A stretch of DNA of 64,000 bases, from the sequence record NC_048779.1; one strand, given 5' to 3'. The position numbers were made by a program, and so were the translations under genes. Each line of letters begins with the position of its first letter. Positions within the stretch are counted from its first letter, which is position 1. Positions 1 through 64,000 of this stretch are shown piece by piece. The notes under the pieces are model-generated. The model did not search any database. It saw only the letters and a list, made by a program, of their open reading frames with translations, and had not been told where the DNA came from.

Positions 1-119
1 CCCGCCACTATAGTGATGGTAAGGAGGGTCTCTCCTTCATGACGCATGATCTTACCTCGGCGGTAACCATCGCAAACCTTAGGTAGGTCGTCAGTGTTAT
101 CAATCTTTTTAATTAACAC
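1..119 (-). CDS. Partial hypothetical protein (N-terminus only, runs off the window)
   Basis: On the minus strand AAGGAG-ttcctc-GTG at 119 opens an unbroken frame (MLIKKIDNTDDLPKVCDGYRRGK...) to the window edge; directly follows the stop of the 130-807 gene. Confidence 0.55.
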   Translation of the reverse strand, partial: MLIKKIDNTDDLPKVCDGYRRGKIMRHEGETLLTITIVA

Positions 120-129
120 GAGGAACTCC

Positions 130-807
130 TTAATTAGTGTGTAATGTTAAAGTGCGTGGAAACAGGCTCGTTAAACGATGAGCGTCTACTTTGAGATCGT
201 ACTTGAGTTGACCTAACTCGGACAAATGCGTGCGTAGGTCCCGCATGTTTTCCATAGGTATTACTTCTTCAATGGTTCGATAATGAACAGCCACCAGCCG
301 ACAAAGTGATTCAAACACCTCATTGAAGTTTTCTTCATTTAACTTCACCAATCCCACTTGATTAGTCAAACTTACACCCAACGTCCTTTTATCCGCGTCA
401 GGCAAGAAATCCAATTCATTCAACTTCACCGGAACAGAGTAGATGTGAATAAGTTCCAACCATTTCCAAAGGATCCAGTGGAAAGTTTTGATCTGTGCTT
501 GAAGTGCATGATCTTGAATAGCTTCTTTGCTGATGGAGAAACGACCTTCATCCCGATTGCCGTAATTTCCTCGTTCCCAAACCACAAGACTATACTCCCC
601 AATCTCTAACCCTTTGGTATCCAGATAAGAAACATAACCATCATTTGTCCGGTAATTAGCAATGGTAACTGCACGCGTCGTCCCAGTCTCGAGATTACTG
701 AGATCGGCGTTTAACGTTACGTTAGGTTTATGTTCGTATTCTGTGGTTTTGATGCGAATGTAATCCCCGAGTAACACCCGGGGTTTAGCGATAGTTATTT
801 TCATCAT
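130..807 (-). CDS. Hypothetical protein with N-terminal Ig-like beta-sandwich
   Basis: 225 aa; ATGA overlap with upstream gene; first ~95 aa beta-patterned, ending LDTKGLEIGEYSLVVW. Confidence 0.7.
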   Translation of the reverse strand: MMKITIAKPRVLLGDYIRIKTTEYEHKPNVTLNADLSNLETGTTRAVTIANYRTNDGYVSYLDTKGLEIGEYSLVVWERGNYGNRDEGRFSISKEAIQDHALQAQIKTFHWILWKWLELIHIYSVPVKLNELDFLPDADKRTLGVSLTNQVGLVKLNEENFNEVFESLCRLVAVHYRTIEEVIPMENMRDLRTHLSELGQLKYDLKVDAHRLTSLFPRTLTLHTN

Positions 808-1583
808 TTCACCTTTCTTGCAAAGCCAGTGATTGCACGGATACCGGCGGGCACATTACTCAAGGTATCGTTCGAACTCGCCAGCGCCATAAGGAACGTG
901 TAATGGTAGACCAAATCACTACCCAGTGGTTCTTCAATTACCGCCTTACGGAAATTAGGATGGATAACCCATTCCTTGACATTTGAATCCAGTAATGGTA
1001 GAAGACCCGCACCGATGCTCGTGTATCCACCGGACTCAAGTTCGATAGCGGTGATGTTATCGATGTCGTTAGCGGGACAATACGTCAAATCGTAGGACTT
1101 ACGAGCGACGTCCCAGTAGAGTTCAAAGAACCACGGACCGATTTCCCAAGCAAACAGTTTGTAACGTTCACTAGGGTGCTCAGTGGCTTTGTTAAGACGT
1201 GGTTCCATTAACGCCAGTGCACGCATAAAGGTCGCAAAGAAATCCATGCCGCGAGTTTTTAGATTCATGTCAGAAATTTCAGCACTCAATCGAGTGTCGA
1301 CTCGCATCCACGCTTCGTGGGATTCTGCGATTACTTCTTGATTACGATAGATCACCAATTTAGTGCGGTAATCAGTCACTTTAGGTAAAAGCCCTTCCAC
1401 AAGAGAATAAGAAACGTCATCGATGTTGTAACCGGAAGCTAGGACTTCATCGTTAATGTAAAGTTCTGCGTGGAGCTCATGACGGTTTTCCAACTTCCCT
1501 AGGTCACGCCAAGAAGGATGGATTGTGATCGTTTCGTCAAGATGGTGAATTTGTTTGTTTACTTCGATGTTAAATTTATTCAT
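804..1583 (-). CDS. Hypothetical protein with N-terminal FN3/Ig-like domain
   Basis: 259 aa; LVEGLLPKVTDYRTKLVIY resembles the FN3 L-x-G-L-x-P-x-T-x-Y strand motif. Confidence 0.7.
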   Translation of the reverse strand: MNKFNIEVNKQIHHLDETITIHPSWRDLGKLENRHELHAELYINDEVLASGYNIDDVSYSLVEGLLPKVTDYRTKLVIYRNQEVIAESHEAWMRVDTRLSAEISDMNLKTRGMDFFATFMRALALMEPRLNKATEHPSERYKLFAWEIGPWFFELYWDVARKSYDLTYCPANDIDNITAIELESGGYTSIGAGLLPLLDSNVKEWVIHPNFRKAVIEEPLGSDLVYHYTFLMALASSNDTLSNVPAGIRAITGFARKVK

Positions 1584-1589
1584 GTCGAT

Positions 1590-2102
1590 TTACTCGTTAT
1601 CTAAAAGCGGAGAAGTTAATGAAACGTAAAGTGTTTGCAGTGGTTCAGAGAAACGGTGTTTACCACCTAATACGTAGAGCTCACCAAGCGATAGGTTTTC
1701 CAGAATGTCGTCACCGGACTCGGCGATACGAGTTAGGGTATCTGGGTATCGGAACGCCAGAATATGGAGCAGATTCACCCATAGTGTTTCTAAAGTTATG
1801 TTAGGATCAGAAATATCAAGATTAATCGTGTTCATGTGATTACCCTGTCCTTCATCGCGTATGGTGACTAACGCTATCTCTTTATTGAGTTCTTTATGGA
1901 ACCAGTAATCCAACGTGATGTCAAACACACTGAATCGATAAGAAGCAGGGTCGAAACAATTAACGAGTTCTTTACAGAAACGGTTGTCTCGGTATTCTTG
2001 AGAAAGTTCTTTCATCGGGGGTTCTTGATCACGGAGACGCTTTAACGCCCCGTATAAAGTTAAGAACAAACCAACGGCTGGTCTCATATCAGGTTGTTGC
2101 AT
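1590..2102 (-). CDS. Hypothetical protein (local paralog family B)
   Basis: 170 aa in tightly packed operon; similar to 13368-14138 (EYRD; DEG..H; L...YP....IAE). Confidence 0.75.
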   Translation of the reverse strand: MQQPDMRPAVGLFLTLYGALKRLRDQEPPMKELSQEYRDNRFCKELVNCFDPASYRFSVFDITLDYWFHKELNKEIALVTIRDEGQGNHMNTINLDISDPNITLETLWVNLLHILAFRYPDTLTRIAESGDDILENLSLGELYVLGGKHRFSEPLQTLYVSLTSPLLDNE

Positions 2103-2126
2103 GGTATTAACCTTTAATTAAAAGTA

Positions 2127-2147
2127 GGGGTCCTATCAATGGACCCC
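2127..2147 (-). terminator. Hairpin, probable intrinsic terminator
   Basis: GGGGTCC-7nt-GGACCCC just downstream of the 2159-2455 stop. Confidence 0.55.
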
Positions 2148-2158
2148 CGGATTATATT

Positions 2159-2455
2159 TTACATGTGAGTCTTTCTAGAGGAATTAAGGAACTCCCAAAC
2201 AAGTTCGTTAAACCCCACTTCCCACTCCCGGTTTTCATCCCGCCTAAACGTTAAACCGTAGGCATCGTGTAACCAACGACTGTGAACGTCTTCGTAAGAA
2301 CGAAGCTGTTTAAGCATAGCCTCCCCAAAAGCCCCAGAGTAGTCTCTCATCAAAGTAAGATATTCTTCGTGTTTCGATGGTTTTGGATTTGAGGCGAACC
2401 ACCCGTCTAACCACCGTTTGAAACGCACCATATCAAAGTTAGGTTTACGAGACAT
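2159..2455 (-). CDS. Hypothetical protein; stand-alone copy of the C-terminal domain of the upstream gene
   Basis: 98 aa; shares NPK.S..Y and WL...Y.L.F......WE...N..V.E.L with the last ~100 aa of 2445-3533. Confidence 0.75.
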   Translation of the reverse strand: MSRKPNFDMVRFKRWLDGWFASNPKPSKHEEYLTLMRDYSGAFGEAMLKQLRSYEDVHSRWLHDAYGLTFRRDENREWEVGFNELVWEFLNSSRKTHM

Positions 2456-3533
2456 GTTCCAGTAACTCCTTCACATTCTGGTTTCCTTCGTATTCCCACT
2501 TGCCATCACGGAGATGGAAAGACAAATAGTAATCACGTTCTAACCATTCCGGTTCGATATCGAAACCTTTCAAGTGTTTAACGAAGTTAGAAGAAAACAA
2601 ATTTAAGAACAAGCGACGATCTATGACTTGATCAAACCCTTCTTCGAAACGACCAGCCAATTCACCCACAAAACTCATGTAATCTAAAATAGAAAACTTA
2701 GGATTAATGGAAGTTATCGTGTCTTCAATGAATTTATCCAAGTCTTCTTCTGTTTCAACTTCAGACGGAACTTGAGTAGTGACCACTCGTGTTTCTTTGA
2801 TGTGGTCATCGATATTTTTAAAGACAAAATCTTCCATCAAACGCACACGGGAGTTGAAAACTTTTGTGGTTTTATCAAAAGTAATGGGTGACATGAAATG
2901 CTCAAATAAAAGACCTGAGTCTATGATGTCTTTCAGGTCACCATTACCCTTAATACGTTTAAAGAGTTCTTGGAAGGTCGGTGCACTGTCTACTACTTCG
3001 ATTTCCTCTAAAGCTAGGTAGGTGGTCAACACCCAACGACCCACAACCGAACGAATCTCCAATTGTCTACCAGCGATGTAAGAATCAAATAACGTAACGT
3101 CCTCACCACCCCAGTAGTTTAACCCACCAGTGATAACCTCAAATCGATCTAGCGCGGTTTGAGCATTATTTTTCAAATGTTTTTCTAGATCAAAGTCTTC
3201 CGGATGATGGACTAGAAGGTCTTTAACTTCAGCTACTGATTCATCGTTGTCATCCAACACATGAACATTCACCTCGTAAGTATGACCCTTAGGAAGGTTG
3301 ATGCTACGGAGATTAATGGTGGTGATATCTGACTCCAGTAGTTCATGGTACACGGTGGTACCGCGATCCAATACCGGAAGTTCTTCTTCATGTTCTTCTA
3401 ACTCGTTGAGCGTAGTGGTAACATAAACCAACAGAGTTTTACCGAACAGACTCTCATCCGCATAAACGTAAAGTGTGTTGTTGATTGAAGCCGGGTGAAT
3501 TCGGTAGTTAAGTTCTGCGTGTAGTTTTTTCAT
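2445..3533 (-). CDS. Hypothetical protein, N-terminal Ig-like domain plus C-terminal domain shared with 2159-2455
   Basis: 362 aa; INLPKGHTYEVNVHV strand motif near residue 85. Confidence 0.75.
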   Translation of the reverse strand: MKKLHAELNYRIHPASINNTLYVYADESLFGKTLLVYVTTTLNELEEHEEELPVLDRGTTVYHELLESDITTINLRSINLPKGHTYEVNVHVLDDNDESVAEVKDLLVHHPEDFDLEKHLKNNAQTALDRFEVITGGLNYWGGEDVTLFDSYIAGRQLEIRSVVGRWVLTTYLALEEIEVVDSAPTFQELFKRIKGNGDLKDIIDSGLLFEHFMSPITFDKTTKVFNSRVRLMEDFVFKNIDDHIKETRVVTTQVPSEVETEEDLDKFIEDTITSINPKFSILDYMSFVGELAGRFEEGFDQVIDRRLFLNLFSSNFVKHLKGFDIEPEWLERDYYLSFHLRDGKWEYEGNQNVKELLEHVS

Positions 3534-3553
3534 TGGAATAATCCTTATAAGAG

Positions 3554-3573
3554 ATGGGGTGTTTCCACCCCGT
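3554..3573 (-). terminator. Hairpin with GAAA loop on the minus strand
   Basis: acggggtg-GAAA-caccccat between the stop at 3581 and the start at 3533. Confidence 0.55.
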
Positions 3574-3580
3574 GATGAGT

Positions 3581-5104
3581 TTAAATGATTTCGTTTACGG
3601 CGTTATAAATCCAGTCTTCGTTAAGGTTTCCAGAAGTACTGAGTCTGTCTATGATTTGATCCAAGAGATGAGTTTCAGGGAACTCGACCTCATTGGTTTT
3701 ACACAAAACAGTTGTATGTTTTGGGTCCATGCAAGTGTAAGGTCCTAAGTCTTGTTTAAGGTCCTCAGGAAGCTCGTGGAGAGGTTTCAATTCAACACCG
3801 CATAACTTATGCATGAAATCAATAAAAGCCGGGGAAGCGTCTTTACGTGACTTAAATGAGTAAGTCTTGCCTTCTCCAAGATAAACGATCACTTGATGAC
3901 GACGCGTCACCTTTAACTCTACGTTGTTGGATAACCCAAAGGCTTCAACAAAGTTAATAAGGTGACCTTCTACTAGGTTGCAATTATCCGTGGTCGCAGA
4001 CATAAGGGCGGTCTCATTAGACACGAACTCCCGGGTTTGCTTAGCTAATTTACCTAAGACTTTGAAGTCTAACGGTTCTTTGGAGTGGATAAATATATCA
4101 CGGGTCAGTTGCTCACCAGACATGTCTTTAATTCGAATAGTGAGAACGTGACAAGGACTGAATCCGTACTCCGGGCGATTGTTTCGAACCGCTCTCAGGT
4201 TTTCCCAGCGAACATGTCCGGTGGTTTCCGGAATATCCACATTGTCCAGCATTTCGTTTAATGCCTTCACCACACTTGGTGCGAACCTTTCTGGGTCGTT
4301 AAAGTCAATAGGGGTGTACTTGCCATTATCGAATTCGGTTACCCCGACCATATTGTTTGCTCCCACGGCCAAATTATAGTTTAAATAAGACAAAGATAAC
4401 AAGAGTTCCTTGTCCTTATTTAAATCAATTGGGTTTTGTGAGATCCCGGGGATTAGTTTATCCACATGTCCCCAAGCAACCTGAACCTTTTTATATTTGT
4501 CAAAGAAAGGTATTAACCCACGCTCCACTAAAGTGTTTCGTAAATCCAGTGCGCGTTTTAAAACACCGCTGGTTGAGTTAATGAAATTCTTTCTTTCATT
4601 ACTCGTGCTACCATACGCGTTAGACACTAACTCTAAGACTCGGCGATTCAGTTCGTTTTCCAGTAGTGGGTTAGGTTTTAATGCGGACTTCATGATATTA
4701 AAGTCATCAAATCCAACGAAGGTATAAACCCATTCTAAACTATAAAGTCCCATTTTAGCTACACCCCAACCCAGATCTAAGGTAAGGCGTTCTGTTACTG
4801 TGACGTTTTGCTTTAACTCTGGGTCAACCTTATCCAGTAGTGCTTCCCACCCCTCCTTATCTTTAGGGAGATCGAAATCACCCCAAGTATCATTATTACG
4901 GACTAATCGATACACTGGGTCTGGTTTAACTTCATCACGTCCTCCGTAACCAAAGTTATTTACTCGGTACTCTTCAGGAAGTAGGGCGTCCGTGATAACA
5001 CCTTGTAGCATTTCTCGGTTACCCGTGCGGATTTGGAGTTGACGTTCTTGCATTTCTATGGATGTCGCTAAAACGTCCAGTGCGGCCAAAATACTCTTAT
5101 TCAT
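3581..5104 (-). CDS. Hypothetical protein
   Basis: 507 aa ORF with AAGGA RBS; no motif recognised. Confidence 0.8.
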   Translation of the reverse strand: MNKSILAALDVLATSIEMQERQLQIRTGNREMLQGVITDALLPEEYRVNNFGYGGRDEVKPDPVYRLVRNNDTWGDFDLPKDKEGWEALLDKVDPELKQNVTVTERLTLDLGWGVAKMGLYSLEWVYTFVGFDDFNIMKSALKPNPLLENELNRRVLELVSNAYGSTSNERKNFINSTSGVLKRALDLRNTLVERGLIPFFDKYKKVQVAWGHVDKLIPGISQNPIDLNKDKELLLSLSYLNYNLAVGANNMVGVTEFDNGKYTPIDFNDPERFAPSVVKALNEMLDNVDIPETTGHVRWENLRAVRNNRPEYGFSPCHVLTIRIKDMSGEQLTRDIFIHSKEPLDFKVLGKLAKQTREFVSNETALMSATTDNCNLVEGHLINFVEAFGLSNNVELKVTRRHQVIVYLGEGKTYSFKSRKDASPAFIDFMHKLCGVELKPLHELPEDLKQDLGPYTCMDPKHTTVLCKTNEVEFPETHLLDQIIDRLSTSGNLNEDWIYNAVNEII

Positions 5105-5113
5105 TTTATTTCC

Positions 5114-5869
5114 TTATTTCTCATGACGAGTTACAGTTAATAGGGTTTCACGTAAGGTTTCTTTGTATCGCTCATCGTCCGCCAGACGTAACAGCGATTT
5201 AGTGCCGGAAGGTTTAGATAAATCAATGAGTGCTTTCATCACCGATGGTTTAGCGACAGCATTTAATATTTTGTCACGGGTTACTTGCCAGCCCATTAGA
5301 CGGAAGTTAACTTCGTGTTGCGCACCATTCAAGTCCGTACAGTACATGGTTAATAAAGGCATCCCGTTATTACGGGTGTTTCGTACAAAGAACAGGTACT
5401 CCAATTCTGGGGTGCTGAACTCTAAAAACTTGGTACCGACTCGACTCTCTCTCATCGAAGGATTTTCTTTATTGAAATCCATTCTGGCACGGAACGCCAT
5501 GTGAGTGATGATATCTAGGTTACGTTTCAACGCTTTTAAGTTCTCCCCTATTGAAATGATGTTTTTCGATGCAAGGACACTCTCTGGGACAACGTCGTAT
5601 TCGAAGCCCTTAAGTTCGATAGGGTTACCACCTTTATGAACTAAGATTTTCAACGTGAAGTGTGTAAGGTCGAAGCGTTCTAAGTCAATACCCACTCGGT
5701 GTTCTGAACGATCGCTTTTAATCCAGTTGCGATGGACTTCTTCGTTGTTTATGAGTAGGGAAACTTCTTTACCCTCACAGTCTATAACCGTAAAGGTGAT
5801 ACCGAACTTACCTTTCTCTGGAACGTAGCGACCTGAAGTGATAACGTTTTTAATGTGTTTATTGGACAT
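5114..5869 (-). CDS. Hypothetical protein, N-terminal beta-sandwich plus family B domain; first gene behind a putative early promoter
   Basis: 251 aa; AAGGA RBS; TDLNGAQHEV resembles DEDGKYHDV of 13368-14138. Confidence 0.75.
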   Translation of the reverse strand: MSNKHIKNVITSGRYVPEKGKFGITFTVIDCEGKEVSLLINNEEVHRNWIKSDRSEHRVGIDLERFDLTHFTLKILVHKGGNPIELKGFEYDVVPESVLASKNIISIGENLKALKRNLDIITHMAFRARMDFNKENPSMRESRVGTKFLEFSTPELEYLFFVRNTRNNGMPLLTMYCTDLNGAQHEVNFRLMGWQVTRDKILNAVAKPSVMKALIDLSKPSGTKSLLRLADDERYKETLRETLLTVTRHEK

Positions 5870-5916
5870 GATGTTTATCCTTTTAAGTTAATGAAATAAA
5901 TAGCGTATGGATTCAT

Positions 5917-5934
5917 ACACCATAGTAATATAGA
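5917..5934 (-). promoter_or_regulatory. Putative early promoter TCTATAT-N6-RGTGT (copy 1)
   Basis: Minus strand TCTATAT-TACTAT-GGTGT, 48 bp upstream of the start at 5869; contains TATATTAC, the published phiKZ early promoter core. Confidence 0.7.
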
Positions 5935-5958
5935 TCTGTTAAATTTTACAGAATGCGA

Positions 5959-5994
5959 TATATCCCCTCACCCCAAATGGGGTGAGGGGATATA
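5959..5994. terminator. Perfect 16-bp inverted repeat, intrinsic terminator
   Basis: tatatcccctcacccc-aaat-ggggtgaggggatata right after the stop of 6000-6290. Confidence 0.75.
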
Positions 5995-5999
5995 GTAGT

Positions 6000-6290
6000 T
6001 TACTTGGTTACTCGAACCTTAAACTCACCTTGGTGTTCATAACCCGCTTCTGTATTTTCAGTAAGCTGATATGCAAGGGTAACAGTGCCGGGTTTAATGT
6101 CGTCGGTAGGGATCTCAAAACAGAACCCACCATTTGGTTCCGTGTAAAGAACTTCGTTCAACACCTTACCATTAAGTGACAACACTATTTGATGCGGTTG
6201 ACCCAAACCATCGAATTTACCTTTAAGCTGGATCGGATTACCACGCTTCACTTTATCAGTGGCTACGGCGTGATTTAGAATCGCTGACAT
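6000..6290 (-). CDS. Stand-alone Ig-like domain protein
   Basis: 96 aa; PIQLKGK...LNGKVLNEVLYTEPNGGFCFEI aligns by eye with Ig repeats of 14249-17932 (PITLSGK...NNGVKVSDITSDEQGVFNVDI). Confidence 0.7.
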   Translation of the reverse strand: MSAILNHAVATDKVKRGNPIQLKGKFDGLGQPHQIVLSLNGKVLNEVLYTEPNGGFCFEIPTDDIKPGTVTLAYQLTENTEAGYEHQGEFKVRVTK

Positions 6291-6318
6291 ATTAGTCTCC
6301 TGTTAATAAGCGAATTAA

Positions 6319-6336
6319 ATGGGGACGGGTCCCCAT
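6319..6336. terminator. Short GC-rich hairpin
   Basis: atgggga-cggg-tccccat after the stop of 6343-7698. Confidence 0.45.
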
Positions 6337-6342
6337 AACATC

Positions 6343-7698
6343 TTAGTGGATCGTAGGTGCGTTCAACAAATCTTCTTCAGTGATCACCGCTTGGTTGTCT
6401 AGGTCCGCAGGTTTCACGTTCGTGTATGGTGCGAAGTGTTCTGTTTCTACATCGTACAGGTGTTGTTGGAATGCATCAAAGAACGTACCAGAGAAAGTCT
6501 GACAACGTTCAGCGATTACTTGTTCATCGTGCGGTAAGATAAACGATTCACCTTGCTCCACCGTATGCAGCATCATATTGGAGATATCCAGTTTAACTGG
6601 ACACTGTGTACGCACGCACTCATCTTCAATAGTTTGTAGGAACCAGCTGATCTCTTCGTCGATCAATTTACGACCTTCTTCACATACATCGTCAAAGCCC
6701 CAAACACGCACTGTGTGTTTAGCAATTGGGTGGTGGATCTTACCGATGTAAAGTTGATGGATTTCTTTATTCAACACTTCGTAACCAGTATTGTAGTTCA
6801 ACAGGTTACCAATGACGATATTCATTTCATCCACGTGTGACTCTAGGGTTGCAATCATTTCTCGATCTTGTTCATGTTCCCACTGATCAAGATTAACTGG
6901 AGTACGATTGATAACAAAATTTTCTTCATTGCGTACTGGTTGTAAATCCAGTCCCAATTTAATTTTATGGTCTTCGATGTTAAGGGAGAACCATAAATCG
7001 TGTGTCTTGACTGTAGGGGTCTTTTCTCCCCACTGGTTTACAAGCTCGCCAATTTTGCCAAGTTGGGTAGCAATGCGTTTGGCATTACGATTAACAACTG
7101 TATCTACGTGCTGAACATCGTGTGCGGTCATATCACCAAAGTGTTCGTCGATCCATTCATCTGACGGTTCGTAAACCGTGATGTTAGGGATGCGGTTAAT
7201 AACCATTGGGTAGTACTTGTTACGATGCTTACGTTCTTCTGAATTAACTTGTTCCATGCTCAAAGTGGCGATGAAACCAATCAGTTCTTTCACGTTGCGA
7301 TCGTTGGCGAAACTGTCAACTTCCTTGCTCAATTTATTAAGCTCACGAAGTTGTTCCAGAATGCTTTCGATCATGACGTTGTACACCAAGTACTCAAGGT
7401 GTTCTCGATCACCTAACCATTCTTTCAGTTGCTTAGCACTGTACGGCATATCAGGGTCATCAGACTCTAGGTATTCCGTAAGTTCAACCGGAAGATTAAA
7501 ATCAATACGAATACGGGTCATTGGTAGGTATTCGTGATTAGAGATTGTCACATTCATGTCTTCTGGTGCAAGACCTGTGTGTAGCAGGGAAGGTGTTCCG
7601 TTAGTTTCAACAGGCATGATGAAAGTAAGGTTGTTTAGTCCTTCAGCAATGTACGCAAACATCTTCCAAAGGTCGTGGTTAGGTTTAGACTTAGACAT
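6343..7698 (-). CDS. Hypothetical protein, divergent from the helicase
   Basis: 451 aa ORF with AAGGA RBS; no motif recognised. Confidence 0.8.
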   Translation of the reverse strand: MSKSKPNHDLWKMFAYIAEGLNNLTFIMPVETNGTPSLLHTGLAPEDMNVTISNHEYLPMTRIRIDFNLPVELTEYLESDDPDMPYSAKQLKEWLGDREHLEYLVYNVMIESILEQLRELNKLSKEVDSFANDRNVKELIGFIATLSMEQVNSEERKHRNKYYPMVINRIPNITVYEPSDEWIDEHFGDMTAHDVQHVDTVVNRNAKRIATQLGKIGELVNQWGEKTPTVKTHDLWFSLNIEDHKIKLGLDLQPVRNEENFVINRTPVNLDQWEHEQDREMIATLESHVDEMNIVIGNLLNYNTGYEVLNKEIHQLYIGKIHHPIAKHTVRVWGFDDVCEEGRKLIDEEISWFLQTIEDECVRTQCPVKLDISNMMLHTVEQGESFILPHDEQVIAERCQTFSGTFFDAFQQHLYDVETEHFAPYTNVKPADLDNQAVITEEDLLNAPTIH

Positions 7699-7746
7699 GT
7701 CAGTTTCCTTTTTCTTTTTTTCAATTAAACTTTAATAGGGGTTATT

Positions 7747-9828
7747 ATGTTTAGTATGTTATTCGGACCCAGTATAGAGGTGGATGACCAACGTGCCATC
7801 ATCTCTGGGTTATCTTGGCGTCCGTTTGAACAAGACGTTAATAGACTTTACGGGACCACCACCATCACTAAGTATATGCTTAGTCGGGTTAATTCTCGCA
7901 AGTTTGAAGTTAAATCATTTTTCCTTTTGGAGCTCAATCACCTAATAACTAAACTACTTCAGTTAAAAAGTACTCGAGTAAATCGCCGTGACTTAGTGAA
8001 GGTACAAGAGCTTATCCAAACTGAAACTTGGGTGCAGAGTACATTAGTACCGCAACCTTCTTTGTTCGATATGAACAAGCTAAAGCGAACGGTTAAACTT
8101 AAGCCATTAGACCCACAGCTACGCTTCTTGGAAACTTACACATCTCGTAAAGCTTCTTATCACCTAAAAGGATTGTTATTAGATGGTAAAGCTGGGAGTG
8201 GTAAGACCGCCCTATCACTGATGTGGTCTGAATCGCTTCCTAAGGGTAAGACTGTTGGGTTCGTTCCTTTGAACGTTATTGAAGAAGTGTGGGCTAATCA
8301 CATGACCAATAACATCAAACACGAGGTGTGGGTTAAACCCCCAAAGTTTTGGCATTCCAAGATGGATCGTTCGCCTCAGAAAGATGACGAATACTACTTT
8401 ATTCACTATGAGTTCATGTTAGATCCTTTGTGTGAAAAATACATGCGAATGATTCATTCCTTTAACGCAGGGAATCCGGCGTTTAAGATGATCGTCGATG
8501 AGTGTCATAACTTTAACGATCCGAGCTCGAAGCGCACCAAGAAGCTTATTGAGTACAACGAAGTTTATAGTTTCACTGACGCACTACCTATGTCCGGCAC
8601 CCCGATCAAAGGAGTCGGTAAAGAAGCCTACACGATCTTCTGTTTGATCGATAGCTTCTTCAAGGGTAATGTGAGAAAAGCGTTCCTAGACGGTTATGGT
8701 CGCTCTCGTGATAAACTCAACGAACTACTGGCTCACCGCATTGGTGCTGAGAAATATACGATCGCGGTACTGGATGGAATGGGAGACGCGCCAATCCCAG
8801 AACGTGTGAAGGTTAAAGTTCCGTTTGCTGAACACTTCACTCTGGATTCCATCCGTAACCAAATGCAAGTTTACATCCAAGATCGTTATAAGTATTATTC
8901 CAATAACATGGAACAGTACGTAAGTTACTTCAATGACATAATCAGTGGTTACCGTGCACATTGTGTTAAACGTAATGATCAGAAAGCGTTGAGTGAACTA
9001 GACGAATACCTCCGTATCGTGAACAAGTTCCGTAAAGATGGGTACAATAACTTCACCGATTCTGATTTATCTAAACGTGCTAAAGAAATCGAATTAGATA
9101 TAGAAGAATGGATGCGTCCAACGGAACGTAAACATTTCCGTAATGCTAAGTCGATCGTCAAGTACGTTGGGTTGAAGATTCAAGGGGAAGCGTTAGGTAA
9201 CGTTTTAGGCAAAGCTCGTATCGAAGCCGTTAAAGCGTTGGTTGAGTACGCGGACTTACCAAGTTACATCGACCACGTAGAGAAAAAGACCCTTATCTTT
9301 ACAGATCACGTTGATGTGGTTTATGAGTGTGATGATCACCTAACTAAGCAAGGTTACGATACCATCTTCGTTTACGGTAATAATACAAGTGAGCGTGATA
9401 AACTCGTCGCTCAGTTTGGTGAGTCAGAAACCAAGAACCCGTTGATCACGACATTCAAATCACTGTCTACTGGTTATCCTTTGTTAATGGCTAACCAAGT
9501 GTTGTGTATGAATGCTCCTTGGCGTGATTACACGTTAACTCAAACGATCGCTAGGGTGCATCGTCAGGGGCAAACTGCTCCTACCTTTGCATACATGTTT
9601 GAATTAGACACAAACGGTCGAGAGAACGTTACAGGGCGTAATTTGGATATCATGCAATGGAGTCGGGAACAAGTTGCTCAGATCATGTCAGTGCAGCACG
9701 GCGAAGACGTAACCTTAGTGGGGGTAGCTGGCACTGAAGATCTCTTCGATGCTGATCACACACTATGGGATGAGTCGGTGACACCACCTAAAGTGGTTAC
9801 TCACGTGAGTCCGATGGGATTGTTTTAA
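7747..9828 (+). CDS. SF2 (SNF2-like) DEAD/DEAH-box helicase
   Basis: Motif I GKAGSGKT, motif II DECH, motif III SGTP, motif VI QTIARVHRQGQ. Confidence 0.9.
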   Translation: MFSMLFGPSIEVDDQRAIISGLSWRPFEQDVNRLYGTTTITKYMLSRVNSRKFEVKSFFLLELNHLITKLLQLKSTRVNRRDLVKVQELIQTETWVQSTLVPQPSLFDMNKLKRTVKLKPLDPQLRFLETYTSRKASYHLKGLLLDGKAGSGKTALSLMWSESLPKGKTVGFVPLNVIEEVWANHMTNNIKHEVWVKPPKFWHSKMDRSPQKDDEYYFIHYEFMLDPLCEKYMRMIHSFNAGNPAFKMIVDECHNFNDPSSKRTKKLIEYNEVYSFTDALPMSGTPIKGVGKEAYTIFCLIDSFFKGNVRKAFLDGYGRSRDKLNELLAHRIGAEKYTIAVLDGMGDAPIPERVKVKVPFAEHFTLDSIRNQMQVYIQDRYKYYSNNMEQYVSYFNDIISGYRAHCVKRNDQKALSELDEYLRIVNKFRKDGYNNFTDSDLSKRAKEIELDIEEWMRPTERKHFRNAKSIVKYVGLKIQGEALGNVLGKARIEAVKALVEYADLPSYIDHVEKKTLIFTDHVDVVYECDDHLTKQGYDTIFVYGNNTSERDKLVAQFGESETKNPLITTFKSLSTGYPLLMANQVLCMNAPWRDYTLTQTIARVHRQGQTAPTFAYMFELDTNGRENVTGRNLDIMQWSREQVAQIMSVQHGEDVTLVGVAGTEDLFDADHTLWDESVTPPKVVTHVSPMGLF

Positions 9829-9844
9829 AAAAATAAATAAGTAT

Positions 9845-9879
9845 AGTAACTAGGACTCCTTATCGGAGCCCTAGTTACT
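9845..9879. terminator. Bidirectional terminator between convergent genes
   Basis: agtaactagg-actcc...ggagc-cctagttact between the helicase stop and the 9892 stop. Confidence 0.7.
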
Positions 9880-9891
9880 TATCACTTTCGT

Positions 9892-10383
9892 TTAGCGTTT
9901 ACGAGCATAACGGTTTGACACTTCCATGATTTTGTTTAACAGACTTGTGGTGAGTTCACGAATATTAGGTGTTTCAATGCGAACATCTTTTTCGATTTGC
10001 GAACTAATAACTACTGATTCCATGGACAGTTCAACATCAGTATAGAAAAAGGTTCCCTTGATACAGAACTCTTCACGGTAGACGTTGATTAGTGTTGATA
10101 GGCACGTTCTAGGGGAACGACTAAGATTGATCAGACCTTTAGGGTCGATGATAAATAACCCCAACAAAATCTTAGTTAGTTGTTGGGCTCCCCAAATCTC
10201 ACTGCCGTTAAAACCATCAATAAAACTTTTAGGGTAAGTGCGACGGGTTAGATTGGTTTCTTTACCGTCGTCTAGCTTGATGACCAAAGTGCCGTACTCT
10301 CCATCGAAAGATGATTCGATTCGAGAAGACGTCTTAGTGTTAAAGGTAAAGCTACGACCTTGGATGATTTGCTTGTCAGTCAT
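9892..10383 (-). CDS. Hypothetical protein (family B)
   Basis: 163 aa; DPKGLINLSRSPRTCLSTL resembles NPKLFDLISRRSYKFTLATL of the adjacent gene. Confidence 0.75.
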   Translation of the reverse strand: MTDKQIIQGRSFTFNTKTSSRIESSFDGEYGTLVIKLDDGKETNLTRRTYPKSFIDGFNGSEIWGAQQLTKILLGLFIIDPKGLINLSRSPRTCLSTLINVYREEFCIKGTFFYTDVELSMESVVISSQIEKDVRIETPNIRELTTSLLNKIMEVSNRYARKR

Positions 10384-10402
10384 GGATGACTCCTTAATGA
10401 AT

Positions 10403-10873
10403 TTAGATAAAAGTTCGAGATTGAATTAGATTGGGTTTCCAATCATCGATGTTTAAAGTGAGTTCGTGATTACCTGCTACTTTCAAAGACAACTTACGAC
10501 CTTGTCTTGAACTTAAATAAGCAGTTCGATTACGATAACGAACAGACCAGATTTTTCCCAATGGATAAAAGTGGTCCAGTAATTGTTTTAATGTAGCTAA
10601 GGTGAATTTGTAAGACCGTCGACTAATGAGGTCAAACAACTTAGGGTTGGTTAAATACTCGAACAGTACACTGACTATGATGTCTTCATGCACCGGTCTA
10701 AATATTGTAAAAGCGGTATATTTGGTACGTTGGTTCCCCTTACCGGAAGAACCAACGTAACCATACCACTTACCATCCCGTTTATTTACCACACACCAGT
10801 ATTGTTGGTGTTGGTGTAAGATCGCCGTCGGGACGTCTATGTCCTCCGGGAGATCCGAGATGCAAGTATCCAT
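10403..10873 (-). CDS. Hypothetical protein (family B)
   Basis: 156 aa; paralogous segment with 9892-10383. Confidence 0.75.
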   Translation of the reverse strand: MDTCISDLPEDIDVPTAILHQHQQYWCVVNKRDGKWYGYVGSSGKGNQRTKYTAFTIFRPVHEDIIVSVLFEYLTNPKLFDLISRRSYKFTLATLKQLLDHFYPLGKIWSVRYRNRTAYLSSRQGRKLSLKVAGNHELTLNIDDWKPNLIQSRTFI

Positions 10874-10874
10874 A

Positions 10875-11399
10875 CTAGTTTACCAAATCAGTCAACGTCA
10901 GTCTGAATTGAGCGTTATGGGTCCAAGGGTGAAGGATAGACCCACTTAACCCCAGTTTGCTTTCTTCAGGCAGATGTGTGTTGAGGAACTCGGTGAAACG
11001 TTCTTGAAGCTCTTCTCCAGTAAAGTACTTACCGTCTTGTTCTTTTGCCATTCGATATGACTCGACACAAATATGACGGAAGTAGTCTTCAGGGAGCACG
11101 GACTTCAAGTTATGATCAACTGGGAACTCTCGATATTTTAAATCCATCTTGAGACCTAGTTTGGTTTTTAGCGTAGAAGTAAATCCCTTAGGCAACACTT
11201 CCATTTGAATGCAGTTGGTTACGGTTAACGTACCCGGCTTTGCACCCAAGCGAGAGACTTCACGATGTAACTGACGACGAGCGTCATTAAGCCTTGCGGA
11301 GATACCACGTAAACAAGCAGACTCACTGCTCTTACGTAGAGAGACAACTGAATTGGCAAAGTCCTCTGCCATTTTTATAAAAATTATTTCCTGAGACAT
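10875..11399 (-). CDS. Hypothetical protein
   Basis: 174 aa ORF abutting the next gene; AAGG RBS. Confidence 0.75.
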   Translation of the reverse strand: MSQEIIFIKMAEDFANSVVSLRKSSESACLRGISARLNDARRQLHREVSRLGAKPGTLTVTNCIQMEVLPKGFTSTLKTKLGLKMDLKYREFPVDHNLKSVLPEDYFRHICVESYRMAKEQDGKYFTGEELQERFTEFLNTHLPEESKLGLSGSILHPWTHNAQFRLTLTDLVN

Positions 11400-11419
11400 G
11401 GTTATAAAACCTTAATATA

Positions 11420-11872
11420 TTAGCTTGCTTTAGGTAGCAAGACACTGGTGAATACGCGACCATAGTAACACGGGTGCTGTAGTACCCAGCGACCTTCGAA
11501 TTTCTCTGGTCTGAAAACTAATTGATCTTCAGTGAACGAAGAACCCAGTAGACGGTTGATGTCTTCCAACTTATGGTTAGGACGAACAGCGACGTAATGA
11601 TGCATAGCGCGTTCATCGTAGTACAACCCTTCTTCGTCGTCTTTACGTCCACCTTGTTTATGACATAGGTCATTTAAAATAGGTGTGATGCTTACACGTT
11701 TCCAAGATAGTGGAATACGCTTACCATTATTAAACCCCTCTGCGGTAAAACGATCTGGGTAATCTGGGTTTTGACGGATGGTGTCGGGATCGACATCGAA
11801 TTCTCCATCCAGTGAAATACCGTGTTGTGCGATTACCAAACGTTTAATCATTTCTGCTAATGACGCTTTCAT
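11420..11872 (-). CDS. Stand-alone copy of the N-terminal domain of the large Ig protein (probable virion protein family)
   Basis: Start moved to MKASL (ATG 11872, AAGG upstream); GLYYDERAMHHYVAVRPNHKLEDINRLLGSSF matches GLYYVEDIAELYLVVKDSMTIEEIQRLLGYKF in 14249-17932. Confidence 0.7.
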   Translation of the reverse strand: MKASLAEMIKRLVIAQHGISLDGEFDVDPDTIRQNPDYPDRFTAEGFNNGKRIPLSWKRVSITPILNDLCHKQGGRKDDEEGLYYDERAMHHYVAVRPNHKLEDINRLLGSSFTEDQLVFRPEKFEGRWVLQHPCYYGRVFTSVLLPKAS

Positions 11873-11964
11873 AGACTGTACCTTATTATTTTTTACTGAT
11901 TTCACTTTTTTGAGAGAGTGAAGTTTTTTGATCAATAAAATTCTAAGGCACAGTCGAAAGTTAA

Positions 11965-12297
11965 TTATTGGATCTTTTTAAAGGTGAATCCGTACAAGTG
12001 ATCTTCAATCACCCAAGCGCGTTCAAAAGGTGTGTCTTCAGGTAACATTTTGGTTACGTCAGCGTAACGACCTTCATAGACTTCACGGATCCCGGTTAAG
12101 AGTGTTTGTTCAACCGGATTAAGTTTTTCCATTTCAAGCTCTGGAGCTTCGTCTATTCCAGATTCTGAAATTCTTGTTCCTGTTATGAATACTTCGGTAT
12201 CCAATACGTGGAAGTATTTAGCAACGGGCGCGGGTTTACCGTCTTGGTTGGCTTCTTCGATCGTCTTTTTGAAAAACTCTAGTTGGGATTTTAACAT
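11965..12297 (-). CDS. Hypothetical protein
   Basis: 110 aa ORF directly downstream of 12301-13320. Confidence 0.7.
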   Translation of the reverse strand: MLKSQLEFFKKTIEEANQDGKPAPVAKYFHVLDTEVFITGTRISESGIDEAPELEMEKLNPVEQTLLTGIREVYEGRYADVTKMLPEDTPFERAWVIEDHLYGFTFKKIQ

Positions 12298-12300
12298 GAT

Positions 12301-13320
12301 TTAGATCTCTGTAAGTTGGTTGATTTTCTCGTCGATCATATTACAAAATAATACTCGACCGTAAGGTTCAGCGTCATGGTCGCCAAAGTAGTTGTAGATG
12401 TACGTGACAAGCACGACATTCAATTTTAGGTAATCACTTGGGAGAATGTCTTCAGGTAAATCTAAAACCGCGCCTGACTCGATAGAGACGCAGAAATGTT
12501 TACCTTCGATTTCTACTTCTAGGATGCGTCCGTGTTCTTCGCTTGGTCGCATGCTAAGGGTTACATTATTAGGACCGCCTTCAATACAAGGTGCTGGAAG
12601 GTGACCGTAAGTAGAGAGGTATTTAGGGTGGTCCATTAACTCTGCCAGAATAGTTAGTGCCACAGGAAGATCGTAATGGAACTCCACACCGAAACGCGCC
12701 TTTGCTTCTTGACGGAGTTGTTGAATTAGCTCATCCACGACCAATTCATTACGGGAACACCACATCGCTAAACGCTCACTCGTTGGAGTATGACAAGGTT
12801 CAGGGTCATCCAAGAACTGCCATATCTCAGTACCTTCCAATTCAAAAGACCAAAGGATTAGATCTGGGTGATCACTGTAGCGACCTAGGAACATAGGTAA
12901 AGTAGAATCTTCAATCAGTTTGATTGGGAACGGGAAAGATTCTTCATTAGCTTTTAGGTGACGAAGAATAGTTCGAACCGTAACGAGTAAGTTAAAATAA
13001 CCACGAGTGATGTCACGGTCCACGATTCTAGGAATCCAACGATTGATATCACGGTGGTCTAAGTAGGCTAGGTTCACCGCATCACCTAGACGCCCGATCA
13101 AATAATTAAACTTATTAGGGTGTTCTTTAAAGACCACGTCTACCTTACCACGACTACAAGTCAAGATGTCTTCTTGTTCTGTCGTCCTTAACTTCCAATC
13201 TTCGGGAGACTGGCATTCCAAAACAACATAATGGTCTCCGCCCACTTCAGTTGAAAAAGGAATGAAGTTTACATCGAGTCCACCTAAGGTGGTTTTTATA
13301 GCTTGTATTAATGTTTTCAT
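12301..13320 (-). CDS. Hypothetical protein
   Basis: 339 aa ORF with GGAG RBS. Confidence 0.8.
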   Translation of the reverse strand: MKTLIQAIKTTLGGLDVNFIPFSTEVGGDHYVVLECQSPEDWKLRTTEQEDILTCSRGKVDVVFKEHPNKFNYLIGRLGDAVNLAYLDHRDINRWIPRIVDRDITRGYFNLLVTVRTILRHLKANEESFPFPIKLIEDSTLPMFLGRYSDHPDLILWSFELEGTEIWQFLDDPEPCHTPTSERLAMWCSRNELVVDELIQQLRQEAKARFGVEFHYDLPVALTILAELMDHPKYLSTYGHLPAPCIEGGPNNVTLSMRPSEEHGRILEVEIEGKHFCVSIESGAVLDLPEDILPSDYLKLNVVLVTYIYNYFGDHDAEPYGRVLFCNMIDEKINQLTEI

Positions 13321-13338
13321 ACTGACTCCGGTAAGTAA

Positions 13339-13364
13339 CTAAAGGTGTCCGAAGACACCTTTAG
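13339..13364 (-). terminator. Intrinsic terminator with cUUCGg tetraloop
   Basis: Minus strand ctaaaggtgtc-TTCG-gacacctttag just after the stop at 13368. Confidence 0.75.
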
Positions 13365-13367
13365 CCG

Positions 13368-14138
13368 TTAACCTTGATATAAATGTTGGATGAGTTCAAA
13401 AGAATCCAAACGTTCGTCGTCCCAGAAGTTTGGTTCTAAGTGTTTATAAACGATAGCGCTGTTGTTGGTGTTAATCGTTTCGAAGTGTAGTGTGATGTAA
13501 TAATTATCCAATTCAGTATGAACTAGATGTACTTTGGTTTCACAATACTCTCTGGAACGAGGACGTTTCATACAGTAAGTTAATGTGAGTGATTCATCTA
13601 GCTTTAAATCGAACTCACGAGCGATATGAGGACGTGTGAAGAACCACACCCATAAAGACAACCAGTTACTGCTAAAAGCCTTTAGATCTTCATCTAGAAG
13701 CTTTTGATAGTCACTGAGTCCATAACGCAATAACTTACCAGCCAAGTCATCACTGTGGAGTTTCATGGTTTCCCCAACCACCTTGATGACTAATGAATTA
13801 AGTGATTCTGCGTTCTCCGCTAACAAACGGAATAATTCCGGATGATTTAAAATAAGGGTACGGAGTTCTTGGATCACCTTAACGGCAGGAACCCGACCTT
13901 TATCATTTAAAACAACATCATGGTACTTTCCGTCTTCGTCTATGAAAAAGAACGAAGCTTGCTGGTTCTCATGATGTATGCCAAATGATACATGATCGGT
14001 ACTAATGAGTTTACGGTCTCGGTATTCATCGAATACTTCCACGTAACCCATGATTTGTCCTAGCCATGACAAAGAGACCATTAACTGCTGGAAGTCATGA
14101 CAATAACGTTGATGTTGCATAGACATTTCCTTACTCAT
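13368..14138 (-). CDS. Hypothetical protein (family B); first gene behind a putative early promoter
   Basis: 256 aa; DEDGKYHDV...LILNHPELFRLLAE. Confidence 0.78.
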   Translation of the reverse strand: MSKEMSMQHQRYCHDFQQLMVSLSWLGQIMGYVEVFDEYRDRKLISTDHVSFGIHHENQQASFFFIDEDGKYHDVVLNDKGRVPAVKVIQELRTLILNHPELFRLLAENAESLNSLVIKVVGETMKLHSDDLAGKLLRYGLSDYQKLLDEDLKAFSSNWLSLWVWFFTRPHIAREFDLKLDESLTLTYCMKRPRSREYCETKVHLVHTELDNYYITLHFETINTNNSAIVYKHLEPNFWDDERLDSFELIQHLYQG

Positions 14139-14161
14139 AAAAGCTTAATTAAGTTTCCCTT

Positions 14162-14179
14162 ACACTCTTATGATATAGA
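14162..14179 (-). promoter_or_regulatory. Putative early promoter (copy 2)
   Basis: Minus strand TCTATAT-CATAAG-AGTGT, 24 bp upstream of the start at 14138. Confidence 0.6.
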
Positions 14180-14187
14180 CTCGAAAT

Positions 14188-14220
14188 AATATAAAGCGGA
14201 TGTTTAGTCCGCTTTATATT
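14188..14220. terminator. 13-bp perfect inverted repeat terminator
   Basis: aatataaagcgga-7nt-tccgctttatatt after the stop at 14249. Confidence 0.75.
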
Positions 14221-14248
14221 TCTTATTTTAATTATTTTGATTTAGAGC

Positions 14249-17200
14249 TTAGCTCCAAGTTACAGTGTACTCTTTACGGTCGTCTCCGCCTAGGAACGCA
14301 TAAATCATGCTCTTAGCTTCGGTTTCCGTAAACTCATACACCACCACACCTTCTAGATCTGAAGTACGAGCCGGCCAAGTCATGTTACCATCGTACATCA
14401 CTACTTGTTCTTGATCCATTGGCTGACCATTCTGGTCAACAGTAGTGATAGTGAAGGTTACTGTCTCGCCTGCTGCGACGTTCAGATTACCGTGTTGGAC
14501 ATCAATGCCTGTGTAAACTGGAGCCGGGTCTGACCAAGTGATCGTGTGAGATGTGCCTGTTACACCACCACCGCCGCTGAAGTTGTACGTTACCGCACCT
14601 TCATCTTCAGAGCTGAAGCTGAACGTAAGTTCGCCGTTTCCGTCAGTGAAGCTAACTGGGAATGGTGCACCACCGGTATTCCAAGTAACCGCTTGGTTAG
14701 GCATCGGATCACCGTTCTGGTCTTTAGTCACGATCTTAACAGGAACCGTTTCACCGGTTGTACCGGTCGTCTCACCTGAAACTACTTCAATAGTACTGTA
14801 GACTGCCGGAGGCGCTGCCCAAGTCAATGTAATCGGTAAATCAACACCATCCGCACTTACAGTTAACGTAGCGTTGGTTTCGCTGTCTTCTGTAATAGTG
14901 AATGTGTTACCGTTTTGAGTTGGTGTCGCCGCACCAGTGTAAGTGAACGTTGGTTCTTTACTTACTACCGGGTTACCGTCGCTGTTCAACAACTCTACTT
15001 TGACTGTGATCTCTTGATCAGCAACAACGTCGTTGTCCACTGGAGCTACTTGGTTAATAGCTGTCACTAGGTTAGGGTCTTTCCAAGTCACGTTAAGGTC
15101 TTGGGTTACCGAACCTGTAACGACAGTGTAAACCTTCGCACCCGGGTTAGATTCAGTATGGGTGAAACTAAAGCTACCGTTTGCCAGTGTTGCTTGGGAA
15201 TCCAACAATGTGTCACCGTCTTTAAGTTCGACGGTTACGCCTTCCATTACCCCACCTTTCTGGTCTTTCAAAGTACCAGTGATAGTGATATTCTGGTCAA
15301 CGTTCTCGACCTTATCTGCTGTATCCATTTCAAAGGTCGTTGGGACGCGAGTTTCGAATACTGTTAGGTTAACCGTTACCGCTAATGTATCTACTTCGAC
15401 CGCATCTGCAATCAACTCGTAATCGCCTTCAGCTACCGCAGTGCCTACGTAAGCAAACGTACCGTCAGCGTTACACAGAACGTCGTTAGTTTCACCAGCA
15501 TCATTCGTAATAGTTACGTGTGTGGTTGACCAATCTTTCGTGTAGTTAACTTCGATTTGACCTGTTACCGTGTAATCTTCACCCGGCTCAACGGTTGTCG
15601 GAACCACGGCGAGGTTGTTGATTACTGGTTCTGATTTAACCGTCCAGTTAACCGTGATTGGTGTTGTTAAACTACCTGCTTTCACATTGATCGTTTGAGA
15701 CAACTCACCGTTATCGCGATACACTGCATCGAAACTGAATCCACTTTCTGTGGTCGTTTGTGTTTCGGTATGACCATCTGGGTATTCCAGAGTTACGGTT
15801 TCACCCTGCATTGGGTCGTCGTATTGGTCAACTACGGTACCTTCTACTTTTAAAGTAGTGTCAGTAAACAAATCCACTGTAGTTGGGGACGCCATCTGAA
15901 TTGCAGTCAGGATATGGTTCTTAGCCCATGTTACGGCGATAGACGCGCCAATATCGTTTTCACCAGCAAAAGAGTAAAGGTGTTCCGATTCATCAGTTTC
16001 AGTGATGTCTACATTGAACACACCTTGTTCGTCAGAAGTAATGTCCGAGACTTTAACACCGTTGTTCTTAAATACCAGAGGTACATTAGCGACGACTGTG
16101 TCGGTTTGATCTACTGTTTTACCAGAGAGCGTGATTGGTTGGTCTGTTACCCCTTCGGTTGGGTTACTTGGGTCTAACACCACTTCGTCAAAACGACGGA
16201 CTAGGTTCCAAGTAAAATCAATCGGTTTTACTAACGACTGACATTTCAGGGTAATGGATTCTACTACTGTGTTCTCTGCATCCACTGGAGAGTCCAAAGT
16301 AGCCACGTACTCGTCACCGTCAACGACGTAGGCTTTAGGCGCACCGTTTTCACGGTACCATGTACCACTGGTACCCACCATAGGGCGTTCTACGGTGTCG
16401 TAGATTTTGAATCGTAGTTCGGCAGGTTTAAATAATTCACCTTCATCGTTGATGATTTCAAAACGCCCCGGAATTTGTTCTGAAGGTTGCACAGTAATCG
16501 TAATTACGTTAGACTCTTCTTCACCCAAACGAAGTTTTACAGCGTAGGTCACTGGATCGGAAGTATCGTTTTCCACATCGTAAATGTGTTCTAGTACACC
16601 TTCTGGGGAAGCAAACAACTGAGTAGTTACTTGATCGTCAACAAGGAAATCCACAGGAACATCCGTCATAGTCAGATCGTCTGACGATAACAAAGAACTT
16701 GTTAGTGTCACTAACTCGTCCGCACCCACTTCCGTTTTATCCGCTGACAGAGGACCGATGATTAAATCATCCACGCTAAGTGCTGCTAGAATTTGGTGTG
16801 TTTGAGAGAACATGTTTAAGTCTTGTGGTAAGCCACAAACGAACTTCACCACCATCTCACCAGCAACCACTGGTGTGTGTTCAACATCAAACGTCCCGTT
16901 AGTGCCGAATGGGATTTCTACCGGACCTTCACCTTGTTCTTCAATGATGATCTTCGGTTCAAGGAGTTCGTCACCCCAAGGTGTGCGACCAAAGTCACCA
17001 CTCACGCTGCCCGCGATGCGGAACGGTTCACCCACACGGGTTTTGTCAACGTTAACCGTGTATTCGTCGATATCCCAATGCTCATCGACATAAGACACCG
17101 AATAAACATCAGTGAGTTTATCGCGATCCAAACCAACGGATACCAATAATTGCAGATCGTCAGTAACTTCCCCGGATAAACCTAAGTCAATATCAAAAGT

Positions 17201-17932
17201 ATTGTCTTCACCCAAAGTACCTTCGATTACTTCACCTTGTCGGTAAGAACCCACGAACTCTGCTTTGAAAGCTTTATCGATTTCTGCTGAGTACACCGGT
17301 TCACCGCCGACGCGTTCAATAGTAATGTACTGTGCAGGTGCATGCGGGTTAGCTGGAAGTAGATTTCCGTCTACTGATGTATCACTCACCGCAATACCTG
17401 TGCCGTCGGTCATCGTGCCGTCTGGGTTCGGTGTGACTTTACGTAAGGGCATGGTGCCGGTCACGACTGGTGAAGATACACGTAGATGACTCAAGCGAAC
17501 TTCTAACTCACCCGGTTCAAATTTGTAACCCAGTAAGCGTTGGATTTCTTCGATAGTCATGGAGTCCTTCACGACTAGGTAAAGTTCGGCGATGTCTTCT
17601 ACGTAATAAAGTCCCGGAATAACGATGTTTTCAAACACTTCCATGTTTGGAACTTTGATGCGTTCTTTTTGATTCAACACCGGTACGGTATCACCCGGTG
17701 ACCAACGTTGAGTGAATTCAAACCCATCACGACCAGTCAATTTGATTTCGCCAATGAAAGCACCGGAACCAGCGTAGGTTTCTTTGATTGTTTTAAACGT
17801 CACTTCGTCATCGGTCAAACCTTCAAAGCGAGATTTCGCTAAGAGGATGTCCTCAGGGTTGCCTTTAGATTCCGCATAACTGATTCGAATCAATGCGGTT
17901 TTATCCAAAAGGATTTGTCTAATATGTTGCAT
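14249..17932 (-). CDS. Large poly-Ig (Big/invasin-like) protein, probable virion decoration or adhesin
   Basis: Start moved to MQHIRQ (ATG 17932; AAGGA RBS; a hairpin lies between it and the upstream ATG). N-terminal domain shared with 18003-19190 and 11420-11872, followed by ~95-aa repeats such as TITGTLKDQ.G..M.GVTV and D.NG.P. Confidence 0.85.
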   Translation of the reverse strand: MQHIRQILLDKTALIRISYAESKGNPEDILLAKSRFEGLTDDEVTFKTIKETYAGSGAFIGEIKLTGRDGFEFTQRWSPGDTVPVLNQKERIKVPNMEVFENIVIPGLYYVEDIAELYLVVKDSMTIEEIQRLLGYKFEPGELEVRLSHLRVSSPVVTGTMPLRKVTPNPDGTMTDGTGIAVSDTSVDGNLLPANPHAPAQYITIERVGGEPVYSAEIDKAFKAEFVGSYRQGEVIEGTLGEDNTFDIDLGLSGEVTDDLQLLVSVGLDRDKLTDVYSVSYVDEHWDIDEYTVNVDKTRVGEPFRIAGSVSGDFGRTPWGDELLEPKIIIEEQGEGPVEIPFGTNGTFDVEHTPVVAGEMVVKFVCGLPQDLNMFSQTHQILAALSVDDLIIGPLSADKTEVGADELVTLTSSLLSSDDLTMTDVPVDFLVDDQVTTQLFASPEGVLEHIYDVENDTSDPVTYAVKLRLGEEESNVITITVQPSEQIPGRFEIINDEGELFKPAELRFKIYDTVERPMVGTSGTWYRENGAPKAYVVDGDEYVATLDSPVDAENTVVESITLKCQSLVKPIDFTWNLVRRFDEVVLDPSNPTEGVTDQPITLSGKTVDQTDTVVANVPLVFKNNGVKVSDITSDEQGVFNVDITETDESEHLYSFAGENDIGASIAVTWAKNHILTAIQMASPTTVDLFTDTTLKVEGTVVDQYDDPMQGETVTLEYPDGHTETQTTTESGFSFDAVYRDNGELSQTINVKAGSLTTPITVNWTVKSEPVINNLAVVPTTVEPGEDYTVTGQIEVNYTKDWSTTHVTITNDAGETNDVLCNADGTFAYVGTAVAEGDYELIADAVEVDTLAVTVNLTVFETRVPTTFEMDTADKVENVDQNITITGTLKDQKGGVMEGVTVELKDGDTLLDSQATLANGSFSFTHTESNPGAKVYTVVTGSVTQDLNVTWKDPNLVTAINQVAPVDNDVVADQEITVKVELLNSDGNPVVSKEPTFTYTGAATPTQNGNTFTITEDSETNATLTVSADGVDLPITLTWAAPPAVYSTIEVVSGETTGTTGETVPVKIVTKDQNGDPMPNQAVTWNTGGAPFPVSFTDGNGELTFSFSSEDEGAVTYNFSGGGGVTGTSHTITWSDPAPVYTGIDVQHGNLNVAAGETVTFTITTVDQNGQPMDQEQVVMYDGNMTWPARTSDLEGVVVYEFTETEAKSMIYAFLGGDDRKEYTVTWS
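14252..17332 (-). repeat. Array of about 10-11 diverged Ig-like repeats (protein level)
   Basis: Repeats end in a (I/L/V)-T-(V/W)-T-W-type strand (IDFTW, IAVTW, ITVNW, LNVTW, ITLTW, HTITW, YTVTW); the last two units are clearly duplicated (P..VY..I.V..G.....GETV...I.T.DQNG.PM). Confidence 0.75.
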
Positions 17933-17959
17933 TCTAATATCCTTAGTACGCGTCAAAAA

Positions 17960-17983
17960 ATAAGTGGGGACACCCCCACTTAT
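17960..17983 (-). terminator. Intrinsic terminator
   Basis: ataagtgggg-4nt-ccccacttat followed by a T-run on the minus strand. Confidence 0.7.
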
Positions 17984-18002
17984 AAGATGACTCATTTTAA
18001 GT

Positions 18003-19190
18003 CTACTCCGGCAAGTTAACTTCTAGGTAACCTGCACGCATGAAGTAATACGCTCCCGGTAATCGGAAGACCATTTCATAACTCCCCGGTTCAAGTAGAG
18101 GAAGCGTGAACTCATTGAACTCGGTGGTATTCATTTCAATAGCGGCAACCATACTACCACGATCAAAAATATACACCCCCGGTGCAATATCGTCTTCTGG
18201 AACTGACCATTCCACACCGTCTATTGGTTTGAACTTCAACGAACCCGTAACTTGTTCAGGGTAAGTCACCACTGGTGTAATGGATCCGTCCATCAGGTAA
18301 GTGTAATGATGAGGGGTGAAGACAATGCCATGCACCCAACAAGAAAACCCATTAGGTCCTCGAAGGTAGATTTTTAAGTCTTTACCTACTAGGTCTGAAC
18401 CACTCACCGTCAGTTCAAATGGTTGTCCTGCGGTGTAAGTGAATTTCTTTGGTCCAGTGAAATCAGCAGTGCCTGCATAGGACAAACTGATTTCGTCCCC
18501 ATCGGTTAATTGAGTAGAATCATCTAAACGAATCATTACTTTAGATTCAATACCTTCGCCAACCGCTAAATGGACACCTTCAGCGAATGGGGTTTCTTTT
18601 TCACTTACCAAGTCTTTCACATAAAGACTAACTTTTACGTCAGGATCGTCCACTTCATAACCGTACTCTTGCTTCCCGTCTCTTACCGGCATCAAGCCAT
18701 TAATAAACGGACCACTGAAAGCAACATAGTCGGAGAAACAATCGATCTTAACGATAGACTCATCGAACGGAAAATAGCCTTTAGCCAACTTGTCATTGAA
18801 CGGCATAACCGAACTCAACAACATGACTTCATTTACTTCGTAATAATCCAGTGCTGATACCGGTCGGTTAACACTCTGGGTCATGAAGTTGTCGGGAGTC
18901 CGGAAGTATTCCAAAGGTTCCATGATAGCCAAGAAACCATCGGTAGGTGAAGCGGGGGACCAGTACTGTTTGATCTTACCACCACCGCGTTGACTTAAAT
19001 CAATCTCTGCTGTATAGTGGTGAGTTCCCGGTGCGGTCTCTCGAATGTTACTGATGGTGACTTCATCTAAAGTTAGGTTTTTGTAAAGACGGTTTGCCTC
19101 CTCTATTTTTTCCGGGTCTCCTGTAGCAATTGCATTACGGATACGCACTTCACTCAAACGAGTGATCAGTAGTTGTCGTGGATCTTTCAT
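18003..19190 (-). CDS. Paralog of the large Ig protein (shared N-terminal domain, about 2 Ig-like domains); probable virion protein
   Basis: RQLL.....RI..A...G.PE.I..A......LT.DEVT...I.ET..G.....EI.L..R.G....Q.WSP shared with 14249-17932. Confidence 0.8.
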   Translation of the reverse strand: MKDPRQLLITRLSEVRIRNAIATGDPEKIEEANRLYKNLTLDEVTISNIRETAPGTHHYTAEIDLSQRGGGKIKQYWSPASPTDGFLAIMEPLEYFRTPDNFMTQSVNRPVSALDYYEVNEVMLLSSVMPFNDKLAKGYFPFDESIVKIDCFSDYVAFSGPFINGLMPVRDGKQEYGYEVDDPDVKVSLYVKDLVSEKETPFAEGVHLAVGEGIESKVMIRLDDSTQLTDGDEISLSYAGTADFTGPKKFTYTAGQPFELTVSGSDLVGKDLKIYLRGPNGFSCWVHGIVFTPHHYTYLMDGSITPVVTYPEQVTGSLKFKPIDGVEWSVPEDDIAPGVYIFDRGSMVAAIEMNTTEFNEFTLPLLEPGSYEMVFRLPGAYYFMRAGYLEVNLPE

Positions 19191-19209
19191 GGCATCTCCT
19201 TATTAGCCA

Positions 19210-19231
19210 ATGGGGTCCTCATGACCTCCAT
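19210..19231 (-). terminator. Imperfect hairpin after tdk
   Basis: atggggtc-ctcat-gacctccat with one bulge. Confidence 0.4.
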
Positions 19232-19247
19232 AGCATCGCCGGAGAGA

Positions 19248-19844
19248 CTACGTTCGCTTAAACTTCCCATCCAAGAAATGAGGGAGACATACCGCATGGT
19301 AGGTTTCATTACCACCCACCACCACTGCTGATTCTCCTTGGGTGCCGTAATAAGGTTTCCCGTCTACTACCATCAAGTTATGAGTAGCATTTTTACCACA
19401 CCAACACATTCCTTTAACAATGTTAATGCTAGAAGCGTGACGTAACAACCAATCGCTCGCAGGAAAACCTCCACCTTGGAAGTTATTTCGTAAACCGTAA
19501 CATAGCAAAGGAATACCAAGTTTACGTGCTAAAGTCGCAAGTGCGTCGATTTGCGATTCACTAATAAACTGAACTTCATCAATAATCAGGACATCAGGTT
19601 GACGCTCGTGATCACGCAACCATAACTCCAATTCACCAAGTCCTTCTTTAGGGAAAGGAATACAATTATCCCATTTAGCACCACTACGACTGGTGAGTGT
19701 GCGCGGACAACCGTCTCGAGTATCTACCACAGGTTTCAGTACAAAAGGAATCATTCCGCGTTCTTGGTAATTATACGCGGTTTGTATAGCCGTGGTCGTC
19801 TTACCTGAAGACATTGCGCTTGTATAGAAGTAAATTTTAGACAT
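19248..19844 (-). CDS. tdk: Thymidine kinase
   Basis: P-loop MSSGKTT, IDEVQF, YGLRNNF.G..F..S, Zn ligands CWCG...CLPH. Confidence 0.95.
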   Translation of the reverse strand: MSKIYFYTSAMSSGKTTTAIQTAYNYQERGMIPFVLKPVVDTRDGCPRTLTSRSGAKWDNCIPFPKEGLGELELWLRDHERQPDVLIIDEVQFISESQIDALATLARKLGIPLLCYGLRNNFQGGGFPASDWLLRHASSINIVKGMCWCGKNATHNLMVVDGKPYYGTQGESAVVVGGNETYHAVCLPHFLDGKFKRT

Positions 19845-19977
19845 GAGTTACCTTTTTAGTTTTATTTAAATGTCTGTGAATGAAGAAAAATGGTGCGTAA
19901 ATAATACCCGCAATTACCACCACCATAAAAACAATAGCTCCGAGACAATTCAAAGCCCAATATGTAGTTTTGTTCAA
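19837..19977 (-). CDS. Small single-TM membrane protein
   Basis: Probable TTG start overlapping the upstream TGA; hydrophobic LGAIVFMVVVIAGIIYAPFFF; stop overlaps the tdk start by 8 bp. Confidence 0.55.
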   Translation of the reverse strand: MNKTTYWALNCLGAIVFMVVVIAGIIYAPFFFIHRHLNKTKKVTHV

Positions 19978-20276
19978 TAGAGTACCCAATTTAAGAAATG
20001 CCAGACCACTAGCCCAACGATAAAGGACCTGATGATTCTTCCAATGGTAAACCAATTACCGTCTGGTTCGTAAGGTCGCGTAACAAGGGAAGCGAGTATT
20101 AACGCATACAGTGTTCCTATTGCTAACCCACCCTTTATCGAAGGAAACCCACAAGCGTGGAATAGATTACCAATCGTAAAAATTAACACTATCCGGAATA
20201 AGTCGCGGTTGTTATTGAGTACGTTGTAAGTCCCTTTTAGACCTAACTTATTAAAAACCATTTCCGTGTTATTCAT
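19974..20276 (-). CDS. Small membrane protein (2-3 TM)
   Basis: Start moved to MNNTEM (ATGAATAA overlap with the upstream stop); three hydrophobic segments. Confidence 0.65.
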   Translation of the reverse strand: MNNTEMVFNKLGLKGTYNVLNNNRDLFRIVLIFTIGNLFHACGFPSIKGGLAIGTLYALILASLVTRPYEPDGNWFTIGRIIRSFIVGLVVWHFLNWVLY

Positions 20277-20727
20277 AGGACGAATCCATGCTTGATTGAT
20301 TGTTACAAGACGGTGAGGGTTCATCGCGAACCGGTGTTGGTTCTGGTGTACGATTGTAATCTTCCCGCGTACTGGCGTGACTGACACTTTCGTCACGATA
20401 GTGATGGTGCTGATGTTGAGTAACCACGGTTCCGGGACGTTCTTTGACATACTTTGTTGGTTTGGCTTCGGACACTACGTTTAGAGGAACTTGTTTCTCT
20501 CCACTCCCTACAGTGCGTTTGCAGCCAAACTCTGCTTCAAACTGAGTTCGGAAGTCTGAGATTGATTTCGGGTTGTCTTTTTCTTTTAACCACTCCGCAG
20601 CGCGTACTAACTTAGGTTCCGCAGACAACCACGTTTCCATGTCCCGGATACGTTGTTCTAAAACCCATAGTCGTTGGATTTCCTTTTTTGCTACTTTAAG
20701 TTTAAAAAATCGTTTAAACCAGTTCAT
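20269..20727 (-). CDS. Hypothetical protein
   Basis: 152 aa; AAGGA RBS; amphipathic N-terminus MNWFKRFFKLK; low-complexity C-terminus. Confidence 0.75.
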   Translation of the reverse strand: MNWFKRFFKLKVAKKEIQRLWVLEQRIRDMETWLSAEPKLVRAAEWLKEKDNPKSISDFRTQFEAEFGCKRTVGSGEKQVPLNVVSEAKPTKYVKERPGTVVTQHQHHHYRDESVSHASTREDYNRTPEPTPVRDEPSPSCNNQSSMDSSYE

Positions 20728-20796
20728 GTTCTTTCCTTTCCTTTTATGTAACCGGAGGACGTTGATGTATTACCTTAAAAAAATAAAATACTAAAG

Positions 20797-20824
20797 TATG
20801 TGGACTCCCGTAGGAGTCCACATA
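20797..20824 (-). terminator. Terminator hairpin with cUACGg loop
   Basis: tatgtggactcc-loop-ggagtccacata after the groEL stop. Confidence 0.75.
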
Positions 20825-20834
20825 TTAGTGATAA

Positions 20835-22394
20835 TTAGAAACGTACTTCAGATAGTCGAGAGTTAAGGATAAGAGTTTCTGAATCCATTAACGTAATCGC
20901 CATAGAAGTTGCGGCTTCTAACGCTGTGGTGGTCGCCAGTGCTGCGTCCCAAACTCCTAACTTACCCGGCTCTGCACCTTGTTCACCGGTTGCTAAGTTA
21001 GTGTAAATCATCCCATCCTTGTACTCAGTTAACATCAGATATTCAGATTGACTCTTTAGGACACTCCATAGCCCCTCTACGATTTCACACTCTGGATGCT
21101 TCGCTACTAGTTTCTTACCTGCTAGGATTAACGAGTAACCACAACCTTGTAAGACACCGTTCGACAACGCTGAGACACAAACACGCGCTACGTCTTCAAA
21201 ACGACCTATACGCTCACGGATATCAGATTCCGTAATACCACCGACATACAAAGTAACCGTCCCGCCTGACAAAATACGAAGACGATGTTCGATGATTTTA
21301 CCTAAGGCTGAATGACGTTGGTCCACATTCAGTTCTTTCAGTTCGTTTTGAACGTTAGTAATAGCTTTGTCCAAAGACGCTTTATGAGTCAATGTTGATC
21401 CAGCAAAGGAAACCGCTGCACTTGTAATACGCGCAATTGGGTAATCTTTCGGAACACGATACTCAGGATGGTCTTCCACCAATTGAGTGTGCATCTTCGC
21501 ATCTAGTACTGTTGCGATGTCGTTCATGATGGAAACACCCGAACTACCTGCCGCACGAAGTACAACTGCTTTATATGCCACTCGACCACACTTAGAGTTG
21601 AACGTTTTCAAAGTTTGTTCGGTTACGCTTTCGATACTACGTCCCATGATGAGGTAAGTCCCACCTTTTTCAACGTACTCTCGAGTGTACTCAATGAACT
21701 TAGAAACGGCTTCTTCGTTATCCAAACCATCAATACGACCTGATACTAAGATAGGGCGATAACTATCGTTTTCCATGAACACTTCTGGTGCACCGTTACC
21801 GAGCGTTGAAAACTCAGGAGAAGCAAATCCACCCGGCCAAGAACAACCATGACTTGCTTGCACTTGGTCTTGATCGTCGTTTGCTTCTTTGAATAACAAC
21901 TCAGGTAAATGTGGGTTATCACGGTAGATTTCCAACACTTTGTTGACGATGCGCTCGTCGTTGTTACTGGTCGTCATCATTACTTGACGTAATAAGTCAG
22001 ACTCAACATCTACTTTGGTGGATAGTTCATTGAGGTAACCAACGAGTTCTTGGGTGTATTCACGCAACAGCTTTTTGGTATTGAATGAAATGAGGTGGTT
22101 AAAACGACTGTAGATTTTGTTTAATAGGAACGCGGTGGTTGTCGTTCCATCACCACAGATTTTATCCGTACGCAAACAACATTCCGCCACCATAGTGGCA
22201 AACATGTCTTTAGCCGGGTCTTCAAAGCGCAATGCTTTTGCTACGGTCACCCCGTCTTTGGTTGGGAACGGAATACCGTTTTTATCACAAACCACAACTT
22301 TCCCTTCTGGTCCCATAGTAGAAGTAACGGCTGATGTCACTTCTATTACAGCTTCAGTACGGATTCGTTTGGTTTCTTTAGTTAGGTAAAGCAT
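20835..22394 (-). CDS. groEL: Phage-encoded GroEL-like chaperonin
   Basis: TMGPEG, TKDGVTVAK, GDGTTTT, LYVGG..E..I.ER..R.ED, D......ALE.A.S.A motifs; 519 aa, no GGM tail. Confidence 0.93.
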   Translation of the reverse strand: MLYLTKETKRIRTEAVIEVTSAVTSTMGPEGKVVVCDKNGIPFPTKDGVTVAKALRFEDPAKDMFATMVAECCLRTDKICGDGTTTTAFLLNKIYSRFNHLISFNTKKLLREYTQELVGYLNELSTKVDVESDLLRQVMMTTSNNDERIVNKVLEIYRDNPHLPELLFKEANDDQDQVQASHGCSWPGGFASPEFSTLGNGAPEVFMENDSYRPILVSGRIDGLDNEEAVSKFIEYTREYVEKGGTYLIMGRSIESVTEQTLKTFNSKCGRVAYKAVVLRAAGSSGVSIMNDIATVLDAKMHTQLVEDHPEYRVPKDYPIARITSAAVSFAGSTLTHKASLDKAITNVQNELKELNVDQRHSALGKIIEHRLRILSGGTVTLYVGGITESDIRERIGRFEDVARVCVSALSNGVLQGCGYSLILAGKKLVAKHPECEIVEGLWSVLKSQSEYLMLTEYKDGMIYTNLATGEQGAEPGKLGVWDAALATTTALEAATSMAITLMDSETLILNSRLSEVRF

Positions 22395-22436
22395 TATTGA
22401 TTCCTCGTTAAAAGGTTAAGTTAATTAGTGGTATAC

Positions 22437-22454
22437 ACACCCAAGTAATATAGA
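22437..22454 (-). promoter_or_regulatory. Putative early promoter (copy 3)
   Basis: Minus strand TCTATAT-TACTTG-GGTGT, 43 bp upstream of the groEL start. Confidence 0.7.
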
Positions 22455-22466
22455 CTTGAGTTATTT

Positions 22467-23612
22467 TTACAAACCGGAATAGTTTTTGATTTCCAGTTCT
22501 TGTTCAGTAATAGGTTGAGTCAAACTCATATCGTAAGGACGAAGGAGTTTAACGGTTGCAGGTTTCGTCCAATCTTGATCGGATTCAACGATGGTGTTTA
22601 ACATAGCTAATGTTTCTTTGTCCAAGATCAACTGATTAGCGTCTACTGTGAACGTCGTATTTTCCGCATTGATTTTGTGCGCCACGTACTCCGAATAGAT
22701 CATGTACGGTAACAACTCAGTCATGTATTCTTTCAGCGGAGAGAAGTCTCCGAGGGTTAAACGGGTGTGCAGGCGCTTACTCGGGATACCGTGACCATTA
22801 AACAAGTCTTGGATTAATTCAATGCGCTCCACGTTATCGTGAGTTTCTTTAGGGTATTTAAACCCTAACTCCACCAATCGTTCAAACGGCTCCTCTTTCA
22901 ACAAAGCGGCCAACAGCGCTGAAGCTTTCGGGTCTTTAAGTTGCAACGCACGTTCTTCTAAAGGAATCTCAGACGTCAGGAACGTCATCATGATCTGTTT
23001 TGGAATGTAAGAGTAACGACCTTCACTTAGACCTTCTTGGATAGGTGTTTCTGGGTCCGGTAGGTAATCCGGGTGGTGAAATAATATCGTCCCTGTGTTG
23101 GTTGGTTGTTTGAAAGCCAAACCGTGACAAGGACCAATGCCGCCTTCTTTACCCACGGTTTCTTCGCGAGCTTCAGTGATGCCCATTGCCGCCATACATT
23201 TATCGACAGTAAGGTGACGGTCCATCATCCCGTTGTCGAGGAAAGCACCTTTTAGACCTTCTTCGCCTTGCACGATCAAACCGGCTTCAAGGAAACGTTC
23301 TGTTGCCAACGCGCAACGCTCTTCGAACTTATACTGTTTGGTGAAAGTCAAGTCTTGTTCAAACTCTAGGTAATCGCGGTGATGTAACCCGGCGTCATGC
23401 AAAATGCTTAGATCACCTTGGTTGTTGACCAACCAATCCAGTTCCGCAAGTGCAGGTTTAATAGCAGGTAATTTAACTATGTTAGACCACTGTGGTAACA
23501 TCCCTTCTTGTGTTAAATCAAATTGGTAAGACCAACCGTACTTGACAACTTCACCTAGGGTGTGTTCACTAGAGTTAACAACGTGCTCTAAAGCTTTAAT
23601 AAAATGATTCAT
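22467..23612 (-). CDS. Thymidylate-synthase-fold protein, apparently catalytically inactive
   Basis: TS scaffold recognisable (YG.SYQFDL...P, AELDWL, GGIGP.HG, PD...P.Q....G, L.ER), but PCH reads PKQ and QRS.D/N are absent. Confidence 0.75.
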   Translation of the reverse strand: MNHFIKALEHVVNSSEHTLGEVVKYGWSYQFDLTQEGMLPQWSNIVKLPAIKPALAELDWLVNNQGDLSILHDAGLHHRDYLEFEQDLTFTKQYKFEERCALATERFLEAGLIVQGEEGLKGAFLDNGMMDRHLTVDKCMAAMGITEAREETVGKEGGIGPCHGLAFKQPTNTGTILFHHPDYLPDPETPIQEGLSEGRYSYIPKQIMMTFLTSEIPLEERALQLKDPKASALLAALLKEEPFERLVELGFKYPKETHDNVERIELIQDLFNGHGIPSKRLHTRLTLGDFSPLKEYMTELLPYMIYSEYVAHKINAENTTFTVDANQLILDKETLAMLNTIVESDQDWTKPATVKLLRPYDMSLTQPITEQELEIKNYSGL

Positions 23613-23614
23613 AA

Positions 23615-24259
23615 TTAATCCTTAATTCGGAGTTCTTGGCGTTTAAACATGTCAGAGAAATGTTCGTGTTTTAAACGCAGGTAATTGTTTCTATCGAAAG
23701 GTGTGTTAAAAACACCGGCGTCATGGAGAGAATCCGAAATCTCGTCTTCGTGACCCTCTAGGTTATAATCTGTGGAGTAAAATAGGTAATAACCAAACCC
23801 ACATATTTTGTGATGGGGAGACAACTGAGTATTTTTGAACTCACTGCCTTCATCAATGACTGTTTGGACTTTCTGAACGTATTCGTCTATGACTTTAGCG
23901 AACTGCTCAGGTGCTGTCATGTAGTTGGTCTTTTTAATCGTTTCTAAGAAAGAAAAGACTTCGACTTGTTCACCGGTATCAATACCAATGAAAAAGAATA
24001 ACTGCCAAGCTCGAGGTTCTAATAGTAAAGAGATGATGCCGGAGATCGCGGTCTCTCGATCTCTTCTTTTTGATAAACGTTTTAGTTTAGGGGACCAATC
24101 GATGGTATCTAGCTGATGAGCGTGACTACCAAAGAAGTAAAGGTGCTCGCTGATGTCTTTAACCGCCATCGCCATGGTGTGTCGGTTGGCTCGCTCTCGA
24201 CGGGATTGACGTAGTCTCAGTTGGACACCGCGACGTTCACCCTTATTTCTTTTACTCAT
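23615..24259 (-). CDS. Hypothetical protein with Arg-rich N-terminus
   Basis: 214 aa; KRNKGERRGVQLRLRQSRRERANR. Confidence 0.8.
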   Translation of the reverse strand: MSKRNKGERRGVQLRLRQSRRERANRHTMAMAVKDISEHLYFFGSHAHQLDTIDWSPKLKRLSKRRDRETAISGIISLLLEPRAWQLFFFIGIDTGEQVEVFSFLETIKKTNYMTAPEQFAKVIDEYVQKVQTVIDEGSEFKNTQLSPHHKICGFGYYLFYSTDYNLEGHEDEISDSLHDAGVFNTPFDRNNYLRLKHEHFSDMFKRQELRIKD

Positions 24260-24269
24260 GTTATTATTC

Positions 24270-24761
24270 CTAATTATTATTTACAGGTTCTGCGGATAGG
24301 TTGACGAAATAGAACGTTCGACCAATGTAGGGTTCTAACGCTTTAACTAATCGCTCACTATCTTTAACAGGGACGTCGTAAGCCACACTCATATGTGGGA
24401 TGTATTCAGGCCAACCGTGTTCATAACCAGCGGCCATCCACTTAAAGTGTTCTTCCACTAATTCTTCCGATTCTAAAGTCAACGCTACTGCTGACTGTAA
24501 CCCGTCTTTAACTTCACCCATTAGTTCCACACCGATCACCTTCGCTTCGTACAAACGGTTTTTATCGATGTCTATGTCAAGGGTGTTATCTATCAACTCT
24601 TTGTCGTAAGCGACCGTAACGTGAAAGTCACCATCGTCAATAGGCTTGATCCCCTGATTAGCAACTAACTCTCTTAAACGACCACACTGAAAATAAGCCA
24701 GATCAACGGAGACATAACCTTTATCCACTTTACTTTTGGTTGAGTCTGAATTGAGTTTCAT
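24270..24761 (-). CDS. 2H phosphoesterase, Acb1 (T4 gp57B)-like anti-CBASS nuclease candidate
   Basis: Two H-x-T/S motifs (FHVTVAY, PHMSVAY); N-terminal GYV, L.L.SE.L...H...A.G..H....Y.PH and C-terminal EP match T4 gp57B as I recall it. Confidence 0.75.
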   Translation of the reverse strand: MKLNSDSTKSKVDKGYVSVDLAYFQCGRLRELVANQGIKPIDDGDFHVTVAYDKELIDNTLDIDIDKNRLYEAKVIGVELMGEVKDGLQSAVALTLESEELVEEHFKWMAAGYEHGWPEYIPHMSVAYDVPVKDSERLVKALEPYIGRTFYFVNLSAEPVNNN

Positions 24762-24800
24762 GAATTAATCCTTAAACTTTTTTATTTGATGCGCAAAAAT

Positions 24801-24827
24801 AAAGAGAGGGGATCAACCCTCTACTTT
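24801..24827 (-). terminator. Hairpin followed by T-run
   Basis: aaagagaggg-gatcaa-ccctctacttt; minus strand continues TTTATTTTT. Confidence 0.55.
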
Positions 24828-25146
24828 AATCGAGTCCCCAATGATAACGATACATAGACATGAACTCCTCAGGGAAGCTACTACGCCAGCCGCAGACCGG
24901 ACATTGGAATTGCCCCCTTTTGTAATCTGTTCTAGGCATTTGATCGCATTCGGAGAACCCCCCACAGTATGGAGAGTAGTTTGGGATCGTCATAAGGTTC
25001 GATCGGACAGTACCGGTAACCAACGGATGTTGTAAAATCTTGGTGTTGAATTCACTCACCTCCAAAGGGGACATATCTTTGTAGGTCTTTTGTGAAGCTT
25101 CCTTAATCTTTTTCAGAATCTCTTTGGATTCGGTCATGTCGATCAT
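24826..25146 (-). CDS. Small Cys4 zinc-binding protein
   Basis: Start moved to MIDM (ATGA overlap with the RNase H stop); [11 protein letters not shown]...FQCPVCGW. Confidence 0.7.
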
Positions 25147-25667
25147 CGATTGCGTCTCCACCATTGTCGGCTTTTATCCGGGGTGAACTTCGGTAAGTTT
25201 TCATTGAAAGTGAAGTATCCTTCGTCTTCCAGTGTAGCTCGGTTACGGGCAGCGTCTTGCGCCAGTGTATCGCAGCGTTCGTTATCTGGATCCCCGGAAT
25301 GACCTTTGACCCAGTTCCAAGTTACGTTATGGTAACGGGTCATCGCATACAAACGTTTCCAGAGGTCTACGTTTTTAACAGGACCGCCGTCTGCGCGCTT
25401 CCACCCACGTCTACGCCAACCATGTACCCATTGTTCGATACCTTGTTTGACATACTGGGAATCAGTCGTGACAGACACCTTACGACGCTCAGGCAGTCCT
25501 TCTAATGCTACTATGGTGGCTAACATTTCCATGCGGTTGTTAGTGGACCGTCTATAACCGGCACTTAACTCTATGACTGTCTCGCCATCACGGATGACTA
25601 TCCCGTAACCCGAGGGGCCGGCACCGGATTCCCCCACGCAAGACCCGTCGGTGTTTACTATTAACAT
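25143..25667 (-). CDS. rnhA: Ribonuclease HI
   Basis: [26 protein letters not shown]...NERCD: full D-E-D-D catalytic set. Confidence 0.96.
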
Positions 25668-25691
25668 GATAAGTTTCCTTTTGAATTATCG

Positions 25692-26660
25692 TCATACATA
25701 GGACTCGACAGTTAAGTTTGATTGTTTGGAATTAAGTACTTCGTATTTGTATTCCAAATAAGTTTGCTTACGATAATAAGTGATGATGTTACGTATGGCT
25801 TGTGGTGGTAAGCCAATCACCTTGGCTATTGTTTCAATACGTATCTCCCAGTCGGTAATATGTTGTTTTATAACATCCAGCCACTCTTCACCTAGGAGTT
25901 CGTCATATCCGTTTTTACGGCGACGTGGAACACCCTTCACCTGCTTACCCGCCCAAGAACGGAAAGTGATTCCGTAATGGACTTTATGAATATAATCTAC
26001 GTTATGGGAAGGTAGGTTATTCTTTAAGAAGTACTCCTTAGGTGTCATCTTACTTTCTAAGAAATCCTTCCTAATACATGAAATGCGGGTAAAGGAGATA
26101 AACTCATAGGGGGTTTCCGGACCGTTGTGAGCATACCAAATTCTGTAAAACCAAGTGTGACTGCATTTAAAGAAATCCAGAAGATCCTCTTTAACTTTGA
26201 CCTTCCCCTTAGCGCGTTGTATGATTCGTATCATCTCAAACGCGATATACTCGTCAACGTTGTCAAATTCACTTTCTAGATAATCCTTAGAAAGGCCAAG
26301 TGAATGTAAATACTCAATCTCTGGGAAAGAGAACTCAAACTTATCACGGAAATAATCAAAGAAACTGTGCTTGTACTTAAAGCCCATTTGTGCTTGTAAA
26401 GTACTCACGTCAAAACTGGGATCTTTAAGCTCATTAATTATCGACAATTTCCTTTGTTCCGAAAACCATTCCGCAGGAGCTAAATCGGTTACTGAAGAAA
26501 TTAATTTAGAGATAGTTCTTTCGGGCTCACCTAAATGCTTGACCAAATGTTTCAGTGTCATTCTAAAGAGTTTGCCTTTGACTTCTTGTTTTATTTTTAC
26601 CCATAACTCTTTTTCTTCATTAGACAAAAATCTTAGATTTTCTTCTTTATTTTGTTTCAT
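25692..26660 (-). CDS. Protein with tandem AraC/XylS-type HTH domains
   Basis: TLKHLVKHLGEPERTISKLI....APAEW..QR.....L......V......GF.....F..YF...F; a second degenerate copy (CSHTWFYRI....GPETPYEF...R) and a third partial copy (IETIAKVIGL). Confidence 0.7.
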   Translation of the reverse strand: MKQNKEENLRFLSNEEKELWVKIKQEVKGKLFRMTLKHLVKHLGEPERTISKLISSVTDLAPAEWFSEQRKLSIINELKDPSFDVSTLQAQMGFKYKHSFFDYFRDKFEFSFPEIEYLHSLGLSKDYLESEFDNVDEYIAFEMIRIIQRAKGKVKVKEDLLDFFKCSHTWFYRIWYAHNGPETPYEFISFTRISCIRKDFLESKMTPKEYFLKNNLPSHNVDYIHKVHYGITFRSWAGKQVKGVPRRRKNGYDELLGEEWLDVIKQHITDWEIRIETIAKVIGLPPQAIRNIITYYRKQTYLEYKYEVLNSKQSNLTVESYV

Positions 26661-26685
26661 GTTATCCCTTATTAAAGGTTAATTG

Positions 26686-26810
26686 ATTTGCTGGTGTATA
26701 CGTTAGAAAGACTTAATATATTTGCTGTTATATATTAAGTATATATATATATTAAAAATAATAAATAGACATCGTTTTTCTTTTTCTTTCTCCCCCTCCC
26801 CAAAAAGATA
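26686..26810. other. AT-rich structured non-coding region
   Basis: 10-bp perfect inverted repeat (26712-26739), 15-bp imperfect direct repeat (26686, 26720), (TA)n run and a polypyrimidine tract. Confidence 0.6.
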
Positions 26811-26837
26811 GAAAATGTAGTTAAGAAATAATCATAA

Positions 26838-26870
26838 TTATCCCCTTCCCTGTGTTAGGGAAGGGGATAA
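26838..26870. terminator. 14-bp perfect inverted repeat terminator
   Basis: ttatccccttccct-gtgtt-agggaaggggataa after the stop at 26875. Confidence 0.75.
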
Positions 26871-26874
26871 CTTG

Positions 26875-27357
26875 TTAAGTGATGTGAACGTTACGCGTAT
26901 TACCTTCTAGTTTGATCATAGTGGTGTCGTAGAGCCTTACCCCGGGGGTTAGGGTGTCTTGACTGAATAAGAACGAATCTCGCATCACTACGCCGCTATC
27001 TGGGATGTGTGAATTAAACAACCCACAACGACCTTCCACACGTAAGCGACCACCCCATGAACTACCAAACGTCCAAAACGCCGTACGGAACGCTGGATCA
27101 ATTTCAATGTCTAAGACGCAGTCTGGTTCAAACTCTAGGGTTAACATCCCGTCATCGCTCTCATAGGAGTAAATAACACCATCTTCAGGGTATTTACTCA
27201 CCCACTCATTGATAGCGAGTTTAATGAAGGGATCGTCATCCATAGCGGCATTAATGACCATTGGGATGAGCAGAGGTTTGTTGCTGATGGTTACGGTGAT
27301 GGTCTTTTGTTCACCGTTGATATAGATGTCTACTTCTGTGGTTGGTAAAGTATCCAT
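26875..27357 (-). CDS. Hypothetical protein, possible short C-terminal beta-helix
   Basis: 160 aa; GGAG RBS; LFNSHI, MRDSFL, LYDTTM repeats. Confidence 0.75.
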   Translation of the reverse strand: MDTLPTTEVDIYINGEQKTITVTISNKPLLIPMVINAAMDDDPFIKLAINEWVSKYPEDGVIYSYESDDGMLTLEFEPDCVLDIEIDPAFRTAFWTFGSSWGGRLRVEGRCGLFNSHIPDSGVVMRDSFLFSQDTLTPGVRLYDTTMIKLEGNTRNVHIT

Positions 27358-27369
27358 GGTAACTCCTTT

Positions 27370-27404
27370 ATCCCTTAGAGCACCTTACCGGGGCTCTAAG
27401 GGAT
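27370..27404. terminator. Inverted repeat terminator
   Basis: atcccttagagc...gctctaagggat after the stop at 27415. Confidence 0.7.
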
Positions 27405-27414
27405 TCGTTAGTGA

Positions 27415-28659
27415 TTAAAGTTCTTCAGCAAAGCGTGTTTGCTTAATGATGCGTAAACGGTTATACAGAACCGATACCGCTTCTTCAACAATAGAAGACT
27501 GGATAGTTCCGATACCTGCTAGTGGGGAATCGTCTGATTTAGCTCTAGGATCGATCAGTGACTTGACGATCTTACGGAGCTCTGATTTATCCATGTCCCA
27601 TGTGATTTTAGCGGTTGGTGTGGCGTAATCACGATCTTCAAGTTTTGGTGCATACAACATGAATTCTGTCGTATCCGCATTACGTTGAAGTGGGATAAAC
27701 GAAAGAGACTGGTAATTATAGCCACCGCCAATGGTGTCGTATTCAAACCCACGACGAATGTCAAAGCTATCACCATTAAAGTATAGATGGAGATTATGAA
27801 CTGATAAACGCGGAACATACGCACCGGGTTTTGAACGTCGACCAACGTTGAAAGCATCACACATGATGTGTGAGCGGTAGATATCTGCATTACTGATGGC
27901 TGAATATTTGTTTAAGGAAATGTGCGAATCTTTAATAGCAGCATCGCTCACATACCCTTCCATGTTAACGAAACTATTGGCAATCGTCACGTTGTCCAAC
28001 GAGGTTACCTTAAATCGGTATCCATTGAATGTGATTTCGGAATCGATGATTGAACCACAATCGATTTCAGAACGACGACCTTGGTTGTCGGATAACACAA
28101 CGGAGCTTTTTAAGGTGTTGATTCTACCGGTCAGGTTATAAAGCAACGAATGACCACTATTGTAAGTTGAGTGTAAAACTTCACCAAGATCGATTTGAGA
28201 CCCGATCACAATAAGTACGGTTGATCCGGTGTTTTTGTCTTCATCTCCGTACCAATAGAAATCATGTGGTTTATTTTTATCGAATTTCACCACGGAATCT
28301 TCATCCATGAAAACCGTAGTTTTATCATCTACGTTAATCTGATAAAGTTCAGTTTCTTCCAAAGGAGTGGAATCATCCCCCTTAAATGGACGAAACCCAA
28401 CATTTTGAGTCAACCATGATTTCGCTTGGTTAAATGAGTGGAGGAAAGAGAGGTTGTCTTTAATCACATCTTTGAGTTTAAAGACACCAACCGCATGTTC
28501 CTTAACGGTATGGATTTTACCATCTCGGTCAACAATCCCATTCCCTAACTCAACATAAGAAAGTTTCTCTTCTGTAACCACAGGTGTAGTTTCGATAGAC
28601 GTTTCTTCCACTGATGCAGCGGTTACAGGAACTGGTGCTTTTGCTTTTTTGCTAGACAT
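27415..28659 (-). CDS. Hypothetical protein with beta-helix-like repeats
   Basis: 414 aa; repeated [IL]-x-[DN]-S-x-[IV] (IIDSEI, IANSFV, IKDSHI, IYRSHI). Confidence 0.75.
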   Translation of the reverse strand: MSSKKAKAPVPVTAASVEETSIETTPVVTEEKLSYVELGNGIVDRDGKIHTVKEHAVGVFKLKDVIKDNLSFLHSFNQAKSWLTQNVGFRPFKGDDSTPLEETELYQINVDDKTTVFMDEDSVVKFDKNKPHDFYWYGDEDKNTGSTVLIVIGSQIDLGEVLHSTYNSGHSLLYNLTGRINTLKSSVVLSDNQGRRSEIDCGSIIDSEITFNGYRFKVTSLDNVTIANSFVNMEGYVSDAAIKDSHISLNKYSAISNADIYRSHIMCDAFNVGRRSKPGAYVPRLSVHNLHLYFNGDSFDIRRGFEYDTIGGGYNYQSLSFIPLQRNADTTEFMLYAPKLEDRDYATPTAKITWDMDKSELRKIVKSLIDPRAKSDDSPLAGIGTIQSSIVEEAVSVLYNRLRIIKQTRFAEEL

Positions 28660-28687
28660 GTTACAATTTTCCTTTTAATGGGTGGGT

Positions 28688-28990
28688 TTAAAATAAAGAT
28701 GATGCTAGGTGGTGATCTTTCTTAGTAAAATGGACGTCACCGTCGGCTTTTAGTGCGATAACGAAATGACGGTCATTCAGCTCCATCACCTCAACTCCGG
28801 CGGTAGAAATACCCGTGACGTCTTCCAATTCATTTAAGATCACATTTTCGTTTGCGATCTTAGTATAATAAGTCACCTGATACTTATCGACCAAATGGAA
28901 ACGAGACTTAGGAAATGCTTTTAAGCAGTCTTCTATTTCCGCCCCGGTCTTCTCTCCGATATGAAGAGTTACTAAATACAGTTTCGTCAT
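28688..28990 (-). CDS. Hypothetical protein
   Basis: 100 aa ORF with GAGG RBS. Confidence 0.7.
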   Translation of the reverse strand: MTKLYLVTLHIGEKTGAEIEDCLKAFPKSRFHLVDKYQVTYYTKIANENVILNELEDVTGISTAGVEVMELNDRHFVIALKADGDVHFTKKDHHLASSLF

Positions 28991-29020
28991 TATGGTTCCT
29001 CTTTAGGATGGGAGGGGTAA

Positions 29021-30982
29021 TTAATACCCCTGTACTTCTTTTAATAATTCGTTTACGGTAAGTTCAGGATGCACCGCAATATCTAACACAGGTATCCCGA
29101 GTTCTTTAGCTGTGTCTACCTTATGTTGCGTCGGGTAATCACCTAACACTATGAGTTTGGTTTTAGAAGTGACTCGGTCAGTGACTTCATAACCTTGCTC
29201 GGTAAAACACGCTTCGATCTCCTTACGACGGAATGGGAACTTACCAGTAACCGTAACTTGGATACTGTGATCAGGAATCTCCATGACCTCGAACTCCAGT
29301 AAATCGAGTAGTTCTTCAATAGTGCGTCGATTCTCTTTAACGTAACTTGCGATGTTCATGCTGATTCCCCAACCGATGTCAGGGATTTCCATCAACGCCG
29401 CTTGGTCTTCCAATAAAGTCAATAACCCATCTTTGTCTTTGATGTGTTTAGATAACTCTTTGGCTGTTCCTTTACCAACACCATTAATCCCTAATCCAGT
29501 AATAAAGCGAGCGAAAGTGGTGGTTCGACTTTCATCAATCGCATCCAGCAAATTCATCTCGGTTTTACTTAGGGTCTGGTTTTGCGTCATGGTACGCAGA
29601 TGATATAAATCAACAAACGTGTTCAGGACACCAAGTTCGTTAAATCGAGCGATCGACGCTGGACCTAACCCACGGATGTTCATTGCGTCTACGGAACCGT
29701 AGTTATATAAACGACCAAGAGTTTGAGCAGGACACTTAGCGTGGTTCGTACACGTCAGAAAAACCTGTTCTTTACTCTCCCCTTCAAAACGCAATGGCTC
29801 ACCACAAGACGGACAATCGCGTGGAGCTTTACATTGACGTCCTTTTCCTACTTTCTCCACTGAGAAAAACTTAGGGATAATGTCGCCGGACATACCAACC
29901 TTGATCACTGACCCAACACGCAAACCTTCTGATTCTCGTTGGAAGGTTCGGAAGTTGTATAGTGTGGCGCGTTGTACCGTGACTCCGGCAATCACTACTG
30001 GGAGGAACTGGGCCACGGGAGTAATAGTTCCTGTGCGTCCTGTTTCCCAAACAACATCTTCTAACTTAGGTGTTTCCACTAAAGTTGGGAATTTAAACGC
30101 GGTTGCCCAACGAGGGTGGTGGTTAGTTTCACCGAGCTTGGCACGACTCTCATAGTTACGAACTTTCGCCACGATACCATCTACAGCAAACGGTAAGTGA
30201 GATGGGCGGTCAGTGGTGATTTGTTGAACGCGGTATTCCTTAGGAGTACTGAACCCCAAAGCGATCAATGCATGCATCGTATCTTCGTAACTGCTTTTGA
30301 TTGCTCTAGGGAATGAGTGCGCAATAAAGGTCAGGCTACCCGTAACCAGTTCCTTTAACTTACGGTTGCGAGTAATGCCTGCCGCGGCATGGCGGGGAGT
30401 GACATAAGGTTTAGGAACCAGATCGTTGAGTTCTTCATATAACTTTAGATCAATAACACCCTCACCATCTATGATGATCTCTTTACCTTCTGTAAAGTCC
30501 TCAGGGAGTTCTCTAGGGATGTTAGAGAAGTGATCGACGTTAACGGTCACGTCTTCACCTATTAACCCTGTGCCGCGTGTTGCAAGAGATTTTAGCTTGC
30601 CGTTCTCATAAGTGAGTCGTAAAGCGATCCCGTCAAACTTCCACTCCAGTTCTATGTCGTTTTGGTCTTCTGCTCCCAGCCCATCTTTCCAAGACTCGTA
30701 TTCCTCAATAGTGAAGACGTTATCTAGAGACAACATAGGAGGTTCGTGTGAGACTTTCTCAAACTCAGAGTTAACTTCAACAATAGGGACCGCCTTACCC
30801 TTGAAGAGATCGTTTTCTTCAGTAAGGAGTTCTGGGTGATCGGAAATCAACTGGTTGTATTCTTGAACCAGTAAGTCGTAATCGGCGTCACTAATCTCAC
30901 TACGGTCTTCTCGGTAATAAACCGAAGCATGGTAACGGATTTGCTTAACCAGACTCTCTAGTCGTGCTTTAAATAGACTCAT
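29021..30982 (-). CDS. ligA: NAD-dependent DNA ligase
   Basis: ISD..YD, HEPPMLSLDN, KFDG adenylation motif, VDGIV, AFKFP, GRTG.ITP, Cys4 Zn finger, HhH and BRCT domains. Confidence 0.97.
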   Translation of the reverse strand: MSLFKARLESLVKQIRYHASVYYREDRSEISDADYDLLVQEYNQLISDHPELLTEENDLFKGKAVPIVEVNSEFEKVSHEPPMLSLDNVFTIEEYESWKDGLGAEDQNDIELEWKFDGIALRLTYENGKLKSLATRGTGLIGEDVTVNVDHFSNIPRELPEDFTEGKEIIIDGEGVIDLKLYEELNDLVPKPYVTPRHAAAGITRNRKLKELVTGSLTFIAHSFPRAIKSSYEDTMHALIALGFSTPKEYRVQQITTDRPSHLPFAVDGIVAKVRNYESRAKLGETNHHPRWATAFKFPTLVETPKLEDVVWETGRTGTITPVAQFLPVVIAGVTVQRATLYNFRTFQRESEGLRVGSVIKVGMSGDIIPKFFSVEKVGKGRQCKAPRDCPSCGEPLRFEGESKEQVFLTCTNHAKCPAQTLGRLYNYGSVDAMNIRGLGPASIARFNELGVLNTFVDLYHLRTMTQNQTLSKTEMNLLDAIDESRTTTFARFITGLGINGVGKGTAKELSKHIKDKDGLLTLLEDQAALMEIPDIGWGISMNIASYVKENRRTIEELLDLLEFEVMEIPDHSIQVTVTGKFPFRRKEIEACFTEQGYEVTDRVTSKTKLIVLGDYPTQHKVDTAKELGIPVLDIAVHPELTVNELLKEVQGY

Positions 30983-31604
30983 GGTCTACTCCTAATAAGG
31001 TTAATAGATGTTCTTTGAATGTTGTGAAAGTGTCGAACGTACGGAAGTGTACGTACTCCGGCACGGTATGTTCACCCACACACTGAATCACGTTTTGATT
31101 GAAATCAAGTTCCTTAGCACGATCGATACCGTGGTAAGGGTTATCATCCACGATAATGAAATCTCGACCGTATAAGTCTTCGAGGTAAGTCAACTTACAA
31201 GGATGAACTTTAGAATCCAAGCAATGAATTACTTCGAACATATCGAGTGCTTTGGTTTTTAACCATTCCATCGTTTTCTCCGAACCGGTTTCGGTCCAAC
31301 CACGGTGTGTGCAAATACTAAAAGTATGACCGAGGTTTTTAAGCGTCGTGATCAATTCACAGAACTGTTCGTATTCATCACGAACCCATTTAGCGACACC
31401 AGATTCTAACATGAACTCTTCGCCACGAAGTATTTGTTCATAGATATCGGTTTGCAGAACGGCACCAGCGTTAACGTATGCATGGCCTTCTCGGTCCGCG
31501 GTCACCATCGCGTAAAGACTTTCTTCACTCGTTGGTTCTAAGTTGTCTCGGATGTATTGGTGAGTGGCGGTAAGGGTGTCGTCCATGTCAAATGTGATGT
31601 GCAT
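30969..31604 (-). CDS. HAD-superfamily phosphatase (5'-nucleotidase-like)
   Basis: Motif I FDMDDT, motif II CTHRG, motif III K, motif IV VDDN. Confidence 0.75.
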   Translation of the reverse strand: MHITFDMDDTLTATHQYIRDNLEPTSEESLYAMVTADREGHAYVNAGAVLQTDIYEQILRGEEFMLESGVAKWVRDEYEQFCELITTLKNLGHTFSICTHRGWTETGSEKTMEWLKTKALDMFEVIHCLDSKVHPCKLTYLEDLYGRDFIIVDDNPYHGIDRAKELDFNQNVIQCVGEHTVPEYVHFRTFDTFTTFKEHLLTLLGVDHESI

Positions 31605-31613
31605 AAAAAGTTC

Positions 31614-32057
31614 CTAGTTAATGTGTTTAGTGGTTTCGATTTGCTGTTTAAATTTGTAAAGATCACTGCGGATGTTTTGTTTTAAATCTTGGGTTTGTGT
31701 TTTGAACGACTCCAATAACACCAGTTGCATCTCTACAAATTTCTCTCGGTATTTATCGTCAACTCGGTCAAATAAAAGACCGGGGGTGGCGATTTGTTCA
31801 CTCATGGTTTGTACAGCGTCCGCTATAGGGTCTTCCGGGATTACGTCTAACCACTGGACCTCATCGGCGGTACGAAGTACACCATTATTGAACACACTTC
31901 CATCTTGACCAAATTCAAAATCATTACAAACTAAAATTACTTGTTCGTAAGGATTAAAAGAGACACTTAATTTTACATTTAATCGATGATAACCTTGGGT
32001 GAATGTTCCTTCGGTTTCACTAAGTGGGATGGCATTATCAATTGTCTGTTTGTTCAT
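31614..32057 (-). CDS. Hypothetical protein
   Basis: 147 aa ORF with GGAG RBS. Confidence 0.75.
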   Translation of the reverse strand: MNKQTIDNAIPLSETEGTFTQGYHRLNVKLSVSFNPYEQVILVCNDFEFGQDGSVFNNGVLRTADEVQWLDVIPEDPIADAVQTMSEQIATPGLLFDRVDDKYREKFVEMQLVLLESFKTQTQDLKQNIRSDLYKFKQQIETTKHIN

Positions 32058-32075
32058 AAAGACTCCATAACAAGT

Positions 32076-32109
32076 AAATTCGCGAGATGGTAACCCACCC
32101 CGCGAATTT
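32076..32109 (-). terminator. Hairpin completed by G-U pairs only on the minus strand
   Basis: aaattcgcg-gggtgg-GTTA-ccatct-cgcgaattt. Confidence 0.6.
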
Positions 32110-32117
32110 AAACTTCA

Positions 32118-32390
32118 TTAGTGGACCGCCGACATGATGTTCTGAATAGACTGCTCTAGTCGGGTTTGGTCGCCGTAACCTTGTACAAACGTATTAACCG
32201 CACGCTCCCCGTTAATACCAAAAGTAACGAAGGCTTTAGTTTCGCCGTTGATACATACTGAAGCTTGCAGGTGATTTTGTACTCGGTTGTAAACCACCGA
32301 AATCTCTTCGGTACCGTTTTGGTCACACTGGATTACACCAGTAGGGTCATAAGTGCCTCGCAAAGAGACAGGTGCTTTCGTGTTCGACAT
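32118..32390 (-). CDS. Small hypothetical protein behind a putative early promoter
   Basis: 90 aa; AAGGA RBS. Confidence 0.7.
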   Translation of the reverse strand: MSNTKAPVSLRGTYDPTGVIQCDQNGTEEISVVYNRVQNHLQASVCINGETKAFVTFGINGERAVNTFVQGYGDQTRLEQSIQNIMSAVH

Positions 32391-32455
32391 AATGTAAACT
32401 TCCTTTAAAAAACTGAGTGTCTATAAAAGTGTTTTAGCTGTTACGAATCACTAAG

Positions 32456-32473
32456 ACACTCAGATAATATAGA
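32456..32473 (-). promoter_or_regulatory. Putative early promoter (copy 4)
   Basis: Minus strand TCTATAT-TATCTG-AGTGT, 66 bp upstream of the start at 32390. Confidence 0.6.
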
Positions 32474-32480
32474 TTTAAAT

Positions 32481-34958
32481 TTATTTGAACTTCGCCTTCC
32501 GGTTCGCGTCTTCCGGAACACTAATGCCCTCGGAGTTCAAAGCAATGACGTTAGGATCTTTAAACATACTCGTGTGACTAAAGAAGTGTGAGACCATAAG
32601 GATTTGCACAACACTACCATTAGTCGAGATGTTCAAGATATAATCAAACAAACGTTGTTGGTGGAACGCATCCAATTTCACACCCACCTCATCCAGTATT
32701 AACGGGAATCGGTTTTGTGATTGGTAACGCATCAACACCATACGGAATGCTAGGTTGATGATGTCTTGTTCCCCACCCGAACAATCACTCACGTCTTTAG
32801 ACGGTTTACCATCTACAGAGTTAATGACTGGGAAACGATACGACAACTCACCTTTGTTATTGACACAAGGCAATACGTAAAGCGGTGTAGTGAATACCTC
32901 GCGAATAATGGCATTCATGTTACCTACTAGTGCTTTAATAAAGTCTTCCATTAACTTAGCAATCATTCCTTTATTAGGACAGATTGTGTCTTGTAATAAT
33001 TGTAATTTATCACGACGTTCTTCTAATCGTTGAATGTCTTCTTCGATGGAACGTATAACAGACTCAGTAGACCGACCACGGATCAACATTTGCATGTAAC
33101 GATCTTTAGTCGGAACCCAGTCGTTAATGGCGTTACTGGTTGCCTGCTTTAAGATATAACGACCTTTGTCTTTAAAGGACTCTAGGATGTGGTCTCTAAG
33201 CGTTTCCAGTAAATCAATTTTTGCATCTCGTGTTTGCATTTCCTCCAGTTTGTGTTCAACTTTACTTAGTTTATCGTTGAATCGTCGCAATGACTCCATT
33301 TCACTTGCCAACAACGATTCTAGCTCTGTTAATTGACGCGACAGTTCAGAAATATCATTTCTTCGTAATGCGTCAATACGAATAGTGAGAGATTGTATCT
33401 CCGCTTGGTGTTGATTTAACAGGTCTCGACGCTCCCTATAAACAACCGCCATTTTAATGCCGTTGATTAATGGTGTTGCATCTCGATACCCAACTCGATG
33501 TTCCTTTAGGATGTTTAACAAGGTACGGTCATCATCATCAAGATAACGTGCAGTAGAAACCACCTTGGATAATGTGGTGTAGAATTCCTCATCTAAAGTA
33601 AGACGCTTCTTAAGGGATTCTCGTTGATCACGCACTGTTTGTAACGTTTGTTCGAGTCGGGTGAGTTCTTTGCGTTTTAACTCTACGTCTTTAAGATCAA
33701 AGCCGGGTTTGAACTCGTGCTCACATTCCGGACACTGCATGTCTTCGGTCATATCGAAATGTTTTAACTGATGACGAAGTTCTTCAGTTTGATACTTCAG
33801 ATTACGACCCTGATTATTGATCTCCTCAAGACGTTCTTCCCATAAGCGATAATCCATCAAAGTGACCTTATCGCTACTTGCCAACGTTACTTGCTCTAAC
33901 ACACTTACCAGTTGACCTGAAGCACGACTCAGTAAATCGATGACGTCGTCTTTAACTCCCCCAAAGACTTCTTCCACAATACGCTTTGAGTCTTCAAAGA
34001 CTTCAATGTCGTGTTTTTGTAAAGCGAGTAAATCTTGACGTTGTTGTTCCAATACCTCTGGGGTTTCCGTGACGTAGTTAACTCCACTCAACGTTTCCAT
34101 CAAATCAGTGATCTTAGAACGGTAGATACCAATCTTAAGATTCTTGGCAGTCATGATGCGTTTATATTGGGTGCACGTCAGTTCGAGCTCTCTGGGCGTC
34201 TGCACGGTAGTGACCGAACCCACAACCAACTCTTTGGTCAGTTTAATGAAGCGACGCATTTCCTGCTGAAGATTTTCATTAGGGGGATTAACGGCATCTA
34301 ACACTCCAGACAACACCATTGCTTCTTTGATTCGTGTGTCGAGTTTTTCGATGTCTTGTTCAAGCTCTGGGACTTTCTTCCCCATGAGTTGTTCTTTACG
34401 CTGATTTTCTTCAGCCAAACGGTGGTGTTGGTTTTTAATCGCACCAATACAGTTACGGAGTTCTGATTTGATTTTATTGTAGACGTTCACCGCATAACGA
34501 GTGTCATTCGGGTACATGTCCATGATGATTTGTTTTCTTACTGCGGTGGATAAGGTCGTGAATAAATCGTTGACCTTTAACCCACTCATGTACTTAACTA
34601 AGTTCGGTGTTAGTCCGAAGTATTGTTTGCACAACTCTTTTTGAACAGTAAGTGTCCCACCTGTATTGAGTTCCTCTACTCCGTTCTTTTTGAAGGAGTG
34701 TGTGGAAGATGAACCGGTGTGGGATTCCATGATGTAAAACTCTTGTTCTGACACCACCCACTTTACGTATTTATACCCACCCTTGGCGTAATCCGCATTA
34801 TCCGGTGGTAATGGATGACATTCTTTTAACAGACTGGTTTTACCGTACCCGTTCCTGCCCATGAAAATGTTAACTAAATCCGTTAACGTTAATTCCACAG
34901 AACGTGTGCCTTTGGTGAGCAGACCCGTGTTATTCTTTAAACGTAATTCTGTGATCAT
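32481..34958 (-). CDS. sbcC: SbcC/Rad50-like SMC ATPase
   Basis: Walker A GRNGYGKT, coiled coils, Zn hook CPEC, signature CSGGE, Walker B LILDE, VSH. Confidence 0.92.
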   Translation of the reverse strand: MITELRLKNNTGLLTKGTRSVELTLTDLVNIFMGRNGYGKTSLLKECHPLPPDNADYAKGGYKYVKWVVSEQEFYIMESHTGSSSTHSFKKNGVEELNTGGTLTVQKELCKQYFGLTPNLVKYMSGLKVNDLFTTLSTAVRKQIIMDMYPNDTRYAVNVYNKIKSELRNCIGAIKNQHHRLAEENQRKEQLMGKKVPELEQDIEKLDTRIKEAMVLSGVLDAVNPPNENLQQEMRRFIKLTKELVVGSVTTVQTPRELELTCTQYKRIMTAKNLKIGIYRSKITDLMETLSGVNYVTETPEVLEQQRQDLLALQKHDIEVFEDSKRIVEEVFGGVKDDVIDLLSRASGQLVSVLEQVTLASSDKVTLMDYRLWEERLEEINNQGRNLKYQTEELRHQLKHFDMTEDMQCPECEHEFKPGFDLKDVELKRKELTRLEQTLQTVRDQRESLKKRLTLDEEFYTTLSKVVSTARYLDDDDRTLLNILKEHRVGYRDATPLINGIKMAVVYRERRDLLNQHQAEIQSLTIRIDALRRNDISELSRQLTELESLLASEMESLRRFNDKLSKVEHKLEEMQTRDAKIDLLETLRDHILESFKDKGRYILKQATSNAINDWVPTKDRYMQMLIRGRSTESVIRSIEEDIQRLEERRDKLQLLQDTICPNKGMIAKLMEDFIKALVGNMNAIIREVFTTPLYVLPCVNNKGELSYRFPVINSVDGKPSKDVSDCSGGEQDIINLAFRMVLMRYQSQNRFPLILDEVGVKLDAFHQQRLFDYILNISTNGSVVQILMVSHFFSHTSMFKDPNVIALNSEGISVPEDANRKAKFK

Positions 34959-35012
34959 TGAAAAAAAAAACTCTTTAATTAATTTACTCTACTTATCTAT
35001 AGGACCCTATGT

Positions 35013-36065
35013 ATGAATTTACTTAATTTCATCGGAGTCGGGACCGTATTGGAGAACAAACCTGAAAACTCTTACTATGTCAATGTGACGAATAAAGTAG
35101 AGTTTCCACAGACCGACGGTGCGGGGATAGCTAATGCGGTACCTGTGTCCAGCTCCAATCCTACCGGTGAAACTGGTTATCAAACCAGTAAAGGTTTACG
35201 TGCTAACTTTTACACCGCTAAGTGGATGCCGTTTAACCCTAACCGTTTAACCGCTCCTGACGTTCGCGTGGGATCTAAGGTTGCACTTTACAAGTTTAAT
35301 GACGATGATCAAATCTATTGGACCACTTGGGGAATAGGAAACGAAACATTCCGATTGGAACATGTACTGTACGCATGGAATGCCAATCCTCATGTGGATA
35401 AAAACGCACCTTTTAGTTTTGATGATTATTACACACTGGTTTTCTCCACCCGACATCAAGAAGTCGTGTTCAAGACCACTCAGGCTAATAAAGAGCCTGT
35501 TGCGTTCCGATTGGGATTTAATACCCGTAATGGTACGTGGGCTTTGACGGATACTGAGAAAAACGCCTTTGCCTTAGATTCATTGAAACATTCTTGGGTG
35601 ATGCGTAACCGTGAAGGTTCCATCTTTAACATTAATCGTAAAGACATTTCTTTAATTAATAAAGGAACGCAGTTGTTCGAAGCCGCTAAGTCGATTAACA
35701 TGAAAACGGATAAGTTCTTTGTTAAATGTAACGACTTTGTTATGGATTCTGGGACCATGCAGGTTACGACTAATTCCTTAACCATGAATGCTAAGAAGAC
35801 CGATTGGAAAGGAGATTCCATTAGTATTGTGTGTCCGACTAACACGATCCAAGGTAACGTAGGGATTCAAGGTAACTTAGGGGTGGCAGGTGGCATGAGT
35901 TGTACCGCAGGACCGGGAGGTTCAGGTGGCACTTTAGCAACCTCTGGTGGGATTAAAGCTCAGGATGTGGTAGAATCCGAAGTAGACGTCGTTGCGGCAG
36001 GTGTGTCATTGAAAAACCACAAACACACTGGTAACAAAGGATCACCGACTTCATCACCGATCTAA
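35013..36065 (+). CDS. Baseplate central spike (gpV/gp5-like)
   Basis: N-terminal OB-fold-like part, beta-helix-like repeats, C-terminal VSLKNHKH apex motif with the iron-binding H-x-H of P2 gpV-type spikes. Confidence 0.85.
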   Translation: MNLLNFIGVGTVLENKPENSYYVNVTNKVEFPQTDGAGIANAVPVSSSNPTGETGYQTSKGLRANFYTAKWMPFNPNRLTAPDVRVGSKVALYKFNDDDQIYWTTWGIGNETFRLEHVLYAWNANPHVDKNAPFSFDDYYTLVFSTRHQEVVFKTTQANKEPVAFRLGFNTRNGTWALTDTEKNAFALDSLKHSWVMRNREGSIFNINRKDISLINKGTQLFEAAKSINMKTDKFFVKCNDFVMDSGTMQVTTNSLTMNAKKTDWKGDSISIVCPTNTIQGNVGIQGNLGVAGGMSCTAGPGGSGGTLATSGGIKAQDVVESEVDVVAAGVSLKNHKHTGNKGSPTSSPI

Positions 36066-36073
36066 AAAGAAAC

Positions 36074-36107
36074 ATAACTCCTACCTCCCATCGGAGGTAG
36101 GAGTTAT
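36074..36107. terminator. Bidirectional terminator, 15-bp perfect stem
   Basis: ataactcctacctcc-catc-ggaggtaggagttat between convergent stops. Confidence 0.8.
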
Positions 36108-36113
36108 TATTGA

Positions 36114-38624
36114 TTATGGGGTGTATTCAAGTTCTTGCCAGCTAATGCCGTCTAGGACTCTCGCACACAGTTCACCGTCCTTTAACTCAAAGTTAAGCTT
36201 AGGGTCGGTTTCTCCTTGCTTCATCCAGTAGAACGAAGTAGGGATAGTGTACGGTCGCCCACCGATGACCACCGTAGTGTCCAAGTTAGGAATAGTTCCC
36301 ATCGGTCCCATATTTGGAATACCCCCTAACGAGAACTTCTTACCCGAATCATTGAATGAGAAATTCGAGACGTTTAGGTCAGGTAACGCCACCCCGTTCG
36401 GTCCTGTCATGACAGCACGATATTGAGTCAATCCAAACTCATTCGCAACTGGTGCAATAACGTCATCTACTGTAATAGTATCGGTAACCTCAACTGTTAC
36501 TAGTAAGGTGCGGTCCGGAATAGGGTTTTGAAGTGTGACCTTCGGGTTGGAACCAGCCTTGTAATTTACGTAGAAGTCTCGTTTTAAGAAACGACGTAAA
36601 TTCGTTGGTGCATTAGGGACTTTACCATTGCCCTCGTAAACCTTAACAAAGTCCCCAATACGGTCTAGGTCGTAACGACCACCTACCAAGGTCACGTTTA
36701 GTCGAGCCAAATAAACGTCACTGTTATTATCACAGCGCATCTCTAGTCCAACATATTCGCTACCTTCTGGATAGACCAACACACAAGCATAAGCGTCTTC
36801 TTGATTCTCCGCCAAGAAAGCTTTGTGTTGAAGTTTAATCTTGGTTAACGAACTGTCAGTAAGATAAGCCGGTTTACCCAACATACCTTTACCAACGACA
36901 CCACGAATAGTACCTTTAGCTTGGTGCATGTTTTCAGTTGACCACACTAAACCTGTTAAGGTCGCATCGTTCTCTGTGATGGTGTTAACACATTCTTGAT
37001 CGAACTCTTTCATCTCCGAGATGAGACGAGATTCAAATGACTGCGCACGCTGGATCTGATGTTGGTAGGTCCACTCACCGATTGCGTTAGGTGCGCCAAT
37101 GATCAACGTATCTTTCCCTTGGAAGAAAGAGCGCCCGTATTGGGAGTCAACAATAAACGAAGGGAGTCCTTGGTTTAATCTTAACTCTGTGCTCAACGGT
37201 AAAGTCGGTATCTCCAAACAACGGTCATAAAGTTCACGTAACGAACGGATATCGTGGATGTGATCTAAAACGAACGTTTGTAGGTTGTATGAGTGAACGG
37301 TAGCATGCCCACCTTGAGGACGGAATACGCTCGCACCATGCAATGGATGGAAAGGATGAACCTTATCAAGTTGAGGTATCGCACTTGTTGACCAATCAAA
37401 CGGTGTATTGAGTCGAGTACAACTTACCGCTTTAGGGTTACGTAAATCGATTTCCCATCCAAAGTAAGCCGTGTGTTGATTCCCGTCGGCGTCACTTAAG
37501 TTCACACACAGAAACGCAAAGAGTTCACGACCATAGTCCAACCATTCAAACCCACCATGGACGACTTCACTGTGTTCGAACTTGATACCAGTCTTACCGG
37601 TTAACGCATTCCAACTCACTTTAGCGTAGGTTTTGGTTCGATCGATTCCTTCGAATGTAAAGCGGTAAGCGTTCGTGTCCTCTACAATTCGACCACCGTA
37701 ACCAGTAAACCCATCTCCGTTAACTCCAGCATGAGTTCCTTTAGTTAGAGGACTGTGTTGGACTAAACCGAACTTCACCCCATCAACGTCAGCTGTAATG
37801 AATCCCGCGTACCCTTTCCCGTTAATAGGGTCTGGGTCCATCCAAGTGACATGGTTACCAGTCTGGAGTTCATCGTTTTGATCATAACCAACTACACCAA
37901 ACGACTCACCCGATAAATAACCGTGGAAACGACGGAAGGATTGTTGACGGCGTAAACAACACGCATTCCATCCATGAACTTCGGGCACCACGGACGAATC
38001 CTCCACACCCAGTTGCTTAAGCAAATGGATGCGTTTTGCACCCGGTGATCCGTTGATCACATAAACCTGTTTACCGGTTTCAGGATAAGTGATGAACATC
38101 TCACCCATTCCACACGACAATACCTTACCTTGCACCCACTGTAGACCGTCGTCGGTTTCCGTAGGATGGATGTTGATATTAGGGATAGGTTCCTTAGGAA
38201 CATCAACTCCGGTAAAGTAAGAACGTTTTACCGGTAACAATGTGCCATCAGGTTTATGGTTAACAGCATGCAACGCGTCACCTAAGGTTTTAGGTGTAAC
38301 GTACTCATCGTAAACAACACCCGCCTGAATGTGGGTCACATGGGTGAAAGGAAAGTCACCCACCATAGACAACCCTAAAGTCTCCAATGTCTCACCGTGT
38401 TGGGGACCTTTTGAATTTATGTGATCGGTCAGCTTCTTATTTAACTCAGAGTAGTTAACATTAACTAATCCCGTGACTTCACTATTTAGGGTTTGGGTTT
38501 GACGATCAGTCTCGGTGATCTGTTCAGCTCTTGCAAATGCAATGCGGTGTAATTGTGTATAAACATCACCGGCACCGGTGGTATGTTGGGGTCTCCCCGG
38601 AATACCTCCACTAACTACTTTCAT
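36114..38624 (-). CDS. Virion structural protein (baseplate/tail-fibre paralog family)
   Basis: 836 aa; N-terminal LTDHINSKGPQHGETLETLGL motif shared with neighbouring genes. Confidence 0.7.
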   Translation of the reverse strand: MKVVSGGIPGRPQHTTGAGDVYTQLHRIAFARAEQITETDRQTQTLNSEVTGLVNVNYSELNKKLTDHINSKGPQHGETLETLGLSMVGDFPFTHVTHIQAGVVYDEYVTPKTLGDALHAVNHKPDGTLLPVKRSYFTGVDVPKEPIPNINIHPTETDDGLQWVQGKVLSCGMGEMFITYPETGKQVYVINGSPGAKRIHLLKQLGVEDSSVVPEVHGWNACCLRRQQSFRRFHGYLSGESFGVVGYDQNDELQTGNHVTWMDPDPINGKGYAGFITADVDGVKFGLVQHSPLTKGTHAGVNGDGFTGYGGRIVEDTNAYRFTFEGIDRTKTYAKVSWNALTGKTGIKFEHSEVVHGGFEWLDYGRELFAFLCVNLSDADGNQHTAYFGWEIDLRNPKAVSCTRLNTPFDWSTSAIPQLDKVHPFHPLHGASVFRPQGGHATVHSYNLQTFVLDHIHDIRSLRELYDRCLEIPTLPLSTELRLNQGLPSFIVDSQYGRSFFQGKDTLIIGAPNAIGEWTYQHQIQRAQSFESRLISEMKEFDQECVNTITENDATLTGLVWSTENMHQAKGTIRGVVGKGMLGKPAYLTDSSLTKIKLQHKAFLAENQEDAYACVLVYPEGSEYVGLEMRCDNNSDVYLARLNVTLVGGRYDLDRIGDFVKVYEGNGKVPNAPTNLRRFLKRDFYVNYKAGSNPKVTLQNPIPDRTLLVTVEVTDTITVDDVIAPVANEFGLTQYRAVMTGPNGVALPDLNVSNFSFNDSGKKFSLGGIPNMGPMGTIPNLDTTVVIGGRPYTIPTSFYWMKQGETDPKLNFELKDGELCARVLDGISWQELEYTP

Positions 38625-38625
38625 G

Positions 38626-40836
38626 TTAGTCTCCAGTCATTAATGAGAAATTGCTGATACCTGAATCATCGATCAACATTCGTGCAATTGGGTAAAACCC
38701 TTTATGTTCAGGTTCATCCGTTACCAACATCAAACCTGATGGGGAAGAAATCAAACCGACTTGGATTGGAGTACTCCCACCACCTGACCACTTGCTAGAC
38801 GTACGCACATCGAGTGAACAACGTTTTAACGTAGCACGAACACCTTGGTAAACGGCTTCGCAGTCATTAGGGACAGAAACCGTCCATTTGGTTTCCCCAC
38901 TCGGAACCACCACTAACCCAAGGTTTGCGTCTTTAGAAACCACATCCTCAAATAACTTAGTTTCAACTGAAGTGCGGTAAACTAACATCGGGGTCATTGA
39001 AATGGTCCCGCATGCCGTATAACGTTTATTCCCGTAGTAGTTGATCAAGTTACCGTCTTGACTAATTCCCAAGCTTGGGTACTTTGACGGACCTTTGGTT
39101 AGTTTGATTAAGGAGTCACCGAAACGTTGATACGACTTGGTGTTATCGATGGAACGGGCATTACTCGATCCCGGAATGTTAGTGAAGCGCATCTCTTTCA
39201 AGTTTAGCTCCCATCCAGATTCGATTGGGTATTCATCCCCGTCCAATGTAACTGACGTTAACAGTTTCAACAGCACACGTTCAGGATGTTCGTTTTCTGC
39301 TTCCGCTGATAAGGAGAACCCATGACCATTAAGATTTACGGTACGTATCGCTCGAGTGAAACTATGGTGGAAACGATCGAAGGTATTGGTTTCTGTACCT
39401 TGTTTAATCGAGACCAACGCTAGACGATAAGAATCTTTGATGTCTGTTCCGTCTTCGTTCTGGTAATCAAAGGAAAGCGAACGTGAGGTGTAAGTCTTTC
39501 CAAGGTCAAGCTGGGCGTCATCGAACTCAAACAGGCTGAACTTCACGTTATAAACGTAGGTACTACTCTCAGTATCATGAGTGATCAATAACAACCCACG
39601 TTGACACTTAACAAACCAACTGCGTTCTTCCCACCCTGTACCGTATAATCCATCCAGATTACTTAAATCCAGTTTAGTGAAATTCGGAGACCCACTTAGG
39701 AGTTCCTCAGGATTGGCGTAATAAAGACCAGTGTTTGAATCATGACGACGTATCACAACACCGCCACCCAAGGTCTTCAACACTTCATCTGATCTGCCGT
39801 CGGAAGCGTTAATGTCTCGTTGTTCACCAGTGAAACTTAACTCAGCATCTTGACCATAAAGGAGACTGATCGGTTGACCGGAGTTGTCCCCAAAATAAAA
39901 CACTAGTCCGTCCTTTACATCACGACATACTGCGGCTTTAGTAATTTGGTTGAACTCCATGGTTCTCGGTGGATGAACAGTCGACGTTTTACCGAGTAGG
40001 TTAAAGGCGTTTTGTTTGATCTCACCTGAACGCACCAAGGTCGGAGACATGCGTTGTTTGTCTTTAGCTGCTAACACTAATCCTTTCGGAGTAGAGAAAC
40101 GATCGATGATATCCCCTTGGTAGTCTTCCTTGACGGTTGCCAATGGGACGTTGGGAATATGTGTTAAACTAAAGTGTTTACGTTCAAGCTCATGCGGGTT
40201 GTCGTAGTCTTGATCGTGGTCCTTTAGTCTCTGTCGGTAATCCCGGTGTTCTTTAGAAAACAACCCCTCTACCTTATTGATCATCGCCATGGTGCGATCA
40301 TAGTGAGTTCGCTTGGTTTCCATAACGAAGTTGAGGTGTTGTTGAGCGAAACTGATGAATTGGTCCCAGTTGGCTACTTCGGTCGCGATATCGTGCCAGT
40401 GTTGATACGCCGGCATCGTAGGTGGTTTACCTAATACTTGTGTATCCCAATCCACCCAGTAATCACTGTTTAACAATTCATGCGCCATTTTACCGATTAA
40501 GGAACGAGGGAAACCGGTGTTACCGATGCTTCGATACTTAATGTGGTAAGACTTTTTGTAGTTGAGGGTGAGGTCTTTAATTCGGAAGAAGTTGTAAACG
40601 GGTTTACCAGTCTTCTTCACCATTTCTTGATTTAAAGATTCAAAGGAATAGTGGACGTTGCGCTTTAACAACATTCCATCTCCATCGTACAACTCAAAGT
40701 CATCGATAAAGAAAGGACTGTAGTCCGGACGATACCAGTCTCGGGATAAAGCGGTAACGGGTTGAACTTCATCAGAGATGTAGTTAGAAGCCAGCTCGCC
40801 CTTTAAATCCAAAGGTAATACTTTAACAATTTCCAT
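38626..40836 (-). CDS. Virion structural protein (baseplate/tail-fibre paralog family)
   Basis: 736 aa; PLDLKG...N, PFF, KP...P...HWHD and H..DYDNPH motifs shared with 40875-44144 and 44265-46406. Confidence 0.75.
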   Translation of the reverse strand: MEIVKVLPLDLKGELASNYISDEVQPVTALSRDWYRPDYSPFFIDDFELYDGDGMLLKRNVHYSFESLNQEMVKKTGKPVYNFFRIKDLTLNYKKSYHIKYRSIGNTGFPRSLIGKMAHELLNSDYWVDWDTQVLGKPPTMPAYQHWHDIATEVANWDQFISFAQQHLNFVMETKRTHYDRTMAMINKVEGLFSKEHRDYRQRLKDHDQDYDNPHELERKHFSLTHIPNVPLATVKEDYQGDIIDRFSTPKGLVLAAKDKQRMSPTLVRSGEIKQNAFNLLGKTSTVHPPRTMEFNQITKAAVCRDVKDGLVFYFGDNSGQPISLLYGQDAELSFTGEQRDINASDGRSDEVLKTLGGGVVIRRHDSNTGLYYANPEELLSGSPNFTKLDLSNLDGLYGTGWEERSWFVKCQRGLLLITHDTESSTYVYNVKFSLFEFDDAQLDLGKTYTSRSLSFDYQNEDGTDIKDSYRLALVSIKQGTETNTFDRFHHSFTRAIRTVNLNGHGFSLSAEAENEHPERVLLKLLTSVTLDGDEYPIESGWELNLKEMRFTNIPGSSNARSIDNTKSYQRFGDSLIKLTKGPSKYPSLGISQDGNLINYYGNKRYTACGTISMTPMLVYRTSVETKLFEDVVSKDANLGLVVVPSGETKWTVSVPNDCEAVYQGVRATLKRCSLDVRTSSKWSGGGSTPIQVGLISSPSGLMLVTDEPEHKGFYPIARMLIDDSGISNFSLMTGD

Positions 40837-40853
40837 ACGGTCCTCGTTAGTTA

Positions 40854-40871
40854 AAGGGGGCGAACCCCCTT
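40854..40871 (-). terminator. Hairpin with UUCG loop
   Basis: Minus strand aaggggg-TTCG-ccccctt after the stop at 40875. Confidence 0.65.
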
Positions 40872-40874
40872 ACA

Positions 40875-43800
40875 TTAAATGATTGTTACACCTTGTTCGG
40901 TAACATCGATTAACCAACCGTCATCCACAGCCGTGTAACTGTCTACTTCTAAGTAAGGACCTAGAGGGTCGTTAACGACACCAAGATGATGACGCTGTGT
41001 GGTTCCCGGTACGATGAGTTGTTTCGTATCGTAAACCAAACCACGAACACGGAACAGGTGGTTTTCCACTTGAACGTCCATAGGAAGCGGTAGGTAGACT
41101 TTATGACGGTTCTCAGGAACGATATTAAACATCCCCACTAACCCCGGATAAACCGGAATGTAACTTGGGTTAACTTGATAACCCGTTCCTAGTTGTTGAC
41201 CCGCATTAACCATACCCCCACACATACGTTGTGCTTTGTTTGAAGTACGAACCCAGCCTAAATCAGGAGACAGTCCCACACAACCATCTTTGACCTCATC
41301 TTCAAAGAAAGCGATCGTATCGTTACTTTGATTTAATACCAGAGAGTACGGATAAGTTAACTGATGTGATTCATTTCCAAATCGGTTGTTAGGGTGTAAG
41401 TTAAACGTAGTTCGACCACCCACTCCTATTAGGACGTTAATCACATTAGTGTGCATAGAAGGCTTAGGATTTTTGACCTTTTCTTTTACAACATAAGCTG
41501 GAGAAGGATGCGATGTTGTTCGCTCATCAATAACTGTTGGAACGTCATCTGTACCTAACGTGGTCATTGTAGCTTGATCATGTATACCGTCAACACGACT
41601 TAAGACTGAGTCCGCAACACGAAGTACTTTGACAGTAGTTTTAATTAACCCAGCTTGTACCTGTGTAATGAACAACAAATCTGGTAGGTCGTGTGGTCTA
41701 CCCAGTAGTAAAGTCCAATGGTCGTTTTCTGTCACACCAAGACCTGTCAACCATTCATCAGAGACTTTAACGTAATGTATCACAGTAAACTGAGAACCAC
41801 TAAATCCCACTTGGTAAGGGACACAACGATCAACACCGTCAGAAGAAGCCACCTGCCAACAAAATTCAGATTCGCGTTCTGATTCATCCAGCACCGTACC
41901 AATCCAACGACTCGGATGTAACCCTTGTACATATTCGATGTTGTCCAGAGGCAAACTGGTTCTGACTTCCGACCCTGCAATGGTTTGTAAGTTAACCCCA
42001 CCGTACAAGTTCTTGTAAAAGAAACCCATGCCGTGTTCAGGATGGGTGCCCTTTACGATACCGTAACGGTTACGAACGTTAGACTCAGCCCAAACTCCCA
42101 TGTAAGGATTCATTGGAGGAAGGTGACCTACGTCGATGTGGTCGTGGTTAATAGGAGAAGCACCACCCACACGGTTGACCGCCCATTCCCCCGTATCCGC
42201 TAAATGCCACTTACGACCGGTATGATCGATCGAGTATTCACCGGGGGTAATGCGCACTGCGAACATTTCACCGAGGGAATTCTCTTTATACCCAAACCCA
42301 AAGAAACCTTCTTGCGACATCTGCACTAGGGTTGCACGTCGGCTGGTTAGCTCACTAGGGAAAGGTACCGCGACTTGTTCAAAGTAGTTGTTCGCATCTG
42401 GTTCCTTAGAGAACAGTGAGTCAGTCACAATATAAGGACGAGGTCGAGTATCGGTCCACGTTAAGGACATTTCCGCTTTACTATGGTCCAGATTTACTTC
42501 TGCCATATGAGAGTGGACATAACGACGTAATTCCCCTTTATGTCGGAATGTCTCAGGGAGTAAGAACTCCATGTAGAGAGTGTCTTCTACTACAGCAGGA
42601 AGAATCAAAATCTGATTATCTTCACGAACCAATTCCACTGGGTCAGAGAACACCAAGTCCCCGTTGGCATAACGACCAGAACTAAACCCACGAGGGAACA
42701 AAATCACACGACCTTGTTCATTGTAGTTCGTTCCATCGTTGATGGTCTTGTATTTGAACGTGTACGAACGTACCGCACCAACGTTACCGTGTTCTGAACG
42801 ATAAGTGATGGTCTTCCAATGAACCGTAGGACGAGTCTCATGATCAACAGTGCGAATCAGATGGACTGCACCTTCGGTATGAATTAGACGCCATTCTCGA
42901 ATGTATCGTTTGACGTCACTCATATCTCCGGTTACTCGTATTTTGGTATTGGGTTGGGCTTTGTAATCCGTAGGACTAACTGGGTCTACGATCAAGTCCC
43001 AGTAATTTCCTGAAGTCTTGTACATTAATCGAGCTTCACGGTTACCGCCTGCTACAAACAAGTCATACCCGGCATCGGTGTGTTCGTTAATCCAAACGTT
43101 ATCATTTGGGTTACGGTCATCACTGATTGGATTCGGGTTAAAGATGTTATTGACTACGTCTTTGTCTTTACCCGTAAAGAGTTGTTGACCTCGACCTACT
43201 CCCATTCTGTCCACGTACGCGTTAACCATCAAATCCTTGACACCAACAGTCAGTGTTGTCTTTGGAATTGGGGAAGGACTCCCATCTAGCGGAAGTAAGT
43301 GTTGCCCATAAATGCCAACGGTCGTTGGAGGTACGTGGTCTTTAGGGTTAGGTCCGACTTTATTGATAAGGTCGTGAGCTTGGGCTGCAACGACTCGTAA
43401 ACGGTCATTGTTCCCAGCTTCGATATCCAAGTGCGAAGCCGTCTTTACTTCATCGATCTTATCTAGCCCGGGAATCGCTCTAGAACGCGTTCCATGAGGA
43501 TCTCGCTGATGATCAATGTGATTATCAGTGTAACGCTCTAAAAGCGTTCTGTAAGGCTGTACGTACGATTTAAGGTTATTGAGCTGAGCAATAAACCAAT
43601 CACGATACGGAACTAAAGCGTCTTGACCAAACAGCGTTTCATATCGATCTTCGTAAACTTCAATAAGACGTGAGAAATTAAAGAAACCTTGAGCCAAATC
43701 ATGACCGTGTAGCATTGGAATGTAATGACTCGGTTTGTTTAATAGTTGATCGAACCACACTGGACGTTGGTCTAGTGCCGCTGCCTCATACCAGTACTTC

Positions 43801-44144
43801 GTGGTTGCGGTTAGTGCTGGAATCGAACCTAACGTCTGATAGGTGATCTCTAAGTCCGGTAGGTTGTCTTTAAGTTTACGGATAACCCAACTCACTCGGT
43901 TACCACAGTATTCAGATAACTCGTGATCTATGCTCACGAAATCATAATGTTCACCTAAGTTGAGGGGAACTGTTTGACCGGCGATGTAAACGTGTACTGA
44001 CTCAATGAAAAAAGGTGCGTGTCTAGGGACCACGATCTTAGCACTGCGTTCGTCACTGGCAGGGATCAACTCTCGAGGAACTAAGTTCTCTCTCGCCGAC
44101 CCTCTCACATCAAACCGATATTGTTTAATCTCGGGGAGGTTCAT
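40875..44144 (-). CDS. Large virion structural protein (baseplate/tail-fibre paralog family)
   Basis: 1089 aa; FDVRG..EN, VPRHAPFF, YQTLG, NKP..Y.P..HGH and H...QRDPHG motifs. Confidence 0.75.
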   Translation of the reverse strand: MNLPEIKQYRFDVRGSARENLVPRELIPASDERSAKIVVPRHAPFFIESVHVYIAGQTVPLNLGEHYDFVSIDHELSEYCGNRVSWVIRKLKDNLPDLEITYQTLGSIPALTATTKYWYEAAALDQRPVWFDQLLNKPSHYIPMLHGHDLAQGFFNFSRLIEVYEDRYETLFGQDALVPYRDWFIAQLNNLKSYVQPYRTLLERYTDNHIDHQRDPHGTRSRAIPGLDKIDEVKTASHLDIEAGNNDRLRVVAAQAHDLINKVGPNPKDHVPPTTVGIYGQHLLPLDGSPSPIPKTTLTVGVKDLMVNAYVDRMGVGRGQQLFTGKDKDVVNNIFNPNPISDDRNPNDNVWINEHTDAGYDLFVAGGNREARLMYKTSGNYWDLIVDPVSPTDYKAQPNTKIRVTGDMSDVKRYIREWRLIHTEGAVHLIRTVDHETRPTVHWKTITYRSEHGNVGAVRSYTFKYKTINDGTNYNEQGRVILFPRGFSSGRYANGDLVFSDPVELVREDNQILILPAVVEDTLYMEFLLPETFRHKGELRRYVHSHMAEVNLDHSKAEMSLTWTDTRPRPYIVTDSLFSKEPDANNYFEQVAVPFPSELTSRRATLVQMSQEGFFGFGYKENSLGEMFAVRITPGEYSIDHTGRKWHLADTGEWAVNRVGGASPINHDHIDVGHLPPMNPYMGVWAESNVRNRYGIVKGTHPEHGMGFFYKNLYGGVNLQTIAGSEVRTSLPLDNIEYVQGLHPSRWIGTVLDESERESEFCWQVASSDGVDRCVPYQVGFSGSQFTVIHYVKVSDEWLTGLGVTENDHWTLLLGRPHDLPDLLFITQVQAGLIKTTVKVLRVADSVLSRVDGIHDQATMTTLGTDDVPTVIDERTTSHPSPAYVVKEKVKNPKPSMHTNVINVLIGVGGRTTFNLHPNNRFGNESHQLTYPYSLVLNQSNDTIAFFEDEVKDGCVGLSPDLGWVRTSNKAQRMCGGMVNAGQQLGTGYQVNPSYIPVYPGLVGMFNIVPENRHKVYLPLPMDVQVENHLFRVRGLVYDTKQLIVPGTTQRHHLGVVNDPLGPYLEVDSYTAVDDGWLIDVTEQGVTII

Positions 44145-44216
44145 ATTCCGTCCTTTAATAAGTTCCGGGTTATTACCCTAGAAGTTAATGAATCATAAAA
44201 TTCGTTTCACTGTAAT

Positions 44217-44250
44217 ATAATCCAGAGGTCCCTACGGACCTCTGGATTAT
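44217..44250. terminator. 15-bp perfect inverted repeat terminator
   Basis: ataatccagaggtcc-ctac-ggacctctggattat. Confidence 0.75.
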
Positions 44251-44264
44251 TAACTAAGGAAGTA

Positions 44265-46406
44265 TTATTTCCATTCGTACAGTTCGTAACCAGTGATTTT
44301 ACCGGTCGAGATATACGCACCTGAACCGTAAAACTTGACCCAGATTTGATGTCCTTTGTTCCAGTATTGTTTCAGAACTATTTCGTAGTCAACACCCCAC
44401 CAACAAGAGTTAGGGTTGCTCGACTCGATATAACCTATCGTTTCTGGGATAACACGGAAACGATCTTTGTCGAAACGACGTCCATCTTGATAAGGAAGAC
44501 GTAGACCGGTATCGACCTCACCAGTGTAAACGCGGTAACCATTACGAAGGTTGAAACTCACCGACGCGTCTTTTACCTTCACCCAGCTTTTGTTTTCAAC
44601 AGAACCTAAACCGATATCGGCTTTGCTCAAACTAATGTTGCCTGTTAATGCCTTACCATTGACAGTACGTGACGTTGGAACTTTACTATTCAGTCCGTCG
44701 GTTACTGCTTTCTGGGACATCACATAAGCCGCATTATTACCTTGACCTTGCGAGATCTTGTTTTTCTCTAGACGAAGGTTGAGACGGTAATCGGTCTCTG
44801 CTTTAGTATAAGCGCCAACGTTAGCTGCGCTTAAAGAGATATTACCCGTTAATGCCTTACCGTTGATCGTACGAGAAGTCGGGACCTTGGTGTTGAGTTG
44901 ATCGGTCACACCTTTTTGAGTCATCGCGTAAGACGTACTACCACCAGTGCTGCTGGTCAAACGAGATTTGTCAAACTTGGCATCTAGACGAGTGTTGACT
45001 TCAGATTTGGTGTAGGCACCGACATCCGCCGCACTCAAAGAGATGTTCGAGCTTAGGGGTTTACCATTGACGGTACGACCATTGGGTACACGACCATTAA
45101 CTAAGTCATTAACTTGGGTCTTAGTATACGCCCCAACATCACCCGGAGATAAAGAGACATCCGATGATAATGGTTTGCCGTTAACTTTACGAGTGTTTGG
45201 CACACGCTTGTTTAATTCATCGGTCGTCGCTTTTTGTGACATTACCGCAGCCGAACTCGTGCCCGTACTCTGACTCACCGAAGTCTTATCAAACTTTTTG
45301 CTTAGTAAGTTGTCGGTTTCGGTTCTAGAGTAAGAATCGTTATCGTTGACATCAATGGTGATGTCTTTAGTTAACGGCATTCCGTTGATTTTTCGGGTTT
45401 GAGGGACCAGCTTGGCTAAAGCATCAGAAATCGCTTTTTGCGACATCAATGCCTTAAGACCATCACCGATTGCTTGCTCTATGGTTGCGGTTGCTGCGTC
45501 ACCTAAACCAAGGTTATTACGAGCATTACGACGAGCGGCCTTCCCACGACTAGCAATCTCAGCGAGATCATCATTCTTCCCTACGAACAACTCCAACGCT
45601 TTAGCTAAGGTTAAAGGCTGGTGTAGTGGGTCATCACTACCCGGTTCTGTAGGTGTTTGATCTGGGTAGATGTTCAGATCTTTCAGGATGTTTTCCGTCA
45701 GTAGTCGACCTTTGGCTAAAGTCAAATACAGTTGATCGGAATTCCCTTGTAGATCAGACTCAGTGGCAACACCAAAGTCTTCCACGTTACCTAGATTGAA
45801 ATCTTCTGCGGTTGCGTTAGGGTGAGCTAACTTGAAAGCTTGGGAAACGTGTTCAGCCAGCTGAGAAGCAACCGTAGGGTTATTGAACTCATTACGCTGT
45901 GCTGTATCTATCTCTTTCATCACTTCGATGAATTTGTGATAGTTGTAGGTTAAGTCCGGTTCGTGTTGGTGTGGGTCAGAAGGGAAGCCTTCCATAGGTA
46001 AGTTTACTACCTGACTCCAGTCCGCAATACGTTCCGAATGAATAATCGTTGACGTCAGACGAATGAACTCTTGGTCATTCTGTGTGAACGGTTCGCCAAC
46101 GGTTTTGTATTTCTCAAGAACGAGCTGTCGGTTACGACCACTATCTAATAGTGTAATGCCACCGAAAACAGTTCGATTGTAATATTTAATGAATTCGTCG
46201 AATGGGTAACTGAAAACGAAGTCTCGACCCGGCTTTAGTTCGACACCCGTTTGCGCATCTTTAAGAACTAGATCTTTCTCAAAGAACGGGCCGTAACGAG
46301 GAACTAATAAACTACGTTCCTCACCTAACGCACTGATCGTTTCGTTGTACACCACACTCTGTTCATTGTCCCCAAAAGGGTTCCAAGGGTGGATGATGTA
46401 ACTCAT
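44265..46406 (-). CDS. Tail fibre protein with tandem repeats
   Basis: Start moved to MSYIIHPW (ATG 46406), which removes the head-to-head overlap with 46485; N-terminus paralogous to 38626-44144 genes; five VP..R..NG..L...I.L repeats. Confidence 0.8.
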   Translation of the reverse strand: MSYIIHPWNPFGDNEQSVVYNETISALGEERSLLVPRYGPFFEKDLVLKDAQTGVELKPGRDFVFSYPFDEFIKYYNRTVFGGITLLDSGRNRQLVLEKYKTVGEPFTQNDQEFIRLTSTIIHSERIADWSQVVNLPMEGFPSDPHQHEPDLTYNYHKFIEVMKEIDTAQRNEFNNPTVASQLAEHVSQAFKLAHPNATAEDFNLGNVEDFGVATESDLQGNSDQLYLTLAKGRLLTENILKDLNIYPDQTPTEPGSDDPLHQPLTLAKALELFVGKNDDLAEIASRGKAARRNARNNLGLGDAATATIEQAIGDGLKALMSQKAISDALAKLVPQTRKINGMPLTKDITIDVNDNDSYSRTETDNLLSKKFDKTSVSQSTGTSSAAVMSQKATTDELNKRVPNTRKVNGKPLSSDVSLSPGDVGAYTKTQVNDLVNGRVPNGRTVNGKPLSSNISLSAADVGAYTKSEVNTRLDAKFDKSRLTSSTGGSTSYAMTQKGVTDQLNTKVPTSRTINGKALTGNISLSAANVGAYTKAETDYRLNLRLEKNKISQGQGNNAAYVMSQKAVTDGLNSKVPTSRTVNGKALTGNISLSKADIGLGSVENKSWVKVKDASVSFNLRNGYRVYTGEVDTGLRLPYQDGRRFDKDRFRVIPETIGYIESSNPNSCWWGVDYEIVLKQYWNKGHQIWVKFYGSGAYISTGKITGYELYEWK
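44605..45495 (-). repeat. Five tandem tail-fibre repeats
   Basis: Units MSQKA.TD.LN.KVP.SRTVNGK.L..NISLS..DVGAY.K.E; also visible at DNA level (e.g. aatgccttacc.ttga near 44647 and 44851). Confidence 0.8.
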
Positions 46407-46484
46407 AACAAAAGGCCTTATGTTAGTGTCAAATCGCACAAGTAACGTAACGATTCTATAGAATTCACCAAGGAGATTTGTATA

Positions 46485-47720
46485 ATGTATCTGTACCGAC
46501 GCTGTATTGGTGCCTACCAAGGGGACTTGGCGGGTCTACAGCCACTTAAAATCGAAAACGCTAAGTTAAGCTCGGTAATGGAAAAAACTCGTGCTTTGTT
46601 TATCACAGTTTACGACGCATTGTTACTGAAAGAAATCACCGTAGACATGGGGGAATATCGAAGTGAAGCTTTATACTTCCACGGAAGTATCCAAGACTGG
46701 CTAGATACAAAAGAACGCATCCCATTAAAAGTTTACTTAGGTAAGATCGGGGAAACCTATAACTACGTCCGCATGGAAGACATGCAACAAGCCGGTTACG
46801 TGGCCTTACCGGGGCGGTTAGATTTCGCCGCAGGTCGTCAACCCCAAGTGACGAACGCCGGCGCTATCGACCTTAAACTGAAACACATTGTTTCAGCGAA
46901 TCCTAAGTACCAAGAATTTGTTAAAACTACGTTGTTTACATACAACGGTTACTTTATTCGTGGTGTAGGGAGACCAGACGGTATTTACTTAGTCGGTGGT
47001 GGTCGTAACTTCCGTATCGATGACAAAGGACATGTGGGTGCTTTGGACTTTAAGGGTATCAGTTCCGTCGAAACGGTTCCATTTGAAAAAGAACAACTTG
47101 ACATTGATGGTAAAAGTCATTCCGTACTCATTACTGTTGATCGTCCTATTTTAGAAGAAACAGTCTGGTTGGTCATTGGCGGGAAATTGATCTGCGGTGA
47201 CCCAGCTGTAACTAAAGTCGGGAAACACAGCTTCCGACTGGATTTACGTGCTTTAGACTTAGGTCGCTTGTTAGTCAAGGGGGCTAAGCATATCGACTTG
47301 GATAACGTCGCAAATTGCCGTAGCGGTGTTGTCGAAGCGGAGCTCTTAGAGCGATCCGATGTGATAGAAGAACTGTTGCTTAACTTCAACAGCTTCATTA
47401 TCTATATGTCCAACCCTTATATGGGTGTGGATGTTGAACCTCTAGAAACGTATACCTTCCCCACCACATTTGCGACTGAAGATCAGTTTCACCACCCGGT
47501 GATGTTGTCTGACGGACGGTTCCCTACTTACCGTCATCGCTTAGGCGCAGGCAGAAGGTTACTAGACTTCGACGTCCGATATATCGATATCTCAACGGAT
47601 TACTCCACAGGCTCTGAGAACGGTGGGGGGTTGTTCCATGACAAAGTCAACTGGTACGAACCACACCATAGTGTTGAAGCTTATCACTTCAAAATTTACT
47701 CGATATTTAAGGACATGTAA
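46485..47720 (+). CDS. Hypothetical protein, probable virion structural protein
   Basis: 411 aa beta-rich ORF with AAGGAG RBS in a plus-strand island divergent from the tail fibre gene; function inferred from context only. Confidence 0.6.
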   Translation: MYLYRRCIGAYQGDLAGLQPLKIENAKLSSVMEKTRALFITVYDALLLKEITVDMGEYRSEALYFHGSIQDWLDTKERIPLKVYLGKIGETYNYVRMEDMQQAGYVALPGRLDFAAGRQPQVTNAGAIDLKLKHIVSANPKYQEFVKTTLFTYNGYFIRGVGRPDGIYLVGGGRNFRIDDKGHVGALDFKGISSVETVPFEKEQLDIDGKSHSVLITVDRPILEETVWLVIGGKLICGDPAVTKVGKHSFRLDLRALDLGRLLVKGAKHIDLDNVANCRSGVVEAELLERSDVIEELLLNFNSFIIYMSNPYMGVDVEPLETYTFPTTFATEDQFHHPVMLSDGRFPTYRHRLGAGRRLLDFDVRYIDISTDYSTGSENGGGLFHDKVNWYEPHHSVEAYHFKIYSIFKDM

Positions 47721-47723
47721 ATT

Positions 47724-48113
47724 ATGCCCGATCAAGATAAACGTATGACTTGGACAACGGTGCAGTTCGGTACAATCGTTGGGTTGTTATTACTGACCTT
47801 GCTCTCAAACTTAGGTGGGATGTTCTTCGACAAAGACGAAGGTATGTCGAAAGAAACCATTGCACAACTAGAAGATATCATGAAGACCTTTGAGCAAATT
47901 AACAAAGAGTCTCGAGTGATATTGGAAGAGAATAAAAGGAGTAATCTCGAGTTAGAACGATTTCTCGAAGAGAAAAAAGGTGTTCGTCGTGAAAGTTACC
48001 AGTCCATGATGGATGAGTATCAATTAGAAATGAAAGGAGTAATACCTAGTGGGTCCACTAATAAAAATGTGGAGCACGATCCGGTTACTGAAGTCCCTCG
48101 GCCTGAAGGTTAA
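47724..48113 (+). CDS. N-terminally anchored membrane protein with coiled coil (i-spanin-like)
   Basis: Single TM VQFGTIVGLLLLTLLSNLGGMFF, then a charged heptad region. Confidence 0.6.
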   Translation: MPDQDKRMTWTTVQFGTIVGLLLLTLLSNLGGMFFDKDEGMSKETIAQLEDIMKTFEQINKESRVILEENKRSNLELERFLEEKKGVRRESYQSMMDEYQLEMKGVIPSGSTNKNVEHDPVTEVPRPEG

Positions 48114-48114
48114 C

Positions 48115-48555
48115 ATGGGATTATTGGTCGTTGTTGTGATGGCGATCATGTTATTAACTGGCTGCTCCACCAAGCCTTCTTTTCAGGAAGGTAGCGCACA
48201 ACTAAAAGTCAACGCCGAAGTTGCTAAGATGGATATCGTGCGAGCCAACGTCGGTGCATTAAGGAGTAGCGTCTTAGACATTCCTCCCTATTTAAAGGAG
48301 AACCCTCCAAAGTTAAGTCCGAGTGAACTACTAGCACTCCAGACTTTCTTGAGTTCTAATAAATGCGAAGGCGATTTAGTTCCGAGGGAGTGTCACTATG
48401 CAAGTATAGTGTACACGATTGAACTTGCCAATCGTTCAGACCAAAGATCTGAAGAACTCTATGGGGCTAAGGTCACTATCCAGTCATTGTTGAAGACATT
48501 GAATCGTATTTATGCGATACTGGATTCTAAGCCCCCAGACAGTGAAGAAGAATAA
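48115..48555 (+). CDS. Lipoprotein (o-spanin-like)
   Basis: Start moved to ATG 48115, 1 nt after the upstream TAA; signal MGLLVVVVMAIMLLTG-C with lipobox LTGC. Confidence 0.65.
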   Translation: MGLLVVVVMAIMLLTGCSTKPSFQEGSAQLKVNAEVAKMDIVRANVGALRSSVLDIPPYLKENPPKLSPSELLALQTFLSSNKCEGDLVPRECHYASIVYTIELANRSDQRSEELYGAKVTIQSLLKTLNRIYAILDSKPPDSEEE

Positions 48556-48563
48556 AAGCAATA

Positions 48564-48596
48564 ATAACTCCCTACCCTCAGTGGGTAGGGAGTTAT
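48564..48596. terminator. Bidirectional terminator, 14-bp perfect stem
   Basis: ataactccctaccc-tcagt-gggtagggagttat between convergent stops. Confidence 0.8.
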
Positions 48597-48602
48597 GTTC
48601 GG

Positions 48603-48956
48603 TTATGGTTTATTAGGAGGGTTAGGATCAATAAACCCCCGTAAACGATCTTTGATCTTTACAGCGTTCTGGGCATCGGATGAAAAGAGTAGGGATAACA
48701 GTTTGTTTACGCTCATGTATTGCCAAGCAATAGCCACAGGACCGAAGACGAACAAAAAGATCGTCATGTCACTAGGCCAACCTTTACCAGCTTTCACTGA
48801 CTCGACAATAGAAGCCATACCAGAATACGAAACCCAACACGTTGTAAGCACCGCAATGATACCACAAAATGTTCGAATACGTGTTCCCCACTTTCCTAGC
48901 ACCACACCTTCTGCCGTATCTAAATGATCATTACGTTCAGGTATTTTTTGTGTCAT
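48603..48956 (-). CDS. Two-TM small membrane protein (holin-like)
   Basis: Start probably MTQKIP (AGG upstream); TM1 FCGIIAVLTTCWVSYSGM, TM2 IFLFVFGPVAIAWQYM, charged C-terminal tail. Confidence 0.55.
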   Translation of the reverse strand: MTQKIPERNDHLDTAEGVVLGKWGTRIRTFCGIIAVLTTCWVSYSGMASIVESVKAGKGWPSDMTIFLFVFGPVAIAWQYMSVNKLLSLLFSSDAQNAVKIKDRLRGFIDPNPPNKP

Positions 48957-49539
48957 GGAATTTACCTCGATCTTTAGCGATACGCTCACACAAATTTAAG
49001 TTTATCGCTATAGCATCGATCGAGTGTTCATCCAACAAATCTAAGTCGTGTCCGTTAAGGTCAATATTTTCGTATTTCTTAATACCTTTGGTCACGTCTT
49101 CTTTTTGAGTGCCCTTAAAGTTAGCCCCAACGGTTTCTTTAGCCGCTCGTGGTGGAACGTTAACCATGTAAAGACCATTCCCGTAACTTTCTGTTTCTAC
49201 GCGCAACAATGAGACCGCTTCGATAAGTCGCTTAAAGGTGTCTGGAGACGCCCCTAAGAAGTTATCTTCACATGCTGCTACTGTAGGATTAAAAAAGTCT
49301 AATAACTTACGGTACGCTTTAGACAAACCCAGTATACGGGATTGTACTGCACCGTCATCGTCATAGTTCGTTGAACCAAAGTGTTCCATTTTATCACCAT
49401 GGATGGTTTCCACCCATTGTAATTTAAAACGCTCTGGTTGTTCGAGGTTGACGTCGATAATGGACATCCCCATCCGGGACGTGGATGGGTCTATCGCTAT
49501 AGAACGTATCCACCCTTCTGGGAGTGGAAGTGTTTCCAT
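48937..49539 (-). CDS. ruvC: RuvC-like Holliday junction resolvase
   Basis: IAIDPS...G, ACED.F, V.P...K..V, DEHSIDAIAI: RuvC acidic tetrad pattern. Confidence 0.8.
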   Translation of the reverse strand: METLPLPEGWIRSIAIDPSTSRMGMSIIDVNLEQPERFKLQWVETIHGDKMEHFGSTNYDDDGAVQSRILGLSKAYRKLLDFFNPTVAACEDNFLGASPDTFKRLIEAVSLLRVETESYGNGLYMVNVPPRAAKETVGANFKGTQKEDVTKGIKKYENIDLNGHDLDLLDEHSIDAIAINLNLCERIAKDRGKFHDTKNT

Positions 49540-50453
49540 TATTCTTCCAGTAACATTGGGTAAGCGGCACCCAAGTCATATTTAAGGACGATGTCACCGT
49601 TAGAGTTAGCGTCACGAGCATGACGTTCAGAAATAACGTATTGGGTTACCGCTGAGATCAGTTCTTTGTGACGGAACGTTGTGCCACCCGGACCTTGTCC
49701 TTCGGTTGTGGATTCAATACCCCACACGATTTGGTATTCTGATACTGCTGCTAGTGAAGGATCACCAAACATCAAGCGACACACGTTACGGAGTTCTTCT
49801 AATGCCGTGCCATTGAGTGATAAGTCCATCAAACCAGAAGACGTCAAGTAAGTGTTTGACAATGGAACCGTACCGTTCGATGACAATGTAATCGGTTCAG
49901 GGTTGAGAGACTCTGGTCGGTACACGTAATCTTCCGGAACTTCGTTACCGGTGTCTGGCTTACGGTAAGCACGCTTAGTCTTAGGATTGAATTCACTCAT
50001 TCCGGTTTTCATCAACCAGTAGAGTGCAGTCGGGACACCATCTAAGATTTTAATCGTACGGATGCGGTATTTTTCACGTTCTTGTTCAGTGAGGTCGTCG
50101 TCTAGAGGACGAGCGCACAAAGGGATAGAGTAGAACAAGTTTTGATCGAATGGCTGATGCTGGTTGGTGTAGTTCACTGGAACTTGGGTTATCGGATGAT
50201 TACCCACCACTTGATAACCTTTGATACCTACACCAAAGTAACCTAATACAAAGTCTTGACCGTTCTTAACACCTAGTGAGTTGTTCACTTCAATTTCATG
50301 GTGTTCGTTTAATGTGGTGTTAGGTGGAATGTTCAATTGTTTGTTGGTCGCCTTAGCGATCATGATGTTGGTACCCATCGGTTGAGTAGATACCATTTGC
50401 GCCGGAACACGAGAGTTATCTGATTCTCGGATCAGGTCGTTTTGGTTAGCCAT
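49539..50453 (-). CDS. Probable virion structural (baseplate) protein
   Basis: 304 aa; NTTLNE, Y.G.G..G, P...RPLDDDL...ER.KYR.R and SE..IV.G motifs typical of phiKZ-like structural genes as I recall them. Confidence 0.6.
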   Translation of the reverse strand: MANQNDLIRESDNSRVPAQMVSTQPMGTNIMIAKATNKQLNIPPNTTLNEHHEIEVNNSLGVKNGQDFVLGYFGVGIKGYQVVGNHPITQVPVNYTNQHQPFDQNLFYSIPLCARPLDDDLTEQEREKYRIRTIKILDGVPTALYWLMKTGMSEFNPKTKRAYRKPDTGNEVPEDYVYRPESLNPEPITLSSNGTVPLSNTYLTSSGLMDLSLNGTALEELRNVCRLMFGDPSLAAVSEYQIVWGIESTTEGQGPGGTTFRHKELISAVTQYVISERHARDANSNGDIVLKYDLGAAYPMLLEE

Positions 50454-50511
50454 GTGTAAAGATCCTTTTGATCAAATTATAATAGTTTGTATACCATTAT
50501 AAGGTTAGTAA

Positions 50512-52623
50512 TTAGTAAGCCCAAGTAGCTTCTCTCACACCCACTGAAACAGGGACACGTAGATTAGCGACTTGATCACGTGGAATTTCTGTTACTCCAA
50601 CACCAACGTTAAGTTCCCCATTATGAAGAGTGGAAGCTGAAAGTTTAACGTCATGGTTACGGTCGTCGATTGTAATCAGGTATTCGTTCATCGCTGCTAG
50701 AGGTACAGCGTGAATGTCTACCGGTACTAGAGGATTAGCAAGGTAATCACCTACGTTACTCATTTGGTTATCCCCAGTGAGTCCTAGGTGAACGTTATCC
50801 GTGTTTTCCGCCGTGGTATTACCGTCATCAATATCCTTTAGGATTTGAATGGTGTAAGAACTCAGGTCAGTCATCAAAGAGACTAAGTTAGACTGAATCT
50901 GTCGCAAAGAAACCACACCCTTAACATCCCAACCAGTGGCCTTAGTGAAGATCTCCCAACATAGTTCGATCAACTCGGATTTACTGTAATCCCCTAAGTG
51001 GAGTTCTTTGTCATCTAACCAAGACTGCGTACTAGGGTGAACGGCTGGGTCATGCAGGTAATAGACACCATGGTCATACAAACGACGAACACATTCTTTG
51101 GTGTAAGCATGTTGATATAGTTCATCATGCTGTGAATAGATTTTCTTAGCTTTCCATTTTGCTTGATGAATGGCAAAGCACTGATCAAAGAATGCATCTG
51201 GGGAAATTACTTTGAGCTTAGGCACCCATTGTTTACGGATATCAATCACTACCGAATCATGAAGTGCAGGTGATGGACCAGCGGCTCGGAAGGTATCAAA
51301 GTCACGTAAGTCCTTAGTCATCACCCATTGGAACCAGAATGGTTCAATGACTTCAACTGGTGTACCTAGGTAGGAACGCAATAGCAACTGCCAGTAGATC
51401 AGAGCGTCATGAGTGTTGAGACGCACATGGTTACCGTTGAGTGGGTCTATGAAGTCCACGATCGATTCATACAGTTTGTGTTTACTGGTATAAATCCATT
51501 CATGGAATAACGTCTTCATTAATGTATCGTCGTGACGGTTAGTGTAGTCCTCCATAGTGGAATCCAACACTTTAGTACTTAGATCATTAAAAGTCGTTTC
51601 TTTGGACTCAGGTTCAACAAGCACTTCATGGTAAGCTTTAAGTAAAGCATTATCCCTTGCCATTGGTTCCTCAAATGACAACAACTGAGAGTTAGTAAAG
51701 CGTTCTCCAGTGTCGTATTCAAGTTCTTTGAAGTTAAGTCGTTCTTTAACGAACAACCCTTCTGGTTGACCTTGGTCAGTCTCCATCTGTTCAGTGTTGA
51801 TGATAGAACGGTAATGGAAGATTGGGATAGACTCTGGAGTCAATAAGTTTGAGATGAGTTGCTCTAACGTAAAGTTCTTACCGAGGTTATTTCTCAAGTA
51901 CTCGATGTTACGGTATAACCACATTTTTTGGGTTTGACCTAAACCAGTACGATAAGTCCGGAAGTCCCCATAAGAATTAAGGCGGTTCCAAACATGGTAA
52001 TCAGAAACATTGCGTGTTCCAAATGCTTCTAATCTTAATATTAACACCAGTGGGATCATTAAACCGTACATCGTCGCCAAGTCTATAGGTAACTGTAGGT
52101 TTTCCGTGTACATATAGTCCGTCTTAAAATGACGTTGTGTATACGCATTGATCCATTGTTGTAAACCGGGGATCAACTGATCTTCATTGGCTTCGATTAA
52201 ATCTTTATTGTAGCGTAAGATCTTATAGTCTTCAGCAGCGATCGCGTCCTCCATATTTATGGGGTCTATGATCCCGTTGATTAAATCGATTTGACCCGGG
52301 TGTTCTTCGGTCAATCGTTTATACCAGTAAGAACCCGGTTGATACGCTCGGCGAGTTGCCAAGTGAATATCAAGGTTAACTTTACTGAACAAAATCTGGT
52401 CTCCATTATCAATGGAGGCTACGTACATGGGTTCATCAGTCTCGTGGTATTCCCCGGTCATATTGAGATAATAACGCCACTTGCGTTTATCTTGAGACAC
52501 TGGGTACCCCGCTTCTGCGAGGAGACGGTTATCGGTGACGCCGATGGCTTCACACTTTATAACCAACGTACGCATCAAACTGAGTACGCTCTCCACGTGG
52601 GCGTTAAATTCAATATTTTCCAT
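50512..52623 (-). CDS. Probable virion structural (baseplate wedge-like) protein
   Basis: 703 aa; WRYYLN.TGEYH.TD.PM...S.D, LYRNI.YL..N.GK motifs; head-to-head with the portal gene. Confidence 0.6.
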   Translation of the reverse strand: MENIEFNAHVESVLSLMRTLVIKCEAIGVTDNRLLAEAGYPVSQDKRKWRYYLNMTGEYHETDEPMYVASIDNGDQILFSKVNLDIHLATRRAYQPGSYWYKRLTEEHPGQIDLINGIIDPINMEDAIAAEDYKILRYNKDLIEANEDQLIPGLQQWINAYTQRHFKTDYMYTENLQLPIDLATMYGLMIPLVLILRLEAFGTRNVSDYHVWNRLNSYGDFRTYRTGLGQTQKMWLYRNIEYLRNNLGKNFTLEQLISNLLTPESIPIFHYRSIINTEQMETDQGQPEGLFVKERLNFKELEYDTGERFTNSQLLSFEEPMARDNALLKAYHEVLVEPESKETTFNDLSTKVLDSTMEDYTNRHDDTLMKTLFHEWIYTSKHKLYESIVDFIDPLNGNHVRLNTHDALIYWQLLLRSYLGTPVEVIEPFWFQWVMTKDLRDFDTFRAAGPSPALHDSVVIDIRKQWVPKLKVISPDAFFDQCFAIHQAKWKAKKIYSQHDELYQHAYTKECVRRLYDHGVYYLHDPAVHPSTQSWLDDKELHLGDYSKSELIELCWEIFTKATGWDVKGVVSLRQIQSNLVSLMTDLSSYTIQILKDIDDGNTTAENTDNVHLGLTGDNQMSNVGDYLANPLVPVDIHAVPLAAMNEYLITIDDRNHDVKLSASTLHNGELNVGVGVTEIPRDQVANLRVPVSVGVREATWAY

Positions 52624-52643
52624 AGTTTATCCAAGAGGGTGTT

Positions 52644-55541
52644 ATGAAACAAACGAGAGGTAATACTCGAGTCGACCTTACGGAACTACGTAAGTCACTA
52701 TCGCGTGTCCCTAAACCACTAGAAGCAATACTTAACGTTCGGGTATCAGAAACTCGATCTGAGGGTACCGGTACCGAAGAGGAACAACTTCGTCGGGTTG
52801 AAGGTCGTAAGCTAAAGAGTCTAGGCGACATTATCGCCAATACGATCAACGCTAACGTTGACCTTAAGAAAATCACACCTTATATCACCAAGGCTGAGGT
52901 AATTTGGAAAACGTTGATCTTACACCCTAACGGTGCAACGAAAAACATTCTGGAGTACGACTCGAACAACAGTGAATTTAAAAACACTAAATTGCATGAT
53001 AGCTTACTAAGGGTCTTGAGTGAGTACTACACCAACGACTATAAAATCGAGCGTGAACTACCAAATATGGTCTCTGACTTATTAATTGGTAGCGGTAGTT
53101 ACGTTAAGCTAAACATCACACGTCCTGCGCTTGATAACATTATTAACGGTAACCAGATTGTTGAAGGTAATGAAAGCTTTACCAAACAACAATACCGTGA
53201 GTCGGTTGAAAAAGAAATCAATAACGTGTTCAAACAAGCTACGTTAAATGATAAACCGGCAATGTTAGCTAAGAACATTGGATTTGTTAAAAACCCAAAA
53301 GCGGTGGATGATAAAGTAACTGGTATGGAAGCTATCTGGAACGATGGTTCTGGAGAAGACGACTACGAGTTCCCTATCATTGACGAGAGATTCGGGATCA
53401 CGGTAACGGATAACGTTAGTGTGTTGGCTGTCCAAAACATGCGCCATCGTATCAAAGAGCGATTAAACGGTATTCAGGGTAACGAGTCTATTCAGAGTTA
53501 CGTGACTAACCGTATGGCTAAAACGGACGTGTTGAATAGTGCTGATAAAGAAAAGAAAAAGAAGACCAAGCAACCTAATCCGGGAGCTAAAACTGCAAAC
53601 CTTGGTTTAGCGCAACAAGAAGCTCTGCAACAAGTTATGCCGGGTGATCGCAGTTATGCAACTAAAGCTGCACAATCTTTACGTGCACCAAGGGTTTATA
53701 GTCAAGCTCCTTGGGGGACTCCTTTAGGTTACCATCTTCCGAGTGACTGTTTTATCCCTGTACACGTTCATGGTGATGTTAATCGTCTCCGTGGTGGTTA
53801 TGCATTGTTGGATGAAAACGGTGAGTTCCTGAAGATGAGTAAGGATTACCGTTTCTACCAGTCGCTGACCGCACAAGCCAATAAGATTGACGACAAACCA
53901 ACTGGGACGTCGACTAACTCATTGATCGCTAACTTACGTAAAGTTCAGAGCGGCGGTGAGTGTGATTTTGATATGAGTGAATTTGCAATGATCGCGAAGT
54001 CACAAATTGAGAAAGAACTTTACCAAGCCGTATGGTCGGGGAGCGATGGTTCCGACGTTTCAATCGATTTGGAAGAAGATGTGCTGAAACTCTTCTTAGA
54101 GCGCGCATTCCAACAACAGCGGACGCGCGTACTTTACATCCCTGAGTGTTACTTCACTTACATGGCGTTCCAGTACAACCGTCTAGGGATTGGTGAGTCG
54201 TTAACCACTCAAGCGAAAGACTTCATTGCACGTCTGGCCGCGTTGGATGTTGCGGACGCACTAGCTCAACTAGATAACGCTCAAACACGTAATGAACTCG
54301 TGGTAGCTTTAGAAGCTCAAGACACCGATCCAGACTTAACGATCTCTATGGCTCGTTATGAGTTCTTTAAATCGAATCCTACGGTTCATAACTTGATTTC
54401 ATCTGGCACGTTATCAATGCCAATGATTGTGGATGCGTTAAAAGAACAATCTTTATTGATCCGTGTAGAGGCTGGTGATAACAAATTCGTTACCGCCCCG
54501 CAAATGCAGGTGAACCAAATCGACCGTACTTCGTTTAAGCGTGTTGATGAAGATTCTCGTCAGTATTTGCTGTCTTCTATTGCCAACACTTATGGTCTAC
54601 CTCGTAGCTGGTTGGATGAACGCGATGAGAACGGTAACAACTTCCAGATCGAAGCATTGGCTGAACAAGAAACTTTGTGTAACCAAACGATCATGTACCA
54701 AACTCAACTTGCTGAAATGTTAACTGACATTATTCGTAAGAATGCTTTAGTTAACGAACCGGTAATGAACCGCTTGGTGGATACGATTCTGGACTCCCCG
54801 GAAAAGTTATTGGTACCGGATTCTAAAGTTAAGATCGAAGGTGACAAACAAGAGAAAGTCATGGTGATCTTAAATGACTTCCTTCAAAACTTCTTTGTTT
54901 CTTTACCACGTCCAACAACAATGGAATCCGTGACTAAGATCAAAGAGAAAATGGAGTTAGCCGAGGAATGGTCTGAGAAAGTAGTGTCGATGTCTGCGGC
55001 GAAAGGACTAATGGGCCCACTGTTGGAGCGATTGAATATCGACAGTGAAAAACTGAGTCCTGATGAACTGGAAAGTCAGTTTGCAGCAGTAATCCGTTAC
55101 CGAGCGTTTAAATTGTTCAACGTCCCAACACCTTTCGATGATATCATGAACAAAGGTAAAGAGGGCGGCATGTTCTCCTTACTTAACGAACTCGATTACT
55201 TTAACGAGAACGTGGGTAACTTTATCATTGAATACATGAAACAGTTCGACGATCGCGTGGAACGACTTGCTAAGGCTTTACCTAAACCGGAAGGTAGTGA
55301 ATTCACGGGTGATGAAAATTCCGACCCACTGGAGATCGGTGACACTGGTGAAGAGCAAACGGACGAATCCTTAGAAGACACTGATGAGTCTGCCGACTTT
55401 GAAAGTGAAGAACTTGACGGAACTGAAGAACCTGAAGAAACCGAGGAAACTGAAGAAACAGACGAACCTGCTGAAGAGGAAGAGTCTGAGGAAACAGAAG
55501 AATTGGAAGACGATGAAGGTTTAGAAGAACCGGAAGAGTAA
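52644..55541 (+). CDS. Portal protein (phiKZ gp129-like) with very acidic C-terminal tail
   Basis: 965 aa; overall pattern (GSY, PVH..G....G...LLDE.G.F, G.G.SL, G.P....D) resembles jumbo-phage portals; last ~80 aa dominated by E/D. Confidence 0.7.
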   Translation: MKQTRGNTRVDLTELRKSLSRVPKPLEAILNVRVSETRSEGTGTEEEQLRRVEGRKLKSLGDIIANTINANVDLKKITPYITKAEVIWKTLILHPNGATKNILEYDSNNSEFKNTKLHDSLLRVLSEYYTNDYKIERELPNMVSDLLIGSGSYVKLNITRPALDNIINGNQIVEGNESFTKQQYRESVEKEINNVFKQATLNDKPAMLAKNIGFVKNPKAVDDKVTGMEAIWNDGSGEDDYEFPIIDERFGITVTDNVSVLAVQNMRHRIKERLNGIQGNESIQSYVTNRMAKTDVLNSADKEKKKKTKQPNPGAKTANLGLAQQEALQQVMPGDRSYATKAAQSLRAPRVYSQAPWGTPLGYHLPSDCFIPVHVHGDVNRLRGGYALLDENGEFLKMSKDYRFYQSLTAQANKIDDKPTGTSTNSLIANLRKVQSGGECDFDMSEFAMIAKSQIEKELYQAVWSGSDGSDVSIDLEEDVLKLFLERAFQQQRTRVLYIPECYFTYMAFQYNRLGIGESLTTQAKDFIARLAALDVADALAQLDNAQTRNELVVALEAQDTDPDLTISMARYEFFKSNPTVHNLISSGTLSMPMIVDALKEQSLLIRVEAGDNKFVTAPQMQVNQIDRTSFKRVDEDSRQYLLSSIANTYGLPRSWLDERDENGNNFQIEALAEQETLCNQTIMYQTQLAEMLTDIIRKNALVNEPVMNRLVDTILDSPEKLLVPDSKVKIEGDKQEKVMVILNDFLQNFFVSLPRPTTMESVTKIKEKMELAEEWSEKVVSMSAAKGLMGPLLERLNIDSEKLSPDELESQFAAVIRYRAFKLFNVPTPFDDIMNKGKEGGMFSLLNELDYFNENVGNFIIEYMKQFDDRVERLAKALPKPEGSEFTGDENSDPLEIGDTGEEQTDESLEDTDESADFESEELDGTEEPEETEETEETDEPAEEEESEETEELEDDEGLEEPEE

Positions 55542-55555
55542 AAAAAATAAACTGT

Positions 55556-55590
55556 ATATACCCACCTCCCCAAACGGGGAGGTGGGTATA
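55556..55590. terminator. Bidirectional terminator, 15-bp perfect stem
   Basis: atatacccacctccc-caaac-gggaggtgggtatat between convergent stops. Confidence 0.8.
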
Positions 55591-55591
55591 T

Positions 55592-55957
55592 TTATTTCTT
55601 ATGGGATCTTAACACGTCGTAAAGTGTGTTTAGATGTCCAAAGAATTTAGTGCCATGGTCACCTAGTAAGTAGAAGTGTTGGTAAGCTCGCTTAAGCAAA
55701 GCTTCTTTACCTGAACAACGTTCTAACCAATACAGAAAAACCAAGCTGACATTATGAGTAAGTTCCGCGTCACCACGGTACCAGCCTTTATCATAAAGCA
55801 CGGTTTTACACTCCGAGAGCTTAGGATGTTTCCAGTTCTCTGAGATGTCGTCTTCAACCATCAGCTTAACTAGCCGTGGTTTAAAGTCATTAATTTCACC
55901 CAATGTTAATGCTTCCGTTAGGAAAGGTATCGGGTGCGGTGCGACTTCAATGCTCAT
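55592..55957 (-). CDS. Hypothetical protein
   Basis: Start moved to MSIEV (ATG 55957; AAGG upstream; the longer ORF starts inside a hairpin). Confidence 0.7.
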   Translation of the reverse strand: MSIEVAPHPIPFLTEALTLGEINDFKPRLVKLMVEDDISENWKHPKLSECKTVLYDKGWYRGDAELTHNVSLVFLYWLERCSGKEALLKRAYQHFYLLGDHGTKFFGHLNTLYDVLRSHKK

Positions 55958-56001
55958 CAGATTCGACCTTAGTAATAGACAAAAAATAAATTGTTTTAGT
56001 T

Positions 56002-56037
56002 TTAGGATGTTACAGGCTTTCGCCCATAACATCCTAA
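56002..56037 (-). terminator. Hairpin with GAAA tetraloop and G-U pairs (minus-strand specific)
   Basis: ttaggatgtta-tgggc-GAAA-gcctg-taacatcctaa. Confidence 0.6.
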
Positions 56038-56041
56038 TAAC

Positions 56042-56485
56042 TTAGTCTTGTTGTGTAGGGATAGTTTCCAACTCTTCTGCATCAGGGTTGTCGAATAGAG
56101 AACCCAACATGCTACCTGCTGTTGCACTAACTACACCGACCGCTGCACCGATAGCAACATCCTTCACCATAGATCTTTCACGGTCTTGTTTACCTAGGTA
56201 GTAGGAAGCCCCGCCAACGGCACCCGCTGTTGTAATAGCGGCTGTTGTAGAACGAGTGTAAGCGCTTACTGCACCACCTGCGATTAGTCCACCCACTAGG
56301 CTGTAAAGGTTAATACCTTGTTTACCTTCATTAACAGGGGTTTCTTTCTTCGAAGCTTCAGAAGTACCTTGGTCTTTATCTGAACCTTTAGTTTCTTCAG
56401 TTTTAGGACCTTCGTACTTTTCGAAATCATCTACGTATTCAGCTTCGTTTTTACCAGCGTTTTTGTTTTGGTTTTTGTTAGACAT
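56042..56485 (-). CDS. Glycine-zipper membrane protein behind a putative early promoter
   Basis: Charged N-terminus, then LVGGLIAGGAV...AGAVGGASYYLG and VAIGAAVGVVSATAGSMLG. Confidence 0.75.
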   Translation of the reverse strand: MSNKNQNKNAGKNEAEYVDDFEKYEGPKTEETKGSDKDQGTSEASKKETPVNEGKQGINLYSLVGGLIAGGAVSAYTRSTTAAITTAGAVGGASYYLGKQDRERSMVKDVAIGAAVGVVSATAGSMLGSLFDNPDAEELETIPTQQD

Positions 56486-56535
56486 AATGTGTTCCTTCTT
56501 TAAGGTTAGTTGAATTTAAATACATGTATCTTTAT

Positions 56536-56553
56536 ACACCTAGACTATATAGA
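56536..56553 (-). promoter_or_regulatory. Putative early promoter (copy 5)
   Basis: Minus strand TCTATAT-AGTCTA-GGTGT, 51 bp upstream of the start at 56485. Confidence 0.65.
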
Positions 56554-56594
56554 TCTGAAATAATCTGTATGTTAAAAAATAAAGAAAGCAAACA

Positions 56595-56626
56595 TAACCT
56601 CACCTCCCGTTAAGGAGGTGAGGTTA
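56595..56626. terminator. 13-bp perfect inverted repeat terminator
   Basis: taacctcacctcc-cgttaa-ggaggtgaggtta after the stop at 56636. Confidence 0.75.
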
Positions 56627-56635
56627 GAATGTTTA

Positions 56636-57385
56636 TTAAAGGTCCATGACTTTACGCATGTAATCCAAGTACTCTTCACGGTTATGGAACTGACGGAAGG
56701 TTTTAACTACATAACGACCGTCATCACCCATCCCGCCTTCGATGTGTTCAGCCAAAGGTGCTTCTTTAACTTCCTGTATGGCTTCCTGTAAAGAGTTACC
56801 AACTTCTTTGAACATCTCGTCGGATGAATTAGGGGGGCCATCCTCGTGGCGTTCATCGAGCGATTTACGATCGTAGGACTCGTTTAAGATTCGGTGATCT
56901 ACGTATTTTTCTGTCCACTCTAAAGGATCCATATCCACAAAACTTTCATTTAAGAAACTTAGTGTCAGTTGTTCGTTCCCGACAGTCACTTCAAGTATGT
57001 ATGGATAATCGTTATGGTGGTTGGAGGTTTCCATTAACAACCTACGAAGTGCCACAGAAATTACTTTACGTTCCTTATACTCGCCCATCAAGAGATGATT
57101 CAAAATCTCACTCACCCCCATTAGGTCTTCTGACACCACCATGGGATAATGGTCGAGGTTATCTATGCAAGTGTACATAACGTCGTTCGTCGGAATAATG
57201 ACGTTATAGAACCTGCGTTGGATAGAAAAGCTCAGGGACGGTGGGAGTTGGGTTAGTAGACTCATCTCCCGTTTTTCCGTTAACCACTTTCGGAGCAGTT
57301 GCTCGTCAAAATACTCACCTTTCATAACCTCAAGGAACTGTTCCGGTGTGAATTCACCAAATATAGAACGATCTTTTTCTGTCAT
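56636..57385 (-). CDS. Hypothetical protein
   Basis: Start moved to MTEKD (ATGA overlap with the upstream stop). Confidence 0.75.
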   Translation of the reverse strand: MTEKDRSIFGEFTPEQFLEVMKGEYFDEQLLRKWLTEKREMSLLTQLPPSLSFSIQRRFYNVIIPTNDVMYTCIDNLDHYPMVVSEDLMGVSEILNHLLMGEYKERKVISVALRRLLMETSNHHNDYPYILEVTVGNEQLTLSFLNESFVDMDPLEWTEKYVDHRILNESYDRKSLDERHEDGPPNSSDEMFKEVGNSLQEAIQEVKEAPLAEHIEGGMGDDGRYVVKTFRQFHNREEYLDYMRKVMDL

Positions 57386-58386
57386 GACTCTTCCTCTAAG
57401 TCGATAATATCCCCACCAACAGACCATTTTGCTTTGACTGGAGGCAACCCAAGGTGTTCACGTAATAGATTCACTTGGGTTAACAGCAAATGTTGTGGTA
57501 TCTTTTTCACCGCAGGTATTTGCTCCCCGGAGAACGTTGGCGATGTCGTGTTCGGTGACATTGATGCATCGTCGTTAATTTTTACATTTAAAGCTTTAGT
57601 GAAATCAACCTTCCAATCTTTAAGCGCAAGTAAATCACGCTGATCGTTCGGGTAGGTTAATGTCACGTCACCTACAGTCACGGTAGAATCTTCCGAGTAA
57701 GCTGGGAAACGAGGATCTTTAAACCACTCTTCTAAGTAGAATTCTGCGTTCTCTGGATTACTCCCAATGATCATTGCTAATCGCACCGCATCAAGTTTAG
57801 CAATAGTGATGTAATCTGGCTTATCTGGATCAGGTTTTAAGAACGATAATCCCATTTGACTCGGTAGGTTTTTGAGACTAGTGGTTTCCAACTCCAATGG
57901 AAACAACACATAATGCATTTCTCCGGGGTGGAACTTTTTACCCACTAAACGTAGCGGACCAATAAACGGGAACCCGTAATGACCTTCTGGTGAGAAGGCG
58001 ATATTTGGGGTTTCTTCCCCCAGATAAATACGAGTCATGAGTTTATAACTGGTGACCTCTTTTAAAGGGAATGTTTTATTAAAGGGGAAAGTTTGATGGA
58101 ATTTAATCTTACTATCCACACCCGCTTTAAAATAAAGACCGGGTTCTTTGTTAAACATATGGAGTTCGTCTTTGGTCTTAGGGAAATCCACCGTAAGATA
58201 ACCGTCACTCAACGTAAAGGCGTAATCCTTCATGAAGCGGAGGTCAGAAGTAAATGGGTAAAGAGCCCAAACCAACTTAGTAATACCGAGCATGTCTTCC
58301 ATACCGGATTTGTTTTGAATTGCGGTTTGTATGCGGTAAGCGACTGCATCAAGCAATTCATTATCATCATGATGTGCGTATTCCAT
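57382..58386 (-). CDS. Hypothetical protein
   Basis: 334 aa ORF in a tightly packed operon. Confidence 0.8.
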   Translation of the reverse strand: MEYAHHDDNELLDAVAYRIQTAIQNKSGMEDMLGITKLVWALYPFTSDLRFMKDYAFTLSDGYLTVDFPKTKDELHMFNKEPGLYFKAGVDSKIKFHQTFPFNKTFPLKEVTSYKLMTRIYLGEETPNIAFSPEGHYGFPFIGPLRLVGKKFHPGEMHYVLFPLELETTSLKNLPSQMGLSFLKPDPDKPDYITIAKLDAVRLAMIIGSNPENAEFYLEEWFKDPRFPAYSEDSTVTVGDVTLTYPNDQRDLLALKDWKVDFTKALNVKINDDASMSPNTTSPTFSGEQIPAVKKIPQHLLLTQVNLLREHLGLPPVKAKWSVGGDIIDLEEES

Positions 58387-58389
58387 AAC

Positions 58390-58953
58390 TTAATGTCTCA
58401 CTGGTAGTTTCAAAAGGTTTTTGTTTCTAACCCAAGGTAGATGAGGCCCCCACATCCTTAAACGATCTATACGGCGCTGTAAGCCCGTGTTACGTCGTAC
58501 TAAGGCAAAGTCCACATAAGCGTAGAAATTATGCGGGGAAGTTAATTTGTGGATGTGTACGGGGGTATCGTGGTAACTGACTAGGAGTGGTGAAGATTTT
58601 CTTAGTAAATCCAAATCAGTTTCGTCATAACCTCGACAAAAGTGATTTTTCTTACCACACTCTTTCTTATCAGTTCGACTATTCACAACAACAGGTAAGC
58701 GGAAAAACAAACGCTCGCGGTTACGGTTATTGGTCTTTAACGACACATTCACTAAACGAACCGTTTGACGGTGTTCCTTTATCTTAGGAAAAACACGTAA
58801 CTCCATCCAGTTTTCGTATTCTTCGCGTAAGGTGGTAAACACCAAGTCGTAATAGTTATTGGTTTTAACCGAACTCAACGCCATTACTTTTTCTTCTAAC
58901 TGGTCCAAAAACCCATCCACGGTTCTTGGGTAAAGTAGTTTCTTAACTAACAT
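58390..58953 (-). CDS. Hypothetical basic protein
   Basis: 187 aa ORF; AGGA RBS. Confidence 0.75.
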   Translation of the reverse strand: MLVKKLLYPRTVDGFLDQLEEKVMALSSVKTNNYYDLVFTTLREEYENWMELRVFPKIKEHRQTVRLVNVSLKTNNRNRERLFFRLPVVVNSRTDKKECGKKNHFCRGYDETDLDLLRKSSPLLVSYHDTPVHIHKLTSPHNFYAYVDFALVRRNTGLQRRIDRLRMWGPHLPWVRNKNLLKLPVRH

Positions 58954-58976
58954 ACTAAAAAAATCCTGAGATTAAT

Positions 58977-59002
58977 AAGAGAGAGTCCGAAGACCCTCTC
59001 TT
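58977..59002 (-). terminator. Terminator hairpin with cUUCGg loop
   Basis: Minus strand aagagagggtc-TTCG-gactctctctt. Confidence 0.7.
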
Positions 59003-59012
59003 GTAATTATTA

Positions 59013-61496
59013 TTAATTGGTTGCCATCAAATCCAACAGCCCTAAACGATCTTGACGGTTAAGTTTACGTAGAGTACCTACGTTACCACCATCGTAACGA
59101 TTAGTTTGGAATGTCCAACGTTGGTCACTTGCATCAGTGAACACGATGATCTGTTCCGCTCCCGGTTTCAACTTAGCTGACGCACTACCGTAAGCGGCGC
59201 TGACTAATTTGAACAGGTTAGGGATTTCACTGCGTTTCACAATTGCTATGGACTCTCCAGCGCTATTGACCGGTGGAGCCATGTTAGAGATGCGAGTGAT
59301 GATAACTTCACGGACGAATAGTACACGCATCGCTGCGTCGTATTCTTCTACCGCACGAGTGCGGGACTTAGGACGAATGTTCGCTGTTAGGATACGAAGT
59401 GCTTCCACTCGATCAACAAAACATTGCGATTTCGAAATAAGTGTTTGTGATGTTTTATTAGTAGACAGTTCAGCATGTGCTTCAGGACAAAGCTTAAGGA
59501 TTTCGTCTTCTAAATCATCAAAACAATCCGTCAGAGTATGCACTTGGAAATAGTGGTCGCTCTTAGGATCATTGCTGTAACCATAACGATCAATCATGTG
59601 ACGTTCTAGTTCAGTCTTAAGGTACGTGTCTATGATTCGGATTAATTCACCTTCCTCGATAAACTGACGACCGATGGTGTGGTACACGTTGCGGATAAAG
59701 TCGAAGTACGATGTATTCACCGGACGATCTTTAATCAGCATAGATAGACAACGATACACTTCAGTAACCGCCGAAGGAGAACTCATTAGAGTCGACTCAT
59801 GGTGGATTTCAATGTTAGTCGTTGCGTGAATGATACCCTTACGAGTACCCACGGTGTGAACGTGCATTGCTTCACGGTCTTGTTCTTCGAGATCACGGAC
59901 TGCGATTTCTTCAATCAAGGTATGACGAGCTTCACGATCTTCCATTGCCGCCATCTTCACTGCGTCTAGATCGTATTGTTCTTCTTCGTCTACCACTAGG
60001 TCCACGTTTCGAACTTCAACGATGCCGTCTTCAGTTTCTTTCAGATGAGGTAATAGTAACTCTGGATTAGTAAGGAATGTTTCCACTGCTCTCCCTCTTG
60101 TATTGATCAAGTGGTCGTCACCGTTAGGCAAACCATTTTCGTCCAGAGTAAACACTGTCACGTAACCCGGGATCGAACGCATGTAACGGTAACTACCACG
60201 GAAGAAAGCATCACGTAGAACGTCAAGCATTTCTTCATCAGTAGTAAATAAGTTAGTGTGCGGTACTGCAATCAAACGCTCTTTCCAGTTGTACTTATGA
60301 TGGTTATCAGGAGTCATACCGTAAAAGTCGTCTTGGATTACAGTTGGTTCACCGAATACTAACGGTGCGTCGTCCTCATCATCCGTCCAACTCGTGCTAG
60401 TCTCTGGAAGAGTTTCTTCACGGTAGTAAGATTGAGGGGAACGTTGTTGTGATTGTTCAGTTGCTTGCTTGGTGAGGTTCTCTTGTTCCAAGCGATTCAA
60501 TTCAAACAACATGTCAGTAACCGGAGTACGGGAATCTGGAGACGGTTGATATTGAAAAGCATCAACAACTGGTTGATGGTAAGGTTCTGGTGGTCGAGCG
60601 TATTGCTTGATCACATAGTTGGCTGGATCACTTGCGTGGTCCAGTGTTTCTTCCAGTTTCGGTTCAAATCCATCGTACGGGGAATCGATCCCCATAAAGG
60701 CAAATGAATCCGAAATAGACGGCGCACGATCACGGTATTGATCTAACAAACGTTTACGAAAGTGAGCCCCTATAGGACCTTCTTCTTGTAACGTAGCACG
60801 AGCACTCGGTGATTGGGTTAACCAACGACATAACTCGATCGCTAAAATGTTATCAATACAGCCTTGATAAAGCAATTCGCTTTGGCGTGAATCTGGGACG
60901 GCTTCGTGCATGATACCTGTCGCCATCTGGTGGGCAAACAAAGTACCAACGTTAAAGCCGATGGCCTGACGCATATTGGAGTTATTACACATCATCTCCC
61001 AGTATTTGTGTACAGTCTTAACTGGATGGCCTTCGGTGAACTTCATAGCAAACTGTGTGATCATTAACTCGACGGTTTTGAATCGTGAGTTTCGCAACGC
61101 GTATTCATTTGCGATGTGCATGATCAACGGAGCAACGGCGTTCTTTGCGTCTTCACGACGTAACGACATTAGTTCACTTTGACTTTTCTCACCGTCCGTT
61201 CCACCGTTAATGAAACTATCAACGGAAGAATAGTCGATGTTGGTGCTACCTTTACGTTCCTCATACGAAAAGTTGTTTTTGACTTGGCCTGACCGCATCA
61301 TGGATTGCAATTGGTCTAACGGGGACATTTGGCGCTGTCCCGTTCCCGGCATACCCATGTTTGAAGGTTGACCCGTTCCCATTGTCGGCATCATGTTCTG
61401 CTGAGGCTGGGATTGCGACCAGTTTTGAGTAGAGCCGATTTCTCGACCTACTGGGGTACCGGGACGCGATGGGAAGTTTGGATTTTGATGACTCAT
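59013..61496 (-). CDS. Large hypothetical protein with Q/M/P/G-rich N-terminus, coupled to the RNAP subunit gene
   Basis: 827 aa; ATGA overlap with 61493-63166. Confidence 0.8.
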   Translation of the reverse strand: MSHQNPNFPSRPGTPVGREIGSTQNWSQSQPQQNMMPTMGTGQPSNMGMPGTGQRQMSPLDQLQSMMRSGQVKNNFSYEERKGSTNIDYSSVDSFINGGTDGEKSQSELMSLRREDAKNAVAPLIMHIANEYALRNSRFKTVELMITQFAMKFTEGHPVKTVHKYWEMMCNNSNMRQAIGFNVGTLFAHQMATGIMHEAVPDSRQSELLYQGCIDNILAIELCRWLTQSPSARATLQEEGPIGAHFRKRLLDQYRDRAPSISDSFAFMGIDSPYDGFEPKLEETLDHASDPANYVIKQYARPPEPYHQPVVDAFQYQPSPDSRTPVTDMLFELNRLEQENLTKQATEQSQQRSPQSYYREETLPETSTSWTDDEDDAPLVFGEPTVIQDDFYGMTPDNHHKYNWKERLIAVPHTNLFTTDEEMLDVLRDAFFRGSYRYMRSIPGYVTVFTLDENGLPNGDDHLINTRGRAVETFLTNPELLLPHLKETEDGIVEVRNVDLVVDEEEQYDLDAVKMAAMEDREARHTLIEEIAVRDLEEQDREAMHVHTVGTRKGIIHATTNIEIHHESTLMSSPSAVTEVYRCLSMLIKDRPVNTSYFDFIRNVYHTIGRQFIEEGELIRIIDTYLKTELERHMIDRYGYSNDPKSDHYFQVHTLTDCFDDLEDEILKLCPEAHAELSTNKTSQTLISKSQCFVDRVEALRILTANIRPKSRTRAVEEYDAAMRVLFVREVIITRISNMAPPVNSAGESIAIVKRSEIPNLFKLVSAAYGSASAKLKPGAEQIIVFTDASDQRWTFQTNRYDGGNVGTLRKLNRQDRLGLLDLMATN

Positions 61497-63166
61497 TTTT
61501 GGTTGTCTCTCGGCTGACGTGTCGTCAAACGAGCAGCAGTGGCGTTATACAAATCCCGAAGTTTTGGATCGAGCACAATACAATTAGACAGATTCAGTTT
61601 GACCGTCGGGCTTAGGTACCCACGACCATCTGGATCTGGTTTTGTAATACGCTCAGCAGACATAGCAAACGGTAACGATGGGTGAATACTGTTAGCCGGA
61701 TCACTGACGTTAAAGCCAGCGCGTTTGCTTCCCCGTGTTGAACAAACCTTGGCCTGCGTCATCACCCCTAATACGTAGTCCACTAAAGGACAATCCGTCG
61801 GAGTTGATTCTTGCACCATGTTTGATTCTCGGGCAGCGGGTTCTATGTCTCTTAAACCAAACCAGCGGACGATAGTGTGACCTACCTTGCTCGTGTTCAG
61901 ATCAGTGATGTTCTTAATTTCGTGTTTAAAACGATTAGCTCGGACGATGAGACGATCCATAGTGTATTCTAATGAACAGACTTCTTTATGAAGCATATCC
62001 GCTCTGTCGACAGTTTTGACAATTTCAGTACGGTTTGCGATGATGTAGTTGAACAAATCGAACATATCATTCACAACAATTCGTTGCGCTGCAAAGCGCT
62101 TGATTGAACTCTCATCCATGTATTCATAGATGCTTTGAAAATGGTCTTTCATTTGTCGTAATATGTTATCCGCACCGCCTCGAGAGGACATGGATGACAT
62201 ACCGATAATCAAACGCCAGAACATTCGGTCATCTAGTCGATCGAGATCAACTAGCGTGGAACCGCAATCAAACAAGAATATTAAACTTGCTACGTATTGT
62301 AATGCTACGGTAGGAATTTCTTTCCGTTTGCGATTGACTGGACGAACCGCAATCGCAAAGGAATTGTAAATAGAGTTCTTCGTTAACTGTCTTTCCGAAC
62401 GACGACCACTATTTGCGTAGATTTCCCAGCCTTCACTTTCAGGGTAGGTGTCACTAATGACGTCACTATCCCCTACGGCGATTTCGCATTCACCATATTT
62501 TTTCATTGTCTCAGTTACACCGTATTCCGCGAACATGTACCAAGCTAATAAAGGCTCAGGTACTTTCTTCGGATTTACGCGCCATGCTTCTTTTGGTGTG
62601 TAGAAGCGGTTTGCAGGTAAGTTTAACTGCATAGGCACGATACGGTTGCCATTAGGTGCAGGGAACACTCGGACGAATCCGATATTCTCTGTTCCTATTT
62701 TGAACTTGTAACCTAGGATTCTTACAAAGATTTGTTCATCTTTGGTAACACTTAGACCTCGGTCTGCTAAAACGATTTGCAATGAGCATAAAGAGTCTCT
62801 GATGTAGATGTCTCCGTACTCGTCTGTAAAAGGCAACATGACGTAGATGTTAGGGAATACACGTTCTATGCCTTGGTTGTCGGTATAGGAAATGTCTAGC
62901 CTAGTCGGATATAAAGATTCTTTATTGGTCTCAAAGGTTTTGTTCTGAGTCGTTTCGCTGATGACCTTGAACATCTCATCAGGGCGCACGGGTTTTAATC
63001 CGTGGAATTTCACCCCTTTCGATTCTAACGACTTTAGGATCATGCGTAATTGCCGTTCATACCATTTTTCGATATCTTCGAACTGACGTGCATGGAATCC
63101 TTTGGTTAACTCCGTATTAAAACGGGGCATGGTATCGTCGATAGCATCTAGTAACCTCGGGTCCAT
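61493..63166 (-). CDS. Non-virion RNA polymerase beta subunit, N-terminal part (phiKZ gp123-like)
   Basis: 557 aa; N-terminal P.FN..L..G, VL.DRG.SV, LLAWY.F..YGVT.T, W...IG and C-terminal IH.S.......K..PDGRG.L pattern match phiKZ gp123 as I recall it. Confidence 0.82.
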   Translation of the reverse strand: MDPRLLDAIDDTMPRFNTELTKGFHARQFEDIEKWYERQLRMILKSLESKGVKFHGLKPVRPDEMFKVISETTQNKTFETNKESLYPTRLDISYTDNQGIERVFPNIYVMLPFTDEYGDIYIRDSLCSLQIVLADRGLSVTKDEQIFVRILGYKFKIGTENIGFVRVFPAPNGNRIVPMQLNLPANRFYTPKEAWRVNPKKVPEPLLAWYMFAEYGVTETMKKYGECEIAVGDSDVISDTYPESEGWEIYANSGRRSERQLTKNSIYNSFAIAVRPVNRKRKEIPTVALQYVASLIFLFDCGSTLVDLDRLDDRMFWRLIIGMSSMSSRGGADNILRQMKDHFQSIYEYMDESSIKRFAAQRIVVNDMFDLFNYIIANRTEIVKTVDRADMLHKEVCSLEYTMDRLIVRANRFKHEIKNITDLNTSKVGHTIVRWFGLRDIEPAARESNMVQESTPTDCPLVDYVLGVMTQAKVCSTRGSKRAGFNVSDPANSIHPSLPFAMSAERITKPDPDGRGYLSPTVKLNLSNCIVLDPKLRDLYNATAARLTTRQPRDNQK

Positions 63167-63209
63167 TTGTGTTTCCTCTTATTATTGTTGAGGTCACACA
63201 TGGATAAGA

Positions 63210-64000
63210 TTACAGAATCGCCATTAATAACTTAGGTCCTAGGACTTGGGTTAATTTGACTTCCAACAAATGCGCGATTATCGTAAAGGGTACTTTGATG
63301 ATTGATTCCAACAATTTACTCCATAACGATGTTTGTTCGTGCTTTATCTGTTGTTTGCTGTTAGCATCCTTAAGCTTACCATGTGCTTCCCTCAGATTAA
63401 GGGTTTCCTTCTGTGATGCCTTCAACTCTTTTTGCAGTTGGGACACCATAGATAAGGCTTGCTGTAAAGATTTACTATTTATGGATTCTAATGCGTCGGA
63501 AGAAGACAAATAAAAATTGTTTTCTTCAAGTACTTTAAAGAACTTATCCCGGTCTTTAAAAGAATCAGGGAGTTCTATAAACGACTCTTTCTTCCCAAGG
63601 GGAGAAACGACTATCATTTTAATTCCATCTTCTATACTCGGGTCCTGCTTAGGGACGAGTTTCAACACCCTACCATTCACGGGCGTATAAATCGTCGCTT
63701 CGGGATTGGAGTTGTTGTAATACTCGTAGATGACTTGTGTCGGAGAACGACTGTCTATCCGATTACCATTTTCGTCCGTTGTCACTGGACCGTAGTAAGG
63801 GGACGGACTTTTATGGAAGTCCTCTGGAACATCTAAGAAAGGATAAACGGAAATACCTAAAAGCCGAGAGTGGATCCCACCATCGCTTCCTATGTATTCC
63901 CCTAAGTTGGCTCGACCAACACCGATAACGAATCTTCCGTTAATTTGCCCGCCATACGCGATGAGTTCTTCTTCCGATTTATTACGGTAGTACTCTCTGA
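63210..64000 (-). CDS. Hypothetical protein, 5'-truncated by the window edge
   Basis: The frame of the 63210-63785 ORF stays open upstream to the window end (...REYYRNKSEEELIAYGG...), so the GTG at 63785 is internal; coiled coil near the C-terminus. Confidence 0.75.
   Translation of the reverse strand, partial: REYYRNKSEEELIAYGGQINGRFVIGVGRANLGEYIGSDGGIHSRLLGISVYPFLDVPEDFHKSPSPYYGPVTTDENGNRIDSRSPTQVIYEYYNNSNPEATIYTPVNGRVLKLVPKQDPSIEDGIKMIVVSPLGKKESFIELPDSFKDRDKFFKVLEENNFYLSSSDALESINSKSLQQALSMVSQLQKELKASQKETLNLREAHGKLKDANSKQQIKHEQTSLWSKLLESIIKVPFTIIAHLLEVKLTQVLGPKLLMAIL

Follow-up and report, generated by a model that had tools for sequence, protein, structure and literature searches.

The genome of Vibrio phage USC-1 (Aphroditevirus, Gorgonvirinae, Chimalliviridae) carries a compact gene island, and there are strong indications that it expanded through a series of ancient duplications of a gene with two domains, an N-terminal Ig/FN3-like domain and a second domain, termed X. 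Both domains appear to have been kept in g5114, g2445 and g804, and probably also in g130. The best overall explanation is that of an early-expressed paralog island encoding host-binding proteins, a reading whose chances we consider about even. Its anatomy, evolution and timing are put forward with good confidence, and a host-binding function of its proteins is proposed tentatively.

The DNA analyzed here, a window of 64,000 nucleotides, begins at the start of the USC-1 record (NC_048779.1). Five open reading frames, described in an original prediction as an array of accessory genes with a common Ig/FN3-like N-terminal module, are identical to annotated USC-1 GenBank coding sequences and all lie on the minus strand (g130, g804, g2445, g5114 and g6000; Table 1).

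Table 1. Genes and regulatory features of the island and its upstream edge, with positions in the window.
Feature	Position	Strand	Length (aa)	Description
g6343	6343..7698	-	451	Backbone gene at the island's upstream edge, outside the island
Small GC hairpin	6321..6334	-		Between g6343 and g6000; predicted -9 to -15 kcal/mol; in 7/7 phages
g6000	6000..6290	-	96	Free-standing bacterial Ig-like domain (Big/E-set); lies 5' of the terminator/promoter pair
Terminator hairpin	5959..5994	-		Strong 16-bp stem directly 3' of the g6000 stop
Early promoter motif	5917..5952	-		Putative, virion RNA polymerase type; AT-rich upstream block + TCTATATTAC-N4-GTGT
Leader hairpin	5900..5923	-		In presumed g5114 5' leader; base pairing preserved in Tidunavirus and phiKT1019, where the sequence differs
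g5114	5114..5869	-	251	Predicted Ig-like N-domain ~1-90 (nt 5600-5869) + alpha/beta X domain; first gene of the probable early operon
g3581	3581..5104	-	507	Co-operonic; syntenic in all relatives
Small GC hairpin	3556..3571	-		Between g3581 and g2445; in 7/7 phages; putative internal attenuator or stabiliser
g2445	2445..3533	-	362	Possible Ig-like domain ~1-110, X ~116-205, poorly predicted linker, Z ~300-362
g2159	2159..2455	-	98	Stand-alone copy of the g2445 Z domain; overlaps the end of g2445
GC hairpin with T-rich tail	2126..2148	-		Between g2159 and g1590; similar loop, kept in 7/7 phages
g1590	1590..2102	-	170	Without Ig-like domain; C-terminal half related to the g130 C-part
g804	804..1583	-	259	Predicted Ig/FN3-like N-domain, residues 1-95 (nt 1299-1583) + X domain
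g130	130..807	-	225	Probable Ig-like N-domain ~1-95 + C-domain related to g1590
p10, first ~39 codons	1..119	-		205 aa in relatives; next island gene after g130

Setting and conservation of the island

The island comprises ten genes in ~6.2 kb, from g6000 to p11. The gene at its upstream edge, g6343, is the most highly conserved in the block (53-66% identity between genera) and has homologs in jumbo phages resembling Klebsiella phage Miami. In Miami, a terminator comes immediately after the g6343 homolog, and next stand the genes that in Gorgonvirinae border p11; no island separates the g6343 homolog from the gp216/gp217 pair. Because the block is missing at this same backbone site, it constitutes a lineage-specific island, found in Vibrionaceae-infecting Gorgonvirinae and flanked on either side by a backbone gene of nucleus-forming jumbo phages. 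At its other end, p10 is interrupted by the arbitrary start of the USC-1 record and p11 lies at the record's far end; the p10 fragment translates into a sequence that agrees with the N-termini of its orthologs, and gene order in relatives concurs. Packing is tight, with gene overlaps of 4 nt (g130/g804) and 11 nt (g2159/g2445). The co-operonic g3581 matched no family in Pfam, NCBIfam or PADLOC. Genes for a helicase, a GroEL-like chaperonin, a thymidine kinase and a ligase make up the neighborhood; the tail module (35-55 kb) and the internal-head-protein array (85-93 kb) are both far away.

The block is strictly syntenic, with identical gene order, in all eight Gorgonvirinae genomes compared, and its genes are under purifying selection there: dN/dS is 0.02-0.32 in every gene with enough substitutions for an estimate. 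The top value in the block belongs to g6000 (0.18-0.30 against PDCC-1 and 2 TSL-2019). Within each protein, the N- and C-terminal parts have diverged equally fast. Neither presence/absence variation nor rapid turnover was found among these eight genomes, which come from different Vibrionaceae hosts, and absence of the island is confined to the distant Miami group. The label 'accessory' is therefore apt at the family level, where Miami lacks the block, but not in the sense of variable gene content within Gorgonvirinae. Searches outside Gorgonvirinae found no homologs of g5114, g2445, g6000 or g804. Conservation this strict speaks against a rapid arms race, yet it names no target.

Ig-like domains and the shared second domain

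The strongest case for an Ig-like fold is g6000. A profile built from six orthologs matched 121 proteins at E<=1e-3 among 1.84 billion, mostly giant multi-repeat proteins with up to 22 matched stretches each, whose matched repeats are assigned by Pfam to Big_3_5, Big_13, Big_9 or Big_1; multi-repeat totals reach down to E 4.5e-23. These matches argue strongly that g6000 is a bacterial Ig-like domain by itself. None of the five proteins reached a Pfam gathering score (the best was PF22416 for g6000, E 0.064), and Big membership is thus assigned at the superfamily level only. Like the Big repeats of the E-set clan (Big_3_5, PF16640; Big_13, PF19077; Big_9; Big_1), g6000 is ~90 aa long, but it is a single free domain, phage-encoded and devoid of a signal peptide, and its per-domain identity to bacterial repeats is just 24-30%.

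The same Big profile also aligns with the N-terminal domains of g5114 and g130. In g5114 the hhalign match to the enriched profile is collinear (1-77 to 1-81) and scores 23.6 against a column-shuffle null of 9.3 +/- 1.7, a value reached by none of 60 shuffles; its N-terminus is taken as Ig-like with moderate to good confidence. The g130 domain is also collinear with the profile, at a score of 18.4 that again no shuffle reached (0/60), which weakly suggests an Ig-like N-terminus. For g804, structure prediction is more informative. The AlphaFold2 model (pLDDT 70.6, with one of five models good) is all-beta over residues 1-95, and the top Foldseek matches in the PDB are all Ig/FN3 domains (E 2e-3 to 3e-2; target-normalised TM-score up to 0.69) that span the N-domain only. 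The predicted model thus points, with moderate strength, to an Ig/FN3-like sandwich. The g2445 model is of low confidence (pLDDT 48.9) and beta-rich over residues 4-109, and an Ig-like fold is suggested there at weak to moderate strength.

Against the Big profile, g804 and g2445 score near background, with 2/60 and 7/60 shuffles matching the observed score. As these two domains are not significantly g6000-like by sequence, descent of the five N-domains from a common ancestor is not established. The original prediction of a shared N-terminal Ig module holds to different degrees: through sequence homology for g6000, through AlphaFold2 and Foldseek for g804, through structure searches for g5114 and g2445, and for g130 through a weak profile match only. 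The N-terminal likeness could also be partly analogy, the sandwich of g5114, g2445 and g804 having an origin separate from that of the g6000 Big-like domain, and g130 perhaps not being Ig-like. BLASTP found no similarity among the five proteins, and beta-rich segments are prone to weak collinear profile matches of the kind described above; both points, like the near-background scores of g804 and g2445, are in keeping with analogy. It is nevertheless quite unlikely, as no shuffle out of 60 equalled the end-to-end alignments of the g5114 and g130 N-domains and N-domain pairs are enriched among the best of ~180 piece-versus-piece hhalign comparisons (four of the seven best hits join N-domain to N-domain). 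In addition, the strand motifs flagged earlier as tyrosine-corner-like fall in the same block of the pairwise alignments. In the g804 model the motif forms the penultimate long strand and not, as had been supposed, the end of the domain.

The X domain links three of these genes over their whole length. In the g804 model it comprises a long helix (105-132), a four-strand sheet (140-183) and further helices (187-237). The best non-orthologous BFVD match of this model is V9LZJ5, the VP4B ortholog of g5114 (E 6.5e-8, 275 columns), and the sole match of the g2445 model at E<=1e-3 is a g804 ortholog (E 1e-5, 252 columns); for both models, therefore, the best non-orthologous matches are operon neighbors. 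Direct hhalign comparison of g2445 with g804 is collinear (1-168 to 1-163), and their AlphaFold2 secondary structures run in parallel order. Since g5114, g2445 and g804 match each other full length, they are old whole-gene paralogs. This does not bear out the view that what follows the N-terminal module differs from gene to gene: the three proteins match over ~250 aligned columns and have the second domain in common. Nor do the C-terminal domains behave as interchangeable parts, given the same second domain in all three and N and C parts that diverge equally fast. X gave no fold or sequence match that assigns a function, and no C-terminal domain contains a catalytic signature common to the paralogs or conserved polar residues marking a catalytic site.

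Some modularity in the array is nonetheless real, with the Ig-like domain occurring alone, Z occurring alone, and a C-domain occurring with and without an Ig-like domain. The small protein g2159 matches the Z domain of g2445 by hhalign (probability 81-91%, P ~1e-6 to 1e-5, z 9.7 against shuffles), by hmmsearch (E 2e-5) and by a PHROG cross-match. Residues 85-166 of g1590 match residues 51-121 of the g130 C-domain (P 0.0011, z 6.3, 0/40 shuffles); this C-domain is linked to g1590 only and not to X. Such combinatorics would suit an array for anti-defence or of the adaptor-plus-effector kind, with one Ig-like docking tag joined to varied effectors that each neutralise a different host system or direct cargo to the phage nucleus, and so would the early-type promoter described below, the lineage-specific island and the lack of export signals. 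The same second domain in three of the four fused genes, however, leaves little effector diversity. PADLOC, Pfam, NCBIfam and PHROGs gave no functional match, and no defence or anti-defence model was hit; neither the low dN/dS and constant gene content across eight genomes nor the lack of polar residues conserved between paralogs fits such an array. Targeting to the nucleus would be expected in all Chimalliviridae, yet Miami lacks the island. On balance, we regard an adaptor-effector array as unlikely.

Predicted promoter, terminator and hairpins

Upstream of g5114 lies a motif with the core TATATTAC-N4-GTG, kept as a single copy per locus in all eight phages. The window contains five exact sites against 0.5 expected, and the genome 15, all intergenic and 49-98 nt upstream of a start codon on the same strand. 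One site (137757) precedes the annotated nuclear shell protein (chimallin) gene and another (121212) the gene for an RNA polymerase beta subunit; none of the 15 precedes a head, sheath, internal head or terminase gene. In other Chimalliviridae, chimallin and the non-virion RNA polymerase are known as early genes. The early promoters of phiKZ-like phages, used by the virion RNA polymerase, carry a conserved AT-rich motif of ~10 nt, TATATTAC in phiKZ and ...TATATTAC-N4-GTG in 201phi2-1. The putative USC-1 promoter motif has the same core and spacing and likewise stands upstream of operons; unlike the motifs of phiKZ and 201phi2-1, it has a lineage-specific extended consensus (TTTnCAnnTCTATAT..). 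Its occurrence in front of the chimallin and RNA polymerase subunit genes makes an early operon from g5114 to p11 probable. The 15 sites would define an early regulon for Gorgonvirinae, in which the chimallin gene serves as an internal control, and could guide the annotation of many genes of unknown function.

A hairpin directly after g6000 has a stem of 16-17 bp in all eight phages; Tidunavirus and phiKT1019 have a T-run behind it, which USC-1 lacks. The arrangement strongly indicates that this terminator ends a g6343-g6000 unit and that a promoter of the chimallin class drives g5114-p11. The earlier suggestion that the array is probably early is supported for the four of its five genes that stand behind the conserved early-type motif, but not for g6000, which belongs to a separate transcription unit. 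Conserved internal hairpins are strong indications that the operon is divided into three sub-blocks, and the hairpin at 5900..5923 may act in the g5114 leader.

Proposed function and comparison with known systems

As had been noted, none of the five proteins has a signal peptide: they lack a hydrophobic N-terminus or any transmembrane-like stretch, the maximal 19-residue Kyte-Doolittle mean being below 1.2. No relatives of known function were detected for the island proteins. These proteins would be cytoplasmic, synthesized within minutes of the onset of infection, and would not be parts of the virion. They may constitute a set of binders, the Ig-like domain providing a surface for protein-protein contact and X a second conserved interface. 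The likeliest targets would be conserved Vibrionaceae host proteins that are taken over early, with the paralogs specialized either for separate partners or for one another. The more specific proposal of a cytoplasmic Ig-fold binder set, expressed from a chimallin-class early promoter, in which each paralog docks through its Ig-like domain on a different host or phage-nucleus partner, is doubtful.

Ig-like domains of phages are generally regarded as virion-surface ornaments, and phage Ig-like and FN3 domains reportedly occur overwhelmingly on structural proteins. The island proteins could accordingly be virion-associated, with the Ig-like domain serving in surface decoration or adhesion, as in Hoc or pb10, X acting as a capsid or tail anchor, and the paralogs occupying non-equivalent sites on a very large particle. 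This reading would accord with the classical location of such domains on virion surfaces and with the presence of Hoc, tail-fibre and capsid proteins among the BFVD matches of the g804 N-domain. In relatives, the opposite strand next to the island carries a 'virion structural protein' gene, and g6000, outside the early operon, could be of a different temporal class. A virion association is nevertheless improbable, as the motif preceding g5114 is the early one common to the chimallin and RNA polymerase subunit genes, with no copy before any recognizable head or tail gene, and as the island lies far from the tail module and the internal-head-protein array. The N-domains are, moreover, no more variable than the remainder of each protein, and the Miami-like particle backbone manages without the island.

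If the proposal of a cytoplasmic Ig-fold binder set is correct, a phage would here be using the Ig fold inside the cell for a role that is not structural, and Ig-like + X would be a new family lacking relatives beyond Gorgonvirinae. Early cytoplasmic Ig-fold proteins conserved as a set would broaden the ornament view of phage Ig-like domains. They would also give nucleus-forming Vibrio phages, candidates for phage therapy in aquaculture, a defined and testable host-interaction module.

Two further known systems resemble the island in part. The Ig/FN3 decoration modules of virions (T4 Hoc, T5 pb10, tail-fibre and tail-tube appendages) belong to the fold class proposed for the island N-domains and have a similar two-part architecture of Ig-like and anchor domains. 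In Hoc-like proteins, however, the Ig-like domain is C-terminal or internal, whereas four island proteins have it at the N-terminus and the fifth consists of nothing else; the island genes also differ in standing behind an early-type promoter, outside structural modules and as a paralog array. The internal head (inner body) protein arrays of phiKZ-like phages, like the island, consist of tandem, highly diverged paralogs kept in synteny. USC-1 has an annotated array of its own of this kind, and the island proteins differ from it in being smaller, in showing no similarity to it and in their association with the early motif.

Gene order and island status

Over its first 8000 bases, the window matches the beginning of the Vibrio phage USC-1 genome exactly. 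USC-1 is a 238-kb jumbo phage (Aphroditevirus, Gorgonvirinae) of the nucleus-forming Chimalliviridae. The nine block genes from g6343 to g130 (each ORF named by its lower coordinate; see table) are annotated throughout as hypothetical in USC-1. Together with p10 and p11, they occur in identical order in Aphrodite1, PDCC-1, 2 TSL-2019, phiKT1019, VP4B, pTD1, and phiKT1028. Identity across genera is 20-35% for most of the eleven genes, and Nei-Gojobori dN/dS is 0.02-0.32 for all genes with sufficient substitutions for an estimate, so these are real genes under constraint. In USC-1, p10 is split by the arbitrary start of the record and has no annotation: its first ~39 codons, with a GTG start at 117-119, lie at the beginning of the window and the remainder at the record's far end. 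The annotation of Aphrodite1 (NC_042100) lacks an intact g5114 ortholog at 8061-8816, the protein of which is 100% identical. Between USC-1 and Aphrodite1, g130 has a dS of 0.80 while its neighbours have 0-0.1; with a dN/dS of 0.09, positive selection was ruled out, and the divergence is a recombination patch. The amino acid changes fall mostly in the C-terminal domain of g130.

Klebsiella phage Miami and related phages carry homologs of g6343. In Miami, a helicase is followed by the g6343 homolog, a terminator, and then directly by the convergent pair that borders p11 in Gorgonvirinae (one a homolog of a 211-aa protein of USC-1, the other a virion structural protein). By this gene order, g6000-p11 is a ten-gene, ~6.2-kb island restricted to Gorgonvirinae. 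Relatives of g5114, g2445, g6000, and g804 were found only in this subfamily among phage genomes, IMG/VR, and 5.8 billion proteins. The original prediction of an accessory region appears apt at the family level, as Miami has no island, but not within Gorgonvirinae, where all eight phages keep the same order and the island is core. Neighbouring genes encode an SNF2/DarB-like helicase, a GroEL-like chaperonin, thymidine kinase, RNase H, an NAD-dependent ligase, and an SbcC-like protein; the genes for baseplate and tail fibres are grouped in a module at 35-55 kb, and in USC-1 an array of internal-head-protein paralogs occupies 85-93 kb.

Genes, promoter-region elements, and other features (window coordinates; block genes in transcription order)
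Feature	Coordinates	Strand	Description
g6343		minus	451 aa
g6000		minus	96 aa
Element 1			GC-rich hairpin, 16-17 bp, directly after g6000 stop; T-run in most lineages
Element 2			conserved block with TCTATATTAC-N4-GTGT at its end
Element 3			second hairpin, in presumed leader
Hairpin	5900-5923		same hairpin as Element 3; just past promoter motif
g5114		minus	251 aa
g3581		minus	507 aa
g2445		minus	362 aa
g2159		minus	98 aa
g1590		minus	170 aa
g804	804-1583	minus	259 aa
g130	130-807	minus	225 aa
p10	1-119 (N-terminus)	minus	205 aa; after g130 in relatives
p11			109 aa; after g130 in relatives
Motif site	5917-5934	minus	
Motif site	14162-14179	minus	
Motif site	22437-22454	minus	
Motif site	32456-32473	minus	
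Motif site	56536-56553	minus	
SNF2/DarB-like helicase	7747-9828	plus	divergent; 693 aa
Four small genes in a row	9892-11872	minus	~150-165 aa
Two neighbouring genes	14249-19190	minus	1248 and 395 aa
Three consecutive tail-fibre/minor-tail genes	38626-46520	minus	736, 1089, and 751 aa

Domain composition and paralogy

BLASTP comparison of the nine block proteins with one another gave no match, and none of them reached a Pfam family. Profiles of four of the families found nothing below E 0.1 among PDB sequences, and secondary-structure propensities of the Chou-Fasman type were not informative. A profile of six g6000 orthologs matched 121 proteins among 1.84 billion representatives, mostly very long proteins with up to 22 matched stretches each. 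Since Pfam assigns the matched repeats to the bacterial Ig-like (Big) families Big_3_5, Big_13, Big_9, and Big_1, g6000 is a bacterial Ig-like domain that stands alone, a distant relative of the Big repeats (24-30% identity per repeat).

For g804, one of five AlphaFold2 models was good (pLDDT 70.6), with an all-beta region (residues 1-95), a long helix (105-132), four strands (140-183), and helices (187-237). In a Foldseek search of the PDB, its N-part matched Ig/FN3 domains only, among them the CbhA FN3-like module, Fc-gamma receptor, IL-12 receptor, and SiiE (E 2e-3 to 3e-2; target-normalised TM-score up to 0.69), and its C-part had no match. An enriched Big profile, built from g6000 and 61 repeat domains, was compared with every N-terminal domain (column-shuffle null ~9.5 +/- 2). 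Those of g5114 (23.6) and g130 (18.4) aligned end to end, with 0 of 60 shuffles as high for each, and all C-terminal domains scored at background. Pairs of N-terminal domains, of which ten are possible, made up four of the seven best among ~180 domain-piece comparisons, an enrichment that we estimate at ~6e-4. The Ig/FN3-like N-terminal module first proposed from the sequence holds for g6000, is probable for g804 by fold and for g5114 by profile, and may extend to g130 by profile; the profile scores of g804 (13.7) and g2445 (11.4) are near background. The tyrosine-corner-like strand strings quoted with that proposal share one alignment block. Hydrophobic leaders and membrane segments are absent from all block proteins, in agreement with the reported lack of signal peptides.

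Searches of BFVD, a library of viral structure models, extend the likeness to the second domain. The g804 model retrieved its own ortholog first and then V9LZJ5 of phage VP4B (13% identity, E 6.5e-8, 275 columns), which exact look-up identified as gp198, the g5114 ortholog. The model of g2445, although of low quality (pLDDT 48.9), has the same order of beta region, long helix, four strands, and helices as that of g804; its only BFVD match at E<=1e-3 was the 2 TSL-2019 ortholog of g804 (E 1e-5, 252 columns). Because the best non-orthologous match in both independent searches was an operon neighbour, over the full length, the modelled likeness is hard to explain unless the two-domain proteins g5114, g2445, and g804 descend as wholes from one ancestor. 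In each paralog, the N and C parts diverge at equal rates, the pattern expected of a unit and not of shuffled modules. The notion of interchangeable C-terminal domains accordingly fails for these three proteins, whose models are alike over their full length. An adaptor-effector system, in which an Ig-like tag is joined to diverse effectors, now seems doubtful: the assumption that the effectors are diverse has lost ground, and a tag for nucleus targeting should occur family-wide rather than in a single subfamily.

The block does show some real modularity. Over its final ~60 residues, g2445 is homologous to the small protein g2159 (hmmsearch E 2e-5; hhalign probability 81-91%, z 9.7). A second relationship links g1590, by its C-terminal half, to the C-part of g130 (P 0.0011, z 6.3, 0 of 40 shuffles). 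The latter domain may have the fold of the second domain of the three paralogs, but the order of helix, strands, and helices read from the g130 and g1590 sequences is an impression only. Merged MAFFT profiles of the N- or C-domains of the three paralogs did not recruit g130, g1590, p10, or p11. A relation of the p10 C-terminus to p11, suggested by an 11-nt overlap like that of g2445 and g2159, was rejected (z 2.0, not significant).

An early-type promoter motif

Between g6000 and g5114 lies a gap of 130 bp with three elements, which are present in each of the eight phages. The motif TCTATAT-N6-RGTGT has five exact sites in the window versus 0.5 expected, always intergenic and on the coding strand. 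The plain TATATTAC octamer is not enriched there (3 sites versus 2.3 expected) and becomes significant only once the flanking TC and the N4-GTG part are added; a sigma-70 and terminator consensus scan gave no overall enrichment. The USC-1 genome has 15 sites (ten outside the window), each of them a minus-strand site with a start codon 49-98 nt downstream, with a consensus of about TTTnCArrTCTATATwAyCTwrGTGT. The core equals the listed promoter motifs of phiKZ (TATATTAC) and 201phi2-1 (..TATATTAC-N4-GTG). According to a review, such motifs stand upstream of early operons and are virion-RNA-polymerase early promoters wherever transcripts have been mapped. Genes behind the motif include those annotated for the nuclear shell protein (chimallin) and for an RNA polymerase beta subunit, a GroEL-like gene, and a ligase-containing operon. 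None of the 15 sites stands in front of the genes for terminase, major head, tail sheath, or internal head proteins. These sites look like an early regulon of Gorgonvirinae.

Given the match to the listed promoter motifs and the company of chimallin and RNA polymerase genes, g5114-p11 most likely forms an early operon. Its genes are closely packed (overlaps of 4 and 11 nt), small hairpins conserved downstream of g3581 and g2159 subdivide it, and a strong terminator ends it after p11. The suggestion that the region is early suits g5114-p11 but need not extend to g6000, which lies upstream of the promoter and downstream of a small hairpin that follows g6343. The hairpin at 5900-5923 keeps its pairing while its sequence varies between genera, stands at equivalent positions in relatives, and may give the early transcript a structured 5' leader.

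Candidate function and other features of the window

The anatomy, paralogy, island status, and promoter class of these genes are supported by computation. No functional family was found for the block proteins in Pfam, PHROGs, NCBIfam, or PADLOC. The alpha/beta second domain of the three paralogs gave no informative fold or sequence match (Foldseek against the PDB, profile searches, NCBIfam, PADLOC), and no polar residues are conserved between paralogs as the mark of an active site.

Phage Ig-like domains are biased towards virion proteins, which favours a structural role in the virion; such a role is rather unlikely for the island proteins and fits g6000 best. The preferred reading, offered tentatively, is that the island encodes early cytoplasmic binding proteins, the predicted targets of which would be conserved Vibrionaceae host factors or one another. 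Binding is proposed because early expression is predicted, the genes are confined to phages of one host family, purifying selection is strong, and Ig-like domains have a protein-binding habit. No studies of these genes were found in the literature. Phages with Ig-like domains are already known, as are jumbo phages with early-gene islands; what is new is an early-operon paralog family that combines an N-terminal Ig-like domain with a private second domain, the significance of which depends on experiments.

A shared N-terminal module with a variable C-terminus is clearer in the three tail-fibre/minor-tail proteins than in the g130-g6000 array: they have ~250 N-terminal residues in common (phrog_2163), after which their C-terminal parts differ. 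The 1248-aa and 395-aa neighbours share their first ~80 residues (phrog_27694/phrog_33038 cross-hits). The SNF2/DarB-like helicase has the same length (693 aa) in USC-1, Aphrodite1, and pTD1 and reaches ~921 aa in PDCC-1, 2 TSL-2019, VP4B, and phiKT1028, a length polymorphism of ~230 aa within Gorgonvirinae. The run of four small genes, also found in relatives, is a possible further paralog array.

Follow-up and report, generated by a model that had tools for sequence, protein, structure and literature searches.

Gene gp023 (HWC35_gp023) of Vibrio phage USC-1 encodes a protein that is homologous to the thymidylate synthase (ThyA) of jumbo phages and in which the catalytic and substrate-binding residues of that enzyme have been replaced or deleted. 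The interpretation favored here, at a probability of about 50%, is that gp023 is a repurposed protein, inactive as a thymidylate synthase (TS), that acts through a newly formed pocket and/or through its neighbor gp024. The thymidylate synthase superfamily is among the most thoroughly studied enzyme families. Retention of the fold, apparently under strong selection, with replacement of all 12 residues of the substrate shell would be an undescribed route of TS evolution according to the literature and databases that were searched.

Identity and Distribution of gp023

The DNA analyzed here (the window) is a 64-kb stretch of record NC_048779.1, which contains the 238 kb genome of the nucleus-forming jumbo phage USC-1. 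The gene for gp023 is annotated in this record as a hypothetical protein. The coordinates of the gene, of its segments, and of its neighbors are collected in Table 1. No match to Thymidylat_synt (PF00303) was obtained at E ≤ 10 when gp023 was searched against Pfam, none of the NCBIfam ThyA models was matched, and a phmmer search of the PDB gave no match. PHROG places gp023 in a family of unknown function (phrog_26020, the family's own) and not in its ThyA models. The gp023 family is annotated as hypothetical everywhere because it is invisible to the ThyA models of Pfam, NCBIfam, and PHROG. When a profile of the family was used to search the PDB, ThyA was ranked at the top with an E-value of only 0.31. 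The E-value for the BLASTP comparison of gp023 with gp177, the ThyA of the same phage, is 2.5.

Homologues of gp023 were found in nine isolated phages, all of which are Vibrio/Photobacterium jumbo phages of one clade, and in a handful of metagenomic contigs. An exhaustive HMM search provided only 9 clusters at 50% identity, a word-indexed search with a profile of 13 sequences added nothing to the family, and a scan of viral contigs gave back the known isolates. The family alignment used below has 13 members, and all counts out of 13 refer to it. Literature searches returned no account of this family or of any TS-fold protein or family that lacks the Cys, and the gene for the gp023 homologue is not mentioned in the paper on phiKT1019.

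Table 1. Features of gp023 and its neighborhood, with positions given for the window
Feature	Coordinates	Strand	Basis
Hairpin of terminator type upstream of gp025, at the start of the putative transcription unit	24805..24822	-	Consensus scan only
gp025, Acb1-family 2H phosphoesterase (anti-CBASS family)	24270..24761	-	PF23474, 57.8 bits versus a cut-off of 27
gp024, 214 aa, basic N-terminus, directly upstream of gp023 (2-nt gap)	23615..24259	-	
gp023, 381 aa, ThyA-fold protein without the ThyA catalytic and substrate-binding residues	22467..23612	-	ORF, hhalign, AF2, Foldseek, dN/dS
N-terminal core, residues 1-86	23355..23612	-	Alignments
Insertion 1, residues 87-156, at the site where long ThyAs have their insertion 1	23145..23354	-	Alignments
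G157-G164 loop (GGIGPCHG), equivalent to the GxLGPxYG loop, with H163 for Tyr94	23121..23144	-	Alignments
Site (residues 178-181) of the missing segment of ~22 residues with Arg126/Arg127	23070..23081	-	Alignments
Insertion 2a, residues 183-203 (YLPDP...), in common with long ThyAs; P185 invariant in both	23004..23066	-	
P204-K205-Q206, on the position of the catalytic P-C-H	22995..23003	-	BLASTP, hhalign, and MAFFT alignments
Insertion 2b, residues 216-278 (IPLEER...), in common with long ThyAs; R221 invariant in both	22779..22967	-	
Residues 287-299, former R166-S167-x-D169...G173...N177 segment, now L-G-D-F-S...E295...E299	22716..22754	-	Alignments
gp022, GroEL-like chaperonin, directly downstream of gp023 (72-nt gap)	20835..22394	-	
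Terminator-like hairpin (12 bp stem) after gp022, end boundary of the putative transcription unit	20797..20824	-	Consensus scan only

Homology to the Long ThyA of Jumbo Phages

The link between gp023 and the long ThyAs first surfaced only in a tblastn search against phage genomes, with a database-wide E-value of 1e-5. The ThyA of Serratia phage Yubaba (UQT03309.1) was aligned by BLASTP with residues 29-226 of gp023 at an E-value of 3e-12. The Yubaba protein is a genuine ThyA, with E-values of 2.8e-60 in Pfam and 3e-42 against structures of E. coli ThyA. In the reverse search it matches phrog_26020 at 1.2e-7 through the region of insertion 2. The gp023 family was also compared using hhalign with an alignment of 20 long (~390 aa, two-insertion) jumbo-phage ThyAs. 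A probability of 99.2% and an E-value of 8.3e-20 were obtained over 339 columns, which span positions 4-380 of the query and 15-388 of the template. Both insertions of the jumbo-phage type align without large gaps (YLPDP...G at residues 183-198 and PLEER at residues 217-221). The match is far beyond chance because of these E-values and because two independent aligners, hhalign and MAFFT, agree. The preliminary description, which was made from the sequence of the window, had called gp023 a full-length, intact reading frame that can be aligned with ThyA along its length and that carries the jumbo-type insertions. These statements are confirmed, with the addition that gp023 is homologous over its whole length to the long jumbo-phage ThyAs and that ThyA can be reached only through them.

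Predicted Structure

The AF2 model of gp023 has a pLDDT of 91.6 and a pTM of 0.85, with a fold that is partly imposed by the alignment since ThyAs were included in the MSA. A pLDDT of 46.5 was obtained with a family-only MSA of five sequences. In a Foldseek search with the gp023 model, the best 50 PDB matches listed are all ThyA or ThyA-derived chains. The retained fold that had been proposed earlier is consistent with the comparison of this ThyA-informed model with E. coli ThyA, for which the Foldseek E-value is ~4e-8 and the TM score is 0.71-0.72 (normalized to E. coli ThyA). An independent BFVD model of the homologue from 2 TSL-2019 has a TM score of 0.90 to the gp023 model and is followed by jumbo-phage ThyAs. 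The protein is thus predicted from the models to have the α/β fold of thymidylate synthase.

Loss of the Thymidylate Synthase Machinery

Residues of gp023 were mapped column by column using two aligners, and the E. coli residue numbers were taken from the aligned E. coli chain and from PMC13326640. The position of the catalytic cysteine (E. coli C146) is occupied by Lys in 10 of the 13 family members and by Asn in the other 3, and the next position is Gln in 12/13. In the phosphate clamp, R21 and R126/R127 are absent from every member (13/13) through deletion of the DRT(G) segment of the N-terminal core and of the 22-residue Arg-Arg segment, respectively. The position of R166 is occupied by Gly, Ser, Thr, Met, or Glu, and that of S167 is variable. 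The base and cofactor contacts are changed from W80 to R79, Y94 to H163, H147 to Q206, N177 to E299, and Y209 to D331. Residues H78-R79-D80 stand in place of F-W-N (E. coli I79-W80-D81), the position of D169 (residue 291) is variable, and that of H207 is hydrophobic. All 13 members have Glu at the position of E299, and an acidic residue is always found at position 295. The C-terminal I-x-F-P-I tail is missing from 10-11 of the 13 members, including gp023.

The residues of the catalytic set that are invariant (32/32) in the long ThyAs are R28, E65, W87, Y161, R193, R194, C226, H227, R292, S293, D295, N303, H333, and Y335 (P0013 numbering), and gp023 keeps only the equivalent of E65, which is E57 (E. 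coli E58). None of the 12 residues within 6 Å of C5 of dUMP, as listed in PMC13326640, is kept. The Cys, the four-Arg clamp, Ser167, Asp169, Asn177, His207, Tyr209, and the tail are lost, and therefore gp023 would neither bind nor methylate dUMP in the manner of ThyA.

The individual readings in the preliminary description are borne out by this map. The catalytic P-C-H had been read as P-K-Q, on which two aligners concur, and the RR and DRTG motifs had been reported as absent. The QRS.D...N motif had been read as LGDFSPL, and L287-L293 align with the M/Q-R-S-N-D-W-V segment of ThyAs. The P-C-H at residues 161-163 (23124-23132) had been taken as a look-alike, and it falls on the GP.YG loop. This motif was considered as a relocated active site and rejected, since its Cys is found in only 2/13 members. 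Lys205 was rejected as a universal replacement nucleophile, since Asn is found at this position in 3/13. Within insertion 1, residues N127, T135, and C139 (codon at 23196-23198) are invariant and specific to the family. Insertion 2b is the least conserved segment.

Selection and the Rebuilt Pocket

The dN/dS values for the gp023 family are 0.067 and 0.036, and all members are intact and full-length at a divergence that extends down to 26% identity. As judged from these sequences, gp023 is under strong purifying selection and is not decaying. The columns that correspond to the former pocket have a share of the most frequent residue of 0.69, compared with 0.47 for all columns (P = 0.001). For a wider set of 16 pocket columns the values are 0.675 and 0.47 (P = 0.0006). 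The new set of residues is mostly charged and consists of E57, H78, R79, D80, H163, Y202, K/N205, Q206, E/D295, E299, and D331. The pocket appears to have been rebuilt and then fixed, because no residue of the dUMP site is kept and yet these columns are conserved above the family average. Across the phages, gp023 is 30-48% identical, whereas identities of 75-98% were obtained for TK, RNase H, and ThyA; divergence as fast as this would be expected once the constraint of the ancestral enzyme had been lifted.

A Second ThyA and the Probable Ancestral Locus

A second, intact thyA was sought elsewhere in the genome, as the preliminary description had suggested, and was found as gp177. This protein is the conventional ThyA of USC-1, with E-values of 3.5e-52 in Pfam and 1.3e-111 for NCBIfam NF002498, and a homologue with 90-98% identity is found in all nine phages that carry gp023. 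The BLASTP E-value between gp177 and the long ThyA is 0.003. When the long ThyA was used as the query against USC-1, the best match was gp023 (1.2e-9), and gp177 gave only 1.3. The ThyA subtype to which gp177 belongs is not that of the long ThyAs. The heterodimer of gp023 with the phage's own ThyA that had been suggested earlier is made less likely by this difference in subtype (E-values of 0.003 to the long ThyA and 2.5 to gp023). The other roles that had been suggested, as a sensor of nucleotides or folates, an RNA binder, or a decoy for defense systems, are speculative.

In one lineage, L019, 11 nt of the gp023 homologue are shared with a DHFR gene, and the encoded DHFR is 36% identical to that of Yubaba. 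No DHFR was found in USC-1 and its close relatives. From the best match of the long ThyA in USC-1 and from the DHFR gene in L019, the site of gp023 looks like the ancestral thyA(-DHFR) locus.

Neighborhood of gp023

Nothing significant was obtained for gp024 in Pfam, NCBIfam, PADLOC, or a profile search of the PDB, and the PHROG matches were to families of unknown function only. The gene for gp024 is located upstream of the gp023 homologue in all of the genomes and contigs examined, and its spread is the same nine phages. The gap between the two genes is -4, 2, and 9 nt in three lineages. The pairing tells nothing of the chemistry because gp024 has no recognizable family. The synteny of gp025 is conserved, and gp022 adjoins gp023 in all lineages except L019, in which the DHFR gene intervenes. 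From the consensus terminator scan only, gp025, gp024, gp023, and gp022 are putatively co-transcribed as one unit, of which gp025 would be the first gene. The phages studied here use their own RNA polymerases; a promoter scan with the sigma-70 consensus gave fewer sigma-70-like matches than were found in shuffled sequences. Ordinary replication genes (RNase H, ligase, and TK) are also located in the neighborhood. The constant pairing with gp024, the probable ancestral thyA-DHFR locus, and the restriction to one Vibrio/Photobacterium clade are points that go beyond the preliminary description.

Proposed Function of gp023

The proposed history of gp023 begins with a long, two-insertion ThyA of the type found in nucleus-forming jumbo phages, from which gp023 would descend and at whose old locus it would still stand. 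Synthesis of dTMP would have been taken over by gp177 in the Vibrio/Photobacterium clade. The old thyA copy would then have lost the Cys nucleophile, the Arg clamp, the contact residues, and the folate-closing C-terminal tail, with the fold and both insertions kept. The former pocket would have been re-lined with the conserved charged set, and insertion 1 would have gained its invariant motif, including C139. The product would now be a TS-inactive module for binding rather than catalysis, in which the rebuilt pocket and/or insertion 1 may take up a small ligand or engage a partner, for which gp024 is the likeliest candidate. The two proteins, which are co-inherited and often translationally coupled, would act together and would be expressed along with the Acb1-like gp025 and the chaperonin gp022.

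Two considerations weigh against this interpretation. The charged, re-lined pocket and the invariant Cys suit a new enzyme equally well, and the conserved charges could be internal salt bridges that plug the old cavity. The earlier proposal of a repurposed, non-catalytic protein therefore stands with respect to the loss of TS and hydroxymethylase chemistry, and the term non-catalytic goes too far since the re-fixed polar pocket and C139 may support new chemistry. A more specific and more tentative version is that gp023 and gp024 form an undescribed two-protein module, in which the new pocket either carries out chemistry that is independent of Cys146 or binds a molecule related to nucleotides or folates. 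A host immune signal can be given as an example of such a ligand, in view of the putatively co-transcribed Acb1-family gene. If true, this module would represent a functional branch that does without the canonical covalent-Cys mechanism, the first in the TS superfamily.

It is possible, although doubtful, that the TS fold has been re-tooled for another reaction, either independent of Cys146 or through the relocated C139. Without the 5'-phosphate clamp, the pocket (His/His/Arg/Asp/Glu/Glu/Lys/Tyr) would then act on substrates of another kind, for example bases, nucleosides, polynucleotides, or compounds that resemble folate. This is suggested by the conservation of the former active-site columns, which is significantly above that of the rest with residues that are all new, and by the invariant C139, N127, and T135 of insertion 1. 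The position of Asn177, which determines base specificity, is occupied by the invariant E299, and an acidic residue there marks the cytosine-specific TS relatives (PMC13326640). The superfamily has evolved unexpected chemistry before, as in the 5hodCMP synthases (PMC13326640), and the overlap of the L019 homologue with DHFR could mean a lasting link to folate, although DHFR is missing from USC-1 and from its close relatives. Against a new enzyme, the old nucleophile position is not invariant (Lys in 10/13, Asn in 3/13), no known catalytic motif can be recognized, and sequence change in gp023 is much more rapid than in the genuine nucleotide enzymes encoded in these genomes. In addition, the experimentally verified TS branches listed in PMC13326640 (ThyA, dCMP and CMP hydroxymethylases, and 5-hydroxy-dCMP synthases) all keep the Cys nucleophile.

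A purely structural role is unlikely. The TS fold, possibly as a dimer, would be kept for structure or assembly, for instance within a complex of nucleotide metabolism or in association with the adjacent chaperonin, of which gp023 would be a client or a cofactor, and salt bridges would fill the obsolete cavity. The bulkier or charged replacements Gly173 to Glu/Asp, Leu143 to Tyr, Trp80 to Arg, and Asn177 to Glu could pair in this way, the GroEL neighbor is conserved across lineages (with DHFR interposed in L019), and gp023 accumulates substitutions at a rate usual for phage proteins that are not enzymes. However, plugging fails to explain why conservation is highest in the former pocket columns or why insertion 1 has an invariant motif, and retention of the dimer is uncertain since the 22-residue deletion takes out a segment that crosses the ThyA dimer interface.

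Even less probable is an anti-defense function in which gp023 would bind and withdraw an immune signal derived from nucleotides or would imitate ThyA toward a host factor. The Acb1-family gene is two genes away, probably co-transcribed, in a conserved neighborhood; fast sequence evolution under purifying selection and the narrow, clade-specific distribution are also consistent with such a function. However, the case is wholly contextual, gp023 has no likeness to known sponge or anti-defense families and no PADLOC match, it is much larger than the known sponges, and the nearby RNase H, ligase, and TK genes argue against a dedicated anti-defense island.

Finally, the sequences effectively refute both a TS or hydroxymethylase with an unrecognized active site, for which the fold and the DHFR beside one family member (L019) might speak, and a decaying pseudogene, which a paralogue made redundant by gp177 could in principle become: the nucleophile, the clamp, Ser167, Asp169, Asn177, His207, and Tyr209 are missing in 13/13 members and the tail in 10-11/13, a conventional ThyA is present in all nine phages, and the members are intact down to 26% identity at a dN/dS of 0.04-0.07, a range in agreement with the repurposed protein put forward in the preliminary description.

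The repurposed, TS-inactive protein favored here is restricted to one phage clade, in which its gene was found in nine isolated phages and in a few metagenomic contigs. Within this scope, gp023 would illustrate cleanly, in nature, the fate of a gene for an enzyme whose activity has become available from another copy. For the Vibrio jumbo phages relevant to aquaculture, the annotation TS-fold, TS-inactive, and gp024-associated can be given to a conserved pair of genes, and the gp023 pocket and its partner gp024 are flagged for structural work.

Comparison with Known Systems

The closest known relatives of gp023 are the long ThyAs, which occur in jumbo phages that form a nucleus and in others, exemplified by those of Serratia phage Yubaba, Pseudomonas phage OBP, Erwinia phage AH04, and Kosakonia phage Kc263. 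In these enzymes the small domain carries the first insertion, and the second, with the YLPDP and EIP.ER motifs, surrounds the catalytic strand. The fold, both lineage-specific insertions, and collinearity over the 339 columns are common to the two groups, and one member of the gp023 family has a DHFR neighbor, as at the loci of the long ThyAs. Residues G157, G160, G164, P185, and R221 are invariant in the relatives of gp023 and conserved to 90% or more among the long ThyAs, and E57, W60, and Y303 are nearly invariant across both. The identity is only 13-19%. Unlike the long ThyAs, gp023 has 0/12 of the dUMP-shell residues, has lost by deletion the segment with Arg21 and the 22-residue stretch with Arg126/127, and ends without the C-terminal tail, and its insertion 1 has a new invariant motif.

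Conventional ThyA (E. coli, PDB 1aob and 2tsc; gp177, of the NF002498 type) shares the core α/β TS fold, and its Glu58 is kept as E57. There is no significant sequence similarity between gp023 and conventional ThyA, from which gp023 differs by two large insertions and one 22-residue deletion and in which the catalytic and substrate-binding residues are those that gp023 has replaced or deleted.

T4 gp42 (dCMP hydroxymethylase), MilA (CMP hydroxymethylase), and RB69 gp48/DLP3 gp80 (5-hydroxy-dCMP synthases) are, like gp023, TS-fold proteins that have diverged from dTMP synthesis (PMC13326640). The Asn177 position is acidic in both cases, with Asp in these hydroxymethylases and 5hodCMP synthases and Glu299 in gp023. 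These enzymes keep the equivalent of Cys146 and act on 5'-mononucleotides, whereas gp023 has neither the Cys nor the phosphate clamp. The signatures of the hydroxymethylases and 5hodCMP synthases are Asp at N177 and Asp or Glu at L143, with Asn at D169 also in the 5hodCMP synthases (PMC13326640). In gp023 there is no Cys, Glu rather than Asp is found at N177, Tyr202 is located at L143, and position 291, which corresponds to D169, is variable.

By its sequence, gp023 would be classed as a pseudoenzyme under the operational definition, as a homologue of an enzyme with the catalytic residues missing and with purifying selection, and as in other pseudoenzymes an active counterpart is present in the genome. 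It differs from pseudoenzymes in general in that its pocket is re-fixed and not merely relaxed.

Genomic Setting

Bases 1-64000 of Vibrio phage USC-1 (238,099 bp; NC_048779.1 / MK905543.1; Gorgonvirinae, Aphroditevirus) make up the 64-kb window. Genes annotated in this record for a nuclear shell protein, the tubulin PhuZ, and several split subunits of RNA polymerase identify USC-1 as a nucleus-forming (chimallivirus-type) jumbo phage. The features discussed here are collected in the table. Two RefSeq entries of this record have mismatched notes: in one a "DNA helicase" is noted as "terminase large subunit @ intein-containing", and in the other the "nuclear shell protein" is noted with GGDEF/EAL/PAS domains. 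Both look like carried-over annotation artefacts.

Table. Coordinates of gp023, its neighbours, and related features
Feature	Record	Position	Strand	Description
gp023 (HWC35_gp023)	NC_048779.1	22467-23612	minus	intact ORF, 381 aa; RefSeq "hypothetical protein"
gp024	NC_048779.1	23615-24259		214 aa, basic N-terminus; upstream of gp023
gp025	NC_048779.1	24270-24761	minus	RefSeq "RNA ligase"; Acb1 anti-CBASS PF23474, 57.8 bits vs cut-off 27
GroEL-like chaperonin (gp022)	NC_048779.1	20835-22394	minus	519 aa
Terminator-like hairpins	NC_048779.1	24822-24805 and 20824-20797		consensus scan only
gp028	NC_048779.1	25692-26660	minus	AraC-type HTH_18 domain, E 3e-7, under Pfam's cut-off
gp177	NC_048779.1	199572-200480		conventional ThyA, outside window; Pfam 3.5e-52, NCBIfam NF002498 1.3e-111
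gp177-gp178 pair	NC_048779.1	199572-201270 (L006:573-2271)		ThyA, then HD-domain phosphohydrolase
Entries with mismatched notes	NC_048779.1	115556-117088 and 135593-137659		outside window
DHFR gene	contig L019	2048-2785		between gp023 homologue and GroEL
HNH homing endonuclease gene	phiKT1019 (L014)	9604-10839		between GroEL-side small ORFs and thymidine kinase

Relationship of gp023 to Thymidylate Synthase

No match of gp023 to PF00303 was obtained in Pfam even at E ≤ 10, none was found in NCBIfam, and a phmmer search of all PDB chains returned no match. The protein is assigned to phrog_26020, a function-unknown family, and BLASTP against gp177, the separate ThyA of USC-1, gave an E value of 2.5. 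When 50,697 phage genomes were searched using tblastn, the matches outside the gp023 family were the "thymidylate synthase" genes of the Serratia phages Yubaba and Sureiya (E 1e-5 to 2e-5). The 396-aa protein of Yubaba is a true ThyA, with matches to Pfam at E 2.8e-60 and to E. coli ThyA structures at 3e-42, and the DRTGTG, SRR, PCH, and RS.D motifs are all visible in its alignment to the E. coli enzyme. It belongs to the long ThyAs of jumbo phages, which contain two extra segments.

Pairwise BLASTP of gp023 with Yubaba ThyA gave an E value of 3e-12 for residues 29-226. IPKQ of gp023 is placed on TPCH, GIGPCHG is placed on GDLGPIYG, and the YLPDP...EIP.ER segment, which the preliminary description had recognized as a jumbo-type insertion, matches residue for residue. 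The hhalign comparison of 13 family members with 20 long ThyAs gave a probability of 99.2% and an E value of 8.3e-20 over 339 columns, nearly the whole of both proteins, in agreement with the earlier claim that gp023 can be aligned to ThyA along its length; all of the sequence coordinates reported at that time are likewise correct. In the reverse direction, Yubaba ThyA matches the PHROG of gp023 at 1.2e-7.

The AlphaFold2 model of gp023 (pLDDT 91.6, pTM 0.85) was built from a combined alignment that included ThyAs; the model from a family-only alignment was unusable (pLDDT 46.5). For this ThyA-informed model a TM score of 0.71-0.72, normalized to E. coli ThyA, was obtained, and every PDB match listed is a thymidylate synthase or a chain derived from ThyA (E ~5e-9). 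The best match in BFVD is the independently predicted homologue from Vibrio phage 2 TSL-2019 (TM 0.90), followed by the jumbo-phage ThyAs of 201phi2-1, Aeromonas D3, Yoloswag, and RisingSun. The gp023 protein has a thymidylate synthase fold derived from a long jumbo-phage ThyA.

Loss of Catalytic and Substrate Residues

E. coli residue numbers were carried over through the HMMER alignment of Yubaba ThyA to the E. coli chain, and hhalign and MAFFT were concordant throughout the key columns. Arg21 in the DRT segment and the whole 22-residue segment containing Arg126/Arg127 are deleted in 13 of 13 family members. The position of Cys146 is occupied by Lys (10 members) or Asn (3), and His147 is replaced by Gln in 12 of 13. 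The proposed reading of the catalytic P-C-H as P-K-Q, with loss of both arginine segments, is thereby confirmed. Arg166 is replaced by Gly, Ser, Thr, Met, or Glu, the positions of Ser167 and Asp169 are variable, Gly173 is replaced by Glu or Asp, and Asn177 corresponds to Glu299 in every member. Trp80, Tyr94, and Leu143 correspond to Arg79, His163, and Tyr202 of gp023. The His207 position is hydrophobic, Tyr209 is replaced by Asp331 in 10 of 13, and the conserved C-terminal tail of ThyA is absent from 10-11 of the 13 members, gp023 included. The sole survivor of the catalytic set is Glu58 (E57 in gp023). Twelve residues of E. coli ThyA lie within 6 Å of dUMP C5 (PMC13326640, 2026); at none of these 12 positions is the commonest residue the same in the gp023 family and the long ThyAs. 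Catalysis by the ThyA mechanism is not possible for gp023.

Residues 161-163 read P-C-H; this tripeptide is a look-alike on the GP.YG loop, with a Cys that just 2 of 13 members share. It had been called a decoy for automatic annotation; RefSeq was not misled, because gp023 is annotated as hypothetical.

Selection and the Rebuilt Pocket

Every member of the family is intact and full-length, down to 26% identity. Nei-Gojobori dN/dS values of 0.067 (USC-1 vs Aphrodite1, dS 0.20) and 0.036 (PDCC-1 vs 2 TSL-2019) were obtained. The family is not decaying, contrary to the simple decay that had earlier been considered. The 12 shell columns (PMC13326640) have a top-residue share of 0.69 vs 0.47 (permutation P = 0.001), and a wider set of 16 former active-site columns gives 0.675 vs 0.47 (P = 0.0006); these columns are better conserved than the remainder of the protein. 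Since they are extra-conserved and hold new residues, the pocket was re-lined completely and then fixed. The new set consists of E57, H78, R79, D80, H163, Y202, K/N205, Q206, E/D295, E299, and D331. The phosphate-binding side, in contrast, is deleted or left variable. Insertion 1, the first extra segment, is weakly conserved across long ThyAs; in the gp023 family it has invariant N127, T135, and C139, the last being the only conserved Cys. gp023 is under selection, with its old pocket rebuilt and conserved.

Two metagenomic members (P0009 and P0011) have a common acidic, Pro/Glu/Val-rich C-terminal extension of ~40 residues (family alignment columns ~409-450), which the isolate members lack.

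Co-inheritance with gp024 and Other Neighbours

Wherever examined, members of the gp023 family have a gp024 homologue upstream (E 1e-41 to 1e-57). Three lineages show intergenic gaps of -4, 2, and 9 nt, and gp024 is distributed in exactly the same nine phages. The two genes are co-inherited. No family match of gp024 was found in Pfam, NCBIfam, PADLOC, or PDB. Two terminator-like hairpins flank gp025, gp024, gp023, and GroEL, a putative single unit as delimited by a consensus scan.

The match of gp025 to 2'-5' RNA ligase is weak. An Acb1-family match appears at this position in three metagenomic contigs (L016-L018), and a gp025 homologue was located there in six isolate genomes using tblastn; gp025 is probably a cyclic-nucleotide phosphodiesterase and not a ligase. 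The GroEL-like gene encodes a divergent phage chaperonin, matched by Pfam Cpn60_TCP1 over the N-terminal ~130 residues only (E 7.6e-21) and by the PHROG chaperonin model over its full length, and it is always directly downstream of gp024-gp023 (after DHFR in contig L019). Further away, gp028 ranks with the most rapidly evolving genes of this region, relatives sharing 24-72% identity, and the HNH homing endonuclease gene of phiKT1019 has no USC-1 counterpart at its position.

A Second ThyA and the Probable Ancestral Locus

A second thyA, gp177, is present in the USC-1 genome. It matches ThyAs in the PDB at 7e-37 and the long jumbo ThyA at a BLASTP E value of 0.003, and is of a different subtype. 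After the catalytic Pro it reads P-C-M, not P-C-H; outside the jumbo phages it is most closely related to ThyAs (55-57%) from Vibrio siphophages of ~76 kb, and the pair with gp178 is also annotated in phiKT1019. USC-1 encodes ThyA, thymidine kinase (TK), and thymidylate kinase.

A gp177-type ThyA, at 90-98% identity, is found in all nine distinct phages carrying a gp023 homologue (USC-1, 5 TSL-2019, Aphrodite1, 2 TSL-2019, PDCC-1, phiKT1019, phiKT1028, pTD1, and VP4B). Across the same phages, identities are 30-48% for gp023, 42-94% for gp024, 58-99% for GroEL, 75-98% for RNase H, and 83-92% for TK. Such conservation amid far more diverged genes suggests that gp177 is very strongly constrained or has recently been exchanged. 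The best match of the long ThyA within the USC-1 genome is gp023 (1.2e-9; gp177, 1.3). Among 1.84 billion cluster representatives, searched exhaustively with an HMM, only nine clusters were recovered; all are full-length members of the family, and none is intermediate between it and ThyA.

The gene order Acb1-like, gp024-like, gp023-like, GroEL, ..., TK is kept in six isolates and three metagenomic contigs. In L019, the most divergent contig, GroEL and TK are preceded by the gp023 homologue and a DHFR gene, with an overlap of 11 nt between these two. This DHFR shares 36% identity (E 4e-17) with the one encoded near the true long ThyA of Yubaba; none was found in the whole USC-1 genome (best tblastn E 1.0). 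We infer that the gp023 locus is the ancestral thyA(-DHFR) locus and that, with a second ThyA in the lineage, the old copy no longer had to make dTMP.

Interpretation

The favoured reading, with a probability of about 0.5, is that gp023 is a TS-inactive binding module; the re-lined pocket and/or insertion 1 would provide the acting surface, jointly with gp024. A new enzyme using Cys146-independent or C139-based chemistry is a possible, though unlikely, alternative. It is consistent with the conservation of the polar shell, with a Glu that never varies at the position governing base specificity, and with the overlap between homologue and DHFR in L019, but the Lys/Asn variation where the old nucleophile sat and the fast substitution rate of gp023 argue against it. 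It is more doubtful still that gp023 is a pure scaffold with its cavity plugged by salt bridges. An anti-defence binder, to which the Acb1 neighbour is the sole pointer, is improbable, and residual TS activity or decay is scarcely credible. The earlier proposal of a repurposed non-catalytic protein is supported in part: the TS mechanism is lost and the gene is selected, and gp023 fits the operational definition of a pseudoenzyme, though it may have some other activity.

Comparison with Known Systems

The closest relatives of gp023 are the long jumbo-phage ThyAs, with which it shares the fold, both insertions, and collinearity, but no part of the catalytic set; by fold and by descent, gp023 is thus a TS-superfamily member. 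In the alternative-chemistry branches of the superfamily, the dCMP and CMP hydroxymethylases and the 5hodCMP synthases, the Cys equivalent is always retained (PMC13326640), unlike in gp023, which falls outside ThyA and its known catalytic offshoots by every functional test of membership. No description of the gp023 family, or of any Cys-less TS-fold protein, was found in the literature searched. The family is restricted to a single clade of Vibrio and Photobacterium jumbo phages. Narrow as it is, it presents a clean evolutionary pattern, unusual for so well-studied a fold: a branch of the TS superfamily that has lost the TS mechanism, rebuilt its pocket, and become obligately paired with gp024.
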